Position numbers and translations under genes: made by a program
Notes under the pieces: model-generated
Told to the model about the DNA's origin: nothing
Database searches by the model: none
What the model saw: only the letters and a program-made list of their open reading frames with translations
Shown here: in pieces, positions 1-64,000 of the stretch
How the letters are laid out: each line of letters opens with the position of its first letter
How positions within the stretch are numbered: the first letter of the stretch is position 1
Source of the DNA: Nitrospinota bacterium
GTDB lineage: Bacteria > Nitrospinota_A > UBA7883 > JACRGQ01
Length of the DNA: 64,000 nucleotides
Direction: 5' to 3'
Assembly: GCA_016200345.1 (NCBI GenBank)
Contig: JACQEX010000074.1
Location: forward strand, 671 to 64,670

Positions 1-511
1 CATCGGTAGCAACCAGAATTACCAGCAATCCTCCCGTTCGGTCTTCTCCCTAAAAATTACCCCGAGGGAGGACAAATACTATATGTTCGAGGTCGGCAAC
101 GACATCCGCAAGCAATCCTTCAACAACGCCACCGGAAGCGGCGCATCGGCGGTCTCGATCACCAAAAACAGCGCCGCCTCCCTGCTGTACACATTTTATA
201 TAGCAAAGCGGTTCGGCAACGTGACGCTCAAGGGCGGGTTAATCGAGACCTCCGGCGGTCTGGGCGCGGACTTACACACTATGAACGACAAACTTATGCT
301 AAGCGTCGACGCCTTTAACCTCGGCGGGTACGACCAATTTGCGACCCAGCCACAGGTTCGGGTCGTGGGAAAATATTATCCGCAAAAATACCTCTATTTT
401 TACGTCGGCGGCGACGAGTTGTTAAACCAATACTACAGGACGTTCATTGCCGGCGTCGGATTGCTGGCCGACGAGGATGACATGAAGTTCTTCCTCGGAC
501 GTCTGCTGTAA
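1..511 (+). CDS. hypothetical protein, C-terminal portion (5' end upstream of window)
   Basis: Frame of ORF 83..511 stays open back to nt 2. Gly/Tyr-rich, beta-strand-like sequence ending ...FFLGRLL. No family recognised. Confidence 0.45.
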   Translation, partial: IGSNQNYQQSSRSVFSLKITPREDKYYMFEVGNDIRKQSFNNATGSGASAVSITKNSAASLLYTFYIAKRFGNVTLKGGLIETSGGLGADLHTMNDKLMLSVDAFNLGGYDQFATQPQVRVVGKYYPQKYLYFYVGGDELLNQYYRTFIAGVGLLADEDDMKFFLGRLL

Positions 512-1660
<1,149 letters not shown>

Positions 1661-1664
1661 GCGT

Positions 1665-2444
1665 TTAGAATCGCGATTCAATCGCCGCGGCGGCCAGTTC
1701 TTTACTCGCGTGCCTCAGGGCCGGTTTGACGACGCAGACGGCGCGGTTGTAGAGGGAGACGGCGTCTTTTTCAACCTCCTTAGTGCAGGGCACGAGTTGC
1801 TGAAGAACCGAGAGGTCGTGAATTTTTCCCAACAACGAATGTAGCGACTTTATTTTTCCGAGCGGCCTTCCGACCGCCTCCAACGTGTAGCGTATTTTTT
1901 TGACGAAAATACGAAACTTGTGAAAATCCGGCGATGACTTCTCCGGCAGGAAGCGTTCGATTTTTTTCAGCCTGCCAAGAAGGGCGGACGCAGTTTTTTG
2001 CGTGCTTGACCGATTTATCTTTACGATTGATTCGGAAAACTTTCCCAACTCGCCTTCCAATTTTGTCCATCGTAGGTTGGTCAGCATTCGTGCGACCTCC
2101 TCGCGCGCCTTTTTTCGCGCCCCGGCCAGACCGGATGTTTTTAGCCCGTAATGTTTGGCGTCCTTCAGGGCGACGTCCAACTGCCGTTGGGCGCCCAGCA
2201 CACATCCGCATTTTTTTAACATGGCGGAAAGCCTGTGGAATTTGGGCGCTTTTAAATCGGATTCGACAAATCCCAGCAACGCCCTTGTTCTTCTAATCGC
2301 AACGCGCATGTCGTGCAGGTCTTCGGCGTCGTCGGCCTCTTGTAAAATTTTGAACAGTCCCTTCATCGCCGTTTTTTGGGTGTTTAGGAATTTTGCCGGG
2401 CGGTCCGGCCACAAAATCCGGCGGACTTTCGATTTTCTTTCCAC
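1665..2444 (-). CDS. CHAD domain-containing protein
   Basis: DLHDMRVAIRRTRALL motif and alpha-helical repeats are typical of the CHAD domain. Convergent with tgt. Confidence 0.7.
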   Translation of the reverse strand: MERKSKVRRILWPDRPAKFLNTQKTAMKGLFKILQEADDAEDLHDMRVAIRRTRALLGFVESDLKAPKFHRLSAMLKKCGCVLGAQRQLDVALKDAKHYGLKTSGLAGARKKAREEVARMLTNLRWTKLEGELGKFSESIVKINRSSTQKTASALLGRLKKIERFLPEKSSPDFHKFRIFVKKIRYTLEAVGRPLGKIKSLHSLLGKIHDLSVLQQLVPCTKEVEKDAVSLYNRAVCVVKPALRHASKELAAAAIESRF

Positions 2445-2569
2445 CAGCGTATTGTCTCAAATTTTTGTTCTAACAGACACTTGCATTTATGAACGTATTA
2501 TTAATTTACGTCCGGCACAGATTTTATCTTGCAAAACGGGCAAGCTTTGATAGAGTAACCCGGTTGTGG

Positions 2570-2726
2570 CTAGTGTAGTGTCCCAGCATCTCCTTTACAG
2601 GCGGTGCATGCACCAACACGAATTGGTAGCAACGGGATTCATCCTGTTTCTGCGCCCGCAGGGCGCAAGGCAGGCTAAAGCCCGCCGCTACCATAGCGTA
2701 GTTATTTTACTGGGACACTACACTAG
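2570..2726. repeat. palindromic composite repeat (family 1, copy 1): revcomp(B)-A-linker-B'
   Basis: Terminal inverted repeats ctagtgtagtgtcccag ... ctgggacactacactag. Central 70-nt module A (2624-2693) is closed by tggtagc/gctacca and contains the hairpin gcgccc-gca-gggcgc. A related copy lies at 27741-27864. Confidence 0.6.
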
Positions 2727-2749
2727 GTTGGCCATGCCCTAAAGGTTTA

Positions 2750-5700
2750 TTGCAAGGAAGTGACGGCATAATAAAAATGAGCGAAGAAAAAATTAACGAG
2801 GGGCTTTACGACCCTTCTTTCGAGCACGACGCCTGCGGGGTCGGTTTTGTGGCGAATCTGCACTCCAAGAAATCCCATGAAATCGTAAGAAACGGGGTGC
2901 GGATACTGGAGAACCTAGAACACCGGGGCGCGTCTGGCGCCGAGAAAAACTCGGGCGACGGCGCCGGAATTACGATCCAACTGCCGGACGAATTCCTTAG
3001 AATCGAGTGTAAAAAACTGGGTTTCGAATTGCCAGAGCCCGGATTCTACGGCGTTGGCATGTTGTTCCTCCCGAAGGACGACGGCGGGCGGAAAACCGTC
3101 ATGGCCGTTTATCAGAAATGCGTGGAGGAATCGGGCCAGGTGCTTTTGGGCTGGCGGCGCGTTCCGACCGACAACAAGGAGCTTGGCGCCACGGCGGTCA
3201 ATTCAGAGCCTTACGTCGCGCAGGTGTTCGTTAAGCGCGGAAGTAACGCGCCGGACCACGACTCCTTCGAGCGAAAACTCTACGTCATCCATCGCTATGC
3301 AAAGCGGCGTGTGCAGGAGTGCGGCGCCAAGGACTCGGATATGTTCTACACCGTGTCGCTTTCCAGCAAGACAATGACGTACAAGGGGATGCTCACGGCC
3401 ACGCAGTTGTCGGGGTATTTTCCCGACCTTAGCGACCCTTCGCTAAAATCCGCCATCGCCATGGTTCACAGCCGGTTTTCGACCAACGTCATGCCGTCGT
3501 GGCCTTTGGCGCACCCGTTTAAATACATCGCCCACAACGGGGAAATTAACACCCTTCGTGGAAACATAAATTGGATGAGGGCGAGAGAGGCCATTTTTGA
3601 GGCTGACCTTTTCACAAAGGAAGAACTGGATAAAATTCGCCCCGTCATAGACGACAGAAAATCCGACAGCGCGATTTTAGACTCCGTCGTCGAGCTTCTC
3701 GTGATGAACGGCAGAAGCCTGCCGCACGTGATGATGATGCTGGTGCCCGAGGCCTGGGCCCGCGACAAGGAGATGAGCGCCTCGAAAAAGGCTTTTTACG
3801 AATATCACGCCACTCTGATGGAGCCGTGGGACGGCCCCGCCTCCATCGCGTTTACGGACGGGCGCATCATCGGCGCGACGCTTGATAGAAACGGGCTTAG
3901 GCCGTCGCGCTACTGTTTGACAAACGACGGGACGCTTGTGATGAGCTCCGAGGCGGGCGTGCTGGATTTCAAGCCCGAGGACGTCAAGCTAAAGGGAAGG
4001 TTGCAACCGGGACGAATGTTCGTCGCGAGCCTCGACGAAGGGAGAATAATCCCCGACGAGGAGATAAGACAGAGAATAGCCGGTTCACAGCCTTACGAAA
4101 AATGGCTTAAGGAGGGAAAGCTGGAGCTTTCCGATTTGCCGGACGTTAAGTCGCCCCACAGGCACGATTTCGCCACGCTCGTAAAAAGGCAGTCCGCGTT
4201 CGGCTACACGTTCGAGGACTTAAAATTAATCCTTGCGCCCATGGCCGACAACGGCGAGGAGCCTCTGGGCTCCATGGGAAGCGACACTCCGCTTGCCGTG
4301 CTTTCGGACAAGCCGCAACTGCTCTTCAATTATTTTTACCAGCTTTTCGCGCAGGTTACGAACCCGCCCATTGACTCCATCAGGGAGGAGTCGGTCATGT
4401 CGCTGGTCTCCTTCATCGGCTCGCAGGGCCAGATTCTTTCCGAGTCGCACGAGCACTGCCGCGTGGTGGAGATTCCCAACCCGGTACTCTCCAACGACGA
4501 GCTTGAAAAAATAAGGGCAATCAAGCACCCGCTTTTCGGATCCGTGACGATACCCGCGCTGTTCCCGGCGGTTGAAAAGGGGGGTAAAAGCCTGGAGTCC
4601 GCGTTGGATAAAATTTGCGCCCTTGCAAGCTCGGCGGTGGCGGAGGGGAAAAACATAATTATTTTGAGCGACAGAGGCGTTGACGAAAACAACGCCGCCA
4701 TCCCGTCGCTCCTTGCCGTGTCGGCCGTGCACCACCATTTGATACGAGAGGGGACGCGGGCCAAATGCGGGATAATCATAGAAACCGGCGAGGCGAGGGA
4801 GGTGCACCACTTCGCGCTTCTTTTGGGTTTTGGCGCTACGGCCATAAACCCGTACCTTGCTTTTGAGTCAATAGCCGACCTTATTGACAGAAAGTTTCTC
4901 GAGACCGTCGCCTCCGAGGAAAAGGCGAAAAAGAATTTTATCAAGGCCGTGGAAAAGGGGCTTTTGAAGACGATTGCAAAGATGGGCATCTCCACAATTC
5001 AATCGTACATCGGGGCGCAGATATTCGAGGCCGTGGGCCTCGGCGACGGGTTCGTCGAAAAATATTTTACGAAAACGGCCTCGCGAATCGGCGGCGTGGG
5101 CGCGGAGGCCATCGAAAAAGAGGCGTTGATTCGGCACCTCTCCGCGAACCCCGGCGGCAGTCCGATTCAAGACACGGATTTAGAGCCGGGCGGACAATAC
5201 TACTGGAGGGCGCGGGGCGAGAAGCACACGATAAACCCGGAGACCGTGCAACAACTCCAAAACGCCGTGCGAAAAAACGACTTCACGGCGTTCAAGCAGT
5301 TCTCCAAGACCGTCACCGAAACGTCGGGCCTCAACACGCTAAGGGACTTGCTTGAATTCACAAATTTCGCCCCTGTTCCCATCGAGGAGGTGGAGCCCGC
5401 GGAAAAGATAGTGAAACGGTTTTTCACCGGCGCGATGTCGTTTGGCTCCATCAGCAAGGAGGCCCACGAAACAATCGCGATTGCGATGAACCGGCTTGGC
5501 GCAAAAAGCAACACCGGAGAGGGCGGAGAGGATCCCGAAAGGTTCAAAAAACTTCCGAACGGCGATTTTCCGCGTTCGGCAATCAAGCAAGTCGCGTCCG
5601 GCCGGTTCGGTGTGACGTCCAACTATCTTGTCAACGCCGACGAATTGCAAATAAAAATGGCGCAGGGTGCGAAGCCGGGCGAAGGCGGCCAGCTCCCCGG

Positions 5701-7312
5701 CAAGAAAGTGGACAAGACGATAGCCAAAGTAAGGCACTCCACTCCGGGCGTGGGGCTTATATCCCCGCCGCCGCACCACGACATTTATTCAATCGAGGAT
5801 TTGGCACAGCTGATTTTTGACCTTAAGAACGCCAATAATCGAGCGAGGATTAACGTAAAACTCGTCTCCGAGGCTGGCGTAGGCACAATCGCCGCCGGAG
5901 TTGCAAAAGGCCACGCGGAGGCGGTCCTCATTTCGGGGCATGACGGCGGAACGGGAGCCTCGCCCCTAAGCTCGATTAAACACGCCGGTCTCCCATGGGA
6001 GCTTGGCCTTGCCGAGACCCACCAGGTGCTTATGAGGAACGACCTAAGAAGCAGAATTGTGGTGCAGGCCGACGGAAGAATTATAACCGGGCGGGACGTG
6101 ATGATTGCCACACTGCTTGGGGCCGAGGAGTGGGGCGCCGCGACGACCGCGCTTGTCTCCGCCGGTTGCATAATGATGCGAAAGTGCCATTTGAACAACT
6201 GCCCGGTAGGGGTTGCCACACAGGATCCGGATCTTAGGAAGAACTTCATGGGCAAGCCGGAGCACGTCGTAAACTTCTTCATGTTTTTGGCGACGGAGCT
6301 GAGGGAGCACATGGCAAAGCTCGGCTTTAAAACCGTGAACGAGATGGTCGGAAGGACCGACAAGCTAAAGGTCAAGGACAACATTACGCACTACAAGGCG
6401 AGGCACGTGGAGGCCGGTAAACTTTTGACCCAGGCGAAATCAAGCGTCTGCGCACCCTACTGTTGCGAGAGGCAGGATTTCGGGCTTGACGGGGTTTTGG
6501 ACCACCAACTTATCGCGTTGGCGAAACCGGCGTTGGAGTCCGGCAAAAAAGTCGCCGGCGAGTTTAAAATCAGAAACGTCAACCGCGCGGTCGGCTCGAT
6601 GCTTTCCGCCGAAATTTCGCGCAAGTACGGCGAGAACGGACTGCCCGACGACACGATAAAAATTAAGCTTACCGGAACGGCGGGGCAAAGCTTCATGGCG
6701 TTCGGCGCGAAGGGGATGACGTTCGAGCTGGAAGGGGAGGCGAACGATTATTTTTGCAAGGGGCTTTCCGGCGCAAAGGCCGTTCTTTACCCGGACAAAC
6801 GCTCCAAGTACAAGGCGAACGAAAACGTGATACTCGGAAACGTCGCATTCTACGGCGCCACCAGCGGGGTCGCGTTTATTCAGGGAATGGGCGGAGAAAG
6901 ATTCTGCGTTAGAAATTCCGGCGCAAACGTGGTGGTCGAGGCGGTGGGAGACCACGGTTGCGAATACATGACCGGGGGAAGGGTTGTCATACTCGGCCCG
7001 GTGGGCAAAAATTTCGCCGCCGGAATGAGCGGAGGAATAGCGTATATTTTGGATTTGGACGGGGCCTCGCGACCAAGGGTCAACAAAGGCCTCGTAGGGC
7101 TGGAAGGCCTTGTGGACGCGGAGGAGGTTGACTTCGTAAAAGGTTTTATCGAGCAACATTTCAACCACACGAACAGCACGCACGCGAAATGGGTGTTGGA
7201 CAACTGGAGGGACGTTCTCCCCAAGTTTATCAAGGTGATGCCGGAGGATTATAAGAAGGTTCTGGAGGAAACGTCCGCATTGACTAAAAAAGGAGTTGTG
7301 TCGGCGGTTTAA
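2750..7312 (+). CDS. gltB: glutamate synthase large subunit
   Basis: N-terminal amidotransferase motif [14 protein letters not shown] with the nucleophile Cys after the initiator region. 1520 aa with FMN and GXGXG domains. The probable real start is the ATG at 2777 (MSEEKINEG...). Confidence 0.95.
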
Positions 7313-7332
7313 AATCGTCGGATAATAAGTCT

Positions 7333-8799
7333 ATGGGAAAAATAAACGGCTTCAAGGAATTTAACAGAAAAACCCAGCAGTACCAGCCTGTCGAGCAGAG
7401 AATAAAAAATTATTCCGAGTTCGTGATACAACTCGCCGAAGGAGAGTTGCAAAACCAAGGAGCAAGATGTCTGGAGTGCGGCACTCCGTTTTGCCAGCCC
7501 AACTGCCCGCTTAACAACGTGCCGCCGGATTTTAACGACCTGGTTTTTCGCGGCAAGTGGCGGGAGGCGTTAAAAGTCCTTCTAAGCACGAACAACTTCC
7601 CGGAGTTTACGGGCAGACTCTGTCCGGCGCTGTGCGAGGCCGGTTGCGTGCTTGGTTTGATAGACAAACCGGTCACCATCAAGAACATCGAGCTTTCGAT
7701 AATTGAGCGCGGCTTTAGGGAAGGGTGGATTAAACCCGAGCCTCCCGCGCATAGAACGGGAAAAAAGGTGGCCGTTGTCGGATCCGGCCCGTCGGGTTTG
7801 GCCGTTGCCGCCCAGTTAAACAAAGCCGGACACGAGGTTACGGTTTTCGAGAGGGCGGATAGAATCGGCGGACTGCTAAGATACGGCATACCGGATTTTA
7901 AACTGGACAAAGGCGTCATTGACCGGCGCGTGGCCGTAATGGCCGGGGAAGGGGTCAAGTTCGTTACAAGCGCGGACGTGGGAAACACCGTTTCCGCGAA
8001 AAAGATTAAAAGCGAGTTCGACGCGGTTGTTCTCGCCGCCGGCGCCACCATTCCGCGCGATTTGCCGATACCGGGCCGGGACGCTAAAGGCGTGCACTTC
8101 GCCGTGGAATTTTTAAGGCAAAACAACATGCGCGTCGCCGGCGACGTAATCCCAAAACGGGAGGAGATTCTTGCCACGGGAAAACACGTGCTTGTAATTG
8201 GCGGCGGCGACACCGGCTCGGATTGCGTCGGCACATCCATACGGCAGGGAGCCGCGTCCGTCACGCAAATCGAGCTGTTGGACAAACCTCCGGCCTGGAG
8301 AACCGAGGAGACAAAGTGGCCGACCTTCCCCGGCCCGAAAATGCTTTCCACATCCACCTCGCAAGAGGAGGGATGCACGAGGGAGTGGTCGGTTTTGTCC
8401 AAGGAATTTCTTAAGGATGACAAAGGAAACCTGACCGGAGTAAGACGCGTTCAGTTAAAGTGGATAAACAACGCCAAGTTTGAGGAAGTTCCCGGCTCCG
8501 AGGCCGTGTACAAGGCGGACCTCGCATTTTTAGCGATGGGCTTTCTGCACACCAATCCCAAGGGGGTTGTGGGGGAGCTTGGTTTGCAAATTGACGCACG
8601 GGGAAACGTCCAAACGGACGGCGGATACCAAACGAACGTCCCCGGGGTTTTTGCGGCGGGCGACGCCAGAAGGGGACAGTCCCTCATCGTATGGGCCATA
8701 TCCGAAGGGCGCGAGTGCGCCAGGGCGGTTGACGTTTATCTTTCCGGCTCCACTAGGCTGGAGTCAAAAAACCAAACGCTAAGCGACTCTCTCCGCTAA
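7333..8799 (+). CDS. gltD: glutamate synthase small subunit (NADPH)
   Basis: Two Cys clusters ([24 protein letters not shown]), a FAD/NAD Rossmann motif [15 protein letters not shown], and a 4-nt-scale gap after gltB. Confidence 0.9.
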
Positions 8800-8870
8800 T
8801 TCAAATAGTCCGAGGCCGAGTAGCGGTCAATTTGAATGTTTCGTGATTTTTCTATAGGCATCCTCGCATT

Positions 8871-8972
8871 GGTGGGTACACCATTCTTGGTGTACCTTGC
8901 CGCGCAAGCGGCAATGATTTTATCGGCCTTGACAGGCCGATGTACACCCTAAAGGGCGTACCCACCGGAAAT
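8871..8972 (+). ncRNA. candidate structured RNA element (family 2, copy 1), unclassified
   Basis: Four consecutive hairpins: ggtacacc-attctt-ggtgtacc; gccgc-GCAA-gcggc (GNRA loop); atcggcc-ttgac-aggccgat; gtacaccc-taaa-gggcgtac; then ccaccggaaat. Compensatory base changes relative to the copy at 43700-43764. Confidence 0.4.
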
Positions 8973-8996
8973 GAAACTGGAGGCAAAAATAAATCA

Positions 8997-10724
8997 TCAC
9001 CCGACGTATCGTTTTACCCTCGGGAGAAAATCGTCCACGACGATCTGTTTTGTAAGAAAATCTTTTGCTCCCAGCCCGTAGACGGTCTCTCGAATCTCCA
9101 TTCCGTGCTTGCCGGATATGATCATGACGGGGATTGATTTTGTGTCGTTCCTATTTTGGAGGTATGCGAGAAGATCCAGCCCGGACATTGTGGGCATCTC
9201 TATGTCGGAAATAATCAGATGCGGCAGGGCCACTTTCCCGGAGAGCATATTGACCGCCTTCGAGCCGTCGTCCGCCTCGGAAACCATCGCGCCGACCTTC
9301 TTTAAGTAATGGCCGACGAGATGGCGGAAATTCTGGTCGTCGTCCACCACCAATATTCGCGGGCGTACGCTTGGGAGCCTCAGGGTAAAGGCGGAGCCTT
9401 TGCCAAGTTCGGATTGAACCTCCATGCCTCCGCCGTGCCAGGCCATGATGTCCTTGGTAAGTTGTAGTCCGATGCCTGCGCCCGCAACCGAGGCGAGCCC
9501 CGCGGACCTTGAATCGTAGTTTATAACGGCGGAAAGTTTTTCTTTTTCCATTCCGGGGCCGTTGTCGGAAACTCTTATGGACGTGTTGTCCCCCTCGTTG
9601 AAGGAGATTACAACCTCATCGCCGCTTTGGCAGTATTTGAGGGCGTTTGTAACGAGGTTTTGCAAAGCCTCGTACAGCAGGATTTTATCGGCATAAATCC
9701 TGCTATTGTGGCGGATTTCATTTACGAGTTTGATGCGCCGATTTTCCGCAACATGACGAAATGCCTCGCAGGCCTTGGCCGAAAGAAGACTCGCGTCGAA
9801 AAACTGTTTTTTCAGCTTCAGCTCGCCGGACCTAAGCCTGCTGAGGTTCAACACGTCGTCAATGAGCCTGCTAAGGGATTTTCCAGACTTGATGGCGCTT
9901 GTAAGAGCGTCGAGCCCGTGTTTTTCAATCGGTTTTTCGGCGTCATTTTCCAATAGCTCCAAAAGGCCTATCATGGAGGCGAGCGGACTTTTTAGGTCGT
10001 GGGCCACGAGGGAGACGAATTTATCCTTCAGCCTTGTCGCCTCCTCGGCCTGCTCCTTTGCCGCGCGAATCGCCTCGTCGGCCTTTTTTCGCTCGGTTAC
10101 GTCGCGCATGCTAAGAACGTACTGGACCTCTCCGCGAAAGATGCATTCCGACACGAAAAGCTCGAAGTCGGTGAATTCGCCCGATTTTTTCAGTCCCTCC
10201 GCCGACACAGCCCTTTCGCGTATCTCGCCCTCCCAGCCGGAAAGAAAAGAGGTATAGCCCTCGACGAGGATTTTGAGATGGTCCTTGGGGATGATGGCGG
10301 AGATGTGTTTTTCCACCAACTCGCTTCCGGCGTAACCCAAAAGGCGGTGGGCCGCGCGGTTGGCCATTTTAATGACGCCTTTAGCGTCAACCCTCATTAT
10401 TCCGTCCGGGGCCGACTCCAACACTGTGTTTACATCGGCCTCCGAGGCGGAAAGCTCGGCCGTGCGCTCCCTGTTTTTGGTTGTTTCTTCCGAAACGCGC
10501 AGATATTGCCGGTGCACCAAAAAATAATAAAGCGGGATTAGGGTCAGGGTCATCGCAAACGCCTCGGCAAAATCGCGCCCCCAAACGGAACCCGAGCCTG
10601 TTTTGAAGGCTACGAACTCGGTGAGTTGGTCCACCGCCATAATGCCGATAAAAAACAAAACGGCGAAAATAAACAGCCGAACCCTTCCACCGGAAAATTT
10701 AGCCACGTTCCAGCTTTCTTTCAT
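8997..10724 (-). CDS. hybrid sensor histidine kinase/response regulator (TM-PAS-HisKA-HATPase-REC)
   Basis: H-box [14 protein letters not shown]-box regions, C-terminal receiver ILVVDDD...ISDIEMP...IISGK. Paralogous to 45546..47537 (same C-terminal PRV(K/R)R(Y/F)VG). Confidence 0.85.
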   Translation of the reverse strand: MKESWNVAKFSGGRVRLFIFAVLFFIGIMAVDQLTEFVAFKTGSGSVWGRDFAEAFAMTLTLIPLYYFLVHRQYLRVSEETTKNRERTAELSASEADVNTVLESAPDGIMRVDAKGVIKMANRAAHRLLGYAGSELVEKHISAIIPKDHLKILVEGYTSFLSGWEGEIRERAVSAEGLKKSGEFTDFELFVSECIFRGEVQYVLSMRDVTERKKADEAIRAAKEQAEEATRLKDKFVSLVAHDLKSPLASMIGLLELLENDAEKPIEKHGLDALTSAIKSGKSLSRLIDDVLNLSRLRSGELKLKKQFFDASLLSAKACEAFRHVAENRRIKLVNEIRHNSRIYADKILLYEALQNLVTNALKYCQSGDEVVISFNEGDNTSIRVSDNGPGMEKEKLSAVINYDSRSAGLASVAGAGIGLQLTKDIMAWHGGGMEVQSELGKGSAFTLRLPSVRPRILVVDDDQNFRHLVGHYLKKVGAMVSEADDGSKAVNMLSGKVALPHLIISDIEMPTMSGLDLLAYLQNRNDTKSIPVMIISGKHGMEIRETVYGLGAKDFLTKQIVVDDFLPRVKRYVG

Positions 10725-10730
10725 CGAAGG

Positions 10731-12170
10731 TTATTTTTCGGCCAGCGCGTTGCTCTTTGAGAACTTTTCCAACGCCTCGGAGGCCTCTTTCATGCCGGGA
10801 TCGAGCCGGAGCGCCGCATGGTACCCCTTCATGGCGGCCGCCGGGTTTCCCACGCTGGAATAAGCCGCCCCAAGGTTGTAGTGGAGCGCCGGGTCGTCCG
10901 GGTCGAGCTTTAGGGCTTTGCTGTAATAGTCGATCGCCTTGTCCGGTTTGTTCAACTGCCGGTAACATATCCCTAGGAAGTTAAATAGGCGGGGGTCCGA
11001 GGGATTTACTCCGACCGCCTTTTCAAACAGCTTTGCCGCGTCCTGCGCCATTCCTTGTCGCATAAAGGCCTCGCCGGCGGTGCAAAGAATTATTTGGTTC
11101 TCCGGATCCACGGCCAGCCCCTTGCCGAGGCAGAATTTCGCCTTGCTCTCCTCGCCGTTCGCCAGGAAAATTTCGAACAGGCTGACCCAGTCCTCCGCAA
11201 GAGTCGGCGTTATGTCCACCGCAAGGGCCATAATTTTCGCCGCCTCGTCGAACTGTCCCATTTTTTTGTAGACCAGTATCAGGTCGTTGTAAGCCGACAT
11301 CAGAAGCGGGTAGATGTTGATGGCCTTTTTAAACTGCTCGCCGGCCATTTGCAGACCGGCTCCGCCGGATTTTTCGTCCTTTCTTTGGGCGTATGCCCTG
11401 CCAAGACCAACGTGCATTCTTGCGTAGGAGCGAATCTCCTCCTCGGGTTTGTATTTGTTTATCGCGTCCATAAAAAACTGCTCGGCGCGTTTAAAATCTC
11501 CGTCCCTTAGAAGCGCCTCGCCGACCTTGAGACAGGTTATAGAGGAATCGGGGTTTTCCCTGTGCATTTCCCAAAGGGCCTCCAACTCCTCGAACGACTT
11601 TCCGGTTTTTTTATAAGCCAGCGCGAGAAGTTTGTGGGCCTCCATGCAATTTGGGTTTAGCGTCACGGTAGTTTTTGCATAGGGGATGACCTCGGAATAT
11701 CTGTTGCACCCGGCGTAAATACGGCTGAGGCTGAGGTAGGGAAGATAATTCCACGGGGCGTATTTTTTGGCCTGCATGATGCGTCCGGCGGAGGTTATAT
11801 AAACGGTCTCCATTTGCGAGGGGAAATGCGATATTTTTTTTCCGCCCGAAAGCGCGGACATGATGGTTTCAATGTCGCTTTTCCGTTTTAAGTCCTCGGC
11901 GGAGACAAGATTGGCGCACACGTCCTCCAATTTTTTCTTCAGGGATTCGGCGGTCAGTTGCTCTTCTAAAAAATAAACGTTCGCAGGGGTGGTTACGTCC
12001 GAAAACTCGGTTGTAATTCCCCAAATAATTACCGGCATCGGAATCGAGGAGATTTTTTCCGCCTTTAGAATCTTGTCCAGTTTTGTGTTGCCGACCCTTC
12101 CGACCTCGTTTTTTGTTATGACAAGATCATAAAAGCCCCCGCCGCGTGTTCTGGAAAAGATTAGCATCAT
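10731..12170 (-). CDS. TPR-repeat protein with degenerate N-terminal receiver-like domain
   Basis: Multiple TPR repeats (…LGxAY…). The N-terminus (YDLVITKNE..IPMPVIIWG) resembles a REC domain lacking the acidic pocket. Paralogous to 44139..45521. Confidence 0.7.
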   Translation of the reverse strand: MMLIFSRTRGGGFYDLVITKNEVGRVGNTKLDKILKAEKISSIPMPVIIWGITTEFSDVTTPANVYFLEEQLTAESLKKKLEDVCANLVSAEDLKRKSDIETIMSALSGGKKISHFPSQMETVYITSAGRIMQAKKYAPWNYLPYLSLSRIYAGCNRYSEVIPYAKTTVTLNPNCMEAHKLLALAYKKTGKSFEELEALWEMHRENPDSSITCLKVGEALLRDGDFKRAEQFFMDAINKYKPEEEIRSYARMHVGLGRAYAQRKDEKSGGAGLQMAGEQFKKAINIYPLLMSAYNDLILVYKKMGQFDEAAKIMALAVDITPTLAEDWVSLFEIFLANGEESKAKFCLGKGLAVDPENQIILCTAGEAFMRQGMAQDAAKLFEKAVGVNPSDPRLFNFLGICYRQLNKPDKAIDYYSKALKLDPDDPALHYNLGAAYSSVGNPAAAMKGYHAALRLDPGMKEASEALEKFSKSNALAEK

Positions 12171-12176
12171 CGACGC

Positions 12177-12305
12177 CTAGGTCGTCTGTTCCTCGGAGAT
12201 GACAAGCGGATTGGTTTCTTTTTCCTCGCCAAGCGGAAGCTCCCTAAGGCAGGAGCGTATCAGCTTTCTGTCCTCCTGCCTTTCGGCGGCTATCAAAACC
12301 TCCAT
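12177..12305 (-). other. 42-codon ORF in frame with the TPR gene, separated from it by a single TAG (pseudo-receiver N-terminus)
   Basis: MEVLIAAERQEDRKLIRSCL... then TAG-GCG-TCG-ATG-ATG continues directly into 10731..12170 in the same frame. Confidence 0.35.
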
Positions 12306-12374
12306 TTAAGACAACTCCACTAATAATTAAATCGGTTATTTATTTTCCAAAACATGACGGGCATACTGTCGGTC

Positions 12375-14300
12375 TTACTTGGGCCTCGCGTGTTGTTTGT
12401 TCGTCGCGGGAACGCCTACCGCATGCTTCTTTTTCAATGCCGGAGTGGCCGCCGCGCCCCCCTCAATCTTGTGCTCAGAGGAGTGGTCAACGCCCGTCAC
12501 CAGCCTGTTTAGGTCGTTCACGTTGTCGTAAAGCGACTCGGCCTGCGAGTTTAACTGTTCGGAGGCGGCGGCGGACTCCTCCGCCAGCGCGGCGTTTTGC
12601 TGGGTTACGCGGTCCAGTTCCGACACCGCCTTGTTAACCTGCTCCACGCCGTCCGACTGTCCCTTGGAGGCCGAGGCAATCTCCCCGACCAAGGAGTCCA
12701 CTTTTTTGGTCGACCCGGTGATTTCCTTGAAGTTTTCCGAAAGTTTTTTGAGGATGGACGCGCCGTTGTCGGCCGTTTTTACGGCGTTGTCAATCAACGA
12801 CGCGGTGTCCTTTGCCGCGGTGGCGGAACGGCCGGCCAGGTTGCGAACCTCCTCGGCAACGACGGCGAACCCCTTTCCGTGTTCACCGGCCCGGGCGGCC
12901 TCCACGGCCGCGTTTAGGGCCAGCAGGTTTGTCTGGAACGCGATTTCCTCAATCACCTTCATAATCTTGGATATTTCTTTGGAGGAATGGATTATGGACT
13001 TCATCGCCGCCTCCATGTCGTCCATGGAGGCCGAGCCGGAGGCCACGACTTTGCCGGTGCTCTTCATGACGTTGTCCGCCTCGTTCGCCGTGTCGCTGTT
13101 TCCCTTTGTGGTTTCGGAGATGTTTTGAAGCGACGCCGAGGTTTGTTCCAACGCGGCGGCTTGTTCCGTTGCTCCGCTTGCAAGCGACTGGCTGGCGGAG
13201 GATATCTCCGCCGAGGCCCCCGCAATCTGCTCCGAGCCTTCCACCAACCCCACGATTACGGCGTTAATCGGCTTGATGACCGACCGTCGAACAAACAAAA
13301 GGATAAAGGAGAACACCAAGAGGGCAAAACCCGAGAGCGCGGTGTTCATAATAACGGCGTTTCTGGCGCCCACCCTAATGTCTTCGGAGGCTTTTTCGGC
13401 GAGGCCGCCTATGACGTTGGATATGTCAAGCCCCGTGTCAATCGCCTTGGTTGCGTTTTTTATCCAGTCGCCGCCGTTGACCGGATACGGCTTGCCGCCC
13501 GCGCTGGCGGAGTAAACGGCAATTCTCAAATTTTGGTAATCGCCCAAAAATTCCCTCTCAAATTTTTCTATCGCGTCCGAAAGCGGGGGAGGGGTGCTCT
13601 TAAGCGATTTAAGGGCCAAAACATCAGCCGACGAATGGTCTACTATCGAACGCCAGGCCTTCAGCGTTTCCAGTTGGGCCGGCGGAATCGGCTCGCCGGC
13701 GGCTATTCGGGAGCCGAGCGCCGCGCGTTCCCTGCCCGCGTATTCGCACAGGCTGGCCACGTTGGCGCGGACGACCGTGTTGTAATAAAGAACCTGTTCG
13801 CGAATGTCGTGGGGTGAAAAAACCGTGTTTCTAAGCGAGAACTCGGCGTCTATGTTGGCGGTGGCCGTTTTTACCCAATCCGGAACCTTTATTCCGCCGG
13901 ACTTAACGCTTGTTCTGGAATCCTTGACCCCTTTCCACGATGCTTTCCAATCGCCCAATTTTTTTTCAACGTCAACGTCCGCGCCGAATTTTCCCAGTCG
14001 TTCAATCTCCGCCAAGGCCTTATCCGCCTCGGCGTCCCCCTTTTTGCCCAAATCGTCGTATTTTGCCAAAAGCTCCGAGGAGGGCTTCGAATTCCCCAAA
14101 ATGGTGGCCCCGACGCCGCGTTCAATCGCCTGCCACCCGGCGGCGGAGTTGAAATGCCCGGCCGCCTTTTGCATCGCGCCGTATCTTGCGGCCAGCCTGC
14201 GTTCCCCCAAAGCCTCATAAACAAGTATCCCAGACAATAATAGCGGAACGACAAGCATGAGCGAAAGCATCGCCATCATTTTTGCTTCGAGACTTTTCAT
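12375..14300 (-). CDS. methyl-accepting chemotaxis protein
   Basis: N-terminal TM helix, periplasmic sensor region, second TM helix, HAMP, and a conserved MA signalling domain (…[35 protein letters not shown]…). Confidence 0.9.
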
Positions 14301-16474
14301 TTAACACCCCTTTCGCCATTGAGATTAGAAACAACTTCCCCGGCGGATATTATATCTCGGTTGGCGCCCTCATAATCAAAAAAAGAGCGACAACTATATA
14401 TGATAAAATTACCGCTTGTATGAATAAAGATGGAGAGCCAAAAACAGGCGTTTCGGAACAGGTCGGGCTGGCGGTAGACCAACTCCCGACTTCCATCATC
14501 GTCTCATTATTTAATTGCGCAGTTTCCGTCGCGGTCCTTTGGGGGCACGTTTCAACCACCCCGTTGGCTGTTTGGATTACAACCGTCGTATTCGCCGCAT
14601 TAGGAAGGGCGGCGGTCTTACGAGCATACAGACGCGCGCCGCTTTCGCATACGCCCGAGGAGTGGCAGAGGCTGTTGTTTGTCTTGGCCCTCGCGGCGGG
14701 GTTGGCGTGGGGCCTTTCGGCATGGCCGGCGTTTGCCTCCGATTCGGGGCTTTACACGATATTTATGGCGGCCCTGGCCCTGGGGATGTGCTCCGGCGCG
14801 CTCGTGGCGAATTCGTCGTTGAGGGAATCAGCCCTGGCGTACATTATTTCCGCCATATCTCCCTTCGCGTTGGGATTCCTTGCCGGGGACGGGGGCATCA
14901 ACCACGCGCTGGGACTGATGATGATTATTTTCGTCGGCGCACTTTCGGTCTACGCCTCGAAACTTAGCAAAATGGTGTCGGCGTCCGTCCAACTTAGGGG
15001 CGAAAACGACGCCCTCCTGTTGGAAGTGACGCAAAACAAGGAGCGGCTGGAACAATTGGCCGCGATAGGGGAGGAGGGGGTGATTGTCTCCGACAAATTG
15101 ATTGTATTGGACTGCAACACCCCGCTCGCGAACATGGTCGAGTCGCAACCCAAAGACATGTTGGGAAAAAATGTGCTCGATTACGTCGAGCCAAAGTGTC
15201 ACGACCTCGTAAAAAAACTGTACGGCCAGGGGTATGAAGGGCTGTACGAAATTGAAATCGTCGGCGCAAGGGGAACGCGACGAAACGTGGAGGTGGTTTC
15301 CCGATACGGCGTTTACGGCGGGCGCAACGTCCGATACGCCACTATTCACGACATAACAAAGAGGAAGCAGGCCGACGACGCGCTGAAGCTCAGCGAGGAG
15401 AGGTTTAGGTCGCTCATCAACTCGATGGAGGACGGCGTGTTCGTAATTGACCTTGGCTATAGATTCGTCGGCTATTACGGCAACTGGCTAAACAATCTCG
15501 AAGTCACATCCGAGGAATTCGTCGGGCGCACCCTTTCGGAAATGTTCGGGCGCAAAGACGCCGAGATACACGAGAAATCCGCGGATATTGCGTTCAAGGG
15601 AGGCCCCGCAAGCTATGAGTGGTCGTTGGAATGGAACGAAAACCATGTCTTCTACCACACCACGCTCTCCCCGCTGTCCGATCCAGCCGGAGAGATTGTC
15701 GGAGCCGTAGGCGTTGTGCGCGACATCACGGCGATGAAGCAGAAGGAGTTGGAAATTATCGCCGCGAGGGACGAGGCGGAAAAGGCGACGTTATTGAAGG
15801 ACAAATTCCTGTCGCTTGTAGCGCACGACCTTAAGGGGCCGCTTGGCTCCATCATGGCCTCCATCACGCTTATCGGGGAAGATCCGGAAATAGCGGCGGA
15901 CAAAGAATTTCGAGATATCATCATCAAGACCGGACATGGAATGGTTCAATTGGTGGACGACATTTTAAACATCGGGCGTTTGAAAACCGGAAAGATAACA
16001 CCGGTGTTTAACAAAGTTCACGCGCGAGAAAAAGCCGTCGCGGCGCTTGGCAGGGTTGCAAACTCGGCCGATAAAAAGGGCGTGTCGCTTTTTAACCAAA
16101 TTGGGGCTGACGTCGTTGTGAACGCCGATGCGCAACTGCTCGAGGAGGTCATGTACAACCTAGCCTCCAACTCCGTGAAGTTTTGCCGAAAGGGGGGGGA
16201 CGTTGTTTTTTCTTTCGAGAAGACCGAATCGGAGGACGTGATAAAAGTGAGCGACACCGGTGTAGGAATTCCACCGGAACGGCTTTCCCATGTTTTTGAA
16301 TACCACACCGCGACGTCCACTTATGGAACCGACGGCGAAAAAGGCACGGGACTAGGCTTGCCCCTTTGCGGCGACATTGTCTCGGCGCACGGCGGCTCGC
16401 TTACGGCGGAGTCCGTTTTGGGCAAGGGGAGCGTCTTCTGTATCCGCCTTCCTAAATCCCAATCCAAGCATTAA
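14282..16474 (+). CDS. membrane-anchored PAS sensor histidine kinase
   Basis: Multi-TM N-terminal region, PAS domains, H-box [13 protein letters not shown], HATPase G-boxes, no receiver. The likely real start is the ATG at about 14420 (MNKDGEPK…), because the listed ORF overlaps the divergent MCP start. Confidence 0.85.
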
Positions 16475-16510
16475 TATCCTCATGCCGCCCTCGTTAGAAG
16501 CCGCTTCAAA

Positions 16511-17119
16511 TTGATGTTTCAACTAAAATCCTATTGGGTTATAATTTGCGAACCAATGGAAAACATTGAAGTGATTTCGAAACCCCTTTTAACGCCGATG
16601 GCAATTTTTGCAATATTCAAAGCAGTTGCGCCTTTTTTTCTTTTCATGCTGATATTTGGCGGTGTTGCTTTGTTTTTTAAACACAAATTGGGAAAACTCG
16701 GCAAGTCAGAAAATCGGCGTCATTTTGAAGTTAAACCGTGCCTGCCATTTACGGAACGCGAGCAAGAATTTTATTCGATGGCAAAACAGGTGTTTCAAAA
16801 TGAAATTTTGCTGTCGCAAGTTGACATCAAGAGATTAGTCAAATGCCAATCCGGGAACAATAGGGCCTATATGGACACAATTGGACAGCTATCGGTAGAC
16901 TTTGTCCTATTAAACAAGGAATTTCAGATTATAACCTGCATCGAATTGGACGATTCAACCCATGACGTTGAGCCGACCCTTTCAAATGATAAAAATAAAT
17001 CCTTTTATTTAGACCAAGCCGGAATACCTTTAACGCGATTTAGCAAAATGCCAAAACCAGAGGATCTCAAAAAGAGAGTCGAGGCAATAACCAAATCCCC
17101 AACCTCCTTCCAATCTTAA
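16511..17119 (+). CDS. DUF2726-like (endonuclease-related fold) protein with an N-terminal TM segment
   Basis: SVDFVLLNKEFQIITCIELDDSTH resembles the DUF2726/NERD-like core. Local AT-rich composition. Alternative start at about 16556 (MENIEVISKP). Confidence 0.5.
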   Translation: MMFQLKSYWVIICEPMENIEVISKPLLTPMAIFAIFKAVAPFFLFMLIFGGVALFFKHKLGKLGKSENRRHFEVKPCLPFTEREQEFYSMAKQVFQNEILLSQVDIKRLVKCQSGNNRAYMDTIGQLSVDFVLLNKEFQIITCIELDDSTHDVEPTLSNDKNKSFYLDQAGIPLTRFSKMPKPEDLKKRVEAITKSPTSFQS

Positions 17120-17271
17120 AACGTCCGCATATGCCGATAAGGGATATTATGTAAAGTACGATATTGGATTATTGGGGTGGATTGGGGAAAGTTGGAGAAA
17201 ATTTGTTAAAGGGTTTTGAATATGGGATTAACGGGTTGAATGACCCGCTCTCAGCGAAACCTAAAAGGCGG

Positions 17272-19767
17272 CTATTCCACGTGGACAGGTTTTACGTTCC
17301 AGATGTCCTTGGCGTACTCCATTATAGTCCGGTCACTCGAAAACTTCCCCATATTAGCGGTATTCAATATAGACATCTTGTCCCATTGATTTTTATCCCT
17401 AAATGCTTTGGAAACCTTATCCTGGCATTCAATGTACTGTGCATAGTCGGCCAAAACTCGGAAAGTGTCCTTCCCCAACAGCGAATCCGATATGGGATGG
17501 AAAAGCTCGCGATGAAACGGCGAAAAGTAACCGTCGCCTATCATGTCTATCACGGCCTTCAACTCGGCATTGTTTTCGTAATAATCCATCGGATTGTAAC
17601 CGGCCTCGCCAAGCGCCGATATCTCTTCGGCTGTATGCCCAAAAATGAAGATGTTATCCTTGCCAACCTCGTCCATAATCTCAATATTTGCGCCGTCGAG
17701 GGTTCCTATTGTCATAGCCCCGTTAAGGGCAAACTTCATGTTGCCGGTGCCGGAGGCCTCCGTTCCGGCGGTGGAGATTTGCTCCGAGAGATCGGCGGCC
17801 GGAATTATTTTCTCCTCAAGCGAAACGCGATAGTTGGCTAAAAAGAGAACTTTAAGTTTGTCGCCAACCTGCCGGTCGGCGTTGACAACATCGGCGACTG
17901 AATTGATTAACTTAATAATAAGCTTGGCCATTTTATACGACGGAGCCGCTTTGCCGGCAAACAGAACCGTTCTAGGCGTAAACTCGCCGCCCTTGCCGGA
18001 CTTAATTCTATTATAGAGGGTTATTACGTGGAGTACGTTAAGTAATTGTCTTTTATACTCGTGTATCCTTTTAACCTGAACGTCAAAAATTGACTCGGTA
18101 TTCACCTTTATCCCGTTTTCCTTCAGGATGTACTCCGCAAGTTTTTCCTTATTGGCCTGTTTTACCGCGCGCCATTCGGCCCGGAACTTTGAATCCTTGG
18201 CGAACGGAATAAGTTTTTTGAGCTCGTCCAATTCTACAACCCACTTTTCCCCAATTTTTCCGGTGATAAGTTTTGATAGGCCGTCGTTGCATTTTTTCAA
18301 CCACCTTCTAGGGGTTATTCCATTGGTCTTATTGTTGAATTTCTCAGGGAAAATATCGTAAAAATCTTTTAACACATTGAGTTTTAAAAGGTCTGTGTGA
18401 AGCGCGGACACTCCGTTTACCGAATGCGATCCAACGATGGCTAGGAACGCCATCCTCACCATTTTCTCTTTTCCTTCCTCGATAATAGAGACTCGCTGGA
18501 TTCGGTCGTAGTCACCGGGAAATGATTTTGCCACGTGCTCGAGGAAACGCCTGTTAATTTCATATATTATTTGCATATGCCTTGGAAGAACCGTTTCCAT
18601 GAGGGCAACTGACCATTTTTCAAGGGCTTCCGGCATCAGGGTGTGGTTGGTGTAACCAAAAATTCTAACCGTAACCGCCCAGGCCTCGTCCCAATCGCAC
18701 TTTTCCTTATCTAACAAAATCCTCATAAACTCCGGAATTGCCAAAACCGGGTGGGTGTCGTTTAACTGAATTGCCACCAAATCTGGAACATTGGAGAAAT
18801 CCTTATTGTGCTTAACATGCCTTCTTACAATATCTTGCAAGGTGGCGCAGACGAGGAAATACTGCTGTTTTAGGCGTAGCTCCCTCCCCTCCGCGAAATG
18901 GTCGCTTGGATAGAGAACTTTCGATATAGTCTCCGACTTCATTTTGCTCTCAAGCGCGCGAATGTAGTCCCCTTGGTTGAAAAAACTTAAATCGAATTCC
19001 CTGGACGAGCGAGCCGCCCAAAGCCTCATGTTAATTACGTGGTTGTTGTTATAACCTGGCACCGGGGTGTCGCAGGCCATGGCCATGACCGTTTCCGCAT
19101 CCACCCATTCGCTATGGAGCTTTCCATGGGAATCCATATACTGATCCACCCTGCCGTAGAAGTTAACCGGAAAAAGATGTCCCGGCCTTACAAATTCCCA
19201 GGGGTTGCCGTACCTCAGCCAGTTGTCGGGAGCCTCCACCTGATTGCCGTTTTGGATAAACTGGTGGAAAATGCCGTACTCATAATGGATTCCGTAGCCG
19301 TAGGAAGGAATCTCAAGCGTCGCCAGCGAGTCCAGAAAACAGGCCGCAAGCCTGCCGAGACCGCCGTTTCCAAGCCCGGCGTCCCACTCAATTTCGCGGA
19401 TGTCCTCCAAATCGTAGCCCATTTGGTGCAACGCCTCGTGGCAGGCATCGAACAGCCCCATGTTGATGAGGCTGTTGCCAAAGGTCCTGCCGGCAAGGAA
19501 TTCAAGCGAAAGGTAATAAACCCTTTTCGCGTTTGTTTTGTAATAAGTGTTTTGTGTTTTTATCCATTTCTCTATAAGCCGGTCCCTTATTGCGAAAGAG
19601 GCGGCGTTATATATGTCGTAAGGCTGTGGTTTTGTGGGGTCTTTGCCCAGCGTAGAAACGATGTGATCTTTAATGTGCGCGACTAGGTCGGTCGCAAGTG
19701 CCCCGGGCGTTTTCGCCTTTGCCAATTTATTTGCCACTTTACCAGAATCCAACTTTTTTCCAGCCAT
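17272..19767 (-). CDS. glgP: alpha-glucan (glycogen/maltodextrin) phosphorylase
   Basis: 831 aa with the pyridoxal-phosphate motif EASGTGNMKFALNGA, typical of the GT35 family. Confidence 0.95.
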   Translation of the reverse strand: MAGKKLDSGKVANKLAKAKTPGALATDLVAHIKDHIVSTLGKDPTKPQPYDIYNAASFAIRDRLIEKWIKTQNTYYKTNAKRVYYLSLEFLAGRTFGNSLINMGLFDACHEALHQMGYDLEDIREIEWDAGLGNGGLGRLAACFLDSLATLEIPSYGYGIHYEYGIFHQFIQNGNQVEAPDNWLRYGNPWEFVRPGHLFPVNFYGRVDQYMDSHGKLHSEWVDAETVMAMACDTPVPGYNNNHVINMRLWAARSSREFDLSFFNQGDYIRALESKMKSETISKVLYPSDHFAEGRELRLKQQYFLVCATLQDIVRRHVKHNKDFSNVPDLVAIQLNDTHPVLAIPEFMRILLDKEKCDWDEAWAVTVRIFGYTNHTLMPEALEKWSVALMETVLPRHMQIIYEINRRFLEHVAKSFPGDYDRIQRVSIIEEGKEKMVRMAFLAIVGSHSVNGVSALHTDLLKLNVLKDFYDIFPEKFNNKTNGITPRRWLKKCNDGLSKLITGKIGEKWVVELDELKKLIPFAKDSKFRAEWRAVKQANKEKLAEYILKENGIKVNTESIFDVQVKRIHEYKRQLLNVLHVITLYNRIKSGKGGEFTPRTVLFAGKAAPSYKMAKLIIKLINSVADVVNADRQVGDKLKVLFLANYRVSLEEKIIPAADLSEQISTAGTEASGTGNMKFALNGAMTIGTLDGANIEIMDEVGKDNIFIFGHTAEEISALGEAGYNPMDYYENNAELKAVIDMIGDGYFSPFHRELFHPISDSLLGKDTFRVLADYAQYIECQDKVSKAFRDKNQWDKMSILNTANMGKFSSDRTIMEYAKDIWNVKPVHVE

Positions 19768-19868
19768 GGCAACATTCTACCCTTTCGTACGGCCTCAAAC
19801 AAGTTCCCCCCTTTTTTTCACCGCAATTCATATTTTCGTATTTCTTTCGCCATCCGTCAAAAAAAACC

Positions 19869-19896
19869 TCAAGTATTCAAATTGGACGCCCGATAA
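19869..19896 (+). promoter_or_regulatory. candidate sigma-28 (FliA) promoter upstream of fliD
   Basis: TCAAGTAT-N11-GCCCGATAA versus consensus TAAAGTTT-N11-GCCGATAA, 38 nt upstream of the fliD ATG. Confidence 0.5.
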
Positions 19897-19933
19897 GAAA
19901 TGCAAATAAAACAACCATGAGGAATTTTTAACA

Positions 19934-21694
19934 ATGGCCACTACCAGCACGACCTCAACGACGACGACCAATCCGTTGTCTACGTTGCTGAACACAGGAG
20001 GAGGAAATTCGGGGCTGTTGTCCATAAGCGGCCTCGCCTCGGGAATGGACACGACAAGCATCATCAATCAGTTGGTTTCGCTTACCAAGCAACCGGCCAC
20101 AAGCTTGGCCAACCAGCAGACTGCAAACAACAACAAAATATCGCAGTGGAATTCGCTTACCACTATGCTCAACACGCTCCAGAGCTCCGTTAGCACATTG
20201 AGAAATCCCACGACGTTCATGGGGACGCTGGCAAGTTTTACAAACAGCGTGGCGGGAAACCCGAGCATAATGAACCTTTCCACGACGTCGAACATCACTC
20301 CCGGCTCGCACAGCGTAACCGTTGGCGCGCTCGCAAAACAACAACAGTCCGTAAGCGCCCAATCTTATGCCAGCACCACCGCGACGATAGGCGGGTTCAC
20401 GGGGCTGACGATAGCAACCAGCGCCAACGGAACCCAAACTTTCACTCAAAATACGCTTCAAAGCCTTGCGGCGGCCGTGAACGGCTCCTCGCTCGGAGTC
20501 ACGGCCAACGTGGTGAACACCGCCGCCTCGGGCGCAACCCCCGCGTACGTCATGCAACTTAGCGCCAACAACTCCGGCACTGCGAACTCGTTTGTGGCGA
20601 CCACGAACGGGACTGCCTCCGGGACGCTTACCGGCACGCTCGATTTTGCCAACACCACCGGCCAGGTGGCAACCCTTGGCGGCGCAAGCGTGTTCCAGGC
20701 CTCTGCGAACGCGGCGGTGACAGTGGATGGAATAAGCCTGTCCAGGTCCTCCAACACGATTACGGACGCAATCTCCGGGCTTAGCATGTCCGTTACCGCG
20801 CTTGGCTCCGGCACGATAAATCTTACGAACGACGTTCCGACCACCGTTGCAAACGTCCAGACGTTTGTAAACGCCTATAACTCCGTCATGGGTTTTATCA
20901 ACACGCAGAACACGTACGACCCCAAGGCCGCGTCGCAACAACCCTTGTTCGCCGACCCGTCCCTGCAAAACATACAAAGCACCCTGCGGGGATTGGTCTC
21001 CGGGGCCTCCGCCGGAACGACCTCCACAAGCTCCGTTTACAGCTCCATGAGCCAGATAGGGATAAACTCAAGCCAAGCGAACAATTTCGCCGTATCCCTG
21101 GACACAAACGCGCTGACGTCCGCGTTGCAGACAAACGCCTCGGCTGTTCAGAATCTTTTCACGCCAGGCGGTAGCGGCACCGATTCGGCGGCTTCATACA
21201 CGTTCATATCCTCGCTTGGCAACGCGACGCCGGGAACCTACAACACCCAGGTGGTGGGGGGCGTATTGCAGATGCAAAAACAGGGAACCGGCACGTGGAT
21301 TTCCATGACCCAAGCTGGCACCATATACACCGGCCCCTCGGGAAGCGCTTTGGACGGCGTAAACATACAGGCTACGTCCCTCGGCACCACCGGAACCTAT
21401 ACGCTGTGGGGCGGCTCGGCGCAGATGATGTACCAAAGCCTGAACAACGACACCCTTTTTCAAACCGGGATGATTCCCGTTGAAACCGCGTCATTGTTGC
21501 GAAACAACACAGATTTGCAAAAGCAGATAGACACAATAAACACAAGGGCCTCGGCGCTACAGTCTACCCTGCAACTACAGTTTACAAACTTGGAGACACA
21601 CCTTTCGAAATTGCAGGCCCAAGGACAGTTTTTAACGCAACAGTTGAACTATTTGCCCGGCTGGTCAATGCCGGCAAACAAATCGTCCAGTTAA
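19934..21694 (+). CDS. fliD: flagellar filament capping protein (hook-associated protein 2)
   Basis: N-terminal SGMDTTSIINQLV… and a C-terminal coiled coil …LQFTNLETHLSKLQAQ…. Thr/Ser-rich central region. Confidence 0.85.
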   Translation: MATTSTTSTTTTNPLSTLLNTGGGNSGLLSISGLASGMDTTSIINQLVSLTKQPATSLANQQTANNNKISQWNSLTTMLNTLQSSVSTLRNPTTFMGTLASFTNSVAGNPSIMNLSTTSNITPGSHSVTVGALAKQQQSVSAQSYASTTATIGGFTGLTIATSANGTQTFTQNTLQSLAAAVNGSSLGVTANVVNTAASGATPAYVMQLSANNSGTANSFVATTNGTASGTLTGTLDFANTTGQVATLGGASVFQASANAAVTVDGISLSRSSNTITDAISGLSMSVTALGSGTINLTNDVPTTVANVQTFVNAYNSVMGFINTQNTYDPKAASQQPLFADPSLQNIQSTLRGLVSGASAGTTSTSSVYSSMSQIGINSSQANNFAVSLDTNALTSALQTNASAVQNLFTPGGSGTDSAASYTFISSLGNATPGTYNTQVVGGVLQMQKQGTGTWISMTQAGTIYTGPSGSALDGVNIQATSLGTTGTYTLWGGSAQMMYQSLNNDTLFQTGMIPVETASLLRNNTDLQKQIDTINTRASALQSTLQLQFTNLETHLSKLQAQGQFLTQQLNYLPGWSMPANKSSS

Positions 21695-21724
21695 ATAGGT
21701 AACACGTTCAAGGAGGAATGAGAG

Positions 21725-22159
21725 ATGGCGCAGAACTTAGCTTTGGCTTACCAAACGATAGACGTAAGCACCGCAAACAGAGTCAAGCTTGTCCTGATGT
21801 TATACGAGGGGGCGATACGCTTTCTGAAGGAGGCCAAGCAAAGAATCGGGACAAAGGACATCGCCGGAAGGGGCGTGTATCTTGCCAAGGCGTTGAGAAT
21901 TGTCGGCGAACTTCACGGCACGCTTAACCTCAAGGACGGGGGAAAGATTGCGGAGGAGTTGAACAGACTATATTTTTTCCTGACCAACAACATCACCAAG
22001 GCCAACATCACCGGAAACGCCAGGCTGATTGACGAGTCGGTTAAGGTGATGGAAACTTTGAGGGAGGGATGGGCCCAATTGGTGAAAGCGCCGGAGGCCA
22101 AGCAGGTTGTCCGCTCGGAGCCGGGCTTTCCGCGGCAACAAGTGGCGATTCGACTGTAG
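21725..22159 (+). CDS. fliS: flagellar export chaperone FliS
   Basis: 144 aa; LAYQTIDVSTANRVKLVLMLYEGAIRFLKEA is the FliS signature. Immediately downstream of fliD. Confidence 0.85.
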   Translation: MAQNLALAYQTIDVSTANRVKLVLMLYEGAIRFLKEAKQRIGTKDIAGRGVYLAKALRIVGELHGTLNLKDGGKIAEELNRLYFFLTNNITKANITGNARLIDESVKVMETLREGWAQLVKAPEAKQVVRSEPGFPRQQVAIRL

Positions 22160-22186
22160 TTCCCGGACTTCCCAGGGGTTTATGGA

Positions 22187-24058
22187 TTAGAGATCCATCT
22201 CGAAGGAGATTATCCCCTCGTTCAGTTTGGTGGTCACCTTCAGCCCGCTGTTGAAGAAAACTTTCTGCATCGGCTTGTTTTCCGCAAGCACCTCGGCCGT
22301 AAACCCCGTAAGTCCGTTGCGCCTTGCTATCGTCGCCAGGTGGGACATCAAAAACGAGCCGACGCCCTTTTTTTGCCATGCGTCGGCCACCGTGAACGCG
22401 ACCTCGGCGCGGTTTGTTTTCTTGTCCAGATAATATGCCCCGACGGAGATTATCTCCTCCCCCGCCGCCGTTGGAAGCGTGCCGACGATGGAGACCGCGT
22501 TCCAATGGTCGATGTACACGAAGTTTTGCACCTGCGATCTCGGTATGGACTTCAACTGCGACATATACCTGTAGTACACGGTCTGCTTTGAAAGGTTGTA
22601 AAAAAGGTCGCGCATTCTCGGCTCGTCCGTGGGGTGGATTGCGCGGAAATTAATCTGGGTTCCGTCGTTCAACAGCATGGTGGCGCGAAGCTCCTTCGGC
22701 CCTATCTGGAACTTCCCCTCGACGTCCTTAAGCTCGGGCCTTAAATATTTTTCCTTTATCGCCTGCTCTATAAGCTCGGCGCGAAACTTCGGGTGCGCCA
22801 CACTTATCAACGCCAGCGTGCGCTCCTGCACGCTTTTGCCGTGGAGGTAGGCCACGCCAAATTCCGTTACAACGTAGTGCACGTCTCCCCTTGTTGTCAC
22901 GACGCCGGCGCCGGGCGTCAGCGTGCAGGTGATGCGCGAAATCGTGTCCCCTTTCGCCGTGGCCGGAAGCGCGATAATCGCCTTGCCCCTGGGCGCGCGG
23001 GCGGCCCCGCGGTTGAAATCCACCTGCCCGCCGATGCCGGAGTAAAACTCCGAGCCGAGCGAATCGGCGCAAACCTGCCCGGTGAGGTCCACCTGCAGGG
23101 CGGTGTTGATGGCCACCATTTTGTTTTGCCTTGATATCAACGTGGTGTCGTTCACGTATTCCGTCGGGTGGAACGAGAACACCGGGTTGTTGTCCACAAA
23201 ATCGTAAAGCTCCTGCGTGCCGAAACAGAAGCTTGCCACGACCTTTCCCTTGTCCAGCGTTTTATACGCGCCCGTGACGGCGCCGGATTTGATTAGTTCC
23301 ATCATGGAGTCCGTCACCATTTCGGTGTGGATGCCGAGGTCGCGCTTTCCCTTTAGCGACATCGCGACGGAGTGCGGGATTTTGCCGATGCCAAGCTCTA
23401 TCGTGGAGCCGTCCTCGACTAGGGAGGAGACGAACTCGCCAATTTTTTGCGAGACCTCGGTGGCCTTTACGTCCGGCATTTCTATAAGCGGCTCCTCGCA
23501 CGGAACCAGAACGTCAATGTCAAAGATGTTTATGAACGAATCGCCGAGCGTACGCGGCATGTTGGGGTTGACCTGGGCTATGACCGTCGTCGCGTTTTCC
23601 GCCGCGCTCTTTACAATGTCCACCGCCACGCCAAAACTGCACATTCCGTCCTCGTCCGGCGGGCCTACCTGTATAAGCGCCGTGTGAAGCGGAAGCCTGC
23701 CGGAGGCGAAAAGTCGCGGGATATCCGAAAGGAAAATGGGAGTGTAGCTTCCAAACCCCTCTCGAATCATCTCGCGCACCGTGTTGCCTATGTAAAAGGC
23801 GTTTACGGTGAAGGTGCCGGCGTATTTTTTATCCGCGTATGGCGCGTCCCCTATCGAAAGAAGCTGTACTATCTCGATGTCCGCAAGCTCGCCGGCCCGC
23901 GCCGTCAGCGCGCGGACAAGGCCCTGCGGCTCCGAACAGCCGCTACCGATGAAAACCCTCTGCCCCGAGTGGATTTTTTTAACAGCCTCGTACTGGGTCA
24001 TAAATAGCGAGGCGTATTTTGTCTTCCAGTTGGGGTCGAATTTCTTTTTTACGTCCAT
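22187..24058 (-). CDS. acetyl-CoA hydrolase/CoA-transferase family domain fused to a C-terminal Pat-like GNAT acetyltransferase
   Basis: The N-terminal ~430 aa fit the acetyl-CoA hydrolase/transferase fold (…GSGCSEPQGLV… / …GIGGQVDF…). The C-terminal ~180 aa fit GNAT (…AWQKKGVGSFLMSHLATIARRNGL…AEVLAENKPMQKVF…). Confidence 0.75.
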   Translation of the reverse strand: MDVKKKFDPNWKTKYASLFMTQYEAVKKIHSGQRVFIGSGCSEPQGLVRALTARAGELADIEIVQLLSIGDAPYADKKYAGTFTVNAFYIGNTVREMIREGFGSYTPIFLSDIPRLFASGRLPLHTALIQVGPPDEDGMCSFGVAVDIVKSAAENATTVIAQVNPNMPRTLGDSFINIFDIDVLVPCEEPLIEMPDVKATEVSQKIGEFVSSLVEDGSTIELGIGKIPHSVAMSLKGKRDLGIHTEMVTDSMMELIKSGAVTGAYKTLDKGKVVASFCFGTQELYDFVDNNPVFSFHPTEYVNDTTLISRQNKMVAINTALQVDLTGQVCADSLGSEFYSGIGGQVDFNRGAARAPRGKAIIALPATAKGDTISRITCTLTPGAGVVTTRGDVHYVVTEFGVAYLHGKSVQERTLALISVAHPKFRAELIEQAIKEKYLRPELKDVEGKFQIGPKELRATMLLNDGTQINFRAIHPTDEPRMRDLFYNLSKQTVYYRYMSQLKSIPRSQVQNFVYIDHWNAVSIVGTLPTAAGEEIISVGAYYLDKKTNRAEVAFTVADAWQKKGVGSFLMSHLATIARRNGLTGFTAEVLAENKPMQKVFFNSGLKVTTKLNEGIISFEMDL

Positions 24059-24062
24059 GGCG

Positions 24063-26165
24063 TTATTTGACCTCCCTTAGGGTGATTCTCGTGTCCGCCA
24101 CAACCGCGTCCTGCCCCGCCTCGCCGACCATAAAGGGGTTTATGTCCAACTCCGCCACCTGCGGGAACTCCGTGGCAAGCTGGCTGATGCGTTGCAACCC
24201 GTCGGCGATTGCCGAAAGGTTCACCCCGCTCTGTCCCCTGGCCCCTTTCAGCAGTTGGTACGAGCGGGTTGCCGTGAGCATTTGCATCGCCTCATCAGCC
24301 GTGATGGGGGCGAGGTGGAAGGCTACGTCCTTCATGACCTCGACAAAAATTCCGCCGAGTCCGAACATGAGCATGGGGCCGAACTGCGGGTCGCGGTTCA
24401 TGCCAAGAATTACCTCAAGCCCCTTTTTCGCCATCTTTTCCACGTAAACCCCCTCTATCCGCGCCTCCGGCGCCTTTTGGGGAATGCGCATCATCATCAG
24501 CTCAAACGCGTCGCGCACCATGTCGGCGGTGGTCAGGTTGAGCTTGACACCGCCTATGTCGGATTTATGGATTATGTCGGGCGACGAAATTTTTAGCGCC
24601 ACCGGATACCCAACCCTCTCCGCAATTTCCAACGCGTCATTCAAAGTCACGGCCAGCCTTCCGTCCGGCACGTTGAAACCGTACGCCCTTAGCATCTCCT
24701 TGGCCTGCACCTCGCCCACCTGCATTCTTCCGGTTTTCAGATGACGGGCCAACACGCGTTGAACCCTCGTGCTGTTCACCGGGAAGCGCGTAACCATTCG
24801 CGGCGGCCTGCGCCTCCATTCGGAATACTCGCACATCGCCTTCAAAGCCGAGACAGCTCGCTCCGGCGCGGTGTAGTCCGGAATTCTTGCAATAGTAAGC
24901 TCGTTCCTTCCCGGCATGACCTCCGTACCGCCCATGAACGAGACCAGCACCGGTTTTGTTATCCCCTCTTTAACGCACTTCGCAACCGCTTGTGCCGTCT
25001 CCGCCGGACGGGTCATCGCCTGCGGGGTAAGGATTACAAGAATTCCGTCCACGGCCTCGTCCGCCTCGGCCGTCTTAAGGGCCAGCACGTACCTGTCCGG
25101 ATCCGCGTCACCCAAAACGTCTATGGGGTTTCCCACGCTTGCCGCTGGGGGAAGTTTGCTTTTCAATTCCTCCGCCGTTTTATCCGTCAGCTTGGCGACA
25201 AGCATGCCGGAGTTCTCAAGCGCGTCCGCCGCCATGATGCCCGGCCCGCCCGCGTTGGTGATGACGGCGATTCTCCTTCCGTTGGGAAGGGGTTGCATGT
25301 CCAGCGCTATCGCGCAGTCGAACAACGCCTCGAAGGTTTTGGCTCGAACCACGCCGGATCTTTTAAATGCCGCCCCATAGGCCGTGTCGGCCCCGGCCAG
25401 ACTGCCGGTGTGCGACGATGCGGCCTTGACCCCTGCGGCGGATGTTCCCGCCTTTAACACCACCACCGGTTTGACGGCGGAGGCCTCCTCGGCGGCGCGG
25501 ATGAAATCCTTGCCGGAGTCAATGCTTTCGAGGTAGCAGACGATGACCTTGGTTTTTTCGTCCTTCTGAAGCGTCTTCAAAAGGTCAATTTCGTTTAGAT
25601 CCGCCTTGTTTCCGATGCTGAGCATTTTCCCGATGCCAAGTTTGCGCGACTCCGCCCAGTCCAATATCGCGGTGCAAAGCGCGCCCGACTGCGAAATTAC
25701 GGAGATGCTCCCCTCAATCGGCGTTTGACGCGCAAAAGAGACGTTCAATTTGTGATGGGTGTTTATGGCGCCAAGGCAGTTCGGCCCAAGCAGTCTTACC
25801 CCGGAGGCCTTGCAGTGGTTGGCAATTAGGGTCTCCAACTCCGCCCCCTCGTGCCCCGTTTCCTTAAACCCGGCGGTTATGACGATTATCGCCTTCGCTC
25901 CGGCGCTGACGGAATCGAACACCGCCCCCTTCACCGCCGCCGTAGGAACGGCAATGACGCTAAGGGCGATTTTTTGAGGTAGTGATTTTAAATCTTTAAA
26001 CGCTGGCACGCCCAAAATAACCGGGGAACCGGGATTTACCGGGAAAATTTTCCCTTGGTAACCGCCGTCCATGAGGTTTTTAAGAACGGCGTACCCCACC
26101 TTGCCCGGCGTGTTAGAAGCCCCTACGATTGCGACCGAATCTGGATATAAAAGCTCGTCAAGCAT
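24063..26165 (-). CDS. acetate/acyl-CoA ligase (ADP-forming), fused alpha-beta subunits
   Basis: CoA-binding VAIVGAS…, SHTGSLAG phosphohistidine loop, C-terminal ATP-grasp domain. Stops 4 nt before the CoA-transferase::GNAT gene. Confidence 0.85.
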   Translation of the reverse strand: MLDELLYPDSVAIVGASNTPGKVGYAVLKNLMDGGYQGKIFPVNPGSPVILGVPAFKDLKSLPQKIALSVIAVPTAAVKGAVFDSVSAGAKAIIVITAGFKETGHEGAELETLIANHCKASGVRLLGPNCLGAINTHHKLNVSFARQTPIEGSISVISQSGALCTAILDWAESRKLGIGKMLSIGNKADLNEIDLLKTLQKDEKTKVIVCYLESIDSGKDFIRAAEEASAVKPVVVLKAGTSAAGVKAASSHTGSLAGADTAYGAAFKRSGVVRAKTFEALFDCAIALDMQPLPNGRRIAVITNAGGPGIMAADALENSGMLVAKLTDKTAEELKSKLPPAASVGNPIDVLGDADPDRYVLALKTAEADEAVDGILVILTPQAMTRPAETAQAVAKCVKEGITKPVLVSFMGGTEVMPGRNELTIARIPDYTAPERAVSALKAMCEYSEWRRRPPRMVTRFPVNSTRVQRVLARHLKTGRMQVGEVQAKEMLRAYGFNVPDGRLAVTLNDALEIAERVGYPVALKISSPDIIHKSDIGGVKLNLTTADMVRDAFELMMMRIPQKAPEARIEGVYVEKMAKKGLEVILGMNRDPQFGPMLMFGLGGIFVEVMKDVAFHLAPITADEAMQMLTATRSYQLLKGARGQSGVNLSAIADGLQRISQLATEFPQVAELDINPFMVGEAGQDAVVADTRITLREVK

Positions 26166-26268
26166 TCCGCGAACTCCTGTCTTTGAAAACCACCAATTTA
26201 TGAATCGACAAGTTGATTTTATATCAATTACGCTCGGTTTACCACAGAATCAAACGCACCAAGAAAAA

Positions 26269-26997
26269 TCAGACGCGATAATGTTTGTCTAAAAATTCCT
26301 TTGTCGGGTAGCCGGAACGCCCCACGGCGTCAATAAGCGCCTGCTTGTCAAGCTCCACTTGGTGGTGTTTGACGGAGACCCCTCCCCTATCGGCCGTCAC
26401 CACGGCAAAATCTGCGCGCGCAAATATTACGGGCGGACTGCCGTTGAAAAACTCCTTGAAAGGAGCCCCCACGCTTCCGGGGTTCAGCAGAAGGGTCCCG
26501 TTAAGCTTGCGCGACCATTGAAGATGCGTATGGCCGATCGCAATCATCGAAAGCCCGGAGCAGTCAAAAAACGATTTAATTTTTTCGTCGTCCGCCTCGG
26601 AAAGAACGTTGTCGGTGTTGTTGTGTGCGGAGCCGTGGTAAAAACGCAGTGTGTGGCCCGAGTCCTTGATTGTAATTTCAGGCGAAAAATTTCTGATGAA
26701 TTCCTTGTCGTCCTTGGACAATTGCTCCCTGCACCAGTCAATCCCCTGAATAATCGGCGGGAAAGAGGTGTATTCGACCACCTTATGCGGGGATAAAATA
26801 AAGTCGTCGTGGTTGCCCATGACGCATTTGATGGACTGGTCGCGCAACAACGCCAAAACCCCGCGCGGATCCGGGCCGAGGGTCGCCACGTCGCCAAGGC
26901 AGATTACGGAGTCGGCCCCCTCTTTTTTGATTACGCGCAGGGTCTCCTCAAGGGCGATTAAGTTCCCGTGCAAATCAGATATTATCGCGATACGCAA
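26269..26997 (-). CDS. metallophosphoesterase (calcineurin-like phosphoesterase)
   Basis: MRIAIISDLHGN…, GDVATLGPDP, GNHD and GHTH motifs. Confidence 0.8.
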   Translation of the reverse strand: MRIAIISDLHGNLIALEETLRVIKKEGADSVICLGDVATLGPDPRGVLALLRDQSIKCVMGNHDDFILSPHKVVEYTSFPPIIQGIDWCREQLSKDDKEFIRNFSPEITIKDSGHTLRFYHGSAHNNTDNVLSEADDEKIKSFFDCSGLSMIAIGHTHLQWSRKLNGTLLLNPGSVGAPFKEFFNGSPPVIFARADFAVVTADRGGVSVKHHQVELDKQALIDAVGRSGYPTKEFLDKHYRV

Positions 26998-27090
26998 ATC
27001 GTCACCATGTGTCGAGTATATCCTTTGAGGTCAGGCAGATTCAAGTTTTGGAGGCCGATAAACTATAAAAAATGGCATAATTGAAAAAAC

Positions 27091-27120
27091 TTGATTTTTC
27101 GCTATTCTTTCGCTTATAAT
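27091..27120 (+). promoter_or_regulatory. sigma-70-type promoter of lexA with embedded direct repeat
   Basis: TTGATT-N18-TATAAT. The -10 ends 7 nt before the lexA ATG (leaderless or near-leaderless). The spacer carries TTTCGCT-N4-TTTCGCT, a candidate operator. Confidence 0.4.
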
Positions 27121-27127
27121 TCAACCC

Positions 27128-27736
27128 ATGATAGTGACAAAGAGACAAAAGGAAATTTTGGATTTCGTAAACGTTTTTAAGGAAAAACGCGGATATGCGC
27201 CGAGCATAAACGAAATTGGCGGCCAGTTTAAAATCAGCTCCCCCGCCACCGTTCACCAGCACCTAAAAAACCTTCAGGAAAAGGGGCTTATAAGGCGGTC
27301 ACCAAGCCGACATCGGTCAATCGAGGTGATTCCTTCGCAAGGGGCGGAACACAACGGAATTTATGTGCCGGTGTTGGGCGAGATTGCCGCCGGGTACCCG
27401 ATAGAGTCGTACGCGGAGCCGGACGTAATGACCATGCCGCGCGAGTTGGGGGCGGACGAGGAGTGCTATCTTTTGAGGGTGCGCGGTGATTCGATGATAG
27501 AGGACCATATTTTGGACGGCGATTTGGTGCTTGTCCGAAAATCAATGACGGCCAAACCGGGCCAGACGATAGTTGCGCTGATAGACGGGCGCGAGGCGAC
27601 GCTGAAAAAATATTTTGTGGAAGGCGGTCGAATCCGCCTGGAGCCGGCCAACTCAACGATGCAACCGCTCTATTTCGAGCCTGTGCGTGTGCGGATACAG
27701 GGCACCGTCGTCGGCGTGATAAGAAAATATTCTTAG
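27128..27736 (+). CDS. lexA: LexA repressor
   Basis: N-terminal winged HTH; S24 peptidase core GDSMIEDHILDGDLVLV with the cleavage-site region. Confidence 0.9.
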   Translation: MIVTKRQKEILDFVNVFKEKRGYAPSINEIGGQFKISSPATVHQHLKNLQEKGLIRRSPSRHRSIEVIPSQGAEHNGIYVPVLGEIAAGYPIESYAEPDVMTMPRELGADEECYLLRVRGDSMIEDHILDGDLVLVRKSMTAKPGQTIVALIDGREATLKKYFVEGGRIRLEPANSTMQPLYFEPVRVRIQGTVVGVIRKYS

Positions 27737-27740
27737 CCAC

Positions 27741-27864
27741 TGGTAGCAACGGGATTCATCCTGTTGTTGCGCCCGTAGGGCGCAAGGCAGGCTAAAGCCC
27801 GCCGCCACCAATTCGTGTTGGTGCATGCACCGCCCGTAAAGGAGGTGCTGGGACACCACACTAG
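27741..27864. repeat. family 1 repeat, copy 2 (A-B in direct order)
   Basis: tggtagcaacgggattcatcctgtt…gcgcccgtagggcgc…gccacca followed by attcgtgttggtgcatgcacc…ctgggacaccacactag. Starts 5 nt after the lexA stop, 75 nt before tRNA-Val. Confidence 0.6.
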
Positions 27865-27938
27865 ACATTTAAATTGGTAAATATTCTTGGCCTATTTTCT
27901 GACATTTTCAGGATATAATCCCCCTTCTTTTGAGAGTC

Positions 27939-28014
27939 CGGGCGAATAGCTCAGTTGGTAGAGCGCCAGCCTTACAAGCTGGATGCCACAGGTTCGAGCC
28001 CTGTTTCGCCCACC
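27939..28014 (+). tRNA. tRNA-Val (anticodon TAC), CCA encoded
   Basis: GGGCGAA acceptor stem, D-arm TAGCTCAGTTGGTAGAGCG, anticodon stem-loop CCAGC-CTTACAA-GCTGG, T-arm GGTTCGAGCCC, 3' CCA. A TATAAT box lies about 20 nt upstream. Confidence 0.85.
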
Positions 28015-28318
28015 AAATAAACAAAACAATCCCTCCGGGCATTGTTTTGTTTATTTCATCGGTTTGCGACAGGGCTCGAAAGCAAACTCCCGGAGCGAGC
28101 CGGCGAGCTCAAACGGACAGGACGTCCGTTTAGGGAGTTTGTCGGGCCTGATGGAGCAACAACAGGATGTTGTTGCGAGAGCAGGCGACCCTGTTTCGCC
28201 CACCAAATAAACAAAACAATCCCTCCGGGCATTGTTTTGTTTATTTCGTCGGTTTGCGACAGGGCTCGAAAGCAAACTCCCGGAGCGAGCCGGCGAGCTC
28301 AAACGGACAGGACGTCCG
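27998..28318 (+). repeat. two 131-nt direct repeats (27998-28128 and 28188-28318, 1 mismatch) separated by 59 nt
   Basis: Each unit comprises the last 17 nt of tRNA-Val (ccctgtttcgcccacca), the terminator hairpin, and ~70 nt downstream. The second unit carries only the tRNA 3' fragment. Confidence 0.8.
28015..28056 (+). terminator. rho-independent terminator after tRNA-Val
   Basis: aaacaaaacaatccctccgggcattgttttgttt hairpin followed by a T-rich tail. An identical copy lies at about 28205-28246. Confidence 0.6.
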
Positions 28319-28404
28319 TCCCGGCCTCTGACACAAGATTTAATACATCACCGACGATGCTGACCAATTTGACTATTTCTATCGGGGCGCATATCATTTT
28401 CTTT

Positions 28405-29127
28405 ATGAAAAACATACTAAACAAATTGCGCGGAAAGAACCTCAGGATTTTTCTATTTTCAGTTTTTTTTGTAGTGGCGCATTCACCAATTGAAACCTAT
28501 GCCGCAGACACTACAAAAATTGGCCCTGCGGAAAAGGTTGCAAACTCTTACGACTCCTTGACTATAATCACGATCTTTGCAATTTTTCTTGCACCTGTAA
28601 TAGCTATACAGGCGCAGGTGTACCTTGAGCAAAAACGGGAGAAAAAACGAGGCAAGGCACAAGTATTTATTACGTTAATGGCAACTAGGGCCACACCAAC
28701 ATCTGCCGCATCGGTTGAGGCATTAAACCGCATAGACATCGCTTTCCATAAGGACAAAAAAATTAAAGATGCATGGCGAGCCTTGCTTGATGTTTACGAC
28801 AATTTTCCAAAAGATATTAACGACGGCGATTATTCTCGCAAACTACAGTTGAGCAACGAAAAGGCCGTGGAAGAGCGCATAAATTTATTATATGAAATGG
28901 CACAGTCGTTAAAATTTGATTTTGACAAGGTTCATCTGAAGAGAGCGTGTTACTACCCTGCAGGACATAATTTCCTTGAAAATGAGCAGAGCATAATCAG
29001 AGGAGGCCTGGCACAAATTTTGACGGGCAACAAGGCATTCCCAATTTTTCTTGTAAATCCAACCAATCAACCTCCTGCGGAAGGCCATAACGAAAAAGGC
29101 CCAAAAGAAATAGCCAACAAGTCATGA
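28405..29127 (+). CDS. hypothetical secreted/membrane protein
   Basis: Signal-peptide-like N-terminus MKNILNKLRGKNLRIFLFSVFFVVAHSPIETYA, one further TM helix, Lys-rich linker. Low-GC gene. The upstream part of listed ORF 28042.. runs across the tRNA duplicate and terminators and is discounted. Confidence 0.5.
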   Translation: MKNILNKLRGKNLRIFLFSVFFVVAHSPIETYAADTTKIGPAEKVANSYDSLTIITIFAIFLAPVIAIQAQVYLEQKREKKRGKAQVFITLMATRATPTSAASVEALNRIDIAFHKDKKIKDAWRALLDVYDNFPKDINDGDYSRKLQLSNEKAVEERINLLYEMAQSLKFDFDKVHLKRACYYPAGHNFLENEQSIIRGGLAQILTGNKAFPIFLVNPTNQPPAEGHNEKGPKEIANKS

Positions 29128-29412
29128 ATTTTTACTTCTTGAGACAGTTGCTGGTTTCTCCTCGTAAGTAAATGGCCAGTAATAGCATGACGAATGACGA
29201 GTTGGTGAATCTGCTCGGCAAGGCGGCCAAGAAGTTTCAAGGGGATTCGACGACGCTTTAAAGTGCCATAGGAATGCTTGTCCTTGGCGGTCATGTGGAC
29301 TGGCGAGTAAATTTACTAATTTGCGACAAATATGCAACAGCATCTGCCCTGTTTCTCCCGCCAAATTCAAGCCGAATTTGACTATTTTTCGGGATGCGCA
29401 TATCATCACGTC

Positions 29413-29718
29413 ATGGACGCGCTGGTTGAAAGAGTGACGAAAAAAATTGCGGAGAAGATACACCCGGACAAAATTATTTTGTTCGGGTCACGCGCAAAAG
29501 GCACGGCCACCGAGGAAAGCGATATTGATTTAGTCGTTGTCTATTCTGGCCCCAAGTCCGTCCGAGAAGTGGAAGTTGAAATTGACTGGCTTTTTATGCC
29601 GAGGGATTTTTCAATGGACGTCATCGTCATTAATCCGCAATATTTGGAGAAGTACAAAAGGATTGCAAATACCCTTGCCCGCGAGTTGGCTGAGAAAGGG
29701 GTCGTTTGTTATGGATGA
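29413..29718 (+). CDS. nucleotidyltransferase (MNT) antitoxin-like protein of a HEPN/MNT pair
   Basis: ILFGSRAKGTATEESDIDLVVV is the NTP_transf_2 signature. Listed ORF starts at 29332; the ~101-aa product from the ATG at 29413 (MDALVERV…) is more typical. Confidence 0.7.
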   Translation: MDALVERVTKKIAEKIHPDKIILFGSRAKGTATEESDIDLVVVYSGPKSVREVEVEIDWLFMPRDFSMDVIVINPQYLEKYKRIANTLARELAEKGVVCYG

Positions 29719-30034
29719 GGACAAGCGGATTACTGTTGGACATTGGTTGACCAAAGCGGAGAATGACATGGAAATGGCGCAACGCGCATTAGAGTGGGCG
29801 CCTATTATTACCGATATGGCCTGTTTCCACGCCCAGCAGTGCGCCGAAAAATCATTAAAGGCCTTTCTCGTTTTTATGGACAGCCACGTTGACCAAATCC
29901 ATGACTTGGGCAAACTGGTTGGAAAGTGCGACGTCCTCGACCCCTCATTTTCTAACCTACATCCTCTGGTTGCAGGCATGACGCGATACGCCGTCAAAGA
30001 CCGCTATACCGATGATTGGCGGGAAATCCTTTGA
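29711..30034 (+). CDS. HEPN-domain protein, C-terminally truncated by a 19-bp tandem duplication
   Basis: ATG overlaps the MNT stop (ATGGATGA). HEPN-like helices (…AQQCAEKSLKAFLVF…). The duplication of gattggcgggaaatccttt (30014-30032 / 30033-30051) creates TGA at 30032-30034. Without it the frame runs to 30125. Confidence 0.65.
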   Translation: MDEDKRITVGHWLTKAENDMEMAQRALEWAPIITDMACFHAQQCAEKSLKAFLVFMDSHVDQIHDLGKLVGKCDVLDPSFSNLHPLVAGMTRYAVKDRYTDDWREIL

Positions 30035-30154
30035 TTGGCGGGAAATCCTTTTGGATGAAGCTCGGGAGGCCGTGTATAAAGCTGAAAAAGTTATGTCTTT
30101 CGTTAAAGGGAAAATAGAATTTTAACGGCATGGGGATGCGGTGAGGGACGAAAA

Positions 30155-31231
30155 ATGGCAACACATAGAACATTAATCGCGGCGTTTGTTTCCGCCATTC
30201 TCATTAGCGCGGGAATTGCCGGCGCCGACTGCGGTTTTCTTGAGGACAGGCCCCAGCCCAAATGGGTCGCCGAAGTCCCCGTACTCGAGGGTTTTTACGT
30301 CGGCGTCGGCTCAGCCGGAAAGGGAAATAGCCAGCAGGAGCAGGAGAACGCCTCCCTTTTAAACGCGCTCTCCTACATCACCAGCCAGGTCTCCGTGAAA
30401 ATAAATTCCAAGTCTTCCGACGTGTCCAGCTCCACATCCAAAGGCTCCAGCGAACAGACGAGCCAGAGCGTGGAATCCAAGGTGGAGTTAAAATCCGAGG
30501 AGCTTTTAAAGGACGTGACCATCATTGAAAAGTGGCTGAACGGCAACTCCTGCCAGCTTTACACATTGGTCAAAGTCCCCAAGGATTCCGTCACCGCAAA
30601 CAAAAATTATAAGAAGATGACCTTCCTTTACGCGCAAAGCCAGAAATCCGGACTTCAGGCCAACGAGTCGCTTGGCTATCTGACCGAGGCGAAGGCCCTG
30701 TTGCCTGAGATTAAGTTCGCGTTCATTCACGAGCAGAACGATCCTAAATACTGGGCGGAACTTATAGACAAGGCGATTGAGAGGTGCCAGGCCGAGGTGG
30801 GCAAAAAGAAAAACGTAATCATGCTGGTCATGAAAAAGAACCCGAAGCCGGAGGAGGCGGTTACCATACCCCTGACCGTCGTTCAAAAGCTTGCGGCGTA
30901 CATCGCCGGGCTAAACCCGGTGTGGACCGACATGTCCAACTCCCCCTGCGTGTCGGTCGAGTCATGCCTGGAAAAAGCCAGAAAAACCGGCGTTGAAGGC
31001 GTATTGGTTTTAATCTGCTCCGGCGGTTCAAAACAGAGCAATCTAGGCTCGTTCAAGGGAACGCTGACGGTCGAGATTTCCCAATACGACCTCAAACTCA
31101 ACACGAAGGCCGGCACCCCGCAGTTATTTTCATCCGCAGTTCCGTCCCCGTTTTCCAAGGAGGAGCTCGACTGGAATTTGGCCGTTGAAAAACTGATAAA
31201 CAGCAAAAAACTGGATTATTTAAAAGACTAA
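30155..31231 (+). CDS. lipoprotein with LPP20-like N-terminal domain
   Basis: Signal peptide with Cys (…GIAGADCG). PKWVAEVPVLEGFYVGVGSAGKGN resembles LPP20/FlgP-type lipoproteins. Confidence 0.55.
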   Translation: MATHRTLIAAFVSAILISAGIAGADCGFLEDRPQPKWVAEVPVLEGFYVGVGSAGKGNSQQEQENASLLNALSYITSQVSVKINSKSSDVSSSTSKGSSEQTSQSVESKVELKSEELLKDVTIIEKWLNGNSCQLYTLVKVPKDSVTANKNYKKMTFLYAQSQKSGLQANESLGYLTEAKALLPEIKFAFIHEQNDPKYWAELIDKAIERCQAEVGKKKNVIMLVMKKNPKPEEAVTIPLTVVQKLAAYIAGLNPVWTDMSNSPCVSVESCLEKARKTGVEGVLVLICSGGSKQSNLGSFKGTLTVEISQYDLKLNTKAGTPQLFSSAVPSPFSKEELDWNLAVEKLINSKKLDYLKD

Positions 31232-31337
31232 TATTTACCGATAACCGCCAACCATTTGACATTTTTACCAAAAGCCCCTATTATGCGTGGTGGATATTGT
31301 GGGGCGATTAAATAATTTTGCTGGATAACTTGGGAGT

Positions 31338-34300
31338 TTGGGGATGAAGAAACTTTTAGCGCTAGCTTTTTTCCTCTGTTTTTTGGCCGGCGTGGTTGCG
31401 TTTGCCGACGAAGAAACCCCGCCCACCCCGCCGCCCGCCCCAGCTGAGGAAAAAAAGGAAGCGCCGGCAGGCAACAATACGGAGGCCCCGCCGCCCCAGA
31501 CAATAGAGAAACCGGCGGCGGAGGCAAAGCCCGCGGTTCCCGAAAAACCCGTCGTCGTTCTTTTGCCAATCACGATGAAGGGGGTCTCGGACATGGAGCT
31601 TTCCGTCTTCCGCGACGCCCTTGCCGAAAGCCTTTCAGCCAAATACCAGGTCAAGTACGGCGAGCAGACCGACAAGATTATCGAGGAGATATTTAAGTCG
31701 CACGCCGCTGATTCGCTGGAGAGCGACGAGAGCGTTTCCTACAAGGACGTGGTAGCCACATTGGACGCGACGCTCATTGGAAAGGCAACAATATTTGAGA
31801 AAGACGGGGACTACCACATAAGCGTGATAGTCTATAACGTAAACGAGAACAAGGCGGAGGTTTCGCGCACCGCTAATTGCGAAAAATGCACGACGGCGGA
31901 ATTGGAGACCAAGCTAAAAGAGACGGCCTCGGGCGTAAAAATCGCCCCTGTCGCTCCCGAGCCGCCACCCGCAAAAGCCGCGAAGACCAACGACACGGAA
32001 CTTACATACTGGGCCAGCATCAAGGAAAGCACCAACCCGGAAGATTTCGAGTCCTATTTGCAGGATTTTCCAAAAGGCTCTTTTACCAACCTTGCAAAAT
32101 CCCGAATAGTGAAGCTGTCGAAATTGAACCCCAAAAAGGTGGTGTCCACCGTTCCGCCGGTAATTGTTCACACCCCGGCCAAGACGGCGATAGACTCCAC
32201 AAGCTTTGTCTTAAAGGCCAAAATTACGAAAGAGACCGGGGTTGTTGCTTCCGCATTTGTGTACTTCAGGCGAGGCATACAGGATTTTATCAAAGAGCCG
32301 CTTGTTGCGGGGGCCGGCGGTCAATACGAGTACAAGGTGCCGCAGGAATTCATGAAAAGAGGCAAGTTTGAATATTATCTAGAAGCCACGGACGAGGCCG
32401 GGAACATGGCGCGGGCCGGAAAAGCGTCCGAGCCGCTTATTACGAGAATTATACAAATACTGCCCTATTCCGAGGGGATGGTCGCCGACCGTAAGCGCGA
32501 CGGCAAGGATTTGACCATCAACGTTGGAACGCTTGCCGGCGTTAAAAAGGGGGATATTCTTTTTGTAATACGGGCTGACGAAAAGGTTATTGACCCTGTT
32601 ACAAAGGAGGTTTTAAGCGTCCGACAGGTTCTTGCGGGAAAAATTAAGGTGGTCTCAGCGTCCGAACGAACCTCCGCCGCGCGCGTGGAGGACGAGATGA
32701 AACACGAGACCATAACGCCGGGAATGATCGTTCGGGCGCGAAACGACATTGTTTTAAATATCTCCGGCTCCACAAGCCAATTGAGGCGCGTTGACCTTTC
32801 GTGGGAACGCTCAAGCGAGCCGGAGGCGGACGGTTACGTGATTTATCGCTCATCCGAACCTGATGCAGGCTACAAAAAAATTGGACAGGTAAAAGAGCCG
32901 GAAATCACAACCTATTCGGACATAGACTCGAAGTCCAACCAATTAAAGGACGCCACCGTTTATTACTATCGCGTCGTGGCGCTAAACGAGGCCGGCGGCG
33001 AGGGGAACGTTGGCGAGTCCGTGGCCGTTACGACAAAAGGCGGGCCGGAGGGGCCGGAGACGATATCGGCGGTATCCGGTGAAATTAGGCAGATATCTTT
33101 TTCGTGGTCGCAGGCGCATGACACCGACGTGGCCGGATATATTTTACAGATGGGCTCCGCCGACAAAGGCGCCTTTACCGATGTTACGACCCTAAAAGGC
33201 GCCGACAACGTGAAATATGTCGCAAAAAAATCCAAGGAAGTGGATTTGGAGGACGGCAAGCAGTACCAATTCCGACTTGTTCCGTTCAACAAGCTTGGAA
33301 CAAAGGGGAAGCCATCGCGAACGGTTGTGGCCTCGACGCACGGCAAGCCGGAAAAGCCGAAGCCGCCCAGAATGGAGAAGGCGTTTGTGCGTAGTTTCAC
33401 CATTGCGTGGGACGCGCACCCCGACAAAGGCGTGGTTGGGTACGCCCTTTATCGCAAGGACCCGATCGCGAAGGAGTTCAAAAAGATTTACGAGGGGAAC
33501 GCGAAAACCCTGTCGTATATCGACAAGGGGAACCACCTACAGGACGGCGTGTCTTACCTGTACGCCGTATCCGCGTCCATCGGAGGCGGAATCGAAAGCC
33601 CCCTTTCCGACGGGGTCGAGACGAAAACATTCGGGGCGCCGGAGACCCCGACCGGACTGACGGCCTCCGAGGGAAAATACCGCGAAATTCTACTCGGATG
33701 GGAGCCGATTAAGAAAGAGGAAATCACGGGTTATGAGATTTACAAAATGGACGGAACCAAGGCCGTTTCGCTGACAAAAATATCCGGCAAGGAAAAGGCC
33801 TCTTACAGCGACAAGTCCAAACTTTTGGACGGCAAAACCTACCAGTACAAAATTGCCAGCTTTAACGTGGCGGACGTCCACAGCGCGCTTTCCGAGGCGG
33901 TTCAAGGCGCCACCAAACCGGTTCCGGCGAAGGTGCAGGGGCTTGTCGGCACCAGCGAGGAGGTTAAGCAAACGAAGCTCGAGTGGACAGCGAATGCGGA
34001 AAAGGACATCAAGACTTACGTTGTTTGGAAAAGCGCGGAAGAGGCCAAAAAGGGCTCCACTGCGGGCGACACAAAAACCGCGTCATTCACGGCGAAAAAT
34101 CTTGACGACGGCGGCGCCTACTATTTCAGGGTCGGGGCGACAGACGCGGACGGGCTGGAGAGCGAACTTTCCGACCCGGTGAAAATTACCACCAAGCCTT
34201 TGCCGGGCGCCCCCGGGTCTCTTACGGCGACTCCGACAGCGACGTCGGTGGCCCTATCATGGAGCGCCTCCCCCGCATCCGACGTGGTCAAGTACAACGT

Positions 34301-34475
34301 CTACAGCCAGGGGATGATTTCCGGAACGTTGGTCGGGAGCACCGATTCCACAACGCATGAAATTACCCAGGATATCAAGCCGGACAGTTCCTACACGTTT
34401 GTGGTCAAGGCCGTGGACTCCACGGGCCTGGAAAGCAAACCATCCCAGCCTGTAAAAGTGAAAACCCCCAAATAA
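31338..34475 (+). CDS. large secreted protein with >=6 fibronectin type III-like repeats
   Basis: Signal peptide. Pro/Ala/Glu-rich linker. Repeated ~90-aa modules (…DGYVIYRS…YYYRV.A.N..G…, GYILQ…, GYALYRK…, GYEIYKM…, YVVWKS…, YNVYSQ…). Confidence 0.7.
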   Translation: MGMKKLLALAFFLCFLAGVVAFADEETPPTPPPAPAEEKKEAPAGNNTEAPPPQTIEKPAAEAKPAVPEKPVVVLLPITMKGVSDMELSVFRDALAESLSAKYQVKYGEQTDKIIEEIFKSHAADSLESDESVSYKDVVATLDATLIGKATIFEKDGDYHISVIVYNVNENKAEVSRTANCEKCTTAELETKLKETASGVKIAPVAPEPPPAKAAKTNDTELTYWASIKESTNPEDFESYLQDFPKGSFTNLAKSRIVKLSKLNPKKVVSTVPPVIVHTPAKTAIDSTSFVLKAKITKETGVVASAFVYFRRGIQDFIKEPLVAGAGGQYEYKVPQEFMKRGKFEYYLEATDEAGNMARAGKASEPLITRIIQILPYSEGMVADRKRDGKDLTINVGTLAGVKKGDILFVIRADEKVIDPVTKEVLSVRQVLAGKIKVVSASERTSAARVEDEMKHETITPGMIVRARNDIVLNISGSTSQLRRVDLSWERSSEPEADGYVIYRSSEPDAGYKKIGQVKEPEITTYSDIDSKSNQLKDATVYYYRVVALNEAGGEGNVGESVAVTTKGGPEGPETISAVSGEIRQISFSWSQAHDTDVAGYILQMGSADKGAFTDVTTLKGADNVKYVAKKSKEVDLEDGKQYQFRLVPFNKLGTKGKPSRTVVASTHGKPEKPKPPRMEKAFVRSFTIAWDAHPDKGVVGYALYRKDPIAKEFKKIYEGNAKTLSYIDKGNHLQDGVSYLYAVSASIGGGIESPLSDGVETKTFGAPETPTGLTASEGKYREILLGWEPIKKEEITGYEIYKMDGTKAVSLTKISGKEKASYSDKSKLLDGKTYQYKIASFNVADVHSALSEAVQGATKPVPAKVQGLVGTSEEVKQTKLEWTANAEKDIKTYVVWKSAEEAKKGSTAGDTKTASFTAKNLDDGGAYYFRVGATDADGLESELSDPVKITTKPLPGAPGSLTATPTATSVALSWSASPASDVVKYNVYSQGMISGTLVGSTDSTTHEITQDIKPDSSYTFVVKAVDSTGLESKPSQPVKVKTPK

Positions 34476-34625
34476 AATTTGTTTGGGGAAAACTCGGGCT
34501 GTTGGCTTGACATTGCGCGCGGGTGGTCATAAAGTCGTCCTAGGGGGAGTGTTTGATTTTTGAATGGTTCGTTTCATTTTTTGGAGGAATAGAAAATTAA
34601 CAGGGGAAGCAGATTCTCTTTTAAA

Positions 34626-35201
34626 ATGTTTTTGGCGCTGGCGGTCGTTCTTTTCTCGTCGTTCAACGGGAGCGTTTTTGCGGACGACAAAAACACCGAG
34701 TCACAGGCCACCATCCAATTGAGGGAGAAGGGATTTCTTGCCTGCGGCTTTGCGGTGGAAAACTTGGCGAAATTCTTTTTTGACGGCGACTTCGATTATC
34801 TGAACACCTGGAACGTAAACGACGCCGCAAACCACACGGCCGTCGTCACCGGGACCAAAAATTACGCCGACGGCAACATCATGGTCACGATTTCCGTGAC
34901 GGAGACGAAAGCCGGAACCTGCGACACCTCGTTTGTGGCTCTCTATCCGTCCTACAAAACCTGCGCGCAGGTTCGCGAGACGACGTTTAAGGATTGGAAA
35001 TTTTATTCCGACGTTCTTTCCGGAGTTCCGGTTTACGAGGATCCGAGCAACAGCGCCGTTGCGGTGGCATTGGAACAGCTTAAAGGCGGCTGTATGGCCA
35101 TAAAGTCCGGGCTGATATTTTTCACCAAGCCCGAGCCGCCGAGGGAGATTAGAAAAGTCCCGGTTGAAATGGAGCCGCCTTCGGATTACGAGGTTCGATA
35201 G
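34626..35201 (+). CDS. hypothetical secreted protein
   Basis: N-terminal signal peptide; no family recognised. Confidence 0.45.
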   Translation: MFLALAVVLFSSFNGSVFADDKNTESQATIQLREKGFLACGFAVENLAKFFFDGDFDYLNTWNVNDAANHTAVVTGTKNYADGNIMVTISVTETKAGTCDTSFVALYPSYKTCAQVRETTFKDWKFYSDVLSGVPVYEDPSNSAVAVALEQLKGGCMAIKSGLIFFTKPEPPREIRKVPVEMEPPSDYEVR

Positions 35202-35225
35202 AATCCAGGCGGGCGATTTATTTTT

Positions 35226-36170
35226 CTATAAAGTGGAGAGATAGCTCCACATCGCCCTCAGTTCCATGTCGTTCATCTGTTTGCCGTACTCGATAAGCCC
35301 GAGCATCGGCTCCCTCGTAATTTTCATTTCGGGGGTCAGCCCTGTGCGCATCGCCTTAATGAAATCTTCCTCCCTCCAAGCGCCCAGCTTTTCCGTGCGA
35401 AGGTTGGACGCGGGGGGCCACGACGGGTCTCCCCCCTCAATCGTCCCGCCTTCCAACCTTTCGCCGTGGCAACCGGCGCAAGAGCTAACGACGAGGTATT
35501 TCCCGAACGCGACGGAAATTACCTCGGGAGGTTTTACCACGGGGACGGCCGACGGACTTATCATCTCCGCCGAAAAAATCATCGGCGCCTTTCCGGCCAC
35601 CGAAAACAATTTCCCGGCCAAGGCGATGCGTATCTCGCCGTTCGGCCTTGCAACGGCCGGGACGCCCCGCAGATAGGCGACGACGGCGGCGACGTCCTCC
35701 AATGCGAGGTTATGATACTCGACGCTCGGCATAAAAATTAACGGCGTGCCGTCTGGGCGAATCCCGTAATAAACGGCCCTTGCAACATCCTCGTCCGACT
35801 TTTTACCAAGCTCGTACGGCGTTATGTTACCCCCGGAAAACGTTCCCAGGGCGGCGCCTTTCATAAAGGTTTTCCCGCCAAGATCCTCGCCGTGACATTC
35901 GGGACAACGATTTCGAATCATGACGATTCTCCGCCCCGTCTCCCTGTCGGCCGTTTTCATTTTTTCCGAAATATTAAGCGGGGGAAACTGGAATTTGTGG
36001 GCCATCTTTTTCTCAACCTGGTCCATCGCCCAAAAAACCGCGACGACGTCAATTAAGAGCAAAATTAGCATGGCCGCGCCGATGGCCTTTAAAACGGTTT
36101 TTACGCCCATGTGCGTATAATGCCAAACTTCCGGACCTAATTCCACCGGCAGGGCAAATAATCTTAACAA
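35226..36170 (-). CDS. membrane-anchored diheme cytochrome c
   Basis: Two CxxCH motifs (CPECH, CAGCH) and an N-terminal TM helix. The likely start is the ATG at about 36110 (MGVKTV…). Confidence 0.75.
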   Translation of the reverse strand: MLRLFALPVELGPEVWHYTHMGVKTVLKAIGAAMLILLLIDVVAVFWAMDQVEKKMAHKFQFPPLNISEKMKTADRETGRRIVMIRNRCPECHGEDLGGKTFMKGAALGTFSGGNITPYELGKKSDEDVARAVYYGIRPDGTPLIFMPSVEYHNLALEDVAAVVAYLRGVPAVARPNGEIRIALAGKLFSVAGKAPMIFSAEMISPSAVPVVKPPEVISVAFGKYLVVSSCAGCHGERLEGGTIEGGDPSWPPASNLRTEKLGAWREEDFIKAMRTGLTPEMKITREPMLGLIEYGKQMNDMELRAMWSYLSTL

Positions 36171-36196
36171 TTCCTTAACGGGCGTTTCTGGTTAGA

Positions 36197-37306
36197 ATGC
36201 CCGCATATCTTAATAACAGACGCGGGGAATACACCGCGTGGATTCAAACCACCGCCACGCTGGGCCTGTTCCTCTCCTTAATCGTGATAATGCTGACGCG
36301 AAACTACACCGGCGCCGATTTCGACACATGGGGATGGCGCGTTCCCTTCCTCGTTTCCATCGTCCTGTTGTTCGTTTCGATGTGGATACGGCTGTCGCTA
36401 AACGAATCACCCGCGTTTCTTAAGATGAAGGCCGAGGGCACACGCTCGAAGGCGCCCATTTCCGAGTCTTTCGGAGAGTGGAAAAACCTAAGATACGTCA
36501 TAATCGCCCTGCTTGGTCTCACCGCCGGACAGGCCGTGGTGTGGTACACGGGCCAGTTTTACGCGCTCTTCTTTTTGACGCAGACGTTAAAAGTCGCCCC
36601 CCAAACCGCGAACTTGTTGATTGCCGGGTCGCTTATCATCGCGACGCCGCTATTCATAGTGTTCGGCAGGTTGTCCGACTCCATCGGTAGAAAGCCGATT
36701 ATCATGGCCGGCTGTCTGATTGCCGCCCTAACGTATTTCCCCATTTTTCAGGGGCTGACGCACTTTGCAAACCCGGCGCTGGAGGAGGCCTCCGAAAAAT
36801 CCCCCATTCACGTGGCGGCGGATCCGGCGGCCTGCAGTTTTATGTTCGACCCGATAGGCAAGGCCAAGTTTCTAAATTCGTGCGACCTTGCAAAAAACGC
36901 CCTTGTAAAATCCGGGTTTTCGTATAAAAACGACGACGCACCGGCTGGTTCCGTAGCCACGGTAAAAATCGGCGACAAGGTCGTTGCGAGTTTCGAGGGC
37001 GCCGGAATGGATAAGGACGCTTTCAAAGCGAAGCAAATGGAATTTACCGACGCGTTGAACGACGCCATAAAGTCCGCCGGCTACCCGACCAAGGCCGACC
37101 CGGAGCGCATCAACCAGCCGATGGTGCTGTTGCTGTTGGTGATTTTGGTCGCGTACGTGACGATGGTGTACGGTCCCATCGCGGCCATGTCGGAAGGCGC
37201 GCCCGGACGTGCGCGCCTTCCTACTATTTCGATTCCGCCAAAACCGCCAGCAGGGCGACAAGCCCCGGCGCCCCTTGAACCAATAATATTTTTCGATTTG
37301 CCGTAA
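36197..37306 (+). pseudogene. MFS (metabolite:H+ symporter-like) transporter remnant, lacking the N-terminal half and the C-terminus
   Basis: Begins inside the mid-protein MHS region (WRVPFLVSIVLLFVSMWIRLSLNESPAF). After …MVYGPIAAM the sequence departs from the family and runs into the convergent DUF1304 gene. There is no room upstream for the missing TM1-4. Confidence 0.6.
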
Positions 37307-37586
37307 TAGCGCCCACGACCCCGGCTACGACAACGCAGGCGAGAAAAAACAGTTTAATCCGCCCGCCGGCAGGCCCGAGAGAGAGGCCCCAAATCAATCC
37401 GGCGCACAGGAACAGATTGTACAACCCTTGGTTTTGGGCGAGGGATTTGGAGGCCTTTGCAAACTCCGGAGAAAGGCGAAAAGTCCTCATTCCGATTGGC
37501 TTGTCCCAAAGGAACGACTCCAAAACGAAAAAGTAAAAATGAAGAAGCGCCACAATCGCAACCGCGAGGTTTGAAAACGTGGTCAT
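37224..37586 (-). CDS. DUF1304-family small membrane protein
   Basis: 120 aa with 4 predicted TM helices (…LLHFYFFVLESFLWDKP…). Confidence 0.55.
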   Translation of the reverse strand: MTTFSNLAVAIVALLHFYFFVLESFLWDKPIGMRTFRLSPEFAKASKSLAQNQGLYNLFLCAGLIWGLSLGPAGGRIKLFFLACVVVAGVVGAITANRKILLVQGAPGLVALLAVLAESK

Positions 37587-37652
37587 TTTATCTTCCTGCC
37601 TCCGGCATGAAATAAAAAGCGGGGGCTTTGCACCGGCCTAGAACTTCCTGCG

Positions 37653-38144
37653 TTACTTGGCGGTTTTTTGTAGCTCGCGCACGTATGCGACCACGTCCCA
37701 CGCCTCGTTGTCGTCCAACTCCGCGCGATATTTGGGCATAATCGAGTCGCTGGCCACGATTTTCAGAAAAATCTCCGCGTCTTTAAGCTCCTTTACCGCG
37801 TGCTCCGCCACCAACGAAAGCGGCGGCACGTCCATCTTGGCCGCTATTTTTGTGTCGGCCTTTCCCGATGCGCCGTGGCACGGAACGCAGTAAATCCCGT
37901 AAAATCGTTCACCCCTCGCGACGGCCGACGCGTCCAAAGGATAGGGAGCCGTCAGCTTCGCCGGATCCGCCCCGGCGTAGTCTATCTTCACTTTGGAGCC
38001 AAGAATCGGCACCGCGCCGACCGGAGCCGGTATCCGCGCAACCTTCTCGACCTTCGCGTAATTTTGGTCGTGCATGCTTTTGTCCACGTTCTCGCAGGAG
38101 ACTAGCAGAAGGGAGGCCGCCAGCATAACAGTCAGCTTGCTCAA
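37653..38144 (-). CDS. actE: alternative complex III subunit ActE (monoheme cytochrome c lipoprotein)
   Basis: Single CVPCH motif; lipobox-like LLVSC; last gene of the act cluster. Confidence 0.75.
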   Translation of the reverse strand: MSKLTVMLAASLLLVSCENVDKSMHDQNYAKVEKVARIPAPVGAVPILGSKVKIDYAGADPAKLTAPYPLDASAVARGERFYGIYCVPCHGASGKADTKIAAKMDVPPLSLVAEHAVKELKDAEIFLKIVASDSIMPKYRAELDDNEAWDVVAYVRELQKTAK

Positions 38145-38659
38145 AAGTCGTCCCTCCCCCGTTTAATCGAGGAAGCCTTGAATTGTTTCATCAATTCCTC
38201 CACCTTCGCGGCCTTCTCCTCGTTTTCACAACGCACCAAAAGCCCGATTTTGCTTTTACTAATTTCCCTGTCGTAGGCAAGCTCGTTCCAATCCGGAAGC
38301 CGCGCCCACCAGAGCATGCTGAAGAACGTGCCCAGAACCGCCCCGGCCAGCGTAAACTCGTAACAGATTACGACCATCGGGGGAACCGACCAGGTGGGCT
38401 TGCCGCCGACGTTTATGTTGATGTGCCATTGCGTCCATCCGGCCAGAACCACCGCGGCAAAAAATCCGACGATGCCGCAGACGAGCGCCACCGCCCACAT
38501 AGGCGAGTGGTCCTCGTCGTGAAACAACGTCCCCTCCGGGTAGGGCGCGACCGAGATGAGCGAAATGTCCTTGTGCAGAACCGACATCTCCTCCAACGGC
38601 CTCACCATCTCGGCGGTGTTCTCTATCTGGGTAAAAAGGCCTAGCACCGTGGTGCTCAT
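38141..38659 (-). CDS. actD: alternative complex III subunit ActD (DUF3341 membrane protein)
   Basis: 172 aa with two TM helices; position between actC and actE. Confidence 0.7.
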   Translation of the reverse strand: MSTTVLGLFTQIENTAEMVRPLEEMSVLHKDISLISVAPYPEGTLFHDEDHSPMWAVALVCGIVGFFAAVVLAGWTQWHININVGGKPTWSVPPMVVICYEFTLAGAVLGTFFSMLWWARLPDWNELAYDREISKSKIGLLVRCENEEKAAKVEELMKQFKASSIKRGRDDF

Positions 38660-40137
38660 AACGGTTCCTCCACGTCGGCATGGACGCGCAAAACCCTGTT
38701 TCCTATCCGCACGTCGCCGCTGATAATTTTACCTTCCCTGATGTCGGCCACCGTGACAATCGGCAATATCTTGGCGAAAATCGCGTACAACAATAAGAAG
38801 TAGGCAATCGCTCCCGCCGCGATGGAGGCCTCGACAAAGGACGGCACGTAATCCGTCCACGTGTACGCGTTGTCCCTGTGGGTCAGCACCGGCACCACGA
38901 TTAGATATCGCTCGATGTACATCCCGACGTTGATAAGGATGGTGATGCAGAAGAGCCAGCCGGGACTCGTGCGAACCTTGTGGAACGAAAGGGCGATGAT
39001 GGCGAAGATCGTGCCGCCGAGCATTATCAACAAAAGGTGCGGGAATCGCTCCCACTGGTAGACCCAAATGCGCCACTCCACCGGGTTGTGGGCGTACCAC
39101 GAGGTTATGAACTCGACGAAATAGAAGTAGGCCCATAAAATCGCCATCACCAACTCGAGTTTGGCAAGGTTATACAGGTGCATTATGCGTATTATTTGGT
39201 CCAGCCCGAAGACCCATCTAAGAATTACCATGAGCGTTATGACGCCGCCAACGCCGGAATAGATCGCGCCGACGACAAAATAAGGGCCGAAGATGGTGGT
39301 GTGCCAGCCGGGGGTTATGCTCATCGCAAAATCCCACGACACGATGGTGTGCACGGAGGGGGCGATAAGCAGAACGAACACCGCCAAAAAGGTGGAGGCC
39401 TTTTCATAAACGTGCCATTGCCTGTGCGTTCCCCTCCAGCCCAGCGAAAGAATCGTAAGGTATTTTTTCCGCCAGTTGTTTCTGGGGCAGAGGTCGCGGG
39501 CAAGGGCTATGTCCGGCAGAAGGCCGGTGTAAAGAAATATCATCGAGGCCGTCAGATAAACGGAAATAGCCATCATGTCCCAGGCCAGCGGGCTTCTGTA
39601 ATTCGGCCAGAGAAACCTTTGGTTCGGAAGCGGGAACATATAGTAAATTCTCCACACGCGCCCGACGTGAATCAACGGGAACATACCGGCGACCATAAGC
39701 GAAAACGCGGTCATGGCCTCCGCGCCGCGTAGAACCGGACGCCTCCAGTTGGCCTTTGTGAGCCTTAAAAGGCTGGATACGATTGTTCCCGAATGGCTGA
39801 CGCCGACCCAGAAAACGAACGTGGCGATGTACATTCCCCAAAATATCGGCGGGCGAAGGTTGGTTACGCCCATGCCGTTGTAAATCTGGTAGCCCCAGCA
39901 GGCGACCGCCCACGCGACCACGGACGAAAGCGCGATGGTGAATATAAAATACGCCTTTGTTGTGAAAAACATCGGGCTGAGCGAATACTGGTTTAGCCAC
40001 GCCTCCGGCATGGACAAATCAACGTCGTTGCTCGGCTCCAGGCTTTTTCTTGCGGCGATTCCCCTCAATTCCTCAAGGCTCGGAATTTCCGCCCTGGAAC
40101 GATTTCTTCTTTCCTTATTGTCCTGCGTGTTTTCCAC
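38656..40137 (-). CDS. actC: alternative complex III subunit ActC (NrfD/PsrC-like quinol-interacting membrane subunit)
   Basis: 493 aa polytopic membrane protein of the NrfD family, downstream of the FeS subunit. Confidence 0.8.
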   Translation of the reverse strand: MENTQDNKERRNRSRAEIPSLEELRGIAARKSLEPSNDVDLSMPEAWLNQYSLSPMFFTTKAYFIFTIALSSVVAWAVACWGYQIYNGMGVTNLRPPIFWGMYIATFVFWVGVSHSGTIVSSLLRLTKANWRRPVLRGAEAMTAFSLMVAGMFPLIHVGRVWRIYYMFPLPNQRFLWPNYRSPLAWDMMAISVYLTASMIFLYTGLLPDIALARDLCPRNNWRKKYLTILSLGWRGTHRQWHVYEKASTFLAVFVLLIAPSVHTIVSWDFAMSITPGWHTTIFGPYFVVGAIYSGVGGVITLMVILRWVFGLDQIIRIMHLYNLAKLELVMAILWAYFYFVEFITSWYAHNPVEWRIWVYQWERFPHLLLIMLGGTIFAIIALSFHKVRTSPGWLFCITILINVGMYIERYLIVVPVLTHRDNAYTWTDYVPSFVEASIAAGAIAYFLLLYAIFAKILPIVTVADIREGKIISGDVRIGNRVLRVHADVEEPL

Positions 40138-40138
40138 T

Positions 40139-40891
40139 TTACGCGCCCCCTTTAAGGTAGATTACCGAGGGATCCAAGCCGTGCTCCTCGAGCAGGCGAT
40201 GGCGGCGTTTGCTCTTGGAAAGCTCCGCCACCTTGCTTTCGGGGTCGTCCAGATAGCCAAAGGTTATCGCCTTTGTCGGGCACGACTGGGCGCAGGCCGA
40301 AACAACCTCGCCGTCTTTGACCCCCCTCCCCTCGTCCTTGGCCTTGTCTTTGCCGCGTCGAATTCTTTGCATACAGAAGGTGCATTTTTCCATGACTCCG
40401 ACTTCACGAATTGAAACGTCGGGGTTTAACTGTTGCTCAAGCGGAGCCTCCCACTTGGAATTGAACCAGTTGAATTTTCTAACTCCGTACGGACAGTTGT
40501 TGGCGCAGAACCTAACGCCCATGCATCGGTTGTAGACCATGGCGTTCAACCCGTCCGGATTGTGGTAGGTGGCAAAAACCGGGCAGACCGGTTCGCACGG
40601 CGCCTTGCCGCACTGCTGGCACGGCATGGGCAAAAACACCACCCTAAGCTCGGGCCACTCCCCCTCGAAATACCGCTCGACCCTAAGCCACGACATGGTC
40701 CGTTTTTCGCGGGCCATTTTTTCGCCAACGACCGCTATGTTGTTCTCGGCCTGACAGGCGATGGTGCACGCGCCGCACCCGTTGCATTTGTCCAGGTCAA
40801 TGACCATGGCCCACTTATGATATTCGGTGTTAGAGTTGAAAGACTTCACCTTCGTAATCTCCTTTGGGGTTGCCTTCCCTAATAATTTCAA
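40139..40891 (-). CDS. actB: alternative complex III FeS subunit (ActB2; four-cluster ferredoxin)
   Basis: Multiple CxxCxxCxxxCP motifs (CNGCGACTIACQAEN…). Start ambiguous (40891 or the ATG at about 40810, MVIDLDKC…). Confidence 0.8.
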   Translation of the reverse strand: MKLLGKATPKEITKVKSFNSNTEYHKWAMVIDLDKCNGCGACTIACQAENNIAVVGEKMAREKRTMSWLRVERYFEGEWPELRVVFLPMPCQQCGKAPCEPVCPVFATYHNPDGLNAMVYNRCMGVRFCANNCPYGVRKFNWFNSKWEAPLEQQLNPDVSIREVGVMEKCTFCMQRIRRGKDKAKDEGRGVKDGEVVSACAQSCPTKAITFGYLDDPESKVAELSKSKRRHRLLEEHGLDPSVIYLKGGA

Positions 40892-42974
40892 TGTTTTTAC
40901 CGGTTTTTGTGATTTTCACCTTTAAGCCGCGCAGGGGGACGTCCGCCCCGATTATGGACATGACGTTTCCGCCCCTTTTCGTCGCGTGTTTTCCAAACGC
41001 CTCGTGGCCAAACCCAAGTGGAACAGCCAGCGTCTGCGGCCCTATTCCGGGGTAGACGCTGGCAGGGGCATCTATGGAACCCCATTGCGATTCCACCTTC
41101 AGGATATCGCCGTCCTTAATACCCAGTTTGGCGGCCGTTTTTGGGTTTATCTCCACCCAAGAGCCCCATTTGATGCTTGTCATCGGCTCCGGCATTTCCA
41201 GCAACCACGAGATGTTGGAGGTTTTGCCGCAACCCAGATTGGCCGTTGCATACGGATGAAGGAAAAATTCAAAGCCCGGCCCGCCGGCGAAAACCGGCTT
41301 GTCAATTTTTGGGGCCTCGTTTTTAACGACCGCGTTTTTGGCGGAACCGGAGGCCGAGGGAATCGCAAAGCCCCTTTGCAAAATAAACTCCCAGGCCTTT
41401 TTCCCGTCCAAGGTTGCCGGAACCCCTTCGAAGCCGCGTTTGGAGTCGTCAACTATTTTTAAGACATACGCCTCCTGCGTAGGCGCGTCCGTCGCCAACC
41501 CGGCTACGGTGCAGGCCTTTAGAATTGCGTCGCCGCTCTGCATGGTCTTATAAAGCGGCTGGATGACCGGCTGTTGAGCGTTGAAATACGGCGTTCCGTC
41601 GGGCGAAACGCCGACCTGCGCCGACCAAGCCTCCAGAAAATGGTTTTCCGGCAGAACCAAATCGGCGTACTGCGTGGTGTCGTTTAGGAAACATCCGAAA
41701 TACGCCACGAAACCCGTTTTCTCCAGCGCCTTTTTGCAGTTAAGGCCGGCCGGTAGCCCGTGCACCGGATCCGAATCAATTATCATAGCCAAATTCATCT
41801 TACCGTTCCCCGCCGACGCCAGGGTCTCTTTCATCGGGGCGAATTTGGTCGGGAAGCCCGCGGCGTCCCTAATTTTTTGTTGCGCCGGAATTTTGTCCGC
41901 CGACGCGTTCCAAAAGCCGGTTTTCTCCGCGCACGTCGCCCTTAGAATCATGTTTAGGAACTCGACCGCCGCCAGCGACTGCGCGCCGTTTGAATGGGCG
42001 GACACGTCCTCTCCGGCTATTACTGCCGACGGCTGTTGGTCGAAGAGGTTTTTTGCAATTTTGGAGATTTTATCGTCCGGGACGCCGGTTGCTTTTGAAA
42101 CGTCCTCAAGACCGGCGAGCGATTTCTCCCAATCCGCTATTGTCTGGCCTTTCACTAAGTCTATTTTTTTCTCTTTCAAAATGGCGACGTATTTTTTTGC
42201 GATTCCAAGCGCAAGGAGGCCAAGCGTCCCCTGCTCCGCCGCTATGAACATGTCGGCGGACGCCGCGGTAAGCGACATCCTAGGCCCGGCGTACATCATC
42301 ATGCCCCTTCGCAAATTGTCGCCGCGCCGCATCCTGCCAAATCGGTCGCCGTAATGCACCGGGGAGCCGCCGCTTTCAAAAATGTCGGCCCCGAGCAACA
42401 ACACGCACCCGGCTTTTGCCATGTCCGCATACTGCCCCTCGCCCACGCCAACCGAGGCATCGTGGAACAAGACGGCGTCCGAACCGATTTTTTGAAGCGC
42501 CTTGGAGGCGATGGCGGAAACTACGTCCGACGGATTCGAGACCATCAGGAACGCCTTTTTATCCGCCCCCTTTATTTTGGCGCCGAGCAGGGCCAAAGCC
42601 TCGTCCCAAGAAATTTCCTTAAAGGTGTTGGCTCCCTTGGCGCCTGTTCGCACAAGCGGTTTTTTTATTCTTTCGGGATGGTAAACCTGGTGGACAGCCG
42701 CCTGTCCGCGGGCGCAAACGCCGCCGAAGTTCACGGGGTGCGACGGATTACCCTCGATTTTTTTGGCCCTACCCATGACGGTGCGGACCATCACGCCGCA
42801 ACCGGCGTTGCAAACCTTGCATGTGGTGTAATACCACGTTCCGTCAACAGGGTTAATCCCCTCGTCCGCAGGCGCGACGTAGGGGATGATCGTCTGAACC
42901 ATCTGGCCGCACGCGCCAGTCGCGCCGGCGGCGGCGGCGACTCCGCCAATTTTAAGAAACGAACGCCTGTCCAT
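40830..42974 (-). CDS. actB: alternative complex III molybdopterin-oxidoreductase-like subunit (ActB1) with Tat signal
   Basis: Twin-arginine motif MDRRSFLKIGGVAAAAGA. 714 aa MopB-superfamily fold. Confidence 0.8.
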   Translation of the reverse strand: MDRRSFLKIGGVAAAAGATGACGQMVQTIIPYVAPADEGINPVDGTWYYTTCKVCNAGCGVMVRTVMGRAKKIEGNPSHPVNFGGVCARGQAAVHQVYHPERIKKPLVRTGAKGANTFKEISWDEALALLGAKIKGADKKAFLMVSNPSDVVSAIASKALQKIGSDAVLFHDASVGVGEGQYADMAKAGCVLLLGADIFESGGSPVHYGDRFGRMRRGDNLRRGMMMYAGPRMSLTAASADMFIAAEQGTLGLLALGIAKKYVAILKEKKIDLVKGQTIADWEKSLAGLEDVSKATGVPDDKISKIAKNLFDQQPSAVIAGEDVSAHSNGAQSLAAVEFLNMILRATCAEKTGFWNASADKIPAQQKIRDAAGFPTKFAPMKETLASAGNGKMNLAMIIDSDPVHGLPAGLNCKKALEKTGFVAYFGCFLNDTTQYADLVLPENHFLEAWSAQVGVSPDGTPYFNAQQPVIQPLYKTMQSGDAILKACTVAGLATDAPTQEAYVLKIVDDSKRGFEGVPATLDGKKAWEFILQRGFAIPSASGSAKNAVVKNEAPKIDKPVFAGGPGFEFFLHPYATANLGCGKTSNISWLLEMPEPMTSIKWGSWVEINPKTAAKLGIKDGDILKVESQWGSIDAPASVYPGIGPQTLAVPLGFGHEAFGKHATKRGGNVMSIIGADVPLRGLKVKITKTGKNIEIIREGNPKGDYEGEVFQL

Positions 42975-42988
42975 TTAAATTCCTCTTC

Positions 42989-43549
42989 TCATGTGTGGCA
43001 CGTCCAGCAGTCGGTGGAGACCTTCCGCTCTTGGTGGCAATCCAGGCAAAATCCCATTCTGAAAATCTGGTTTTGCGCGTTAATTTCCATAGTCTCCACG
43101 GCCCCGTGGCATTTTTTGCACTCAATTTCCTTGGCGATGTGCCGTTTGTGGTTGAACCAGACGTGGTCGGGCAGGTTGTAAACCCTAATCCAGTTGCCCA
43201 TGTTTTGGGCGTCGTACGCCTTTTGAATCTCCTTGATGGAGGGTTTGTCTATGGTCAGGTTTTGGTGGCAGTTCATGCATTTTGAGAACGGCGGGACCCC
43301 GGCGAACTCCGCCTTCCGCGCGTAAATGTGGCAATACTGACAGTTAATGCCGAGGTCGCCCGCATGAAGTTTGTGGGAGTAGGTGAACGGTTGTTTCGGC
43401 GCGAATTTGCCGGGGGTAAAAATCGGGGCGTGATAGAAATATCCGCCGAATATTATTAGCCCCACAACGGCCGCGACGCCGATTGTCGCAAACGCCTTCG
43501 CGACGCCGGAGCGCGGCGTTAGTCGTGAACCCACACTTTCGTTTTCCAA
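42989..43549 (-). CDS. actA: alternative complex III pentaheme cytochrome c subunit ActA
   Basis: Five CxxCH motifs (CQYCH, CMNCH, CKKCH, CLDCH, CWTCH), an N-terminal TM anchor, and a TTG start with GAGGT RBS. Confidence 0.8.
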   Translation of the reverse strand: MENESVGSRLTPRSGVAKAFATIGVAAVVGLIIFGGYFYHAPIFTPGKFAPKQPFTYSHKLHAGDLGINCQYCHIYARKAEFAGVPPFSKCMNCHQNLTIDKPSIKEIQKAYDAQNMGNWIRVYNLPDHVWFNHKRHIAKEIECKKCHGAVETMEINAQNQIFRMGFCLDCHQERKVSTDCWTCHT

Positions 43550-43584
43550 GCCTTACCTCGATTTGCAAATTTTATTTGAGGGCA

Positions 43585-43615
43585 TTATACCTTTTTCGGA
43601 ACAATTTGCATCCAA
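43585..43615 (-). promoter_or_regulatory. candidate sigma-70 promoter of the act operon
   Basis: Minus-strand -10 TATAAT (43585-43590) preceded by gg; weak -35 TTGGAT at 19-nt spacing; about 30 nt upstream of the actA start. Confidence 0.3.
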
Positions 43616-43699
43616 TAAGATTATGTTAATTTGTCGTTTCTTTGGGTTGTTTTAAGGGGGGCGGGCAGTGGGCTCGGTAGGTACGGGCTTTAGTACTTT

Positions 43700-43764
43700 G
43701 CCGCGCAAGCGGCGTCGGCCTTTCCAAGCCGACGTACACACTAAAGTGTGTACCCACCGGAAAT
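43700..43764 (+). ncRNA. candidate structured RNA element (family 2, copy 2)
   Basis: gccgc-GCAA-gcggc; gtcggc-ctttccaa-gccgac; gtacacac-taaa-gtgtgtac; ccaccggaaat. Same order and spacing as 8899-8972. Confidence 0.4.
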
Positions 43765-43967
43765 TGTAATGCGGAATGAGAGGAAAATAATTTGGAAAAT
43801 ATTTTACCGGACACACCTTTTGGCATTGAATTTAGCCTTTCCAGGCCGACGTACACACTAAAGTGTGTACCCACCGGAAATTGTAATGCGGAATGAGAGG
43901 AAAATAATTTGGAAAATATTTTACCGGACACACCTTTTGGCATTGAATTTAGCCTTTCCAGGCCGAC
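43719..43967. repeat. 117-bp tandem direct repeat, about 2.1 copies
   Basis: The unit cctttcca(a/g)gccgacgtacacactaaagtgtgtacccaccggaaattgtaatgcgg…gcattgaatttag repeats at 43719, 43836 and 43953 (partial). It generates the spurious ORF 43626..43973(-) with repeated peptide. Confidence 0.85.
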
Positions 43968-44138
43968 TCTCACAACAAAGACGTTGCAGTTTATTTTTCG
44001 GCAAGCGTTTGTAATATACCGGCCCTAAGCGGGCCGCACGAAATAATCGCCGACACAAAGTCAGACGGCCTTGTAGCCGCCGTCATCACGGGCCATCCTA
44101 ATGGCGCGAATATTGACCTTGTCATCGCCGACGACCAG

Positions 44139-45521
44139 ATGGACTCCGCAAACAATGAGCTTCGCTGGTCGCGCATTCTTTTGGAGCGCGGATTGGAACC
44201 CAACGTGCCGTTCGTCCTATTTTCCGGCAGATTTGACGAAAAGCTAAAAATTGAGGGGGTTTTCCCGGAAAGCGTCATCCTACTGGAACCACCCTTCACC
44301 ATCGAGAATTTGACAAAAACAATGGCGTTTAAAATTACAGCGGCCATCGCGCGGGAAGAGGCGGGCCGTTCCGCCGCAATAGAGTGGCTTGTGCACGCCA
44401 ACACGACCACCGACATTTCCACGGCGATTGACGACCTATACATGAGTTCGGCGCGCCGCCTTAACAAATATCGCCAATACGCCCCTTGGTTTTCGTCGCC
44501 TCATATCGCGCTGGGAAAAGTGTACGCCGGGTGCAACAGGCACAAGGAGGCCGTTCCGCATCTAAAAACGGCCCTGTCGCTGGACTTTAACAGGCAGGAC
44601 GCGCATCGCCTGCTCGCGCTGTGCTACAGGCGGACCGGACAGGCGTTTGACGAGCTGTCGGAGCTAAGGAAAATGCTGGAGGCTGACCCCGCCTCGTCCG
44701 ATTTGTTGTTGCGAATCGGGGAGGCGGATCTGCGCGAGGACAATTATGAGTCGGCTATGGCGCATTTCAAAAAGGCCATAGAGAATTTCAAGCCGTCGGA
44801 AAAACCGCGCAGGAAGGCCAAGGCCCACGTCGGACTCGGAAGGGCGTTTTTTATAAAGGGGGAGCAAACGGACGTCGCGTCGAACTTTGGAACGGCGAAG
44901 ACAGAATTCCAATCAGCCGTGGACGCCGACCCCACGCTTATCGCGGCGTACAACAATCTCATTTTGACGTACCGCAAACTGGGAATGTTCGCCGAGGCAA
45001 AAAAGGCGGTTGAGCGGGCGATAACCGTCACGCCCACGGAGGCAGAGGACTGGGCCGAGCTTTTCGAGATATACCTCGCCGACGGCGACGCTGGAAAGGC
45101 CCGGTACGCCCTGCAGAAGGCGGTAAAGTTGGATCCGGAAAACCAGCGCATACTTTGCTCGGCCGGGGCGGCCTACATCAGGCAGGGAATGTTCCGGGAG
45201 GCCGTCGTCCAATTTGAAACCGCGCTCGGTGCAAACCCGTCGGACATCCACATCTACAACAACCTGGGGATATGCCACCGCAGACTTCTGGAACTCGACA
45301 CGGCGATAAAGTATTATCTTACCGCCCTAAAAATCGAGCCGGACGACAAGAACATCCATTTCAACCTCGGCAAGGCCTACCTCCAAAACAACGAAAGGGA
45401 AAAGGCCTTCCGCAGTTTTAACAAGTCGCTCGCCATAGACCCGGCCTTTATGGAGGCTCGTAAAGTTCTCAAGGGAATCAAGAATTACGACGCCGCCGAC
45501 CAACGGGGCGCGGCGCGGTAA
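44139..45521 (+). CDS. TPR-repeat protein, paralog of 10731..12170
   Basis: …YAPWFSSPHIALGKVYAGCNRHKEAVPHLKTALSLD… aligns with …YAPWNYLPYLSLSRIYAGCNRYSEVIPYAKTTVTLN… of the first copy. TPR repeats throughout. Confidence 0.7.
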   Translation: MDSANNELRWSRILLERGLEPNVPFVLFSGRFDEKLKIEGVFPESVILLEPPFTIENLTKTMAFKITAAIAREEAGRSAAIEWLVHANTTTDISTAIDDLYMSSARRLNKYRQYAPWFSSPHIALGKVYAGCNRHKEAVPHLKTALSLDFNRQDAHRLLALCYRRTGQAFDELSELRKMLEADPASSDLLLRIGEADLREDNYESAMAHFKKAIENFKPSEKPRRKAKAHVGLGRAFFIKGEQTDVASNFGTAKTEFQSAVDADPTLIAAYNNLILTYRKLGMFAEAKKAVERAITVTPTEAEDWAELFEIYLADGDAGKARYALQKAVKLDPENQRILCSAGAAYIRQGMFREAVVQFETALGANPSDIHIYNNLGICHRRLLELDTAIKYYLTALKIEPDDKNIHFNLGKAYLQNNEREKAFRSFNKSLAIDPAFMEARKVLKGIKNYDAADQRGAAR

Positions 45522-45545
45522 GCTTACACACATGGAGGCCAGAGC

Positions 45546-47537
45546 ATGACGGACGCGTTTATCCTTGCCATCGCCATCCTGCCGCTTTTATACTTTTTCA
45601 TGTACCGTCGCTTTTCGGAAAGCGTAAAAGGTCTGAAAAAGCTCTCCGCCGCCCTCGAACAACGGGTGCTGGAAAGAACCGCCCAACTTGAATTCTCCGA
45701 GGCGGTACACCGTTTGGTCCTAGCCTCGTCCTCGGACGCCATCTTGCGGACAAGCGCGGACGGCGAAATCCTAATGGCCAATCCCGCCGCGTATTGGATG
45801 TTCGGCTACACCAAGGCCGAGCTTGAGAGAGGGAACATATCCCTGTTTCTTCCGGGAGGCTTTGAAAAGGTGCTTGTGGACGGGTACGCGAGAACCCTCG
45901 ACGGGTGGAACGGACACCACTCGGCGCCGTTTGTCCAGGCGGAGGCGGTGACGAAATCCGGCAAAAAGCTCGTGGTGGAATGCTCCGCCTCCGAGTGCCT
46001 CGTGAATTCGGAAGTATCGTTTGTAATAGTGATGCGCGACGCGACGGAGCGGAAAAAGGCGGAGGAGGAAAAGAACATCTCCGAAGAGCGCCTTCTCACA
46101 CTCATCCACGCCATGACGGACGTCGTCTACTTCAAGGACGGCGAAGGGAGATGGTTGGTGGTGAACGAGTCTGGGCTCAAATTGTTCGGCCTTGAAAACA
46201 TCAACTATCGCGGAAAGCGCGATTCGGAACTCCTCCCTCCAACCGACTTCCACTACCCGGCGCTCTGTTACTGCGAACAGACCGACAAAAAAGCGTGGGA
46301 GGCGGACGGCCCCACCCGCGTTATGGAAAAGATTCCACGGCCTGACGGCTCCCTGCGGCAGTTCGACGTCATCAAGGTGCCTCTTTACCACGAAAACGGC
46401 GAGAGGCGCGGGCTGGTTATCTTCGGGCGGGACGTGACCGACCGGGTGAAGTGGGAGGAGGAGTTGAAATCGGCAAAGGAGGCGGCCGAGTCTGCGACCA
46501 GGCTGAAGGACAAATTTATATCACTGGTGGCGCACGACCTTAAATCCCCGCTGGGAACGATGATTGGTTTTATCGGGCTTGCAGGAGGCGAGACCGGGAC
46601 GCAACCAAACGACGCCACAAAAAGATTGTTGGACATGGCGATGGAATCCGGAACGCGGATGGTCGGTCTCATAGACGAGCTGTTGAAGATAAGCAGGTTT
46701 CAAACGGGCCAGTTGAAACTGGAACGGCGGTTTTTCGACGCAAAATCTTTGGGAGACAAAATGATGGCCGATTATTCCAACTTTGCCCGACAAAAGGGGG
46801 TAGGGATGGAGAACGCGATACCAGAAAACAGCCGTGTTTACGGGGACATTGTTCTTTTGACGGAGGCGATTCAAAATCTCGTCACCAACGCCATAAAATT
46901 TTGCAAAAGCGGCGACCGCATAACCATCTTCTCACCGGAAAAAGGCTCGACCACCATCTGCGTTAAAGACAGCGGCCCCGGCATGAAGCCGGAGGTGCTG
47001 GACAAGGTTTTCAAATTCGAGGAAAAGACGTCGACGCCCGGAACCGACGGCGAGGTCGGCACCGGTTTCGGACTTCCGCTGGTCAAAAACATCATGGAGT
47101 TTCACGGGGGGACCATTCACGCGAGTTGCGAACCGGGCGAGGGATGTGTTTTCAGCATGGAACTTCCCAACGTCCGCCCCGTAATCCTTCTCGTTGATGA
47201 CGACAGGAACTTTAGGCTTCTTCAAATACAGCAACTGAAAGACGTGGACGCAAACGTAATGGAGGCGGAAAACGGAGTGGCGGCGCTTGACATGATTTCT
47301 ACCCGCCGTCCGCATTTGGTCATCGCCGACGTCAAAATGCCCATCATGGACGGGCTTGAACTTTTAAAACGATTGAAAGGCGGGGCCGACACAAAAGATA
47401 TCCCCGTAATTATAATCAGCGGCGAATACGACATGGAGAGCCGGGATAAGGTCTTCAAAATGGGCGCGGATGATTTCGTGACCAAGAATATGGATCCTGT
47501 TGACTTCATCCCCAGAGTGAGAAGGTTCGTCGGATAA
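45546..47537 (+). CDS. hybrid sensor histidine kinase/response regulator (2xPAS-HisKA-HATPase-REC), paralog of 8997..10724
   Basis: H-box [13 protein letters not shown]; receiver VILLVDDD…IADVKMP…IIISGE; identical C-terminal …PRVRRFVG. Confidence 0.85.
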   Translation: MTDAFILAIAILPLLYFFMYRRFSESVKGLKKLSAALEQRVLERTAQLEFSEAVHRLVLASSSDAILRTSADGEILMANPAAYWMFGYTKAELERGNISLFLPGGFEKVLVDGYARTLDGWNGHHSAPFVQAEAVTKSGKKLVVECSASECLVNSEVSFVIVMRDATERKKAEEEKNISEERLLTLIHAMTDVVYFKDGEGRWLVVNESGLKLFGLENINYRGKRDSELLPPTDFHYPALCYCEQTDKKAWEADGPTRVMEKIPRPDGSLRQFDVIKVPLYHENGERRGLVIFGRDVTDRVKWEEELKSAKEAAESATRLKDKFISLVAHDLKSPLGTMIGFIGLAGGETGTQPNDATKRLLDMAMESGTRMVGLIDELLKISRFQTGQLKLERRFFDAKSLGDKMMADYSNFARQKGVGMENAIPENSRVYGDIVLLTEAIQNLVTNAIKFCKSGDRITIFSPEKGSTTICVKDSGPGMKPEVLDKVFKFEEKTSTPGTDGEVGTGFGLPLVKNIMEFHGGTIHASCEPGEGCVFSMELPNVRPVILLVDDDRNFRLLQIQQLKDVDANVMEAENGVAALDMISTRRPHLVIADVKMPIMDGLELLKRLKGGADTKDIPVIIISGEYDMESRDKVFKMGADDFVTKNMDPVDFIPRVRRFVG

Positions 47538-47550
47538 GGGTGAATATGGG

Positions 47551-48081
47551 TCAGTAGTCGAGCCCTTTTTGGGCGGGAATGCCCCTTGCCATCGGGTGTT
47601 TTATCGGCTCCATACTTGTGACCATGTCGGCAAGTTCCACAAGCTCTTTCGGCGCGTCGCGCCCGGTTAAAATTAAGTGCGTCTCGGGCGGCCTGCTTTT
47701 CACAAGCGCGACGACGTCCTCCAGCGACAAAAGCTTGTCCCTTATGGCGTATAAAATCTCGTCCAACACCACCAGCTGATATTTTCCCGAGGCGAGGTCA
47801 GCCTTCGCGGACTTCAGCCCCTCGGCCACCGCATTTAAATGCTCCTCTTTCGTATGGTCCTTTAACCAGGTGAAACCCAGCCCGAATTGGATGATTTCAA
47901 CCTCAGGGGAGAGCTTTTGTAAAAACTTATATTCGCCGGTCTCTTTATTCGCCTTTATGAACTGGATGATTTTGCATTTAAACCCGTGGCCGAGGGCGCG
48001 AAAAACCACGCCGAGCGCCGACGAGGTCTTCCCCTTTCCGTTTCCGGTGAAAATTACCGTGAGTCCTTGGATTTTTTCCAT
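47551..48081 (-). CDS. cobO: cob(I)yrinic acid a,c-diamide adenosyltransferase
   Basis: P-loop FTGNGKGKTSSALG, ~176 aa, CobA/CobO/BtuR family. Confidence 0.8.
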   Translation of the reverse strand: MEKIQGLTVIFTGNGKGKTSSALGVVFRALGHGFKCKIIQFIKANKETGEYKFLQKLSPEVEIIQFGLGFTWLKDHTKEEHLNAVAEGLKSAKADLASGKYQLVVLDEILYAIRDKLLSLEDVVALVKSRPPETHLILTGRDAPKELVELADMVTSMEPIKHPMARGIPAQKGLDY

Positions 48082-48702
48082 TCATTCCCTGTTAAGAAAA
48101 ATAACCACCGTCAATTTTGAGGCGTTAAGCGTCCTTAGCTCCCCCGCGCTGACGAGCGTAATTTTTTCATCGGGCAGGGAAAGATTTTGGCACACGTAAA
48201 TATCCGGGTTCCCCATCTTAACCGCGAGGTCTGCCCCCCACTCCAACGCAAAAGGCGTTTCCGAAAGCAGGGCCACCTTTTTTTCCTTCGCCGTCTCGAC
48301 GATATCATCCACCGGGGCTCGTTTGTGGCTCTTTATGATTTTTGCGTCCTGCCATTCCACGCCGATTCGCGCGAAGGCAAGTTGCACGGAGCTTATACCG
48401 GGAATAATGCGGCATTTCTCCAGCCCGATGCGTTTGGTTATGGACGAGGACATGGATGACACGCCGGGGTCTCCGCTGACCAAAACGGCGATTATTCGCG
48501 CCGACTCCATTCGGGACTGGATTTCCGCGACGCACTTTTTCGCCCGGTGCACCTCCACGCGCTCGGCCTTGCTTTCGGGGAACATCGCAAGGTAAGTCTG
48601 CGAGCCAAGCAGTACGTCCGCAGACAACGCCGCTTTTCTAGCCATGGGCGTAAGGTATTCCTGCGCCCCCGGCCCGCACCCGATTATCAATATCTCAGCC
48701 AT
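48082..48702 (-). CDS. cbiE: precorrin-6Y C5,15-methyltransferase (CbiE-type tetrapyrrole methylase)
   Basis: IIGCGPG…GDPG… tetrapyrrole-methylase signature, ~200 aa, adjacent to cobO. Confidence 0.7.
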   Translation of the reverse strand: MAEILIIGCGPGAQEYLTPMARKAALSADVLLGSQTYLAMFPESKAERVEVHRAKKCVAEIQSRMESARIIAVLVSGDPGVSSMSSSITKRIGLEKCRIIPGISSVQLAFARIGVEWQDAKIIKSHKRAPVDDIVETAKEKKVALLSETPFALEWGADLAVKMGNPDIYVCQNLSLPDEKITLVSAGELRTLNASKLTVVIFLNRE

Positions 48703-48821
48703 TCTATTCTCCTAAAAACTTTTCAAACCACGAAAAACACTAAAAATCACGAAAAGGGGGCGGTTGGGGTTTGGCAAAAAAGAAAACAAGCCCTTTCGTG
48801 TTCTTTCGCGCTTTTCGTGGT

Positions 48822-50132
48822 TCATTCCGTTTTCCCCAGCGGGATTGTAAAAGAGAAGGTGGCGCCTTTGCCAATCTCGCTCTCCACCCAAATTTTGCCG
48901 CCGTGTTTTTCGACCATCATCCGGCAAATCATAAGCCCCAGCCCGGTGCCCATGTGCTTTTTGGCGGCGTCGTCCCCCACCTGCACAAACCTTCCGAACA
49001 GTTTTTTCTGGTCGTCCTCCGAAATCCCCGGCCCGTTGTCCCGCACGCTGAAAAAATATTGGTCGTCCGTCAGGGTTTCCCTAATTTCTATCTCACCGTC
49101 GGCGTAGGAAAACTTTATTGCGTTGCCGATTAAGTTGTTGAACACCTGGAACATTTTGGAGGAGTCCAAAAGCCCCTCGCGCCTGGCGGCCCGGAAGTGT
49201 TTTATCTCCACCCGCTTGTTGTGCGCGTTGAACGCCATCGCCAAAATACTCTGCTCCAAAACGTCCCCCGGAGCCGAGTTTTGAAGGTTTAGCGACATCT
49301 CACCGGCGTTGGCCTTTGCAAGGGTCAGCATGTCGTCCACCAGCAAAAGGAGGTGCCCCGCCGAGTTCCCGATGGCGTCCACCATTTTTCTTTGGGCCTC
49401 GGTCATCTCGGTCTTCCCGGCGACAAAACGGCAGTAGCCGATTATCGTGGTCAGCGGGGAGCGAAGGTCGTGCGAGGCTATCGAGAGGAAATCATCCTTC
49501 ATCTTCAAAAGCTCGTTTAGTTTCTGGTTTGTCTCGCGCAACGTCGTTATCGTAACCCCTTTGTCAACGGCGAGGGCGAGGTGGGGGCGAATCGCCTCCA
49601 GCAGATGCATGCATACGTCGTAGTCTCCGCATAGGTGCTCGCGCGTGTAGACGTTTGGCCGGCGGGACGAAAAGAACAGGAAGCCGGCCGGTTTTCCGCC
49701 CAAGAAAAGCGGGATTGCCAGGCTGGAGCGAACCCCCTCGTGTAGCAACTGTTGGTTGTACGGAGTCACGCGCCCCTTTTCACGCACGTATTCCGCAAGG
49801 TCGTGTATGACCCTTCTTTTTCCGACTATCGTGTGTGAGTACTTTTCGACAATCTCCCCGGAGCCGGAAAGAACTGTCCCGAGTGTCGTATAACTAAGCT
49901 GGCAGGAGTATCCTTTGCCAAGCTCTATGGGAGCGTCGGATTTCACCTTGTGTTCGGTTATTTTGCCGTCGTCGGTGATTAGGGAAAGACCGATTCTGTC
50001 GTAGGGGATTATCTTCTTAAGCTCGGCAAAAATGGCGTCGAATATCTCGTCCATCGTCTTGCCGGTGTGGAGGACGGACAAAATCTCCATCGCCGTTTTG
50101 CTTATGCGCTCATTTTCCCCCGGTGTGTTCAT
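48822..50132 (-). CDS. GAF-domain sensor histidine kinase
   Basis: N-terminal GAF-like region, H-box FLSIASHDLRSPL, HATPase_c (…DNGPGI…GTGLGL…). Confidence 0.85.
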   Translation of the reverse strand: MNTPGENERISKTAMEILSVLHTGKTMDEIFDAIFAELKKIIPYDRIGLSLITDDGKITEHKVKSDAPIELGKGYSCQLSYTTLGTVLSGSGEIVEKYSHTIVGKRRVIHDLAEYVREKGRVTPYNQQLLHEGVRSSLAIPLFLGGKPAGFLFFSSRRPNVYTREHLCGDYDVCMHLLEAIRPHLALAVDKGVTITTLRETNQKLNELLKMKDDFLSIASHDLRSPLTTIIGYCRFVAGKTEMTEAQRKMVDAIGNSAGHLLLLVDDMLTLAKANAGEMSLNLQNSAPGDVLEQSILAMAFNAHNKRVEIKHFRAARREGLLDSSKMFQVFNNLIGNAIKFSYADGEIEIRETLTDDQYFFSVRDNGPGISEDDQKKLFGRFVQVGDDAAKKHMGTGLGLMICRMMVEKHGGKIWVESEIGKGATFSFTIPLGKTE

Positions 50133-50138
50133 TTTTTG

Positions 50139-52598
50139 TTAGAAGACGATGTTGAGGAGCCTGCCGGGGACGACGATAATTTTTTTCACCGTGCCGGAGC
50201 CGATGGCCTGGACAACCTTCTCCTGCACCAATGCGAGTTTTTTTATCTCCTCCTCCGGCGTGCCAACCGGCACCTCCAGTTTGGCGCGAACCTTTCCCAT
50301 GACCTGCACGACAATCGTCTGCACGTCGGAAACGGTGAACGCCTCGGAGTACTCCGGCCATTTCACCGTCGTAAGATACTCGCCGTATCCAAACTCCGAA
50401 TAAAGCTCCTGCGTCAGGAACGGCATGAACGGATGCAGAACCTTGAGGTAGTCTAGCAACGTCCCCTTTAGCTCCGCCTTGTCGTCGTCGTTCTTCGGCG
50501 CGTAGTCGGCGAGAAAATTCAGCAGTTCCATACCCGCGGCAATCGCCGTGTTAAAGTGCGTCCTGTCGCGCACGTCGAGCGTGAACCTTTTTATGGTGAC
50601 GTGGCGCATACGCCTTAGCTCCGCGTCCGGCGCGTCCCCGCCCCCCTTGAAGTCCCTTAGCTCCGGAATCCATTTGGCAAACAGCCTGTACACCCTCGTT
50701 ACAAACCTGTGCGAGCCTTCTATGCCGCTGTCGTCCCACTCCAAATCTCGCTCGGGCGGCGCGGCGAACAAGATAAACACCCGGGCCGTGTCGGCCCCGT
50801 ACCTACGCAAGATATCGTCGGGGTCAACCACGTTCCCCTTGGACTTGCTCATCTTCGCGCCGTCTTTAATCACCATCCCCTGCGTAAGGAGGTTGGAAAA
50901 AGGCTCGTCCGCCTTAAGCAGGCCAATGTCCCTACAGAATTTGTTGAAGAACCTGGCGTACAGAAGATGCAGAATTGCGTGCTCTATTCCGCCGATGTAT
51001 TTGTCCACCGGCATCCAGTAGTCAATCTCCTCCCTCAACGCCGGGGCCGATTCGCAACGCGGCGAGGTGTAGCGGTGGTAGTACCACGAGGAGCAGATGA
51101 AGGTGTCCATCGTGTCGGTCTCCCGCTTTGCGTCCGCGCCGCACCGGGGGCATTGTACGTTTAGGAACGACTCCAATTCCGGCAAAGGAGAGCGTCCCTC
51201 GCTTAGTAGGTTCGCGTCGGTCGGCAAAACGACCGGCAAATCCTTTTCCGGCACCGGCACGACCCCGCATTTGTGGCAGTGGATAACCGGTATAGGCGAA
51301 CCCCAGTATCGCTGGCGGGAGATTCCCCAGTCGCGCAGGCGGTAGACAGTGGAGCCCTCCCCCGCCCCGGCGGTTTTAAGAAACTCGTTTATTTTCGGGA
51401 CCGCCTCGCGGTTGTTCATTCCGGTGAAATTGCCGGACGAGACCAAAAGTCCGTCGCCGGAATACGCCGATTCCAACGGGGCCTTTTCGTCCTCCCCTTC
51501 CTGCAGGACGACCCGGCGGATTGGGAGATTGTATTTTTTTGCGAACGCGAAATCCCTCGTGTCGTGCGCCGGAACGCTCATGATTGCGCCGGTGCCGTAT
51601 TCCGCAAGGATGAAGTTCGCCGACCAGACCGGAATTTTTTCGCCGTTCATCGGGTTTACCGCGTAACGTCCGGTGAAGACGCCGAGTTTTTCCGCGTCCT
51701 CGGAGGTTCGGGCCAGCGTGTCCTGTTTTGCGACCGTCTTAAGAAATTCCGCCACCTTGGCCTCCTCCGTCCCGCCTGCGGAGAGCTTTTTCGTAAGCTC
51801 GTGCTCCGGGGCGAGGCAGACAAACATCGCGCCAAACAGTGTGTCCGGCCTTGTCGTAAACACCTCTATGGATTCGGACGCGCCGTCAACGGCAAATTTG
51901 ACCTTTGCGCCGACGCTTTTCCCAATCCAGTTTTTTTGCATGGTCAAAACCCTGTCGGGCCATTTTCCGGCTAGCAGTTCAAGGTCGGCCAAAAGCTCCT
52001 CGGCGTAGTCGGTGATTTTTAGGAACCAGCCGACCATCTCTTTTTGAACCACGTGGGTGTCGCACCGCCAGCAGGCGCCGTCCTCCACCTGTTCGTTTGC
52101 AAGCACGGTGTGGCACTTTCCGCACCAGTTGACGAAAGTTTTCTTTCGGTAGGCTATTCCCTTTTTCATGAATTGCAGGAAAAACCACTGGGTCCATTTG
52201 TAATATCCGGGGTGGCAGGTTGCTATCTCCCTGTCCCAGTCGTACCCCACGCCAAGGGCCTTTATCTGCTCGCGCATGGCTGATATGTTTTGCAGAGTCC
52301 ATTTGTGCGGGTGGGTTCCCCGTTCAATCGCGGCGTTTTCGGCGGGGAGCCCGAAGGCGTCCCACCCCATCGGGTGAAGTACGTTGTAGCCGTTCATGCG
52401 GTAAAAGCGCCCCAGCAGGTCGCCTATCGCGTAGTTTCGCACGTGCCCCATGTGTATGCGCCCGGAGGGGTACGGGAACATCTCCAACAGGTAGAATTTT
52501 TTCTTGTTTGGGTCGTGGACGGCTTTATCCGCCTTTTGCCCCGCCCAGATGTTTCGCCACTTGGCCTCGATTTCGGCAAACTCGTATTTTTGGTTCAT
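50139..52598 (-). CDS. leuS: leucine--tRNA ligase
   Basis: 819 aa with HMGHVRNYAIGD (HIGH) and KMSKS motifs (…VIKDGAKMSKSKGNVV…). Confidence 0.95.
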   Translation of the reverse strand: MNQKYEFAEIEAKWRNIWAGQKADKAVHDPNKKKFYLLEMFPYPSGRIHMGHVRNYAIGDLLGRFYRMNGYNVLHPMGWDAFGLPAENAAIERGTHPHKWTLQNISAMREQIKALGVGYDWDREIATCHPGYYKWTQWFFLQFMKKGIAYRKKTFVNWCGKCHTVLANEQVEDGACWRCDTHVVQKEMVGWFLKITDYAEELLADLELLAGKWPDRVLTMQKNWIGKSVGAKVKFAVDGASESIEVFTTRPDTLFGAMFVCLAPEHELTKKLSAGGTEEAKVAEFLKTVAKQDTLARTSEDAEKLGVFTGRYAVNPMNGEKIPVWSANFILAEYGTGAIMSVPAHDTRDFAFAKKYNLPIRRVVLQEGEDEKAPLESAYSGDGLLVSSGNFTGMNNREAVPKINEFLKTAGAGEGSTVYRLRDWGISRQRYWGSPIPVIHCHKCGVVPVPEKDLPVVLPTDANLLSEGRSPLPELESFLNVQCPRCGADAKRETDTMDTFICSSWYYHRYTSPRCESAPALREEIDYWMPVDKYIGGIEHAILHLLYARFFNKFCRDIGLLKADEPFSNLLTQGMVIKDGAKMSKSKGNVVDPDDILRRYGADTARVFILFAAPPERDLEWDDSGIEGSHRFVTRVYRLFAKWIPELRDFKGGGDAPDAELRRMRHVTIKRFTLDVRDRTHFNTAIAAGMELLNFLADYAPKNDDDKAELKGTLLDYLKVLHPFMPFLTQELYSEFGYGEYLTTVKWPEYSEAFTVSDVQTIVVQVMGKVRAKLEVPVGTPEEEIKKLALVQEKVVQAIGSGTVKKIIVVPGRLLNIVF

Positions 52599-52837
52599 CC
52601 GGCAATAATCTTGATCATTTCCATTTCTTTGCGAAGAACGGAGTTAATCACCTTGTTCAATCCGGCTTTTTTATTCGACGATTTTTTCATAAAAAATTCC
52701 TTGACCTCGTTGTCAATGTAAACCGGAATTTCCAATTTATCCGAAGGCCTATAAAACTTCCCCTGGACAGCCTTAGAAAAATCATATTGCTTTTTCATCA
52801 CGTTACCCGACCCTTTCAAAATATTGCTTTTCCTCAT
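52595..52837 (-). CDS. brnA: BrnA-type antitoxin (ribbon-helix-helix)
   Basis: MKKQYDFSKAVQGKFYRP…IPVYIDNEV matches the BrnA family. AT-rich islet. Confidence 0.7.
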   Translation of the reverse strand: MRKSNILKGSGNVMKKQYDFSKAVQGKFYRPSDKLEIPVYIDNEVKEFFMKKSSNKKAGLNKVINSVLRKEMEMIKIIAG

Positions 52838-52884
52838 ATTTCACCGCCTTCCTTGCCGAAATGATCCTAACTGACTCGGAATGC

Positions 52885-53103
52885 CTATATTTCATATGTA
52901 TGCACTACGACCAAAATATTTCCTGTAGATGCTCTTCCGATAGAAATCCACCTATCTTCGACGTCCGAATGTTCGTCATCATAAAAAGAAAGCACCCATT
53001 CATCCGCAAACACATGGCACGCTTCGGAGAACGCCACTTTGTGCTTCTTTTGATTTACTTTCTCCTTCTCTACATCCCATTCAAATAGCAATACAACCCT
53101 CAC
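52885..53103 (-). pseudogene. brnT: BrnT-type toxin (DUF497), apparently truncated
   Basis: …FEWDVEKEKVNQKKHKVAFSEA…DDEHSDVEDRWISIG…VVVHTYEI matches the BrnT N-terminal ~70 aa but stops about 20 aa early. 47-nt gap with two in-frame stops before brnA. Confidence 0.5.
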
Positions 53104-53155
53104 TTATCTTCGGGAAAACAATTTTCCCGATGTGTGCTAGTTTATAACGTACGTT

Positions 53156-53389
53156 ATGGACAATCAAAAGGAATTCCAAGCAAGGCGCGTTATTTTAAAA
53201 TGCGACCCGCCGCTGATAGCCGACGTCCACGCGATAGTCGAGTCCTACGACTATCTGGCGGTTGTGCGCACTTTGGAGCCGGACATGGGGATTGTGGAGC
53301 TTATCGCCACCCAGGACACGTTTGCGGAAACGCTGGAGCTTTGCAAGAACCTCGAAAAATCCATCGGCGCGGAAATCCTCCACCCGTAA
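53156..53389 (+). CDS. small hypothetical protein (DUF4911-like)
   Basis: 77 aa; YDYLAVVRTLEPDMGIVELIATQD pattern. Confidence 0.4.
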   Translation: MDNQKEFQARRVILKCDPPLIADVHAIVESYDYLAVVRTLEPDMGIVELIATQDTFAETLELCKNLEKSIGAEILHP

Positions 53390-53390
53390 C

Positions 53391-53420
53391 CCGGCAACCG
53401 GCGTTTTTTTCGCCGGTTTT
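53391..53420 (+). terminator. candidate intrinsic terminator
   Basis: GC hairpin (ccgg-caa-ccgg / aaccggcg…cgccggtt) with a T7 run, directly after the DUF4911 stop. Confidence 0.4.
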
Positions 53421-53516
53421 ATGCCGGGGAAGGGCCGCCGTTTGAATATGATTTTACAATCTGATATCCTTATGCAGGCGGATAGGATTCACCCTCTTTA
53501 TGGATAGGAGCAGTTA

Positions 53517-54158
53517 ATGATGCTAAAGAGATTGTTTGTTTTGGCTTTTCTTTTTTCATTCTCGTCTTTTCTAAACGGATGCGCCACGGACGAGGCCGGT
53601 GACAAAGCCCCTTCGCCTGCGGTGACAAGTCCCGAAAAAGCTAACGCCGACAAACAGAGCACGGAAAAACCGAGCGCCGAGAAACCTTCCGAAGCGGCGA
53701 AAAAAGACGCCGCCCCTTCTCCCGCCCCGGAGGTCGTGCAACCAAGCCCCACCGAGGTCTCCAAGCAGGAAACCGTTGAGCAGGCAAAACCGCTGGCGGC
53801 GCCGGCCGCCGCGTCCCAAGACTTCACCGGGGAGTTGGAAAAAGTTTATTTCGACTTCGACAAGTCGGACATCAAACCGGAGTTTCGAGAGATGCTTGCC
53901 AAGGACGCGGAAAAAATTAAGCAAAACCCCGGAACCATGGTCGTCATCGAGGGGCACTGCGACGAGCGCGGTACTGCGGAGTACAACCTGGCCCTGGGCG
54001 AAAGACGCGCCATGGCCGTAAAGAAATACCTTTCCTCGCTGGGGATACAAGAGGACGGCCTTTATACAATCTCCTTCGGAGAGGAAAAGCCGGCCGTGCC
54101 CGGGCATAACGAGGCGGCGTGGTCCAAAAACCGCCGCGTTCAGTTCAGCCGCGAATAG
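53517..54158 (+). CDS. pal: peptidoglycan-associated lipoprotein
   Basis: Lipobox LNGC; Ala/Pro/Glu-rich linker; C-terminal OmpA-like domain (VYFDFDKSDI…EGHCDERGTAEYNLALGERRA…). Followed by cpoB. Confidence 0.85.
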   Translation: MMLKRLFVLAFLFSFSSFLNGCATDEAGDKAPSPAVTSPEKANADKQSTEKPSAEKPSEAAKKDAAPSPAPEVVQPSPTEVSKQETVEQAKPLAAPAAASQDFTGELEKVYFDFDKSDIKPEFREMLAKDAEKIKQNPGTMVVIEGHCDERGTAEYNLALGERRAMAVKKYLSSLGIQEDGLYTISFGEEKPAVPGHNEAAWSKNRRVQFSRE

Positions 54159-54182
54159 TCAAGTGCGGTTTTTTTTACGAAT

Positions 54183-55217
54183 ATGAGAGTCCTTCCGATT
54201 TTCCTGCTTACCGCCCTACTTGCGGCCTCCTGCGCGACCCGCGACGACGTCGGGCAGTTGGAGACGCGGATTCGCGGCTTGGAGCAGGAAAGCTCCAAAT
54301 CAAGGGCCGAGCTACTCACTTCCTCCAACGACATAAAGAAGAACCAGTTGGAAATTCAGTCCGCGCTCGCGGCCATACGCGACGAATCGTCCAGAATAAT
54401 GTCCGAGCTTGATAAAAAGCAAAAGAGACTCGACGAAAACCTGACGGTAGCGTTGAAAAACCAGGCCGACAGCCGGGGAGACCACGACATAATCACCTCA
54501 AGGCTTAACGCGGCCATCGGAAGCCTTGACGAGACGATTCATCGGCTTAAAATGATGGAGGAAAAGGAAAGGCACCTGGACGAATCCCTGCGAGACGCCC
54601 GCAACGACATGATGGAATCTTTTCTAAGCCTTAACCAAAAGCTTGAGACCGGTCGCCCGGCCCAGTCGGACGAGCCGGCAAAAAAAATCGAACCCAAGAA
54701 AAAGAACGAGCCCGCCGCGGACCAGGACAAGGTGAAGGAGGACGACAATTCCTCCCCCCCGCCCCCGGTAAAAACGAAGCCCGAAAAGGCCGCGCCCAAA
54801 AAGGGGAAGTCCACAAAGAAGGAGGCGTCCCCCGACCTGTTGTACAACTCGGCTTACGACGAATTCATGAAAGGTGACTTTCCCAAGGCGTTGGCAAAGT
54901 TTTCGGAGTACGTAAAACGGTATCCGAACACGGACTTAAGCTATAACTCCCAATTTTGGATTGGCGAGTCCTTCGCCAGCCTGGGCAAGACAAAAGAGGC
55001 CGTGGACGCCTTTAACCTAACCGCGGCAAACTATCCCCGCTCCACCAAGGCGCCCACCGCGCTTTGGCGGGCGGGGGAGCTTTTGGGTAAAAACGGGGCC
55101 GAAGAAGAAATGCGAGCAATTTTGCGAAAATTGCGCGATAATTATCCGGCCTCAAACGAGGCCATGATGGCGGACGAGAAACTTAAATCGCTTGGCGAAA
55201 ACGGAAAACAGGAGTAA
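54183..55217 (+). CDS. cpoB: cell-division coordinator CpoB (YbgF), coiled coil plus TPR
   Basis: Signal peptide; long coiled-coil region; C-terminal TPR (…YNSAYDEFMKGDFPKALAKFSEYVKRYPNT…). Gene order pal-cpoB. Confidence 0.75.
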   Translation: MRVLPIFLLTALLAASCATRDDVGQLETRIRGLEQESSKSRAELLTSSNDIKKNQLEIQSALAAIRDESSRIMSELDKKQKRLDENLTVALKNQADSRGDHDIITSRLNAAIGSLDETIHRLKMMEEKERHLDESLRDARNDMMESFLSLNQKLETGRPAQSDEPAKKIEPKKKNEPAADQDKVKEDDNSSPPPPVKTKPEKAAPKKGKSTKKEASPDLLYNSAYDEFMKGDFPKALAKFSEYVKRYPNTDLSYNSQFWIGESFASLGKTKEAVDAFNLTAANYPRSTKAPTALWRAGELLGKNGAEEEMRAILRKLRDNYPASNEAMMADEKLKSLGENGKQE

Positions 55218-55221
55218 AGGA

Positions 55222-57144
55222 ATGCTTCAGATATTAAGAGACAGGACCCGCGGGGTTTTCATAAGAATTGTTCTATGGTCGTTGGTGGCGGCGTTTGTCG
55301 GCACCATCTTCCTAGTGTGGGGCTTGGGCGACAACAACAAGCGCGAGAAGCCCGTCGCAAAGGTCGCCGGGATACCGATAACGTCCCAGGAGTACAGAAG
55401 GTATTACGACTCGGTTTTGAGAAACCTTCGAGAAATGCTCGGAGGCCAGGATTTCTCCGCCGAGATGATAAAACAGTTCAACGTCGAGAAATCGGCCATG
55501 GACTCCGTCATAATGGAAAAACTCCAATATATCGCGGCGCAGGACGCAGGGATATCCGTCACGGACGACGAGTTGAAGGACTACATAGAAAACAACAAGG
55601 ACTTCCAGAAAGACGGAAGGTTCGACAAGGCGCTTTTCGACGCCATTTTGCGGTCAAACGGGCTTTCGCCAAGGGCGTTTGAAAGGATGATGCGCAAGGA
55701 GCTAACGATTAAAAAAATCATCAAGACGGTTTCGGATTCCGTTACGGTGACGGACTTGGAGATAAGGGACGCGTTCGTTTCGGGCAACGAGCAGGTAAAA
55801 TTGGGCTACTTTGCCATAACCCCGGAGTCGTTCAAATCGAAGGTGCGCCCAGACGACAAAACGCTGGAGGAATATCTTAAGAAATCACCGGCCCGTTTCA
55901 CCGTGCCGGAGGAGAGAAGGGTTGAGCGAGTCTCGGCCAACCCGGCCGACTTGAAGGCCGGCCTGTCCGTGAGCCACGAGGCCATTGAATCCTACTACGA
56001 TTCGCACCAGAAGGAATACATCCGCACCGACGAGGAGGTTCGCGCGAGGCACATCCTAATTTTGTCGGACGAAAAGGCGACACCGAAGGACGAGGCGGCC
56101 GCCAAGCAAAAGGCGCTGTCAATCCTTGAAAGACTAAAAAACGGGGCTGATTTCGCTGAATTGGCGAAGAAATACTCCGGCGACCCCGGCAACGCCAAAA
56201 ACGGCGGTGATTTGGGCTTCTTCCCGCAGGGAAGGATGGTTCCGGCGTTTGAAAAAGTCGCCTTCGAGCTTCCGGTGGGCAAAATAAGCGAGCTGGTAAA
56301 AACCAGCTACGGGTTCCACATAATAAAGGTCGAGGACAAACGTCCCGCCGGGCCGATGAAATACGAGGAGGCGGCGGAGATAATAAAGGGAAAACTGCTT
56401 GACGAAAAAAGCCGCCTTGAGGCGCAGAGAATTCTTTCGGCCTTAAGCGCCGACAAATCCGGCAAACCGTTGTCGGAACTTGCGAAGGAGAACAAACTCT
56501 CCTACGGAATTTCAAACACCAAGGCAGGAGCGTTGGTGGAGAAGCTTTCCGGCACCGAGCCGATGGTAAGGCGCGTTTTCGAGATGAAGAAAGGCGATTC
56601 GGCAGGCCCGCTTGAGGCGAACGGCTCGTTCCACATCATCCATCTTTTGGACGTCATTCCTCCGCACCAGCCGCAACTTGCGGAGGCTAGAAAAGACCTG
56701 GAGGACGCCTACATACACGAGCAGTCCGAAAAACTTGCCGCCGACTCGGCGGAACAGACGGTGAAGAAGCTTCAGGGCGGGGATACGATGAAAAACGCAT
56801 CCAAGGAATTCAAGGCCGAGGCCAAGGAAACCGCGCTTTTGAAGTCAAACGACGGCGTGGAGGGAATCCAAGAGGGGAACCGGCTGGTCAAGGCCGCGTT
56901 CGCGCTTAAGTCCGGCGGTTACGACAAGGTCAACATCAACAACACCTGGTACGTCGTGTCGCTTGTGGAGAAAAAGCCGGCGAACATGGCGGAACTCGAC
57001 AAACAAAAACAGCAGGTGCGGGCCTCTCTTTTCGTTCAAAAGGGCAGAGACGCCGTCAAGGCCTGGCAGAACACGCTAAGGGACGAGGCCGACAGAAAGG
57101 GTCTCATCAAGATAGAGAAGACCGGGGAGCACGTCTCCTCGTAG
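55222..57144 (+). CDS. ppiD: periplasmic chaperone/peptidyl-prolyl isomerase PpiD
   Basis: N-terminal TM anchor (MLQILRDRTRGVFIRIVLWSLVAAFVG). Parvulin domain (…RARHILI…GGDLGFFPQGRMVPAFE…). Listed ORF starts at 55192; the ATG at 55222 has a GGAG RBS. Confidence 0.8.
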   Translation: MLQILRDRTRGVFIRIVLWSLVAAFVGTIFLVWGLGDNNKREKPVAKVAGIPITSQEYRRYYDSVLRNLREMLGGQDFSAEMIKQFNVEKSAMDSVIMEKLQYIAAQDAGISVTDDELKDYIENNKDFQKDGRFDKALFDAILRSNGLSPRAFERMMRKELTIKKIIKTVSDSVTVTDLEIRDAFVSGNEQVKLGYFAITPESFKSKVRPDDKTLEEYLKKSPARFTVPEERRVERVSANPADLKAGLSVSHEAIESYYDSHQKEYIRTDEEVRARHILILSDEKATPKDEAAAKQKALSILERLKNGADFAELAKKYSGDPGNAKNGGDLGFFPQGRMVPAFEKVAFELPVGKISELVKTSYGFHIIKVEDKRPAGPMKYEEAAEIIKGKLLDEKSRLEAQRILSALSADKSGKPLSELAKENKLSYGISNTKAGALVEKLSGTEPMVRRVFEMKKGDSAGPLEANGSFHIIHLLDVIPPHQPQLAEARKDLEDAYIHEQSEKLAADSAEQTVKKLQGGDTMKNASKEFKAEAKETALLKSNDGVEGIQEGNRLVKAAFALKSGGYDKVNINNTWYVVSLVEKKPANMAELDKQKQQVRASLFVQKGRDAVKAWQNTLRDEADRKGLIKIEKTGEHVSS

Positions 57145-57151
57145 CGTTTGG

Positions 57152-57793
57152 ATGAAAATAGAAACCCTGTGCGTCGGCCCGATAGACGTAAACTGTAGCG
57201 TGGTTTATTGCGAGGAGCACAAGTCCGCCATCATCGTGGATCCGGGCGACAGCTCGGCGCGCATAATAAAATTCGTCGAGGACAACGGCCTTAAACCCGG
57301 CATGGTCGTTGTCACCCACTGCCATGCGGACCACACGGGGGCGGTGGCAAAAATCGTGGAGCATTTTGGGGTGCCGTTTCTTTGCCACGTCGGGGACGAG
57401 TGGATGATTGACAATCCCGAGCAGAGGGAGATGTCGAAATACCTCGGCCTGAAACCGCCGCCAAAAAACGACTCCACCGTTGCCGACGGCGAAGTTTTGG
57501 ACATATGCGAGGATTTTTCGTTGAAGGTCATTCACACGCCCGGGCACACTCCCGGCGGCATCTGCCTTTTGGGAAACGGGATCCTATTGGCCGGGGACAC
57601 CCTCTTCAAAACCTCCATCGGGAGGTCCGACCTGACCGGGGGCAACCACGACGCTCTGATTAAGTCCATCAGGGAACGCCTGTTCGTCCTGCCGGACGAA
57701 ACCGTAGTTTGTCCCGGACACGGGGACGCGACGACCATCGGATATGAAAAGGCGCACAACCCTTTCCTGAGGCAGACCGAAGGTTACAGCTGA
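57152..57793 (+). CDS. MBL-fold metallo-hydrolase (glyoxalase II-like)
   Basis: THCHADHTG metal-binding motif; ~210 aa. Confidence 0.8.
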   Translation: MKIETLCVGPIDVNCSVVYCEEHKSAIIVDPGDSSARIIKFVEDNGLKPGMVVVTHCHADHTGAVAKIVEHFGVPFLCHVGDEWMIDNPEQREMSKYLGLKPPPKNDSTVADGEVLDICEDFSLKVIHTPGHTPGGICLLGNGILLAGDTLFKTSIGRSDLTGGNHDALIKSIRERLFVLPDETVVCPGHGDATTIGYEKAHNPFLRQTEGYS

Positions 57794-58680
57794 TGAACGA
57801 ACTGTTGGACGATTGGTTGTCCCACCTTGCCGTGGAAAAAAACCTTTCGGAAAACACGATATCCGCCTATCACCGCGACGTGGCGGAATTTCTTAAATAT
57901 TTCAAGGCTGAAACGGACGAAACGCTCGCAAAAGTGCGGTCCGGCGACATGGTGCAATACTTTCGGTCTTTGATGACAAAAAAAATCTCCGCCCGTTCGA
58001 GGGCGAGAAAACTTTCGGCAATCCGAATGTTTTTCCGGCACCGCGTGGCGGAAAAAAAATGCGAGGCCAGCCCCGTTGAGACCATGGAGGCCCCCTCGTC
58101 GGCGAAGTACCTCCCGCGAACCGTCAACACGGAGCAGGTGAATTTGCTTTTAAACGCGCCGGACGGGACGACGGACGACGGCGCGAGGGATTCCGCGATG
58201 CTGGAGCTACTCTACTCCACCGGTCTGCGCGTGTCGGAGCTTGTCGGGATAAAAACGTCGGACATAAACTTCACCGCCGGATACCTCGTGACAATGGGGA
58301 AAGGCGCCAAGGAACGGCTGATACCGGTCGGCGAACGCGCGATTGAAAAGATTAACAAGTATCTCGCGCTCAGGCCGTCCGTGTTGAAAAAGTGGGAAAA
58401 TCCGAGGGAGTTGTTTCTGACCCGCCTCGGAAAACCGATGACGCGCCAGATGTTCTGGCAGTTGGTTAAAAAGTACGTTTTAAAGGCCGGGCTTAACCCC
58501 GACATATCCCCCCACTCGCTCCGGCATTCCTTCGCGACGCACCTTCTTGAAAACGGGGCCGACCTGCGGGCGGTGCAGATGATGCTCGGGCACTCCAGCG
58601 TCACCACAACCCAGATATACACCCACATAAACCGGACGCGACTGGCCGAAGTTCACGCGCGAACGCACCCAAGGGGCTGA
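57793..58680 (+). CDS. xerD: tyrosine site-specific recombinase XerD
   Basis: N-terminal SAM-like domain (…LSENTISAYHRDVAEF…). Catalytic R…HSLRHSFATHLL…LGHSSVTTTQIYTH with the terminal Tyr. Confidence 0.85.
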   Translation: MNELLDDWLSHLAVEKNLSENTISAYHRDVAEFLKYFKAETDETLAKVRSGDMVQYFRSLMTKKISARSRARKLSAIRMFFRHRVAEKKCEASPVETMEAPSSAKYLPRTVNTEQVNLLLNAPDGTTDDGARDSAMLELLYSTGLRVSELVGIKTSDINFTAGYLVTMGKGAKERLIPVGERAIEKINKYLALRPSVLKKWENPRELFLTRLGKPMTRQMFWQLVKKYVLKAGLNPDISPHSLRHSFATHLLENGADLRAVQMMLGHSSVTTTQIYTHINRTRLAEVHARTHPRG

Positions 58681-58684
58681 AGGC

Positions 58685-58999
58685 TTGGAGACACAAACGC
58701 TGGTTATAGCCGCCGTCTTTTTTTTGGTCGCCATTATTCTGGTTGCCGTCCTGCTCTACCACTTTTGGGGCGACGAGAAGCCCGCCCGAAAAAAATCGCC
58801 CATAGAAACAAAAGGGGTTGAAAAGCCAAAACCGGCGCCAGCGGTGCCGTCGGCGATAAAAACTTCCGCCAAGCCAATTTTTGAACTCCCCGACTTCATC
58901 CCAAAAAACTTGGAGACAATAAAAATGCTGGCCGAGGAGCGACCGGAAATCGTCGTTCAGGTGGCGAGGAAGTGGTTACGCGAGGGGCGGGGGAAATAA
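58685..58999 (+). CDS. small hypothetical membrane protein
   Basis: One TM helix followed by a Lys/Pro-rich region. No family recognised. Confidence 0.35.
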   Translation: METQTLVIAAVFFLVAIILVAVLLYHFWGDEKPARKKSPIETKGVEKPKPAPAVPSAIKTSAKPIFELPDFIPKNLETIKMLAEERPEIVVQVARKWLREGRGK

Positions 59000-59006
59000 C
59001 ATGGGA

Positions 59007-59759
59007 CTAATTCACCGCGTGTTGGCGGTCGGTGGAGTAAAAACTCCACAGTCCGCTTTTGTCCAGTAGCACTTTTATATTCTGCCTGGGGTTTGTAATC
59101 TCGAGCCTGCTTGAATTGTCCAGTTCCGACATTATTTTTCCAAAAAACATCATTAGGCCTATGCCGACGGGGTCAATGTTTCCCACGCCGGCCAGGTCGA
59201 ACCTGAACTTTGCCAGACCCCGCTCCAACATATCTATAAGAATTCGCCTGATTGTTTCGGCGGAATCCCGCGTGACGTCCCCCTGCGGGGCGATCTCAAC
59301 CCAATTGTCTTTAACGGAGACCTTGTGAGACGCCTGGGAGACGCCAAATTTGGCGGAGATGTTTTCCCCCGACTTAAAGGCGGATTTTGCAAGAATGGCT
59401 CTTGCCCTTTTCACAAGATCGTCCAACGGGAACGGTTTGTTCACATAATCGGAGCAGACCTCGCGAAGAAGGTGGACGACCAGTTCTTTGTCGCGAAACC
59501 CGGACATGACGATAAAAGGAATCGCAATCCCCGCGCCTCCGAGGGCGGAAATAAGCTCCAGCCCGTTCATCACCGGCATTTGGATGTCCAATACAAGAAG
59601 GTCGAACGACCGGGTTTCTTTGTGGGCCGATTGAATTTTTTCGAAGGCCTCCAACCCGTTTTCCGCGGTGGTCACGACGTAGCCGGAGGCGGAAAGATAA
59701 CTTTCCAACCCCTTCAAAAGTTTTCTTTCATCGTCAACCAGAATTATATTATTGCCCAT
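59007..59759 (-). CDS. response regulator with C-terminal STAS-like (anti-sigma-antagonist-type) output domain
   Basis: Receiver ILVDDE…LVLDIQMP…VMSGF. The C-terminal ~100 aa resemble STAS (…GNIDPVGIGLMMFF…). Confidence 0.65.
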   Translation of the reverse strand: MGNNIILVDDERKLLKGLESYLSASGYVVTTAENGLEAFEKIQSAHKETRSFDLLVLDIQMPVMNGLELISALGGAGIAIPFIVMSGFRDKELVVHLLREVCSDYVNKPFPLDDLVKRARAILAKSAFKSGENISAKFGVSQASHKVSVKDNWVEIAPQGDVTRDSAETIRRILIDMLERGLAKFRFDLAGVGNIDPVGIGLMMFFGKIMSELDNSSRLEITNPRQNIKVLLDKSGLWSFYSTDRQHAVN

Positions 59760-59797
59760 AACCGTGACGCGAAACCCCCAGCAATCTCAACTTTATT

Positions 59798-60151
59798 TTA
59801 TATGGACGATATGGCCTGTTCTTCGTTGTCAAAAATCGGAAAAAGTTTGTTCAAGCCTATCGTGTATACGACTTCCTTTATCTCGCCTTCGTGCGCGATT
59901 ATTCCAAACGCTCCCTTTTTTAAAAGCACCGTTTTATAGATGGAAACAATCGTCCCCAGCCCGCTGGAATCCACGGTTTTAGCCTTTGAAAGATCCACTA
60001 GAAACTTGGGCGTCTCGGCCGCAGAGACCGCCTTTTTCATTGCCTCGCGAATGTCGCCCAAATTGTGAAACGTGAAGCCCCCAGATATGACGAATATGTT
60101 GACGCCTTTTTCAACTTTTGTCTCAAATTTCATTTCCCACGATCCTCCCAA
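59798..60151 (-). CDS. STAS-domain protein (anti-sigma factor antagonist-like)
   Basis: …LVDLSKAKTVDSSGLGTIVSIYK… is the SpoIIAA-like signature. Likely start is the ATG at about 60133 (MKFETKV…). Confidence 0.7.
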   Translation of the reverse strand: MGGSWEMKFETKVEKGVNIFVISGGFTFHNLGDIREAMKKAVSAAETPKFLVDLSKAKTVDSSGLGTIVSIYKTVLLKKGAFGIIAHEGEIKEVVYTIGLNKLFPIFDNEEQAISSI

Positions 60152-60205
60152 TTATTAACCTACAAATCCGATTGTATCACAACATGATGGGATAACAACC
60201 CGGCA

Positions 60206-62119
60206 TTAGTCGTCCGTCGCTTCCACCTTAAATTTCGACACAAACTCCCGCAACTGGCCGGCGATTGTAGCAAGTTCGCCGGAAGAGGCGCTTACCCTGT
60301 TAATGCCGGTGTTGTTTTCCGACACGGCCCGCGTAATACTGCCGATGCTGGAGGAGACCTCCGACGCGCCTTTGGCGGCCTGGCCGGCGTTAGCGGACAT
60401 TTCGCCGGTTCCCTTGGCGACCTCGGATATCGCCACGGCGATGTCGTTCGCGCCTTTGGTGACGTCGGCCACGTTTTTGGAAATCTCGTTGGTGGACTCC
60501 TTTTGGTCCCCCACCGCCTCGGTGATGACGACGACGGATTTATTAATCCGACCTATGACCCCCGACACGTCCGTAATGACGTTCATTGCGTTTGTGGCGC
60601 TCCCCTGCACCCCGCCGATTTTCTGGGCGATTTCCTCGGCGGCGCGGGCGCTTTGGTTTGCAAGCTCTTTAATCTCGTTCGCAACGACGGCAAACCCCTT
60701 GCCAGCGTCGCCGGCGGACGCGGCCTCAATAGTGGCGTTCAACGCCAGAAGGTTCGTCTGCTCGGCTATACGTTTTATCATTTCCGTGACCTTGCCGATT
60801 TCCTTTGCCGACGCGCCGAGCGAAAGCATCGTGTCGCCGGCAATTTTGGAGAGCCTCATGGCGTCCTCCGCCACCTTGGTGGTCTCGTCCGTATTTTTTG
60901 CAATTTCAACGATGCTGTGCGACATGACCTCGATGGCGTTGGCAATGGCCTTCATGTTGGCGGACATCTGCTCGGCGGTTCTGGCCACACCGTTTGCGTT
61001 TACGCTGGCCTGCTTGATTCCCGCCGCCATGGAGGTGATGGTCGCCGACATCTGTTCCGTGGCGGAGGCTACGCCGGACGCCTGGTCCGTCATATCGCTG
61101 GAGCTTTCGGAAAGTTTGCCGGAAACCGAGGAAAGCTCGTCCGCCGAGGCGGCAAGCGACTTAGAGTTGTTTGTGATGTTGACGAACATGACCCTCAAGC
61201 CGCCGACCATCTCATTCACCGAGCCGCCAAGCTCGCCAATCTCGTCGTTGCCTTCAATCGGAACCTCGCGCGTTAAATCCCCGTCGGCTATCTCCTTAAT
61301 CACGTTCTTGGTGTTTCTAACGGTGCGGGTAAGGGCCAAAACGATGAACACCGCGACGGCGATGGCGGCCAAAACACCGACCAAGATGGTGAGCGCCATC
61401 TCGAACTTGGCCTTTTTATAGGTCAGCGCGCCTTGTTCGGTGGCCTCGTCCCACAACTTTTGATAGCGCGTCTCGAGCGTCTTGAGCACCGCCTTTGCGT
61501 CGTCCCTAAGTTTGCCGTTGTCGTCAATTGATATGTGGACGGCATTCATGTAGTCCGTCCGCATTTTTTTTGTTTCGGGTGTGTTGGCGTTGGACGTGAC
61601 AATATTCACGTCCAAATCGTTGCAGATTGTGAATACGTTCGCCACGCCGGTGGAATAAAGCGCGTACTTGGCCAGAAAATCCCCCCACAGTTTTTTTTCC
61701 TCGCCGTTGGACAACTCCATGGCCCTTGCGACCGCCTTCTTAAGCTTGTCATCGGCCTTGTCCTGTTTTTTCCACCAGTTGAAGTTGTTGTTTACGTCGT
61801 ATTCCACCATGAAGTTTTTCTCGTAGCCCATTATCTCCATCAACGTCCCGTTTACCTCGCCAGTCAACAGCAACTGTTCGCTCAAGTTCCTTCCATATTG
61901 GATTTTTTCGTACATCTCGCCAAGTTTGGACAGGCCAAGGCCGCTGATTACGGCCGTGGAAACGATAAATATCACGCTCAACAATGCAAGTTTGGCGGAA
62001 AGGCGCATATTTTTAAGCCTAAACCTGGACAAACCGCCGGACGAAGGCCGAACCTTGTTGTTCTCAAATTTTTTAATCCCCGTAACAGAACTCATTGTCA
62101 TCCCCCTTGTGCCAGCCAA
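60206..62119 (-). CDS. methyl-accepting chemotaxis protein
   Basis: TM-sensor-TM-HAMP architecture and MA domain (…[35 protein letters not shown]…). Confidence 0.9.
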   Translation of the reverse strand: MAGTRGMTMSSVTGIKKFENNKVRPSSGGLSRFRLKNMRLSAKLALLSVIFIVSTAVISGLGLSKLGEMYEKIQYGRNLSEQLLLTGEVNGTLMEIMGYEKNFMVEYDVNNNFNWWKKQDKADDKLKKAVARAMELSNGEEKKLWGDFLAKYALYSTGVANVFTICNDLDVNIVTSNANTPETKKMRTDYMNAVHISIDDNGKLRDDAKAVLKTLETRYQKLWDEATEQGALTYKKAKFEMALTILVGVLAAIAVAVFIVLALTRTVRNTKNVIKEIADGDLTREVPIEGNDEIGELGGSVNEMVGGLRVMFVNITNNSKSLAASADELSSVSGKLSESSSDMTDQASGVASATEQMSATITSMAAGIKQASVNANGVARTAEQMSANMKAIANAIEVMSHSIVEIAKNTDETTKVAEDAMRLSKIAGDTMLSLGASAKEIGKVTEMIKRIAEQTNLLALNATIEAASAGDAGKGFAVVANEIKELANQSARAAEEIAQKIGGVQGSATNAMNVITDVSGVIGRINKSVVVITEAVGDQKESTNEISKNVADVTKGANDIAVAISEVAKGTGEMSANAGQAAKGASEVSSSIGSITRAVSENNTGINRVSASSGELATIAGQLREFVSKFKVEATDD

Positions 62120-62245
62120 TTTTAACGGAGTCCAATCACTAAGTTTCCCCGTATCTACCGTCCCCAGACTTTATGCGTCCGCAAAGCAATAGTCAAGCCC
62201 GCATTGCAACTTGACGTATGGGCAACGAGGTATTAGTTTGTAAGC

Positions 62246-64000
62246 ATGGACAAAGTTACAATGGGCGTATCCGGAATGACCTGCGCCGCCTGCGTTGGGG
62301 CCATCGAGCGATCCGTCTCCAAGGTGGAAGGGGTCTCCGCCGTGGCCGTAAACCTCGTGACGGAAAAAATGACCGTCTCCGGCGACGGGTTCAATCGGGA
62401 GAATATCGTCTCGGCCGTTAGAAAGGCCGGGTATGACATCGTCGCCCCCAAGGAGGACGAGCCTTCCTCCCCTCCCCTTGTCTCGACACCGGGGTTTAAC
62501 CTTTTTCTTTCGTTTTTTTTCCTTGTTCCGCTTGCGTACCTTTCAATGGGTTCCATGCTGGGGCTCCCGCAGTTGAACATTTTGGACATGGATTCCAATC
62601 CTCTTAATTTCGCGCTCGCCCAGTTTCTCGTGTCAATTCCCATTCTCTTCGCCGGACGCAGGTTCTTCACCTCGGGCATACCGGCGGCGCGACATCTCTC
62701 TCCGAACATGGACACGCTTGTCTCGATGGGCGCCGCTACCGCTGTGGCTTATTCCCTCTACGGGACGGTTAGGATTTGGCTCGGCGACGTTCATTTCGTC
62801 CACGAACTTTATTATGAGTCCGCCGGATTTATTATTTCGCTCGTTCTGGTCGGCAAATATCTGGAGTCGGCGGCAAAACAACGCACGTCCTCGGCCATAA
62901 AATCGCTTTTAAAACTCGCGCCTGAAATCGCCACGCTTGTGGAAGACGGCAAGACGCGCGAAATCCCGACGAAAGACGTCCATCCGGGAGATGTTTTGCT
63001 TGTGAAGCCGGGCGGTAGAATTCCGGTGGACGGCGAATTGACCAAGGGCGCGACCGAGGTTGACGAATCCATGATTACCGGCGAAAGCATGCCGGTGGCA
63101 AAAAATGACGGCTCGAAATTAATCGGAGGCTCCGTGAACGGCGAAAGGGCCTTTGAGATGCGCGCCGAAAAGGTCGGGGCCGAGACGGTTCTGGCGCGAA
63201 TCGTAAAATTGGTTGAGGAGGCGCAAGGCTCCAAGGCGCCCATATCGGCGATGGCGGACCGAGTTTCGACCGTGTTCGTGCCAGTCGTAATAGCGTTTGC
63301 CTTGCTGGCCTCCCTTGCGTGGCTCGCCGCCGGAAAGCCGACTGATTTCGTTCTTACGGTTTTCATTTCGGTCTTAATAATCGCGTGCCCGTGCGCCCTG
63401 GGCCTTGCCACCCCTATGGCCGTCATGGTCGCCACCGGACGGGGCGCCGACTTTGGAGTTCTTGTAAAGACCGCCTCGGCCCTTGAAATGGCCGGGCGCG
63501 TTGACTGCGTGGTGCTCGACAAGACCGGCACCATAACAAAAGGGAAACCCTGCGTTGATTCGGTCACTCCGTTTAACGGCTTTGGCGAGGCCGAGATTTT
63601 GGAATACTCCGCCGCGGTCGAGGCCGGTTCCGAACACCCTCTTGCAAAGGCGATACTTGGCCTGGCCGAATCGCGCGGGATATCGTTCAAGGTGGCGGAA
63701 AAGGTAGCCTCCGACCCCGGATTCGGCGTGAGCGGCCGCTACGGCGGCAAAACAATATTGCTTGGCAATTCACGGTGCATGGAAAAAAACGGCGTTGACG
63801 TCTCACTGGGCAGGGGGTTTTCGGAATCCGCCTACTTCAGGGGAGGCGTTGCGCTATTCCTCGCGGTTGACGGAAGGCTTGCGTCCGTCATCGGCGCCTC
63901 CGACGAGGTGAAGGAGTCGAGCGCCGAAGGGGTGGCGCTCCTAAATAAAATGGGGTTGGAGACGGTGATGATAACGGGGGACGCGACCTCATCGGCCGAG
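62246..64000 (+). CDS. copA: copper-translocating P-type ATPase (partial, continues beyond window)
   Basis: Not in the ORF track because no stop occurs before the window end. N-terminal HMA domain GMTCAACVGAIE, CPC transmembrane motif, DKTGT phosphorylation site, all in one frame from the ATG at about 62246. Confidence 0.85.
   Translation, partial: MDKVTMGVSGMTCAACVGAIERSVSKVEGVSAVAVNLVTEKMTVSGDGFNRENIVSAVRKAGYDIVAPKEDEPSSPPLVSTPGFNLFLSFFFLVPLAYLSMGSMLGLPQLNILDMDSNPLNFALAQFLVSIPILFAGRRFFTSGIPAARHLSPNMDTLVSMGAATAVAYSLYGTVRIWLGDVHFVHELYYESAGFIISLVLVGKYLESAAKQRTSSAIKSLLKLAPEIATLVEDGKTREIPTKDVHPGDVLLVKPGGRIPVDGELTKGATEVDESMITGESMPVAKNDGSKLIGGSVNGERAFEMRAEKVGAETVLARIVKLVEEAQGSKAPISAMADRVSTVFVPVVIAFALLASLAWLAAGKPTDFVLTVFISVLIIACPCALGLATPMAVMVATGRGADFGVLVKTASALEMAGRVDCVVLDKTGTITKGKPCVDSVTPFNGFGEAEILEYSAAVEAGSEHPLAKAILGLAESRGISFKVAEKVASDPGFGVSGRYGGKTILLGNSRCMEKNGVDVSLGRGFSESAYFRGGVALFLAVDGRLASVIGASDEVKESSAEGVALLNKMGLETVMITGDATSSAE

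Follow-up and report, generated by a model that had tools for sequence, protein, structure and literature searches.

The window (the whole 64-kb stretch of DNA that was analyzed) carries gltB, which encodes the large subunit of glutamate synthase, with gltD downstream and a divergent CHAD-domain gene upstream. The predicted GltB was 100% identical to a protein from an NCBI "Nitrospinae bacterium" MAG, and its next relatives were 79, 77, and 75% identical (loci L057, L058, and L059, respectively). A 157-nt nested palindrome, W1, occupies positions 2570 to 2726 and ends 50 nt before the gltB ATG at position 2777. All of the features that an earlier note on this DNA had described for the palindrome were present, and the locus comprises the following:

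2529..2556, plus strand: putative gltB promoter, TTGCAA (2529-2534), a 16-nt spacer, and TGaTAGAGT (2548-2556), conserved in three orthologous loci
2570..2726, no strand assigned: whole family-1 element W1, 157 nt, made up of left arm, module A, and short right arm (from sequence, terminal-repeat match, and folding)
2570..2586, plus strand: left terminal inverted repeat CTAGTGTAGTGTCCCAG, with a GTAG tag inside at 2575-2578; exact inverted match to 2710-2726
2570..2623, minus strand: left arm, 54 nt, the reverse complement of module B; 51/54 identical to 27811-27864
2624..2693, plus strand: module A, a 70-nt palindrome of palindromes forming a head-to-head tagged hairpin doublet (from repeats, folds, and a covariance model)
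2626..2648, plus strand: REP-like unit a, GTAG, C, and the hairpin AACGGGA-TTCA-TCCTGTT; the hairpin (2631-2648) is invariant in five copies
2651..2667, no strand assigned: spacer hairpin TGCGCCC-GCA-GGGCGCA between units a and b; the stem is kept and the loop varies among copies
2669..2691, minus strand: REP-like unit b, GTAG, C, and the hairpin GGCGGGC-TTTA-GCCTGCC (hairpin at 2669-2686)
2694..2709, plus strand: inner part of the right arm, short and A/T-rich, TAGCGTAGTTATTTTA (from sequence)
2710..2726, minus strand: right terminal inverted repeat, the reverse complement of the left one
2777..7312, plus strand: gltB, glutamate synthase large subunit, a 1511-aa ORF with all four Pfam domains (GATase_2, Glu_syn_central, Glu_synthase, and GXGXG)

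The terminal inverted repeats (TIRs) of W1 were perfect, as had been claimed, with all 17/17 positions of the left copy (2570-2586) matched in the exact reverse complement at 2710-2726. Three matches to this sequence were found in the window, the third at 27848-27864 with one mismatch, versus 0.05 expected by chance (mean over dinucleotide shuffles); 0 of 100 shuffles reached three. The left arm contains a small hairpin, GCATCTCC-TTTAC-AGGCGGTGC, and the palindrome GGTGCATGCACC, which had been reported for module B and was confirmed; B itself measures 54 nt and lies reverse-complemented to the left of module A. The right arm (2694-2726) had been called a terminal fragment of B. Its TIR is indeed present, but the arm may not be a simple fragment, because the last 20 nt of W1 (2707-2726; TTACTGGGACACTACACTAG) were identical at 20/20 positions to the right end of a copy in another genome (L017, described below), where the arm is longer and diverged. 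Relative to the full arm, this inner stretch at 2694-2709 is a variant or has arisen by deletion. The arms of family 1 carry the tag too (CTAGT-GTAG-TGTCCC), at an atypical distance of 8 nt from the nearest local hairpin.

The whole of W1 is able to fold as one long hairpin or cruciform. Predicted folds were much more stable than those of shuffled sequence, both as RNA (positions 2560-2740, -89.5 kcal/mol, z = -6.4 versus shuffled controls) and as single-stranded DNA (positions 2570-2726, -43.2 kcal/mol, z = -9.2).

GTAG-tagged REP systems include the REP/BIME sequences of E. coli, the REPINs of Pseudomonas, and the SMAGs of Stenotrophomonas (PMC3733652, PMC3116915, PMC8266576). As described by Di Nocera et al. 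(2013), a GTAG-tagged REP is a stem-loop with a stem of 6-13 bp, a short loop, and GTAG (or its GTRG and GTGG variants) at one end (PMC3733652). REPs are often found as head-to-head dimers with conserved spacers of 20-100 bp that may hold stem-loops, and a large single hairpin is possible (PMC3733652). Module A has this plan, that of a GTAG-tagged REP doublet, which the earlier note overlooked; the closing stem TGGTAGC/GCTACCA and the internal hairpin GCGCCC-GCA-GGGCGC, both of which that note did report, were verified. On the plus strand, the module reads TG, then GTAG-C with AACGGGA-TTCA-TCCTGTT, the spacer hairpin TGCGCCC-GCA-GGGCGCA, GGCAGGC-TAAA-GCCCGCC with G-CTAC, and finally CA. Units a and b have 7-bp stems with 4-nt loops, and the units of a second family (family 2, below) have 8-bp stems, all within the 6-13 bp of REPs. 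The GTAG or GTGG tag stands 1 nt before the stem in family 1 (W1, W2, L017, L22b, and L028), inside the 0-2 nt allowed for a GTRG tag, and is lost in one unit of L22a, the most decayed copy. As in REPINs and head-to-head dimers, the units are inverted, the tags lie outside, the spacer is conserved, and a long hairpin can form.

Two folds are open to module A, a cloverleaf with three 7-bp hairpins and a single long hairpin, and both were ~91-93% paired across copies. Two pairs of unit b are altered on both sides in L017, from G-C to A-U; the local hairpin is thereby preserved, and the long hairpin is broken. Two-sided changes in A are not statistically decisive with only five to six sequences, the observed count being reached by 118 of 500 shuffles, and covariation counts with five sequences did not separate the cloverleaf from the long hairpin. 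On the minus strand of A, the long hairpin was the minimum-free-energy structure in all copies. The minus-strand fold was the more stable one in 5/5 copies because of G-U pairs; this pattern is inherited and is therefore not independent evidence.

The second family-1 copy in the window, W2, starts 4 nt past the stop codon of lexA, and 75 nt separate it from the tRNA-Val gene downstream. Its module A was 94% identical to that of W1 (2624-2693), and its features are as follows:

27741..27864, plus strand: family-1 copy W2, 124 nt, composed of module A (27741-27810) and a full arm B (27811-27864) without the left arm (from repeat match)
27848..27864, minus strand: terminal repeat of W2, CTAGTGTGGTGTCCCAG, which differs from the TIR of W1 solely in the change of GTAG to GTGG

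An exact 18-mer of module A was found at 18 loci among 185,579 representative genomes (one per species), approximately the number expected by chance. One of these loci was real (L017, a Nitrospinales MAG), and 17/18 were chance matches, several of them coding, such as the ATGFILF motif of a succinate dehydrogenase cytochrome b subunit (L004/L013). Among metagenome contigs, the same 18-mer was found at 38 loci, comprising 35 chance matches and 3 real copies, two in L022 (L22a and L22b) and a truncated one in L028, all from one metagenome. Family 1 thus totaled six copies (W1, W2, L017, L22a, L22b, and L028), all extragenic and distributed over three lineages. Those beyond the window, which the earlier note had left to be counted, are four in number and occupy intergenic regions of other, unrelated loci in two further lineages of Nitrospinota. 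The copies have ordinary housekeeping genes as neighbors (cytochrome c', DUF3187, Der GTPase, amidotransferase, MGS-like protein, and multicopper oxidase).

The six copies aligned over arm, module A, and arm, and two arms were found only in W1 and L017 (2/6). The L017 copy is a full element with two diverged arms and a degenerate left end, situated between convergent genes. One-arm copies took more than one form: W2 has module A and the right arm, whereas module A is joined to the left arm in each of the two L022 copies, and L028 also has one arm. The 12-bp palindrome of the left arm was not kept in the L017 and L022 copies. A profile of the six copies (nhmmer) detected no further family-1 copy in L057-L059 or L062-L069.

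Searches of reference collections with parts of the element were negative. At the Rfam gathering threshold, only tRNA-Val was recovered in the window, and the best permissive match in positions 2400-2800 had an E value of 2.4. In viral contigs, a 22-mer of module A had no match, and the TIR had two, both chance matches in coding sequence. The element had no blastn match in 72,556 plasmids and 50,697 phages; no match to a known IS end, which the earlier note had named as a result that would refute its reading, emerged from this comparison. Readings of W1 as a tRNA-like sequence, an attC site, a retron, or an IS200/IS605 end were rejected, given no ARAGORN or Rfam match, no reverse transcriptase or integrase nearby, and the presence of TIRs.

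The window also holds another repeat family, family 2, whose plan is that of module A and which was likewise overlooked earlier:

8871..8967, strand not given: family-2 module, same plan as module A
43675..43759, strand not given: family-2 module, same plan as module A
43808..43876, strand not given: family-2 module, same plan as module A

The plan of family 2 is TG-GTGG with GTACACCA-TTCT-TGGTGTAC, two spacer hairpins, and GTACACCC-TAAA-GGGCGTAC with CCAC-CG. Stem changes were compensated between copies, and the tag stood 0 nt before the stem in the window units, except for one degenerate unit at 43675. A covariance model of module A matched family 2 at 43675-43759 (E = 4e-4) and 8909-8967 (E = 3e-3), as well as, in another MAG (L068), a palindrome of 93 nt that lies between rplS and lexA (8632-8724; E = 2e-6). 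Over the first 34 nt of module A, a count by eye gave 27/34 matches (79% identity) with the L068 palindrome, whose hairpin 1 was kept by compensatory changes (CCACAGG-GTTCAT-CCTGTGG versus CAACGGG-ATTCAT-CCTGTTG); its tag is GTAC. A family-2-like tagged unit is also found after lexA in L068. The 64-kb window thus holds two family-1 and three family-2 modules. The GT[AG]G tag is only a 4-mer. As families 1 and 2 may be homologous, its occurrences amount to just one or two observations that are independent. Enrichment of GT[AG]G-tagged hairpins could not be measured in a generic scan, which was too noisy.

The loci L057, L058, and L059 (CHAD/TGT-gltB-gltD) have in common with the window a block upstream of gltB, TTGCAA-N16-TGaTAAAGT...GGTTGTGG. 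This conserved block ended at position 2569, divergence began exactly at 2570, and the element was absent from 3/3 orthologous gltB leaders. The leader is 228 nt long in the window, versus about 65-105 nt for the orthologous leaders; without the element, that of the window would measure ~71 nt and fall in their range. The right part of the leader was too diverged to give a clean empty site, and short similarity resumed just past 2726 (TTGG...TGCC in L057 and TGGCCCAT in L059). Since the block is shared to 2569 and the 157 nt from 2570 are missing in the orthologues, W1 is, by this alignment, a lineage-specific insertion into the gltB 5' UTR, and its left edge is the outer end of the TIR. At the W2 site, lexA-tRNA-Val synteny was kept in L069 (the same MAG as L059) with a 174-nt spacer without the element, and no element followed lexA in L064 (LexA 84% identical).

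The closest empty site, that of L057 (79% gltB identity), aligned without a gap if both CTAGs were taken to belong to the insert. An empty-site allele would be expected to have one of three forms of junction: GGTTGTGG joined directly to GTTGGCC, which would correspond to no duplication; GGTTGTGGCTAGGTTGG, in which CTAG would be kept once; or a form like GGTTGTGGTAGTTGG. The gap-free alignment of the window flanks with the orthologues weakly fits insertion without target duplication. No direct repeat flanks W1 outside CTAG, and the palindromic CTAG or TA could hide a duplication within the ends.

Logan short-read contigs from five runs carried 100%-identical sequence of the same population. Logan assemblies use k = 31, and in such a graph a contig that comes from unique sequence stops at one unique plus 30 repeat bases. 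In this way, a repeat that begins at 2570 should give an end at 2599, and one that begins at 27741 an end at 27770, and both ends were observed: three contigs bearing the CHAD gene ended at 2598, 2599, and 2568, and two bearing lexA ended at 27770 and 27775. W1 and W2 have no 31-mer in common at these sites, and therefore at least one further copy must exist in that community, resembling W1 at the terminus and W2 where module A starts. Two of the three gltD-bearing contigs ended at 8946, inside family 2. The right edge of W1 was not recovered via the gltD contigs, which were short and ended inside gltB. Both families break short-read MAG assemblies at their edges and thus are useful markers of assembly gaps and for strain typing. 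The earlier suggestion that W1 is MITE-like or a mobile-element remnant is supported: the sequence is absent from three orthologous leaders and from the lexA-tRNA-Val spacer, it recurs in unrelated contexts elsewhere, and its edges are assembly breaks.

The putative gltB promoter scored under the threshold in a consensus scan, and its conservation suggests that the block at 2529-2556 would function as a promoter of the extended -10, sigma-70 type. On inspection by eye, the GG-GC spacing upstream of gltB was wrong for a sigma-54 promoter, and that reading was rejected. Given a promoter upstream of the element, transcription would begin only a few bases ahead of W1, which should be transcribed as about +8 to +165 of the gltB leader. 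In the predicted fold of this leader, W1 formed a closed domain, and the ribosome binding site (RBS) and ATG lay outside it. Within the W1 region, no U-tract directly after a stem and no notable promoter-like site were found, and there was one weak terminator-like match in 2694-2709. An invertible-promoter reading was dropped, as the symmetric arms leave the orientation of module A undefined and no promoter-like site lies inside.

These results speak against an evolved gltBD regulatory leader or attenuator, one of the functions that the earlier note had offered: W1 is lineage specific at the locus, it has no U-tract terminator, and the RBS and start codon are free in the predicted fold. A side effect of W1 on gltB expression, mRNA stability, or processing is possible. 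The caution for gltB is that its long structured leader is a recent passenger rather than a conserved regulatory device.

The reading preferred here, with a probability of about 0.5, is that W1 is a copy of a small, non-autonomous, nested-palindromic intergenic repeat family of the REP/BIME/REPIN class that is specific to an uncultured Nitrospinota lineage. Module A and family 2 show every sequence-level feature of GTAG-tagged REPs. According to Corneloup et al. (2021), the RAYT enzyme (TnpA-REP) acts on single-stranded REP hairpins and needs GTAG (PMC8266576). RAYT cuts at CT (or CA) 5' or 3' of the hairpin, and GTAG acts as the guide, as in IS200/IS605 (PMC8266576). Copies of the present family would be generated from hairpins of single-stranded DNA by a RAYT-type enzyme (Y1/HUH, IS200/IS605-like) that acts in trans and is encoded elsewhere in the genome, which would use GT[AG]G as a guide, cut at a nearby CT, and leave no target duplication. 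Mobilization of this type is suggested by the tag, the arm-less relatives, the two independent one-arm copies, and the gap-free fit of the flanks without duplication. The two L022 copies, which consist of one arm and module A without a second TIR, are better accounted for as mosaics of hairpin units than as a transposon with two TIRs. W1 itself would be cotranscribed in the gltB 5' UTR as a very stable RNA domain, closed in itself, in which the RBS takes no part, and any effect on gltBD, for example on mRNA stability or RNase III processing, would be a by-product and not an evolved switch.

Several observations weaken this REP-class reading, namely, that no RAYT was found, that copy number is low, that the tag is a 4-mer, that the arm tag lies 8 nt from its hairpin, and that a 17-bp TIR ends in CTAG. 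No RAYT or IS200-like gene was present among the scanned ORFs of the 64-kb window, beside the L022 and L017 copies, or in the gene tables of L057-L069. A tblastn search for RAYT over 628 kb, a weak test on account of its queries, was also negative. REP families already known typically number tens to hundreds of copies, versus only 1 + 3 found in the exact-18-mer scans.

The strongest competitor, less likely but a serious one, is a classical MITE, in which W1 would be a deletion derivative of an IS with a DDE transposase (IS630/Tc1-mariner-like or IS5/IS701-like), moved by cut-and-paste via its TIRs at CTAG or YTAR with duplication of TA or a tetranucleotide, and in which module A would be a passenger. 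IS630-like elements target CTAG and duplicate TA, and IS5/IS701-like elements target YTAR. The perfect 17-bp TIRs do stand at the very termini of W1, intact ends read CTAG in 4/5 cases and TTAG in 1/5, and the insertion and the break in the assembly graph both coincide with the outer TIR edge. The 20/20 terminal identity between W1 and L017, which spans genera despite a diverged adjoining arm, suggests a protein-binding end. The size, noncoding nature, and hairpin fold are those of bacterial MITEs such as the Correia elements (PMC3733652). However, neither a parent IS nor a DDE transposase was found in the window or related loci, and no plasmid or phage match was obtained. Two arms occur in only 2/6 copies, the one-arm form is common to two independent copies, and arm-less modules of the same plan exist (family 2 and L068). 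A target duplication would be hidden, as the palindromic CTAG merges with the TIR, and the gap-free orthologue alignment favors no duplication.

It is improbable that the repeats are instead a structured RNA or DNA module selected by the host, with mRNA-stabilizing or terminating/insulating hairpins, that was copied to a few loci and tunes gltBD from the 5' UTR. The very stable, self-contained folds of both strands, the maintenance of hairpins by compensatory changes, and the position of W1 downstream of a conserved promoter would suit such a module. So would the location of most copies, which lie downstream of genes or between convergent ones in the manner of transcribed REPs (PMC3733652). 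G-U pairs stabilize the minus-strand fold of module A in 5/5 copies, but this more stable strand is not the one transcribed with gltB or lexA. Moreover, the module is missing from orthologous leaders and spacers, it has no Rfam match and no U-tract terminator, the RBS lies outside the predicted fold, and copies decay by truncation.

An extension of the REP-class reading, also held to be quite doubtful, is an undescribed Nitrospinota replicator of the REP-RAYT type with three tiers of tagged hairpins (arm, REP doublet, and spacer), whose gltB copy was co-opted for gltBD mRNA stability or processing. If this co-option were true, a selfish palindrome would be linked to nitrogen assimilation in relatives of nitrite oxidizers. 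An immobile neutral remnant, produced by chance or by segmental duplication of a palindrome without any mobility mechanism, is very improbable: the apparent copy number in public collections is low and several copies are truncated, but copies with sharp common edges lie at nonhomologous loci in three lineages, the TIR and fold statistics are far above chance, and the contig breaks imply further identical copies. On this point the earlier note had held that the palindrome was likely a neutral remnant if only the two window copies existed and orthologous gltB leaders lacked it; the leaders are indeed without it, but the copies number more than two, and that verdict does not apply. Least probable, and already largely refuted, is a dedicated gltBD leader evolved for nitrogen control (a riboswitch, attenuator, or protein-binding operator), for which the strong fold between the gltB promoter and start codon speaks but which is contradicted by three orthologous leaders without the element, by the same sequence after lexA and at unrelated loci of other genomes, by the lack of an Rfam family, of alternative terminator/antiterminator folds, and of a U-tract, and by the nonconservation of the GGTGCATGCACC palindrome between copies.

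The REP-class reading, if confirmed, would extend the range of an old class of intragenomic replicators to the Nitrospinota. A full-text literature search returned no paper linking tagged REP or REPIN-like repeats with this phylum. Tagged REPs have been reported in Proteobacteria, Cyanobacteria, Chloroflexi, and the PVC group (PMC3733652). They form several families per genome, with frequent compensated stem changes and G-T pairs, and are located mainly after genes (PMC3733652). The repeats described here resemble GTAG-tagged REPs, BIMEs, and REPINs in their 7-8-bp stems, their 4-nt loops, and GT[AG]G at the 5' foot, including the GTGG variant. They also share with REPs and REPINs the inverted units with outer tags, a stem-loop spacer, and the capacity to fold as separate hairpins or as one long hairpin. 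The coexistence of several families, the extragenic location (for the most part downstream of genes or between convergent ones), and the compensated stems are further likenesses. They differ from REPs in that no RAYT was found, very few copies have been detected so far, and the phylum is not among the reported carriers, as well as in the extra pair of 33-54-nt arms with a perfect 17-bp TIR, in which the tag is not beside a local stem.

Correia elements (NEMIS), RUP, ERIC/IRU, and Nezha are bacterial MITEs. The same elements are also listed as background in the REP literature (PMC3733652). Like Correia elements (NEMIS, from Neisseria), RUP, ERIC/IRU, and Nezha, family 1 consists of noncoding sequences of 100-160 bp with TIRs and a whole-element hairpin. 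As in MITEs of the Correia type, copies lie close to genes, would be cotranscribed in 5' or 3' UTRs, and have ends that include TA. Unlike those MITEs, they show no demonstrable TA duplication and no related IS, their interior is a tagged hairpin doublet, most copies have one arm, and neither an IHF site nor an outward promoter was detected.

Long TIRs in which degenerate GTAG units are combined with unrelated stem-loops have also been described (PMC3733652). These TIRtron/TIRYT repeats are moderately abundant and are defined by their place beside a tyrosine transposase gene, TIRYT/RAYT (PMC3733652), whereas no such gene is known here. They are otherwise similar to family 1 in having long inverted repeats, a GTAG unit combined with unrelated stem-loops, a dispersed distribution, and dimers. 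W1 is an ordinary class of object, a small non-autonomous palindromic repeat, but one that is new in this phylum and whose build in three layers is unusual.

A second intergenic repeat (family 2) has the same plan as module A, the 70-nt core of the palindromic repeat family 1, and it comes with a tandem duplication.

Window 8871-8967, family 2
Window 43675-43759, family 2
Window 43808-43876, family 2
Window 43718-43951, tandem duplication of 117 nt

Family 2 combines an outer stem (TGGTGG/CCACCG) and two spacer hairpins with GTGG/GTAG-tagged hairpins of 8 bp, whose loops are TTCT/TTTA. Where stems differ among the copies, the differences are compensated (CC/GG versus AC/GT). Family 2 was matched, with E = 4e-4 and 3e-3, by the module A covariance model. 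At position 8946, inside family 2, two Logan contigs (short-read contigs from the same population) ended.

Related hairpins were also found in L068, a locus of another MAG (GCA_023248495.1).

L068 8632-8724, arm-less 93-nt palindrome related to module A, with four hairpins, between rplS and lexA
L068 9574-9597, GTGG-tagged, family-2-like hairpin directly past lexA

The tag position of the palindrome reads GTAC, not GTAG. Near it, the rplS terminator (L068 8530-8580) holds a GGGATTCAcATCCC hairpin similar to module A hairpin 1. The motif (TCT)AACAGGATGAATCC(CGTTAGA), which occurs several times around a GIY-YIG-like ORF in two Patescibacteria MAGs that were matched by chance (L015 2212-2223, 2323-2340, and 2607-2620; L001 153-170, 1747-1760, and 1893-1906), is an unrelated local repeat.

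Upstream of gltB, a block of the form GATTTT..CTTGCAAAA..N..CTTTGATAAAGTAA..GGTTGTGG was kept in four Nitrospinota, the window and three orthologous loci, despite GltB identity of only 75-79%.

Window 2505-2569, conserved block
L057 7925-7987, conserved block
L058 9875-9930, conserved block
L059 9893-9943, conserved block

This block is probably the gltB promoter and perhaps also includes a regulator site; it scored under the threshold of a consensus promoter scan.

Two sites linked to tRNA calls were noted in the window.

Window 27999-28129 and 28189-28319, 131-nt sequence repeated in direct orientation at a 190-nt period, the copies 99% identical
Window 28042-29127, DUF6680 ORF that follows
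Window 29537-30034, HEPN ORF past the DUF6680 ORF
Window 40578-40653, minus strand, ARAGORN call of tRNA-Ala (anticodon AGC)

The direct repeat, which begins within the 3' end of tRNA-Val and takes in its terminator hairpin, may be either a tandem duplication or an att-like scar left by an element that integrated or was excised. The tRNA-Ala call is probably a false positive; it falls within a long ORF (40139-40891), and the Rfam tRNA model scored below its gathering score at this site.

In L028, the metagenome locus with a truncated family-1 copy, a small ORF (MGYPTKVQLIKRKESEQWYINFPSAIAQAMEFEKGE...) adjoins that copy, and a perfect 12-bp inverted repeat lies immediately 5' of its RBS.

L028 1059-1030, minus strand as displayed, TGGTAGTCTAGT-cttata-ACTAGACTACCA

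This inverted repeat, which begins with TGGTAG and has CTAG inside, looks like the operator of an AbrB/antitoxin-like gene.

Follow-up and report, generated by a model that had tools for sequence, protein, structure and literature searches.

The window analysed here, a 64-kb stretch of Nitrospinota DNA, carries a short palindromic element at two loci, each beside a pair of genes for a TPR protein and a hybrid kinase. At locus 1, copy 1 occupies the convergent spacer between a gltD-like gene (7333-8799, +) and a PAS hybrid kinase gene (8997-10724, -), 71 nt past the stop codon of the former and 30 nt past that of the latter; the TPR gene of this cassette follows at 10731-12170 (-). The genes around copy 2, at locus 2, diverge: on one side, 127 nt away, is a multihaem cytochrome c gene (42989-43549, -), and on the other a TPR gene (44139-45521, +), with the kinase gene (45546-47537, +) located 3' of the latter. 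This gene context had been described correctly in the initial annotation, which took the two copies for a new structured element linked to the cassette of TPR and kinase genes. The features are listed in Table 1.

Table 1. Coordinates of the repeat copies, their parts and associated features in the window, and of the putative transposase gene at locus L033 of the related MAG nzgw266 (R1, covariance model built from 16 copies)
Feature	Position	Strand	Basis
Copy 1, full REP doublet (REPIN)	8871-8966	+	read directly; R1 covariance model; fold
Copy 1, left tag GGTGG	8871-8875	+	read directly
Copy 1, hairpin A, GTACACC-ATTCTT-GGTGTAC	8876-8895	+	read directly
Copy 1, hairpin B (core GCCGC-GCAA-GCGGC, 8899-8912)	8897-8914	+	read directly
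Copy 1, spacer between hairpins B and C	8915-8921	+	
Copy 1, hairpin C, (A/G)TCGGCC-loop-(G/A)GCCGA(T/C)	8922-8941	+	read directly
Copy 1, hairpin D, GTACACNC-TAAA-GNGNGTAC	8942-8961	+	read directly
Copy 1, right tag CCACC	8962-8966	+	read directly
Copy 1, purine-rich tail GGAAAT, 3' of right tag	8967-8972	+	read directly
Copy 2, REP doublet	43676-43758	+	read directly; R1 model; fold
Copy 2, left tag GGTAG	43676-43680	+	
Copy 2, degenerate hairpin A	43681-43696	+	
Copy 2, hairpin B, GCCGC-GCAA-GCGGC	43700-43713	+	
Copy 2, hairpin C	43714-43733	+	
Copy 2, hairpin D, GTACACNC-TAAA-GNGNGTAC	43734-43753	+	
Copy 2, right tag CCACC (tail GGAAAT to 43764)	43754-43758	+	
117-nt tandem duplication, 2.1 copies, 99% identical	43718-43967	+	TRF score 493; repeat search
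Third, partial copy from duplication (half C 43835-43850, D 43851-43870, CCACC 43871-43875, then tail)	43835-43881	+	
16-nt fragment of hairpin C, from duplication	43952-43967	+	
5' coding remnant of TPR gene, conserved	43968-44138	+	tblastn of P0002, P0003 N-termini
Second REPIN-like subfamily, copy a: TGGTAGC, three hairpins, GCTACCA	2624-2693 (R1 match 2625-2692)		repeat search, R1
Second REPIN-like subfamily, copy b	27741-27810 (R1 match 27742-27809)		repeat search, R1
Putative RAYT, 177 aa	L033:5007-5540	-	NCBIfam, Pfam, PDB 4ER8 matches

The hairpin series had been read accurately in the initial annotation: its order is shared by both loci, and the tail CCACCGGAAAT is identical between copies 1 and 2. 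The last six nucleotides, GGAAAT, are the same in all three window copies, and the tail is loosely conserved in relatives (GGGAAAG, GGGGAAG, AGGAAAT). The right halves of copies 1 and 2 share 86% DNA identity over 50 nt (BLAST E = 4e-11). The closing pair of hairpin C, hairpin 2 of the initial annotation, goes from A-T to G-C; hairpin D has A-T in place of C-G at one pair, and where copy 1 has an A.C mismatch, copy 2 has an A-T pair. Copy 2 had been started at 43700 and actually begins at 43676 with a left GGTAG tag and a hairpin A. Likewise, the three hairpins named are present, but a fourth one at the left end and the closure of the element by GGT(G/A)G...CCACC had been missed, and the two loci are not the only occurrences, since a partial copy, a further fragment and a second subfamily are also found in the window.

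An alignment (99 columns) of 16 full-length copies, taken from the window's assembly and four others, defined the element as a quasi-palindrome of about 90 nt in which GGT(G/A)G is followed by the hairpins A-B-C-D and CCACC. Across these copies the consensus of hairpin A is GTAC-N12-13-GTAC; that of hairpin B is either TTGGCGC-N3-4-GCGCCAA or GCCGC-GCAA-GCGGC, followed by a variable spacer; that of hairpin C is TCGGCC(C)-N4-6-(G)GGCCGA; and that of hairpin D is GTAC-N12-GTAC, after which CCACC follows. The compensatory changes noticed between copies 1 and 2 are genuine and extend to all 16 copies, in which 93.7% of the cells pair and 11 pairs have changed on both sides. Neither this degree of pairing nor the covariation was matched by any of 500 shuffles, and in slid controls pairing fell to 30-42%. 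In the 20-nt hairpins A and D, 89.8% and 96.9% of the cells pair, with five and four pairs changed on both sides, respectively; these stems are free in their inner four pairs (CCAA/TTGG, ACAC/GTGT, AGAC/GTCC, ATGC/GCAT and others), and G-U pairs are tolerated at a few positions. The local-hairpin model is thus supported family-wide. A long pairing of A against D is possible in some copies only. Aligned with the right half in reverse complement, the left half shows 62-74% identity in 14 of the 16 copies (69% in copy 1) and 51% and 61% in the others, and these values exceed shuffled scores in nearly every copy. The left tag reads GGTGG in eight copies, GGTAG in six and GGCGG in two; the right tag CCACC was fixed by the search pattern, so that the independent evidence for a tag comes from the left end alone. 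Singleton C-D modules and solo D hairpins were found as well, the C-D half-elements amplifying on their own.

A covariance model built from the 16 copies (R1) gave 84.8 bits for copy 1 on the + strand and 74.8 bits on the - strand, and 57.8 and 44.5 bits for copy 2; both strands score alike in the window and in relatives. With strands so nearly equal, the initial argument from GNRA and UAAA loops in the + orientation only carries little weight. The fold of copy 1 deviates from dinucleotide shuffles by z = -8.1 as RNA, -7.8 as DNA and -9.0 on the minus strand, and its minimum free energy form is a single long structure closed by the pairing of GGTGGGTAC (8871-8879) with GTACCCACC (8958-8966). 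Copy 2 (z = -5.0) forms a single long structure only as RNA. No known RNA family had been recognised initially, and this was confirmed by an Rfam scan of the window at gathering thresholds, which returned one tRNA only; the best relaxed match in the two loci reached 16.4 bits against a threshold of 46.7.

The element proved to be dispersed. The pattern GCCGAYGTAC-N12-GTACCCACC, derived from six modules, was scanned against the GTDB species representatives and matched 22 times on 16 contigs of the Nitrospinales MAG nzgw266, three times in nzgw267 and twice in WY2.bin26. Eleven matches in other taxa had no hairpin complementarity, and about 9-17 are expected by chance from the pattern and the size of the collection. 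In nzgw266, 49 tagged hairpin units were counted in 136 kb of loci. Among JGI metagenomes the same pattern was found on 11 contigs, all from sample Ga0315281 and all with the subtype of the window (B stem GCCGC.., D stem ACCC/GGGT or ATCC/GGAT); on six contigs no more than about 180 nt separates the match from an end of the contig, which is expected because repeats break assemblies. Two Logan contigs of the window's own locus (L002, L003) break off within copy 1, at position 8946 of the window, and the short-read contigs L070, L071, L072, L082, L083 and L088 end in or beside the element. A search of viral contigs with the 15-mer GTACCCACCGGAAAT yielded 21 matches, none with an upstream GTAC hairpin and thus chance matches. 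Further copies, with covariation, were recovered with R1 in 243 kb of related loci, where 111 rows at E <= 1 correspond to about 54 non-overlapping places. Tandem arrays occur at L033 (four copies at 5551-5950 and two at 4789-5002), L044 (three) and L040 (three). At L029 (GCA_016217735.1) one element with a tandemly doubled C-D module lies between the TPR and kinase genes and a second one 29 nt past the kinase stop codon; the stems differ in sequence there yet stay complementary.

The insertion sites are largely intergenic. All five R1 matches in the window are extragenic, and overall 46 of the 59 matches listed fall between called ORFs (at least 150 aa), as a rule at a distance of 5-75 nt from the end of a gene; where the other 13 lie inside greedily called ORFs, these ORFs look spurious or over-extended. 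About 12 loci have tandem gene contexts, seven convergent and three divergent ones, and among the tandem ones seven have the element in the direction of the genes and five have it reversed. The neighbouring genes are mutually unrelated and encode SurA, LptD, IlvD, a DegT aminotransferase, a SpoU methylase, glycosyltransferases, a Band 7 protein, a porin, PhzF, MCPs, a PAS-GGDEF-EAL protein and one hybrid kinase. The idea of a novel structured element tied to the cassette is not supported, given 22 matches on 16 contigs of nzgw266 beside unrelated neighbours, and the occurrence of both orientations, the tandem arrays and the flanking of a transposase gene count against such a tie as well.

That gene, at L033 in nzgw266, encodes a putative REP-associated tyrosine transposase (RAYT) and is flanked by six copies of the element, four on one side and two on the other. 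RAYTs are HUH/Y1 single-strand DNA nucleases. The protein matched the NCBIfam model NF047646 'REP-associated tyrosine transposase' (E = 2e-22, 79.6 bits, cut-off 80), Pfam Y1_Tnp (PF01797; E = 3e-4, 21.3 bits, cut-off 23) and the E. coli TnpA-REP structure PDB 4ER8 (E = 1.5e-5); scores just under the curated cut-offs speak against a REP/RAYT reading. In the alignment to 4ER8 its HIH motif falls on H59-M60-H61, and a tyrosine and an asparagine fall on the catalytic residues Y115 and N119. The regular expression Y...NP[VLI].A.G found no match, the L033 protein having N-A-V-R-A-G instead of N-P. Homologues of 48-55% identity are encoded in other Nitrospinae MAGs and metagenomes, and two distant ones (34-41% identity) bear the JGI name 'REP element-mobilizing transposase RayT'. 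Those at L067, L068 and L090 adjoin R1 matches; at L067 copies lie on both sides of the gene, with the GGTAGGTAC head kept and the stems changed. Around another homologue, L091, no R1 match was obtained at E <= 0.01. By tblastn the RAYT gene is absent from the 64-kb window, which also counts against the REP/RAYT reading, and L033 was the sole match among the window and related loci. Extrapolating from the relatives, we infer that the window's own genome contains a RAYT gene and many copies.

GTAG-type REPs are defined by a tag and a palindrome, with GTRG and GTGG as recognised variants, and diverged units with outward tags around a spacer with small stem-loops are head-to-head heterodimers with a structured spacer (PMC3733652); the same arrangement was named REPIN by Bertels and Rainey (2011; PMC3116915). 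Each half of the Nitrospinales element consists of a GT(G/A)G tag and a palindrome and thus fits this definition. The units are 20-nt palindromes with a GTAG-like tag at the foot and are located extragenically, as in REPs, and two inverted units with a short spacer are able to form one hairpin, as in REPINs. The hairpins are therefore explained as terminal inverted repeats of a known kind of repeat, a GT(A/G)G-tagged REP doublet. We consider it highly probable (about 0.9) that the elements are REPINs, a non-autonomous mobile repeat of Nitrospinales with a RAYT as presumed mobiliser, and not a cassette-specific RNA. Systems of REP/REPIN and RAYT are already known, and this family is a further member; a literature search (REP and Nitrospina) found no paper describing REPs or REPINs in Nitrospinota. 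The window holds the two loci with the partial copy and two copies of the second subfamily, and many copies are dispersed in relatives.

Each REP unit comprises the GT(G/A)G tag, the 20-nt palindrome GTAC-N12-GTAC and a short GC-rich palindrome, and two diverged units placed head-to-head give the quasi-palindrome. In single-stranded form, DNA or RNA, it can fold into four local hairpins closed by GGTGG/CCACC or into one long hairpin. In E. coli, TnpA-REP cleaves single-stranded DNA and shows base-specific binding to the REP hairpin and its 5' GTAG tag (PMC3479197). By analogy, the Nitrospinales RAYT may act in the same way, recognising the hairpin and the GT(A/G)G tag and cutting and rejoining single-stranded DNA, and may thereby mobilise the elements. 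The compensatory changes would reflect hairpins needed by the enzyme, possibly with effects at the RNA level too, and the adjacency to cassettes would result from settlement in permissive intergenic spacers, not from a cassette-specific function.

The closest known counterparts are the GTAG REP heterodimers (Di Nocera et al. 2013; PMC3733652), which likewise have a GT(A/G)G tag at the foot of the palindrome, diverged inverted units with tags outward, stem-loops in the spacer and compensatory stem changes, are extragenic and mostly situated after genes, and flank a RAYT gene. The Nitrospinales element differs from them by its family-specific GTAC-N12-GTAC stems, by a GTGG tag as frequent as GTAG and by a second GC-rich palindrome per half, resulting in four hairpins per doublet. 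It is likened to REPINs by its doublet architecture, the host phylum here being Nitrospinota. With the BIMEs and the REPtron of E. coli (Messing et al. 2012; PMC3479197) it shares two REP types in alternating orientation, tandem clusters, and a Y1/HUH gene that is flanked by REP clusters and aligns in the HUH motif and the catalytic Tyr and Asn. The Nitrospinales RAYT is nevertheless distant from TnpA-REP, E. coli His123 aligning with Ala, and the E. coli REP sequences are unrelated to the Nitrospinales element. A third likeness is to the NIMEs and Correia elements of Neisseria, which form intergenic mosaics of several short repeat modules; in Nitrospinales the element stands beside GTCATTC...GAATC-type and GCTTTGAAAATAT modules. 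The TA target duplication and the 26-bp terminal repeats of Correia elements were not seen in the Nitrospinales element. To our knowledge, NIMEs and Correia elements do not depend on a RAYT.

A second pair of repeats in the window, 70 nt long, 94% identical and GTAG-tagged on either side, appears to form a second subfamily of shorter REPINs. R1 scored the first copy with 31-32 bits and the second with 35-37 bits on both strands, and the first has a DNA fold of z = -4.5. The first lies 57 nt upstream of a 1520-aa ORF (2750-7312; presumably the large subunit of glutamate synthase), the second 5 nt past a lexA-like gene (27128-27736) and 130 nt upstream of tRNA-Val. A tRNA-like nature of these repeats was ruled out, as ARAGORN and Rfam made no call and R1 places them in the repeat family. 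Hairpins of the type AAC(A/G)G(A/G)ATTCAT(C/T)CTGTT, resembling those of the second subfamily, occur at L025 (11612-11704) and L065 (632-724). The spacer after the lexA-like gene, which holds the three-hairpin copy in the window, contains a full four-hairpin copy in nzgw266 (L043, 1370-1461, gene at 647-1294) and a C-D module with other mosaic modules in nzgw267 (L065, gene at about 800-1425), and the TPR-kinase spacer of L025 holds a diverged, second-subfamily-like copy. Permissive spacers thus appear to be re-used, which suggests long-lived hot spots with subfamily turnover. The accompanying modules comprise GTCATTCTGAGCG..GAAGAATC, GTCATTCCCGCG..CGGGGATCCAGA / GTCATGCCGGGC..CCCGGCA and GCTTTGA(A/T)AATAT; they are located at L029 (11560-11800), L043 (1310-1345, 1460-1520) and L065 (1440-1470, 1600-1660) and form BIME- or NIME-like intergenic mosaics with the elements.

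Two further observations concern the tRNA annotation of the window. A 131-nt direct repeat (27999-28129 and 28189-28319; 99% identical, 190 nt apart), the first copy of which overlaps the 3' end of tRNA-Val (27940-28015), may have arisen by duplication of an attachment site or by local tandem duplication. A tRNA-Ala with anticodon AGC called by ARAGORN at 40578-40653 (-), for which the Rfam tRNA model made no call, is probably a false positive because it lies inside the ORFs of a molybdopterin oxidoreductase operon.

The copies might alternatively serve the host mainly as a punctuation signal: they could end transcripts from either direction by a hairpin, terminate or stabilise mRNAs, or bind a nucleoid protein, and their repetition would then arise because such a signal is needed by many operons. 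The mostly tandem or convergent contexts, typically 5-75 nt from a stop codon, agree with this, and REPs have been reported in such contexts near stop codons (PMC3733652). At locus 1, hairpin B followed by TGATTTTAT (8897-8924) has a terminator-like score on the + strand downstream of the gltD-like gene. The T-run, however, is confined to copy 1, such a spacer being absent from copy 2, the relatives and the Ga0315281 copies; three loci, window copy 2 included, are divergent and hence on the promoter side, and the arrays of three to four copies and the flanked transposase gene are left unexplained. We regard this explanation of the family as unlikely; a punctuation role is compatible with a REP ancestry through exaptation.

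The relation to the cassettes deserves separate consideration. The paralogues of the two cassettes share only 40% (TPR) and 39% (kinase) protein identity, and the orientation of the element does not follow the inverted cassette. A co-duplication of element and cassette was ruled out by these orientations and by the contrast of 39-40% protein identity with 86% DNA identity of the elements, which are thus younger than the cassette duplication and arrived independently. A TPR-kinase cassette without the element exists at L030. In the cassette-centred loci of three genomes, all five family matches border the TPR or kinase genes (two in the window, two at L029, one at L025), which is not predicted by pure random settlement and argues against it. 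Co-option of REPIN copies as boundary elements of TPR and PAS hybrid kinase cassettes in this Nitrospinales lineage would explain this bordering, as well as the loss of the TPR start codon exactly at a repeat junction. We consider such a co-option improbable, more so than a general punctuation role; if it did take place, the copies could end or process transcripts through their hairpins, or serve as recombination sites at which signalling genes are shuffled and truncated.

Even less probable is a structured RNA with a cis-regulatory role specific to these cassettes, whether as a leader, as a 3' UTR element or as a small RNA. Such an RNA would account for the elements at the cassette borders in the window (twice), at L029 (two sites) and, weakly, at L025, and for compensatory changes and the few tolerated G-U pairs. 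Most copies, however, stand beside unrelated genes and in mixed orientation (seven co-oriented versus five anti-oriented, with copy 1 antisense to the kinase gene); the strands score almost equally, the loop of hairpin B is not consistently GNRA across copies, and Rfam gives no match. Together with the tandem arrays, the flanked RAYT gene and the cassette at L030 that lacks the element, the dispersal largely refutes this reading. Least credible of all is a classical MITE, derived by deletion from a DDE-type IS and bearing terminal inverted repeats and target-site duplications: the elements are short, non-coding, multicopy and intergenic and end in inverted repeats (GGTGGGTAC...GTACCCACC), but the flanks of about 30 copies, read by eye, show no target-site duplication, the units have a REP-like GT(A/G)G tag and palindrome, the C-D half-elements amplify alone, and the sole transposase found adjoining copies, at four loci, is an HUH/Y1 RAYT.

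The REPINs may have local consequences for their neighbours. At locus 1, copy 1 may act as a 3' hairpin or terminator for the gltD-like gene and the kinase gene, and at locus 2 the repeat may have brought about rearrangement and truncation of the TPR gene. The 117-nt tandem duplication at locus 2 is seeded on the 3' part of hairpin C of copy 2 and gave rise to the third, partial copy (R1 partial match 43779-43875) and the hairpin C fragment; the unit includes a weak promoter-like site, TTGTAA-16-AATAAT. In tblastn searches with two TPR orthologs (P0002 and P0003), residues 7-129 matched window positions 43968-44336 with 56-57% identity (E = 3e-50 and 8e-50), the homology beginning directly after the last repeat fragment. 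Thus 57 conserved codons precede the annotated start, and this upstream part contains no ATG, GTG or TTG. The TPR protein of locus 2 has 460 aa compared to 524 aa in its orthologs, to which it is about 70% identical in other MAGs, and the genes upstream of the orthologs differ from those in the window. The TPR gene therefore appears to be 5'-truncated. As its homology starts at the repeat edge without a start codon, we infer from the sequence that the repeat marks a rearrangement which removed the first codons of the gene.

The analysis removes a false lead, as the element is not a new riboregulator of a two-component cassette. REPs can mislead scans for RNA motifs because the compensatory changes in their hairpins mimic RNA covariation. 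Most work on REPs and RAYTs concerns Gammaproteobacteria, and the present family adds a REP/REPIN-RAYT system for Nitrospinota, with a doublet of unusual four-hairpin form. In this group a given spacer, such as the one after lexA or the one separating the TPR gene from the kinase gene, harbours different subfamilies from one genome to another. The repeats break metagenome assemblies, with contigs ending inside them, and they mark points of rearrangement, such as that of the apparently shortened TPR gene.

Follow-up and report, generated by a model that had tools for sequence, protein, structure and literature searches.

Is the gene pair considered here a Pat-type protein lysine acetyltransferase that has come apart, or a system of its own? 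The sequence-only reading of the window (the whole 64-kb stretch of DNA that was analysed) described a split Pat, with a separate ADP-forming acyl-CoA synthetase (ACD) gene and, next to it, a gene fusing a CoA-transferase to a GNAT domain. Its open reading frames and the 4-nt spacing between them proved exact; both genes lie on the minus strand with the ACD gene upstream, and the three domain calls are borne out by Pfam (Table 1). An AGGGAGG ribosome-binding site (24077-24071) is found within the 3' end of the ACD gene, whose TAA stop (24065-24063) is followed by a CGCC spacer (24062-24059) and the ATG of the fusion (24058-24056). Such a layout suggests translational coupling; in the Nitrospinae relative P0002, the two genes overlap by 4 nt instead of being spaced. 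A sigma-70-like match upstream of a metallophosphoesterase gene (26269-26997, minus strand) is a possible promoter of a three-gene transcript (phosphoesterase, ACD and fusion), at 9 of 12 matching positions and in a region where such sites are no more frequent than in shuffled sequence. The metallophosphoesterase is considered to be outside the conserved module because it is absent beside the pair in the closest relative.

Table 1. Coordinates of the genes, domains and sites of the locus, as positions in the window.
Feature	Positions	Strand	Basis
ACD gene, fused alpha-beta ADP-forming acyl-CoA synthetase, 700 aa	24063..26165	-	ORF, Pfam, PDB
His252 codon, SHTGSLAG loop, phosphohistidine site of ACD/SCS enzymes	25410..25412	-	alignment
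Gene junction: AGGGAGG ribosome-binding site, TAA stop, 4-nt spacer	24059..24077	-	sequence read
CoA-transferase::GNAT fusion gene, 623 aa (stop codon 22187-22189)	22187..24058	-	ORF
Class I CoA-transferase domain, residues 10-437, AbfT/Cat2 (4-hydroxybutyrate / butyryl-CoA:acetate CoA-transferase) family	22748..24031	-	Pfam, NCBIfam, PDB, AF2
Glu246 codon, HTEM motif, predicted CoA-thioester-forming nucleophile	23321..23323	-	alignment to 3gk7
Interdomain linker, residues 438-453	22700..22747	-	between Pfam domain limits; low AF2 confidence at residues 444-456
Pat-type GNAT acetyltransferase domain, residues 454-623	22190..22699	-	Pfam, NCBIfam, PDB
Glu552 codon (AEVAF), predicted general base; then acetyl-CoA loop Q562-K-K-G565-V-G567	22403..22405	-	alignment to PatA
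Sigma-70-like promoter match, possible, upstream of metallophosphoesterase gene	27015..27044	-	9/12 matches

The ACD has little of the broken enzyme about it. Pfam domains cover residues 9-696 (CoA_binding; Succ_CoA_lig, 1e-53; Ligase_CoA_2; ATP-grasp_5, 2e-83), which gives the five-subdomain ACD architecture with two CoA-binding/flavodoxin-like domains, a ligase-CoA domain and ATP-grasp. The top PDB match, over residues 5-695, is the ADP-forming 4-hydroxybutyrate-CoA ligase 8wzu with 523 bits, against 358 bits for Pat. The SHTGSLAG loop, said earlier to be retained in the separate protein, is indeed present; it aligns with 'SHTGAL' of 8wzu and provides the phosphorylatable His of active ACD enzymes, whereas the corresponding stretch of E. 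coli PatZ (9it0) is gapped and reads 'LNTTAGMD'. The protein shares its complete alpha-beta architecture, its His loop and the HKSD motif in the beta part with the ADP-forming ACD of archaea and bacteria and with the Nitrosopumilus 4-hydroxybutyrate-CoA ligase (8wzu, 4xyl). As to substrate, it misses the NCBIfam cutoff of TIGR02717 narrowly (562.1 bits for 567.15) and that of the 4-hydroxybutyrate-CoA ligase equivalog widely (633 bits for 1300). The ACD thus looks like a complete enzyme, nearer to 8wzu than to Pat, which already argues against a split Pat.

The second protein is 100% identical to an NCBI entry named 'MAG: GNAT family N-acetyltransferase [Nitrospinae bacterium]'. Its N-terminal half has the fold of the AbfT/Cat2 family, with AcetylCoA_hydro at residues 20-184 (6e-26) and AcetylCoA_hyd_C at 280-433 (2e-64) in Pfam, and PDB matches to 9vag (452 bits) and 3gk7 (359 bits). 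Similarly, the AF2 model of the fusion superposes on 3gk7 in Foldseek with a TM of 0.92 and an rmsd of 1.8 A, at about 40-44% identity to 3gk7 and 2oas. The butyryl-CoA:acetate CoA-transferase model TIGR03948 scores 301 bits, far under its cutoff of 675. In the alignment with C. aminobutyricum AbfT (3gk7), E246 falls on residue 238; it is kept in 87 of the 96 family members scored, and a conserved GIGGQ motif (residues 341-345) provides the GxGG(Q) oxyanion motif. We take the glutamate at this position (Glu238 in AbfT, Glu246 in the fusion) to be the catalytic one of the CoA-transferase family, as Glu249 is in Yersinia RipA. Fold, catalytic Glu and GxGGQ are thus shared with AbfT and butyryl-CoA:acetate CoA-transferases (Cat2 family; 3gk7, 2oas, 9vag; RipA). 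These are, however, stand-alone enzymes of about 430-450 aa without GNAT, and the best Foldseek match leaves the last third of the fusion model uncovered (TMq <= 0.67), the fusion carrying a C-terminal GNAT in addition.

Several lines of evidence relate this GNAT to Pat. Pfam reports Acetyltransf_1/3 (residues 471-606) and Acetyltransf_7, and the sequence strings highlighted by the sequence-only reading lie within the domain (RAIHPTDEPRMRDLFYNLS at residues 472-490, YRYMS at 496-500). The best NCBIfam match is 'acetyltransferase Pat' (NF058543; E 2.7e-24), with 85 bits far under the equivalog cutoff of 460. When the isolated domain was searched, 8 of 9 PDB matches were Pat enzymes, i.e., protein lysine acetyltransferases: S. 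lividans PatA 4nxy (1e-20), M. tuberculosis PatA 4ava (2e-16), full-length Pat 9isq/9it0 (1e-14) and M. smegmatis Pat, with 4orf also matched; the ninth, the phosphinothricin-acetyltransferase-like 1vhs, is marginal (E 3e-4). Chance is no concern for this assignment because the scores are so strong. Residue E552 aligns with 'AEVAF' of 4nxy and 'AEIAF' of 4ava, and the Q/R-x-x-G-x-G/A loop of GNATs is in place; we take the equivalent Glu to be the general base of Pat GNATs. Among 99 full-length family members (27-65% identity), position 552 is Glu in 93 and Asp in 6, and the acetyl-CoA loop is conserved at Q562 (97/99), G565 (89/99) and G567 (94/99). The resemblance to the Pat GNAT is therefore confirmed. 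In the AF2 model (pLDDT 81.8), the alpha1-alpha2 region (residues 490-519) is of low confidence, which is where PatZ has a mobile gating motif (PMC12184503).

A purely metabolic bifunctional enzyme, in which the GNAT acts on a small molecule or serves as a non-catalytic acyl-CoA-binding appendage without any protein acetylation, would agree with the functional promiscuity of GNATs, with the position of the fusion under every Pat equivalog cutoff and with the lack of an encoded target in the window. Given the nearly exclusive Pat matches of the isolated domain, the conservation of the catalytic Glu and of the acetyl-CoA loop, and the repeated linkage to HDAC-type deacetylases and acetyl-CoA synthetases described below, we regard it as the least probable of the readings considered here.

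Pat-like does not mean a member of the described Pat types. None of the acetyltransferase types I-V treated in a 2021 review (PMC8556138) and a 2025 paper (PMC12184503) has a CoA-transferase::GNAT architecture. As in type I Pat/PatZ (Salmonella enterica Pat, E. coli PatZ; 9isq, 9it0), a Pat-type GNAT stands C-terminal to a large acyl-CoA-binding domain, the system includes an ACS(NDP-forming) protein of identical domain order, and relatives are linked to Acs, the AMP-forming acetyl-CoA synthetase. In contrast, what the GNAT is fused to here is a class I CoA-transferase, where type I has an ACS-like large domain; the ACS-like protein here is separate and has the catalytic His that PatZ is without, and the GNAT matches PatZ at E 1e-14 only. 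The closest solved GNATs are instead those of type II PatA of S. lividans (4nxy) and type III PatA/Pat of mycobacteria (4ava, 4orf), with which the AE(V/I)AF Glu and the Q-x-x-G-x-(G/A) loop align; their partner is a C-terminal ACS-like or an N-terminal cAMP-binding domain, whereas the fusion has a CoA-transferase. Assignment to type I or II was rejected because the fusion partner of the GNAT is a CoA-transferase and not a His-less NDP-forming ACS-like domain, the ACS-type protein being separate with its His kept. A search with the GNAT domain matched 3278 representatives at E<=1e-10. A rough NJ tree placed the GNATs fused to a CoA-transferase in a group separate from the GNATs of type II and III Pat. 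The comparison with Pat GNATs proposed in the sequence-only reading thus gives a separate grouping, which speaks against a split Pat, next to an affinity to Pat in the PDB and NCBIfam searches.

How common the fusion is, also raised by the sequence-only reading, was surveyed: at least 598 species genomes (a lower bound), from more than 20 phyla and including archaea, encode the full-length CoA-transferase::GNAT protein. Of the 35 loci that could be evaluated in the clade of the window (at least 54% identity), 34 have the ACD gene immediately upstream in the same orientation; among 22 loci from the more divergent half of the family, only 7 have it in the flank. The pairwise identities of ACD and fusion are correlated (Mantel r = 0.89, a value reached in none of 2000 permutations), and in a Nitrospinae relative a pair of identical make-up stands between unrelated flanks. 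The pair is thus an old, widespread and co-inherited unit and not a local rearrangement, so that a split as a local event does not hold. The possibility had been left that the fusion is a widespread, already characterised family unrelated to Pat; widespread it is, but related to Pat, and full-text literature searches found neither a paper on the fusion nor a biochemical characterisation of any family member.

An ACD so tied to its neighbour might nevertheless bind the fusion and act in trans as the regulatory and docking domain of Pat, the whole forming a three-part Pat. The almost invariable adjacency and the translational coupling within the clade of the window and the tightly correlated divergence would fit, as would an alignment with PatZ over ACD residues 2-684 in identical domain order and the fact that the large ACS-like domain of PatZ binds acetyl-CoA, shapes the Acs pocket and is required for both the activity and this pocket (PMC12184503). 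We hold this to be unlikely, since the ACD has the catalytic His missing from Pat and stands nearer to ADP-forming ligases, the fusion already has a large acyl-CoA-binding domain of its own, and most loci of the distant half of the family have no adjacent ACD. One database protein, P0144, has ACD residues 104-540 joined straight to a module-type GNAT, as a three-part Pat might lead one to expect; it is a single, N-truncated, metagenomic sequence that could be an assembly chimera.

The neighbourhoods of relatives add further elements. Among 80 loci, a Hist_deacetyl (HDAC-type) protein is encoded near the pair in 18 and Acs in 15, i.e., adjacency of either kind in only about one fifth of loci; an MFS transporter recurs in 9 loci and a CBS-pair protein in 5. 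In locus L004, ACD, fusion, HDAC, Acs and MFS genes all run in one direction, and its Acs scores above the TIGR02188 equivalog cutoff (1027 for 725). The PX4GK acetylation motif, as PKTRSGKIMR, is present in all 14 complete neighbouring Acs. The order HDAC, CBS-pair protein, ACD, fusion in Desulfobulbaceae (L012, L027, L033 and L035) recalls acuC/acuB/acuA of B. subtilis, where acuABC-acsA encodes the GNAT AcuA, the CBS/ACT protein AcuB and the HDAC-type deacetylase AcuC, and Acs adjoins the pair in the 15 loci mentioned. Unlike in B. subtilis, the acetyltransferase is Pat-type and CoA-transferase-fused, an ACD is added, and the 64-kb window itself encodes no AcuB-like protein, Acs, deacetylase or sirtuin. 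The AcuABC-type set (acetyltransferase, CBS/ACT protein and HDAC-type deacetylase beside acs) is thus not assembled in the window and is partly so in relatives, e.g., the four Desulfobulbaceae loci and L004, although the ACT domain was not confirmed in their CBS-pair protein. By analogy, this context points to AMP-forming Acs as target and to an HDAC-type deacetylase as eraser. Alternatively, the GNAT could acetylate the ACD and/or the CoA-transferase domain and so throttle acetyl-CoA turnover, for which the physical closeness and co-expression of the domains can be cited, as can the conservation of the pair even where Acs and HDAC are not nearby, as in the window. Such self-regulation seems to us improbable, given that Acs and deacetylase are what recurs beside the pair, in keeping with the known Pat/AcuA-Acs logic.

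We favor, with a probability of roughly 0.55, a two-gene acetate/acyl-CoA energy module that moves as a unit, in which the CoA-transferase would be live and the GNAT would acetylate Acs; in this sense, the earlier suggestion of a module for acetate/acyl-CoA that also carries an acetylation layer is supported, as an idea. Counting against this reading are the absence of Acs, deacetylase and sirtuin genes from the window, the linkage to Acs or HDAC in only about one fifth of loci, the scores far under the Pat and CoA-transferase equivalog cutoffs and the infrequent flanking ACD in the distant half of the family. The ACD would catalyze acyl-CoA + ADP + Pi <-> acid + ATP + CoA through phospho-His252, and the class I CoA-transferase, with Glu246 as nucleophile, would swap CoA between acetate/acetyl-CoA and another short-chain acid. 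With both enzymes, several acyl-CoAs could be cashed for ATP or several acids activated, in a logic resembling the CoA-transferase/succinyl-CoA-synthetase cycle. The Pat-type GNAT, with Glu552 as general base, would acetylate a protein lysine from acetyl-CoA. Pat-type enzymes target Acs (PMC12184503), and the most probable target is, by this analogy, the PX4GK lysine of AMP-forming Acs. Its acetylation would shut the ATP-wasting route from acetate to acetyl-CoA while the ACD is running towards acetate. The CoA-transferase would replace the large acyl-CoA-binding regulatory domain of type I/II Pat, a dead ACS-like sensor, while itself still catalytically competent, and the two domains of the fusion may be allosterically coupled. 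The mark would be removed by an HDAC-type (AcuC-like) deacetylase, which lies beside the pair in many relatives and here would be encoded elsewhere in the genome, if present. The ACD and CoA-transferase::GNAT pair recurs in many bacterial and archaeal phyla yet is unstudied as far as searched, and it probably links acetate metabolism to the switch-off of acetyl-CoA synthetase.

The two genes of the pair are on the minus strand and have exactly the limits that a sequence-only reading had proposed for them. The first encodes an ADP-forming acyl-CoA synthetase (ACD) with the full domain set of these enzymes, the alpha and beta parts being fused. Its stop codon is followed after 4 nt by the ATG of the second gene, whose AGGGAGG ribosome-binding site lies within the 3' end of the ACD gene. 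This second gene encodes a CoA-transferase::GNAT fusion, in which Pfam assigns residues 20-184 and 280-433 to the transferase family and the C-terminal part (about 454-623) to the GNAT family; the three domain calls made earlier (ACD, CoA-transferase and GNAT) were all borne out, and all three score below the NCBIfam equivalog cutoffs. The fusion is 100% identical to a Nitrospinae MAG entry at NCBI, where 'GNAT family N-acetyltransferase' is the sole annotation. Around the operon, an Rfam scan detected neither riboswitches nor other RNA elements.

On one side the pair is bordered by fliD/fliS, on the other by a metallophosphoesterase gene and lexA; none of these genes is conserved with it. The metallophosphoesterase was considered as a third gene of the module and rejected, because the closest relative carries the pair in unrelated flanks. 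Elsewhere in the window, the 28-30 kb stretch has a G+C content of 46% versus about 54% for the whole, and positions 27940-30000 may form an island integrated at tRNA-Val. The tRNA-Ala call is possibly spurious; otherwise it could mark a degenerate tRNA.

Features of the window and of three loci from other genomes
Feature	Position	Strand	Remarks
MCP	12375-14300	-	motility/sensing gene near module
PAS histidine kinase	14282-16474	+	motility/sensing gene near module
Glycogen phosphorylase	17272-19767	-	within 46.7% G+C stretch
fliD and fliS	19934-22159	+	motility genes adjoining module
CoA-transferase::GNAT fusion	22187-24058	-	623 aa; Pfam: two acetyl-CoA hydrolase/transferase domains, GNAT
ACD	24063-26165	-	700 aa; Pfam: CoA_binding, Succ_CoA_lig, Ligase_CoA_2, ATP-grasp_5
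Metallophosphoesterase	26269-26997	-
Metallophosphoesterase and lexA	26269-27736	- / +	divergent
Sigma-70-like match	27044-27015	-	shared metallophosphoesterase/lexA spacer
Sigma-70-like match	27091-27120	+	same spacer
tRNA-Val	27940-28015	+
DUF6680 gene	28042-29127		directly after tRNA-Val
LPP20-lipoprotein-domain gene	30155-31231		precedes repeat-protein gene
1045-aa protein	31338-34475	+	fibronectin type III and Ig-like repeats
tRNA-Ala, anticodon AGC	40578-40653	-	ARAGORN; no Rfam tRNA match at gathering threshold
L004 (Limisphaera MAG)	3774-13108		five-gene cluster
L065 (Thorarchaeota MAG)	1769-5823		tandem fusion genes
L073 (Thorarchaeota MAG)	5908-9835		tandem fusion genes

The CoA-transferase domain shares about 40-44% identity (Foldseek) with the stand-alone 4-hydroxybutyrate CoA-transferases 3gk7 and 2oas and harbors a GIGGQ motif; in the alignment its Glu246 falls on the catalytic glutamate of the Clostridium aminobutyricum enzyme, residue 238. 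Searched alone against the PDB, the GNAT retrieved eight Pat-group lysine acetyltransferases, including Streptomyces lividans PatA (1e-20), Mycobacterium tuberculosis PatA (2e-16), full-length Pat (1e-14) and M. smegmatis Pat, and one marginal match (1vhs, E 3e-4), and its 'AEVAF' glutamate and Q-x-x-G-x-G loop align with the Pat enzymes. In an alignment of 99 full-length fusion members (27-65% identity), 87 of 96 retain the transferase glutamate and 93 of 99 the GNAT glutamate, the other six having an aspartate. Judging by these residues, both halves of the fusion seem to be active enzymes, which the ACS-like domain of Pat is not. A few of the 99 proteins have lost the transferase glutamate (three Ala, two Pro), which hints that in some lineages the CoA-transferase domain has come to serve as a sensor only, like the large domain of Pat. 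An AlphaFold model built with 119 sequences (pLDDT 81.8) is confident for both domains and uncertain at the linker and at GNAT residues 490-519, the region corresponding to the mobile gating motif of PatZ, the Pat of E. coli (PMC12184503); a model from 13 sequences (pLDDT 52) was discarded. Foldseek found no solved structure spanning both domains, the best query-normalised TM-score being 0.67.

The sequence-only reading had described the arrangement as a split Pat. However, ACD retains the SHTGSLAG loop with His252, and among solved structures it comes closest to 8wzu, an ADP-forming 4-hydroxybutyrate-CoA ligase that aligns over the full length at 523 bits; full-length Pat (9it0/9isq) reaches 358 bits over ACD residues 2-684. 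The alignment places a gap and 'LNTTAGMD' of PatZ opposite 'SSHTGSLAGAD' of ACD, in agreement with a review that ascribes the inactivity of the Pat ACS-like domain to a missing histidine (PMC8556138). A recent fission of Pat was rejected, since ACD keeps the histidine and resembles true ligases more closely.

The same reading had raised the question of how common the fusion is, and it proved very common: relatives are encoded in at least 598 genomes of a scan with one genome per species. More than 20 phyla, Thor-, Bathy- and Thermoplasmata archaea among them, are represented in the 80 best of these, nearly all of which have full-length matches. A word-indexed protein search gave at least 8000 candidates, the best 120 of which, from Verrucomicrobia, Planctomycetes, Deltaproteobacteria, Myxococcota, Actinomycetota and others, have the same architecture, 61-83% identity to the window fusion and nearly always 620-634 aa (one has 670 aa). 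In PLSDB, no full-length fusion was found on plasmids, all 401 protein matches being CoA-transferase-only. At E<=1e-10, a search with just the GNAT matched 3278 of 1.84 billion cluster representatives; among the top 150, 53 carry a CoA-transferase domain and nine carry ACS-like domains, several of the latter with an N-terminal GNAT as in type II Pat, and the remainder are mostly short or fragmentary. In one of these 150 the GNAT is joined to an acetate kinase domain and in one to a SAVED domain, and another, the 960-aa P0241, has a 4Fe-4S dicluster domain ahead of CoA-transferase::GNAT. In a crude neighbour-joining tree without support values, the transferase-fused GNATs cluster together, apart from the group of S. 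lividans and M. tuberculosis PatA.

The unit is the pair of ACD and fusion. Within the clade that shares at least 54% identity with the window fusion, 35 loci have enough flank to judge, and in 34 of them a same-strand ACD homologue immediately precedes the fusion gene; of 22 loci from the more distant half of the family, 7 have ACD at some position in the flank. Pairwise identities of ACD and fusion are strongly correlated across 39 loci (Mantel r = 0.89, reached by none of 2000 permutations), and a Nitrospinae relative with 83% identity has the same pair, with a 4-nt overlap, among wholly different genes. The window copy is a typical family member. Both proteins are 60-68% identical between phyla as distant as Nitrospinae, Verrucomicrobia, Actinomycetota and Deinococcota, an unusually high level suggesting that the pair has spread horizontally.

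All open reading frames of the 80 best-scoring of the at least 598 loci, almost all from MAGs, were clustered, and four more families recur beside the pair: a Hist_deacetyl-family protein (18 loci), the AMP-forming acetyl-CoA synthetase Acs (15), an MFS transporter (9) and a CBS-pair protein (5, all Desulfobulbaceae). In L004, ACD, fusion, HDAC-type deacetylase, Acs and MFS genes run in one direction, the deacetylase gene overlapping the fusion stop, in what looks like a complete acetate-switch operon; L002 is similar. The Acs of L004 scores above the acetate-CoA ligase equivalog cutoff of NCBIfam, and PKTRSGKIMR is present in each of the 14 neighbouring Acs whose C-terminus is intact. It is the PX4GK motif, with the lysine that Pat and AcuA acetylate, a role consistent with the PatZ structure paper (PMC12184503). 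The neighbours form the gene set of the known Acs writer-eraser-target system, and the fusion sits where the writer would. The CBS-pair and HDAC neighbours have no NCBIfam equivalog match as AcuB or AcuC, and 'AcuB/AcuC-like' therefore denotes architectural resemblance only. Two tandem fusion genes stand side by side in L065 and L073, with Acs and MFS genes nearby in L073, and a protein with AAA_26 and DRTGG domains, resembling the N-terminal part of phosphotransacetylase, recurs beside the pair in archaea and Anaerolineae (L048, L056, L069 and L072). A tblastn search found no Acs, HDAC, MFS, CBS-pair or DRTGG neighbour within the 64-kb window.

Beyond domain identity, all functions are ones that we infer. 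The CoA-transferase would shuttle CoA between acetate/acetyl-CoA and another short-chain acid, and ACD would couple the acetyl-CoA thioester to ATP formation or run in reverse. The GNAT, judging by homology and context, would use acetyl-CoA to acetylate Acs, which would block a futile cycle between ACD, forming acetate and making ATP, and Acs, consuming acetate and spending two ATP equivalents. The CoA-transferase domain takes the position of the Pat regulatory domain, whose PatZ version is described as binding acetyl-CoA, activating the GNAT in a cooperative manner and contributing to the Acs pocket (PMC12184503). The linkage to Acs and deacetylase favours this acetate/acyl-CoA module over three other explanations. 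That ACD serves in trans as a Pat-like regulatory partner, a Pat in pieces, appears unlikely to us, and we give equally little credit to a GNAT modifying the module's own enzymes; that the GNAT would be no protein acetyltransferase at all is the least probable of the three.

Bacterial acetyltransferases were classed into types I to V in a 2021 review (PMC8556138), and a structure-based survey in the 2025 PatZ paper covers types I to IV and divides type III into three kinds (PMC12184503); neither mentions a CoA-transferase partner. Full-text literature searches found no paper on the CoA-transferase::GNAT architecture, and the family sequences are already public under generic annotations. We regard the fusion as a putative variant of the Pat-family writers, one whose large domain is different and apparently still an enzyme, encoded together with ACD in a conserved operon. 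P0144, a 625-aa N-truncated metagenomic protein, joins ACD residues 104-540, with the histidine loop kept, straight to a GNAT of the module type, which has 42% identity and an Asp in place of the catalytic Glu. Either a natural deletion produced this chain, which resembles type I Pat, or it is an assembly chimera. Tentatively, with the odds rather against it, the fusion could be an unrecognised, phylogenetically broad sixth architectural type of the Pat family, whose sensor is a live CoA-transferase; through its covalent Glu-CoA state the acetyltransferase would be informed directly of the acyl-CoA/carboxylate balance. Single-chain Pat would then have arisen from an operon of the ACD and CoA-transferase::GNAT kind, by loss of the transferase and of the catalytic histidine, and P0144 would show an intermediate stage.

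Of all bacterial protein acetylations, the reversible one on acetyl-CoA synthetase has been studied best, and the five architectural types of its writers were defined almost wholly in Proteobacteria, Firmicutes and Actinobacteria. The module suggests how the same control of Acs could operate in hard-to-culture lineages such as Nitrospinae, the PVC group, Desulfobacterota, Chloroflexota and Asgard and TACK archaea, by a writer whose large domain would itself be an enzyme of acyl-CoA metabolism. Both proteins are ordinary in size and amenable to direct in vitro testing. If true, the proposed role of the module would add a widespread new type to the acetyltransferase classification, show in a concrete example that a domain from a metabolic enzyme can also act as sensor for a protein acetyltransferase, and provide a hypothesis on the origin of Pat that can be tested.

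Follow-up and report, generated by a model that had tools for sequence, protein, structure and literature searches.

The window (the whole stretch of 64,000 nucleotides that was analysed) carries an intact tRNA-Val gene whose 3' end is repeated further downstream (Table 1). A repeat search and blastn detected two direct copies of 131 nt (copies 1 and 2; 130/131 identity, E=1e-68), and the sole difference between them is an A at 28057 in copy 1 versus a G at 28247 in copy 2. When the cloverleaf is numbered from 27940, the left end of the repeat is C60, the final T-loop base of tRNA-Val, and the repeated tRNA portion (17 nt) consists of the 3' strand of the T-stem, the 3' strand of the acceptor stem and CCA. 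The repeat runs from the T-loop border, which is a crossover sublocation of integrases, through the tRNA 3' end. The 17-nt core (CCCTGTTTCGCCCACCA) is followed by the trailer sequence AATAAACAAAACAAT, and each copy contains an A/T-rich terminator-like hairpin with 73 nt of trailer after it. These findings bear out a sequence-only reading of the locus, which had described a repeated tRNA 3' end with its terminator, a trailer of about 70 nt and one mismatch (its coordinates were one base off), as well as a 59-nt spacer with a hairpin of its own (GCAACAACA-GGA-TGTTGTTGC, 28156-28176).

Table 1. Coordinates of the features at the tRNA-Val locus (positions in the window unless a contig is named)
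Feature	Position	Strand	Description
tRNA-Val (anticodon TAC), intact	27940-28015	+	ARAGORN; Rfam tRNA model, 76.9 bits
tRNA-Val, T-loop	27993-27999	+	
tRNA-Val, T-stem 3' strand	28000-28004	+	
tRNA-Val, acceptor 3' strand and ACCA	28005-28015	+	
Repeat copy 1 (A1)	27999-28129	+	17-nt tRNA end, terminator-like hairpin (28015-28056), 73 nt of native trailer
Inverted T-arm copy in the copy 1 trailer	28069-28080		ACAGGGCTCGAA
Spacer (S)	28130-28188	+	59 nt; continuation of the native trailer
Repeat copy 2 (A2), internal att-type copy	28189-28319	+	130/131 identical to copy 1; hairpin 28205-28246
D3, promoter-like block	28366-28397	+	TTGACT-17-TATCAT; 7 nt upstream of the DUF6680 ATG
DUF6680-family gene, islet cargo	28405-29127	+	240 aa as annotated; GC ~0.42; Pfam PF20385, E=2.6e-48
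Copy 3, outer att-type repeat	29332-29366	+	degenerate partial tRNA-Val, variable loop to 3' end
D3', second copy of D3	29375-29406	+	6 nt upstream of the MNT ATG
MNT-type nucleotidyltransferase gene, putative antitoxin	29413-29718	+	101 aa; Pfam NTP_transf_2 and Polbeta
HEPN gene, putative toxin	29711-30034	+	107 aa; Pfam HEPN
LPP20-like lipoprotein gene	30155-31231		Pfam
FN3-repeat protein gene	31338-34475		1045 aa
T-arm and inverted T-arm copy, window	27993-28080		
T-arm and inverted T-arm copy, L004	5537-5620		
T-arm and inverted T-arm copy, L081	723-805		
T-arm and inverted T-arm copy, L001	6711-6766		

Foreign DNA of low GC content starts at 28320. GC is 0.42-0.46 across 28250-29750 compared with 0.52-0.60 in the flanks, as is typical of an island. 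About 1.03 kb of this DNA is located between copy 2 and a third, degenerate copy of the tRNA end (copy 3, described below), and the DUF6680 gene is the only gene in that interval; the MNT-HEPN pair lies to the right of copy 3. Thus, the earlier description of a low-GC block with a toxin-antitoxin pair to the right of the repeat holds for the composition, whereas the toxin-antitoxin pair is outside the interval between copies 2 and 3. The DUF6680 protein is 100% identical to HY280_08345 from a groundwater Nitrospinae MAG and had no match in PADLOC or PHROGs. Neither this protein at 240 aa nor LexA, encoded next to the tRNA gene, at 202 aa was on record in exact-protein look-ups. The first ~50 aa of the annotated DUF6680 protein (28405-28560) are a signal-peptide-like N-terminal extension which is absent in homologues of 180-195 aa, and translation may in fact begin at an internal TTG.

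MNT and HEPN are adjacent and overlapping genes, as expected for a pair of this type, with the MNT stop overlapping the HEPN start in ATGGATGA. MNT homologues in other Nitrospinae MAGs show 76-81% identity. A perfect 19-nt tandem duplication at 30013-30051 (TGATTGGCGGGAAATCCTT, 2.1 copies, detected with TRF) frameshifts the HEPN gene, which encodes 107 aa compared with 131 aa in homologues. Because this frameshifting duplication was found in all four sister-sample contigs, the putative HEPN toxin is probably inactivated. Homologues of DUF6680 and of MNT-HEPN occur in other Nitrospinae MAGs in small accessory contexts, not beside a tRNA gene. An att-like 10-mer (CCCGCCAAAT) shared with the region upstream of the 81% identical MNT homologue in L171 was rejected as not significant (p=0.07).

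DUF6680 and MNT are unrelated genes preceded by the same 32-nt promoter-like block (D3 and D3', respectively). In both cases the ATG is only 6-7 nt past the -10 hexamer, which suggests that the two genes might be expressed from leaderless mRNAs. In L171 and L172, a TATAGT is likewise found 6-8 nt upstream of the ATG of the MNT homologues. The left arm of D3 (GGGGCGCATAT) agrees at 9 of 11 positions with the XerC arm of E. coli dif; D3 as a dif/XerCD-like site was discarded, the spacing being wrong and D3' having no right arm (by eye).

A search of the window for the 17-mer, allowing up to 3 mismatches, gave 3 matches compared with 0.32 expected by chance, and none of 100 shuffles gave 3. The three copies of the tRNA end start at 27999, 28189 and 29346, all on the plus strand, i.e., the locus has at least three direct att-type sites. 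The last of these, copy 3, is the distal tRNA-end copy that the sequence-only reading had proposed to look for, in degenerate form. Its core (29347-29363) matches the tRNA 17-mer at 15 of 17 bases, the part to the right of the T-loop (29346-29366, GCCCTGTTTCTCCCGCCAAAT) has 19/21 identity, and over its full length (ATGCAACAGCATC-TGCCCTGTTTCTCCCGCCA versus ATGCCACAGGTTCGAGCCCTGTTTCGCCCACCA) 26/33 positions are identical with one gap; none of 5000 shuffles scored as high. Copy 3 extends further in the 5' direction than copy 2, over the entire T-arm, with much lower identity to the left of the T-loop. Such an identity profile is what an attR-type hybrid site would resemble. Copy 2 starts at C60 and the high-identity part of copy 3 at G59, one base earlier. 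The tRNA-end repeats at 28189-28205 and 29347-29363 bracket 1.16 kb, which is hereafter referred to as the islet. The sequence past copy 3 is unrelated to the native trailer, and no fourth copy was found to the right, up to 37 kb. Another candidate for a degenerate tRNA-end copy, just past copy 2 (28320-28365), matched at 14-16 of 27 positions by eye and was rejected (p=0.59 and 0.98).

Profile searches, PADLOC and PHROGs revealed no integrase, excisionase or relic of these in or near the islet, in agreement with the earlier remark that no integrase gene is present nearby. The sole Phage_integrase-family ORF in the 64-kb window (57793-58680, plus strand) is XerC/D-like, also has a SAM-like N-terminal domain and is located about 30 kb away. 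Thus, the islet does not encode an integrase of its own, as a tRNA-targeted element would, and it contains no recombination or transfer genes, as is the case for cis-mobilizable units. When the DNA of the region was compared with phage and plasmid collections and with IMG/VR, only the 17-mer was retrieved. Its exact sequence is present in eight IMG/VR contigs, and in 6/8 it is outside any tRNA gene. In L165 and L166, the tRNA match has the same start base as copy 2, a terminator-like hairpin comes after the match, and L166 has a Phage_integrase-family gene 43 nt downstream of the 17-mer. In L163, a partial tRNA-Val (anticodon loop onward) adjoins an integrase with an Arm-DNA-binding domain. 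Thus, this 17-nt block serves as an integrase core site in real elements, namely in phage contigs where it adjoins integrase genes, and it has the same left boundary there. Crossover sublocations in the anticodon loop and the T-loop are reportedly the rule (Williams 2002). The view of the repeated tRNA 3' end as an att-type footprint, already put forward from the sequence, is the best reading, its left border being that of phage attP-like sites next to tyrosine integrases.

To the right of the tRNA gene, the transcript up to the end of the spacer is predicted to fold as three modules, H1 (27993-28080), H2 (28081-28142) and H3 (28146-28186), and these hairpins are strong (z=-6.8 to -8.5). In H1, the T-arm and 3' end of the tRNA pair with an inverted copy downstream, and the terminator is located inside this module. 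The closing stem of H2, formed by GCAAACTCCC (28081-28090, copy 1) and GGGAGTTTGT (28133-28142, spacer), crosses the copy 1/spacer junction, whereas H3, with the spacer hairpin mentioned above as its inner stem, is within the spacer. An exact complement of 9 nt between the copy 1 trailer and the spacer was seen in 0.6% of shuffles (p ~0.006). The equal-length stretch after copy 2 has no pairing partner, and its fold is 19 kcal/mol less stable. In addition, the native tRNA-Val trailer of L004, a relative with a 70% identical LexA, aligns through the copy 1/spacer junction, with p-values in the range of ~0.001-0.01 (trailer, ~0.001; junction segment, 0.011), and the alignment blocks at the junction are CGGAC.GGA.GTCCG, AGGGAG and CGGGCC, in that order. 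Since the H2 stem and the L004 alignment both cross their junction, copy 1 and the spacer are the native trailer (T1+S, 28016-28188), a single unit beside the tRNA. Copy 2 ends inside H2, without the closing strand, exactly where the low-GC DNA begins.

This continuity bears on the suggestion, made in the sequence-only reading, that an element between copies 1 and 2 had been almost completely deleted. According to this explanation, the copies are attL and attR of an element that integrated at tRNA-Val with a 131-nt identity block and was later reduced to the 59-nt spacer. Two near-identical direct copies starting at the T-loop border would be expected in this case, and attP/attB identity blocks reaching past the tRNA end are reportedly known (Williams 2002). 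However, the spacer completes H2 and is continuous with host trailer in L004, which argues against its being the stub or remnant of a deleted element, and it is copy 2, not copy 1, that is the truncated version. Moreover, a perfect repeat of 131 nt would normally lead to precise loss of the element, leaving one copy and no 59-nt stub. We consider a deleted element improbable.

The inverted T-arm copy (..GGG.TCGAA) is found 40-65 nt downstream of tRNA-Val in four Nitrospinota genomes (the window, L001, L004 and L081), and it is able to base-pair with the T-arm, enclosing the terminator hairpin. None of the 9 predicted pairs is disrupted in any of the four genomes; they show no covariation, as the tRNA side is invariant. 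More generally, L001, L004 and L081 (LexA identity 70-76%) retain the order LexA-tRNA-Val, each with a single core copy and with unrelated downstream genes. The best relative from LexA scans of genome and metagenome contigs had 76% identity, and L176, an 84% relative, has no tRNA-Val beside LexA. In L004, the region 5791-8587 contains an opposite-strand PIN_3, an 88-aa partner ORF, an FRG-domain protein and an RNase_H-like exonuclease, and no integrase. The downstream ORFs of L081 resemble housekeeping genes (by eye). The finding that tRNA-Val is followed by accessory genes in L004 too suggests that this site might be a recurrent insertion hot spot in the lineage. No empty site or alternative allele was found among the distant relatives scanned, and the same-population contigs all carry the islet. 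An old degenerate tRNA-end copy past the trailer of L001, L004 or L081, suggestive by eye, was rejected (p=0.12-0.9).

It is also possible that copy 2 arose by a local, integrase-independent duplication, in which 131 nt were re-copied 59 nt downstream when replication switched templates or a break was repaired among the dense hairpins of this region. Copy 3 would then be an unrelated, older integration scar. The three strong hairpins would favour polymerase stalling, no integrase is present, and the 99% identity of the copies implies a very recent event. Short similarities are found at the junctions: copy 2 is preceded by CGA, which also occurs in the T-loop, and the insert has CCC at each end. 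The right junction has no usable microhomology. When copy 2 is left out and the spacer is joined directly to the sequence that starts at 28320, weak alignments with L001 and L081 are obtained (p ~0.007-0.01); these alignments, however, are gappy and fail correction for the number of comparisons. A simple segmental or tandem duplication would likewise give two near-identical direct copies 190 nt apart. However, copies 1 and 2 make up only 1.69 units of 190 nt across 321 nt rather than two complete head-to-tail units, and no such tandem array was present in the TRF output, so the tandem duplication offered as an alternative in the sequence-only reading is not a clean one. The second copy has no spacer and stops at the compositional break, where the foreign DNA starts, and a third, diverged copy is located 1.16 kb away. 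Furthermore, the left end of copy 2 is the same base as in L165 and L166 and is within 1 nt of the start of the high-identity part of copy 3; for a random breakpoint, such a coincidence would have a probability of ~1-2% (a rough estimate, not a computed figure). This boundary coincidence is the main argument against duplication, which we rank below an array of att-type repeats and regard as unlikely but worth keeping in view.

Logan contigs (k=31 assemblies) from the sister samples SRR12113409, -10, -11 and -13 were recovered by exact-protein look-ups. L174 (99.93% identity) ends at 27775 and L175 (100%) at 27770, both inside a MITE-like repeat just past LexA, whereas the first base of both L177 (99.95%) and L178 (100%) is 28290, which places their start exactly 30 nt to the left of the copy 2/foreign junction. 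The latter two contigs reproduce this junction and, to its right, the DUF6680 gene, copy 3 and the MNT-HEPN pair with its truncated HEPN gene. As the k=31 assemblies break at the end of the repeat, its last 30 nt must have two continuations in the reads, which fits the structure in the window and also fits two co-existing alleles. For ORFs spanning the spacer junctions, exact-protein look-ups returned no record. It should be noted that the near-perfect 131-nt repeat breaks short-k assemblies here, which matters to users of these MAGs.

These data also relate to the question of whether the tandem structure is an assembly artefact, i.e., whether two strains (trailer-spacer and trailer-DUF6680) were stitched together in a metagenome-assembled contig. 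The window does match a MAG contig, the k=31 sister assemblies branch exactly at the repeat end, as they would with two continuations on either one or two molecules, and the independent sister assemblies confirm the right junction of copy 2, not the spacer/copy 2 junction. On the other hand, no more than 3-4 bases are common to the spacer end and the T-loop, and a de Bruijn chimera would thus be unlikely to form without real reads. The one-base difference between the copies splits the repeat into exact blocks of 58 and 72 nt, which can be spanned by 150-nt reads, and argues for two real copies. The right junction and its flank are found at 99.95-100% identity in up to four sister-run assemblies, two of which span the junction. 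An artefact is, in our view, very improbable.

Several other features were noted in the course of these comparisons. A MITE-like element of ~158 nt with terminal inverted repeats CTAGTGTAGTGTCCCAG and CTGGGACACTACACTAG is located at 2570-2727, and a rearranged partial copy of it (27741-27868, 94-95% identical) fills the LexA-tRNA-Val intergenic region; it is within this copy that the short-k sister-sample assemblies break. The spacer hairpin has a 14-nt match to the MITE-like repeat upstream of the tRNA (blastn-short, E=0.34). ARAGORN also called a tRNA-Ala with the unusual anticodon AGC at 40578-40653 (minus strand), inside a Fer4-domain gene (a call in L177), which is probably a false positive.

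Taken together, we give roughly even odds (a probability of about 0.5) to the explanation that att-type repeats form a tandem array at this tRNA-Val insertion hot spot, where site-specific recombination in trans left an integrase-less islet. The layout would then be tRNA-Val core, native trailer and spacer; a second core with truncated trailer and the DUF6680 islet; and a degenerate core followed by MNT-HEPN and the DNA beyond. Two earlier versions of the locus might have existed, one in which an old att copy came after the full trailer, and another in which the DUF6680 insert had truncated the trailer. A recombinase supplied in trans, and absent from the window today, could have joined the two alleles, or an excised circle of the truncated one, at their att cores, by tandem accretion or secondary-site integration. 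Copy 2 starts at the T-loop/T-stem border, the place where tRNA-targeting tyrosine integrases cross over. The outcome would be an internal att site (copy 2) with an integrase-less islet between it and copy 3, the latter being an older, degenerate tRNA-Val 3' fragment. Such a history would explain the left boundaries of copies 2 and 3, the perfect copy 2 versus the degenerate copy 3, the native trailer proximal to the tRNA, and the compositional break together with the missing integrase. The three copies with their boundaries, the structural link of copy 1 to the spacer, the change in composition and the lack of an integrase are observed directly; that an integrase made the junctions, and in this order of events, is what we infer from these features.

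Besides the missing integrase and the lack of an empty-site allele among the relatives and contigs scanned, two observations speak against such an att-type array. First, the order is non-canonical: integration at a tRNA gene should shift the native trailer to the far end of the insert, whereas T1+S adjoins the tRNA. The model therefore requires either two alleles or a secondary att site. Neither of these was observed, nor was a recombinase or a circle junction. Second, ordinary excision would not take along host-type trailer, yet copy 2 holds 114 nt of it. A far-reaching extension of the att-array reading, which we regard as a long shot, is that the tRNA-Val trailer serves in this lineage as a dedicated gene-capture platform, loosely integron-like. 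Integrase-less cassettes (DUF6680; MNT-HEPN), each with a tRNA-end att copy and the 32-nt promoter block, would be shuffled by a recombinase acting in trans, and the inverted T-arm copy would be part of the recombination site.

According to this analysis, tRNA-Val is a hot spot for the insertion of small accessory and defence-type genes in an uncultured groundwater Nitrospinota lineage. The locus also indicates that tRNA-gene islands can be reduced to islets with a single gene and no integrase, and most island finders would overlook these. Since att-repeat scars and integrase-less islets at tRNA genes are already known, the locus points to no new mechanism; an insertion scar at a tRNA gene is ordinary in itself, and it is the arrangement of the copies that is somewhat unusual. 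The native trailer beside the tRNA makes the locus a useful test case for models of accretion and secondary-site integration.

With the phage attP-like sites of L163, L165 and L166, the window has the identical 17-nt core in common. The flanks of these sites, however, are unrelated to the window's trailer or cargo, and the L163 and L166 sites have an adjacent tyrosine integrase gene, whereas the window site has none. The tandem islands at ssrA in Dehalococcoides differ from the locus in several respects. The islet is tiny (1.16 kb, one gene), the identity of the two proximal copies extends 114 nt beyond the tRNA and thus covers host-type trailer, the native trailer is kept beside the tRNA rather than pushed outward, and a cognate integrase was not found in the 64 kb of the window. 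The ssrA islands have direct repeats of the gene's 3' end at their boundaries, with insertion in the T-loop (PMC3146451), and at both loci direct repeats of a structured-RNA 3' end, starting in or at the T-loop, bound low-GC inserts, with at least three att-type copies on the same strand and some units without integration genes. Such units at ssrA have been regarded as cis-mobilizable elements formed by accretion (PMC3146451), a model developed for ICESt1/CIME and attributed there to Pavlovic et al. 2004 (ref. 54 in PMC3146451), and the islet at tRNA-Val may be comparable to a cis-mobilizable element of this kind.
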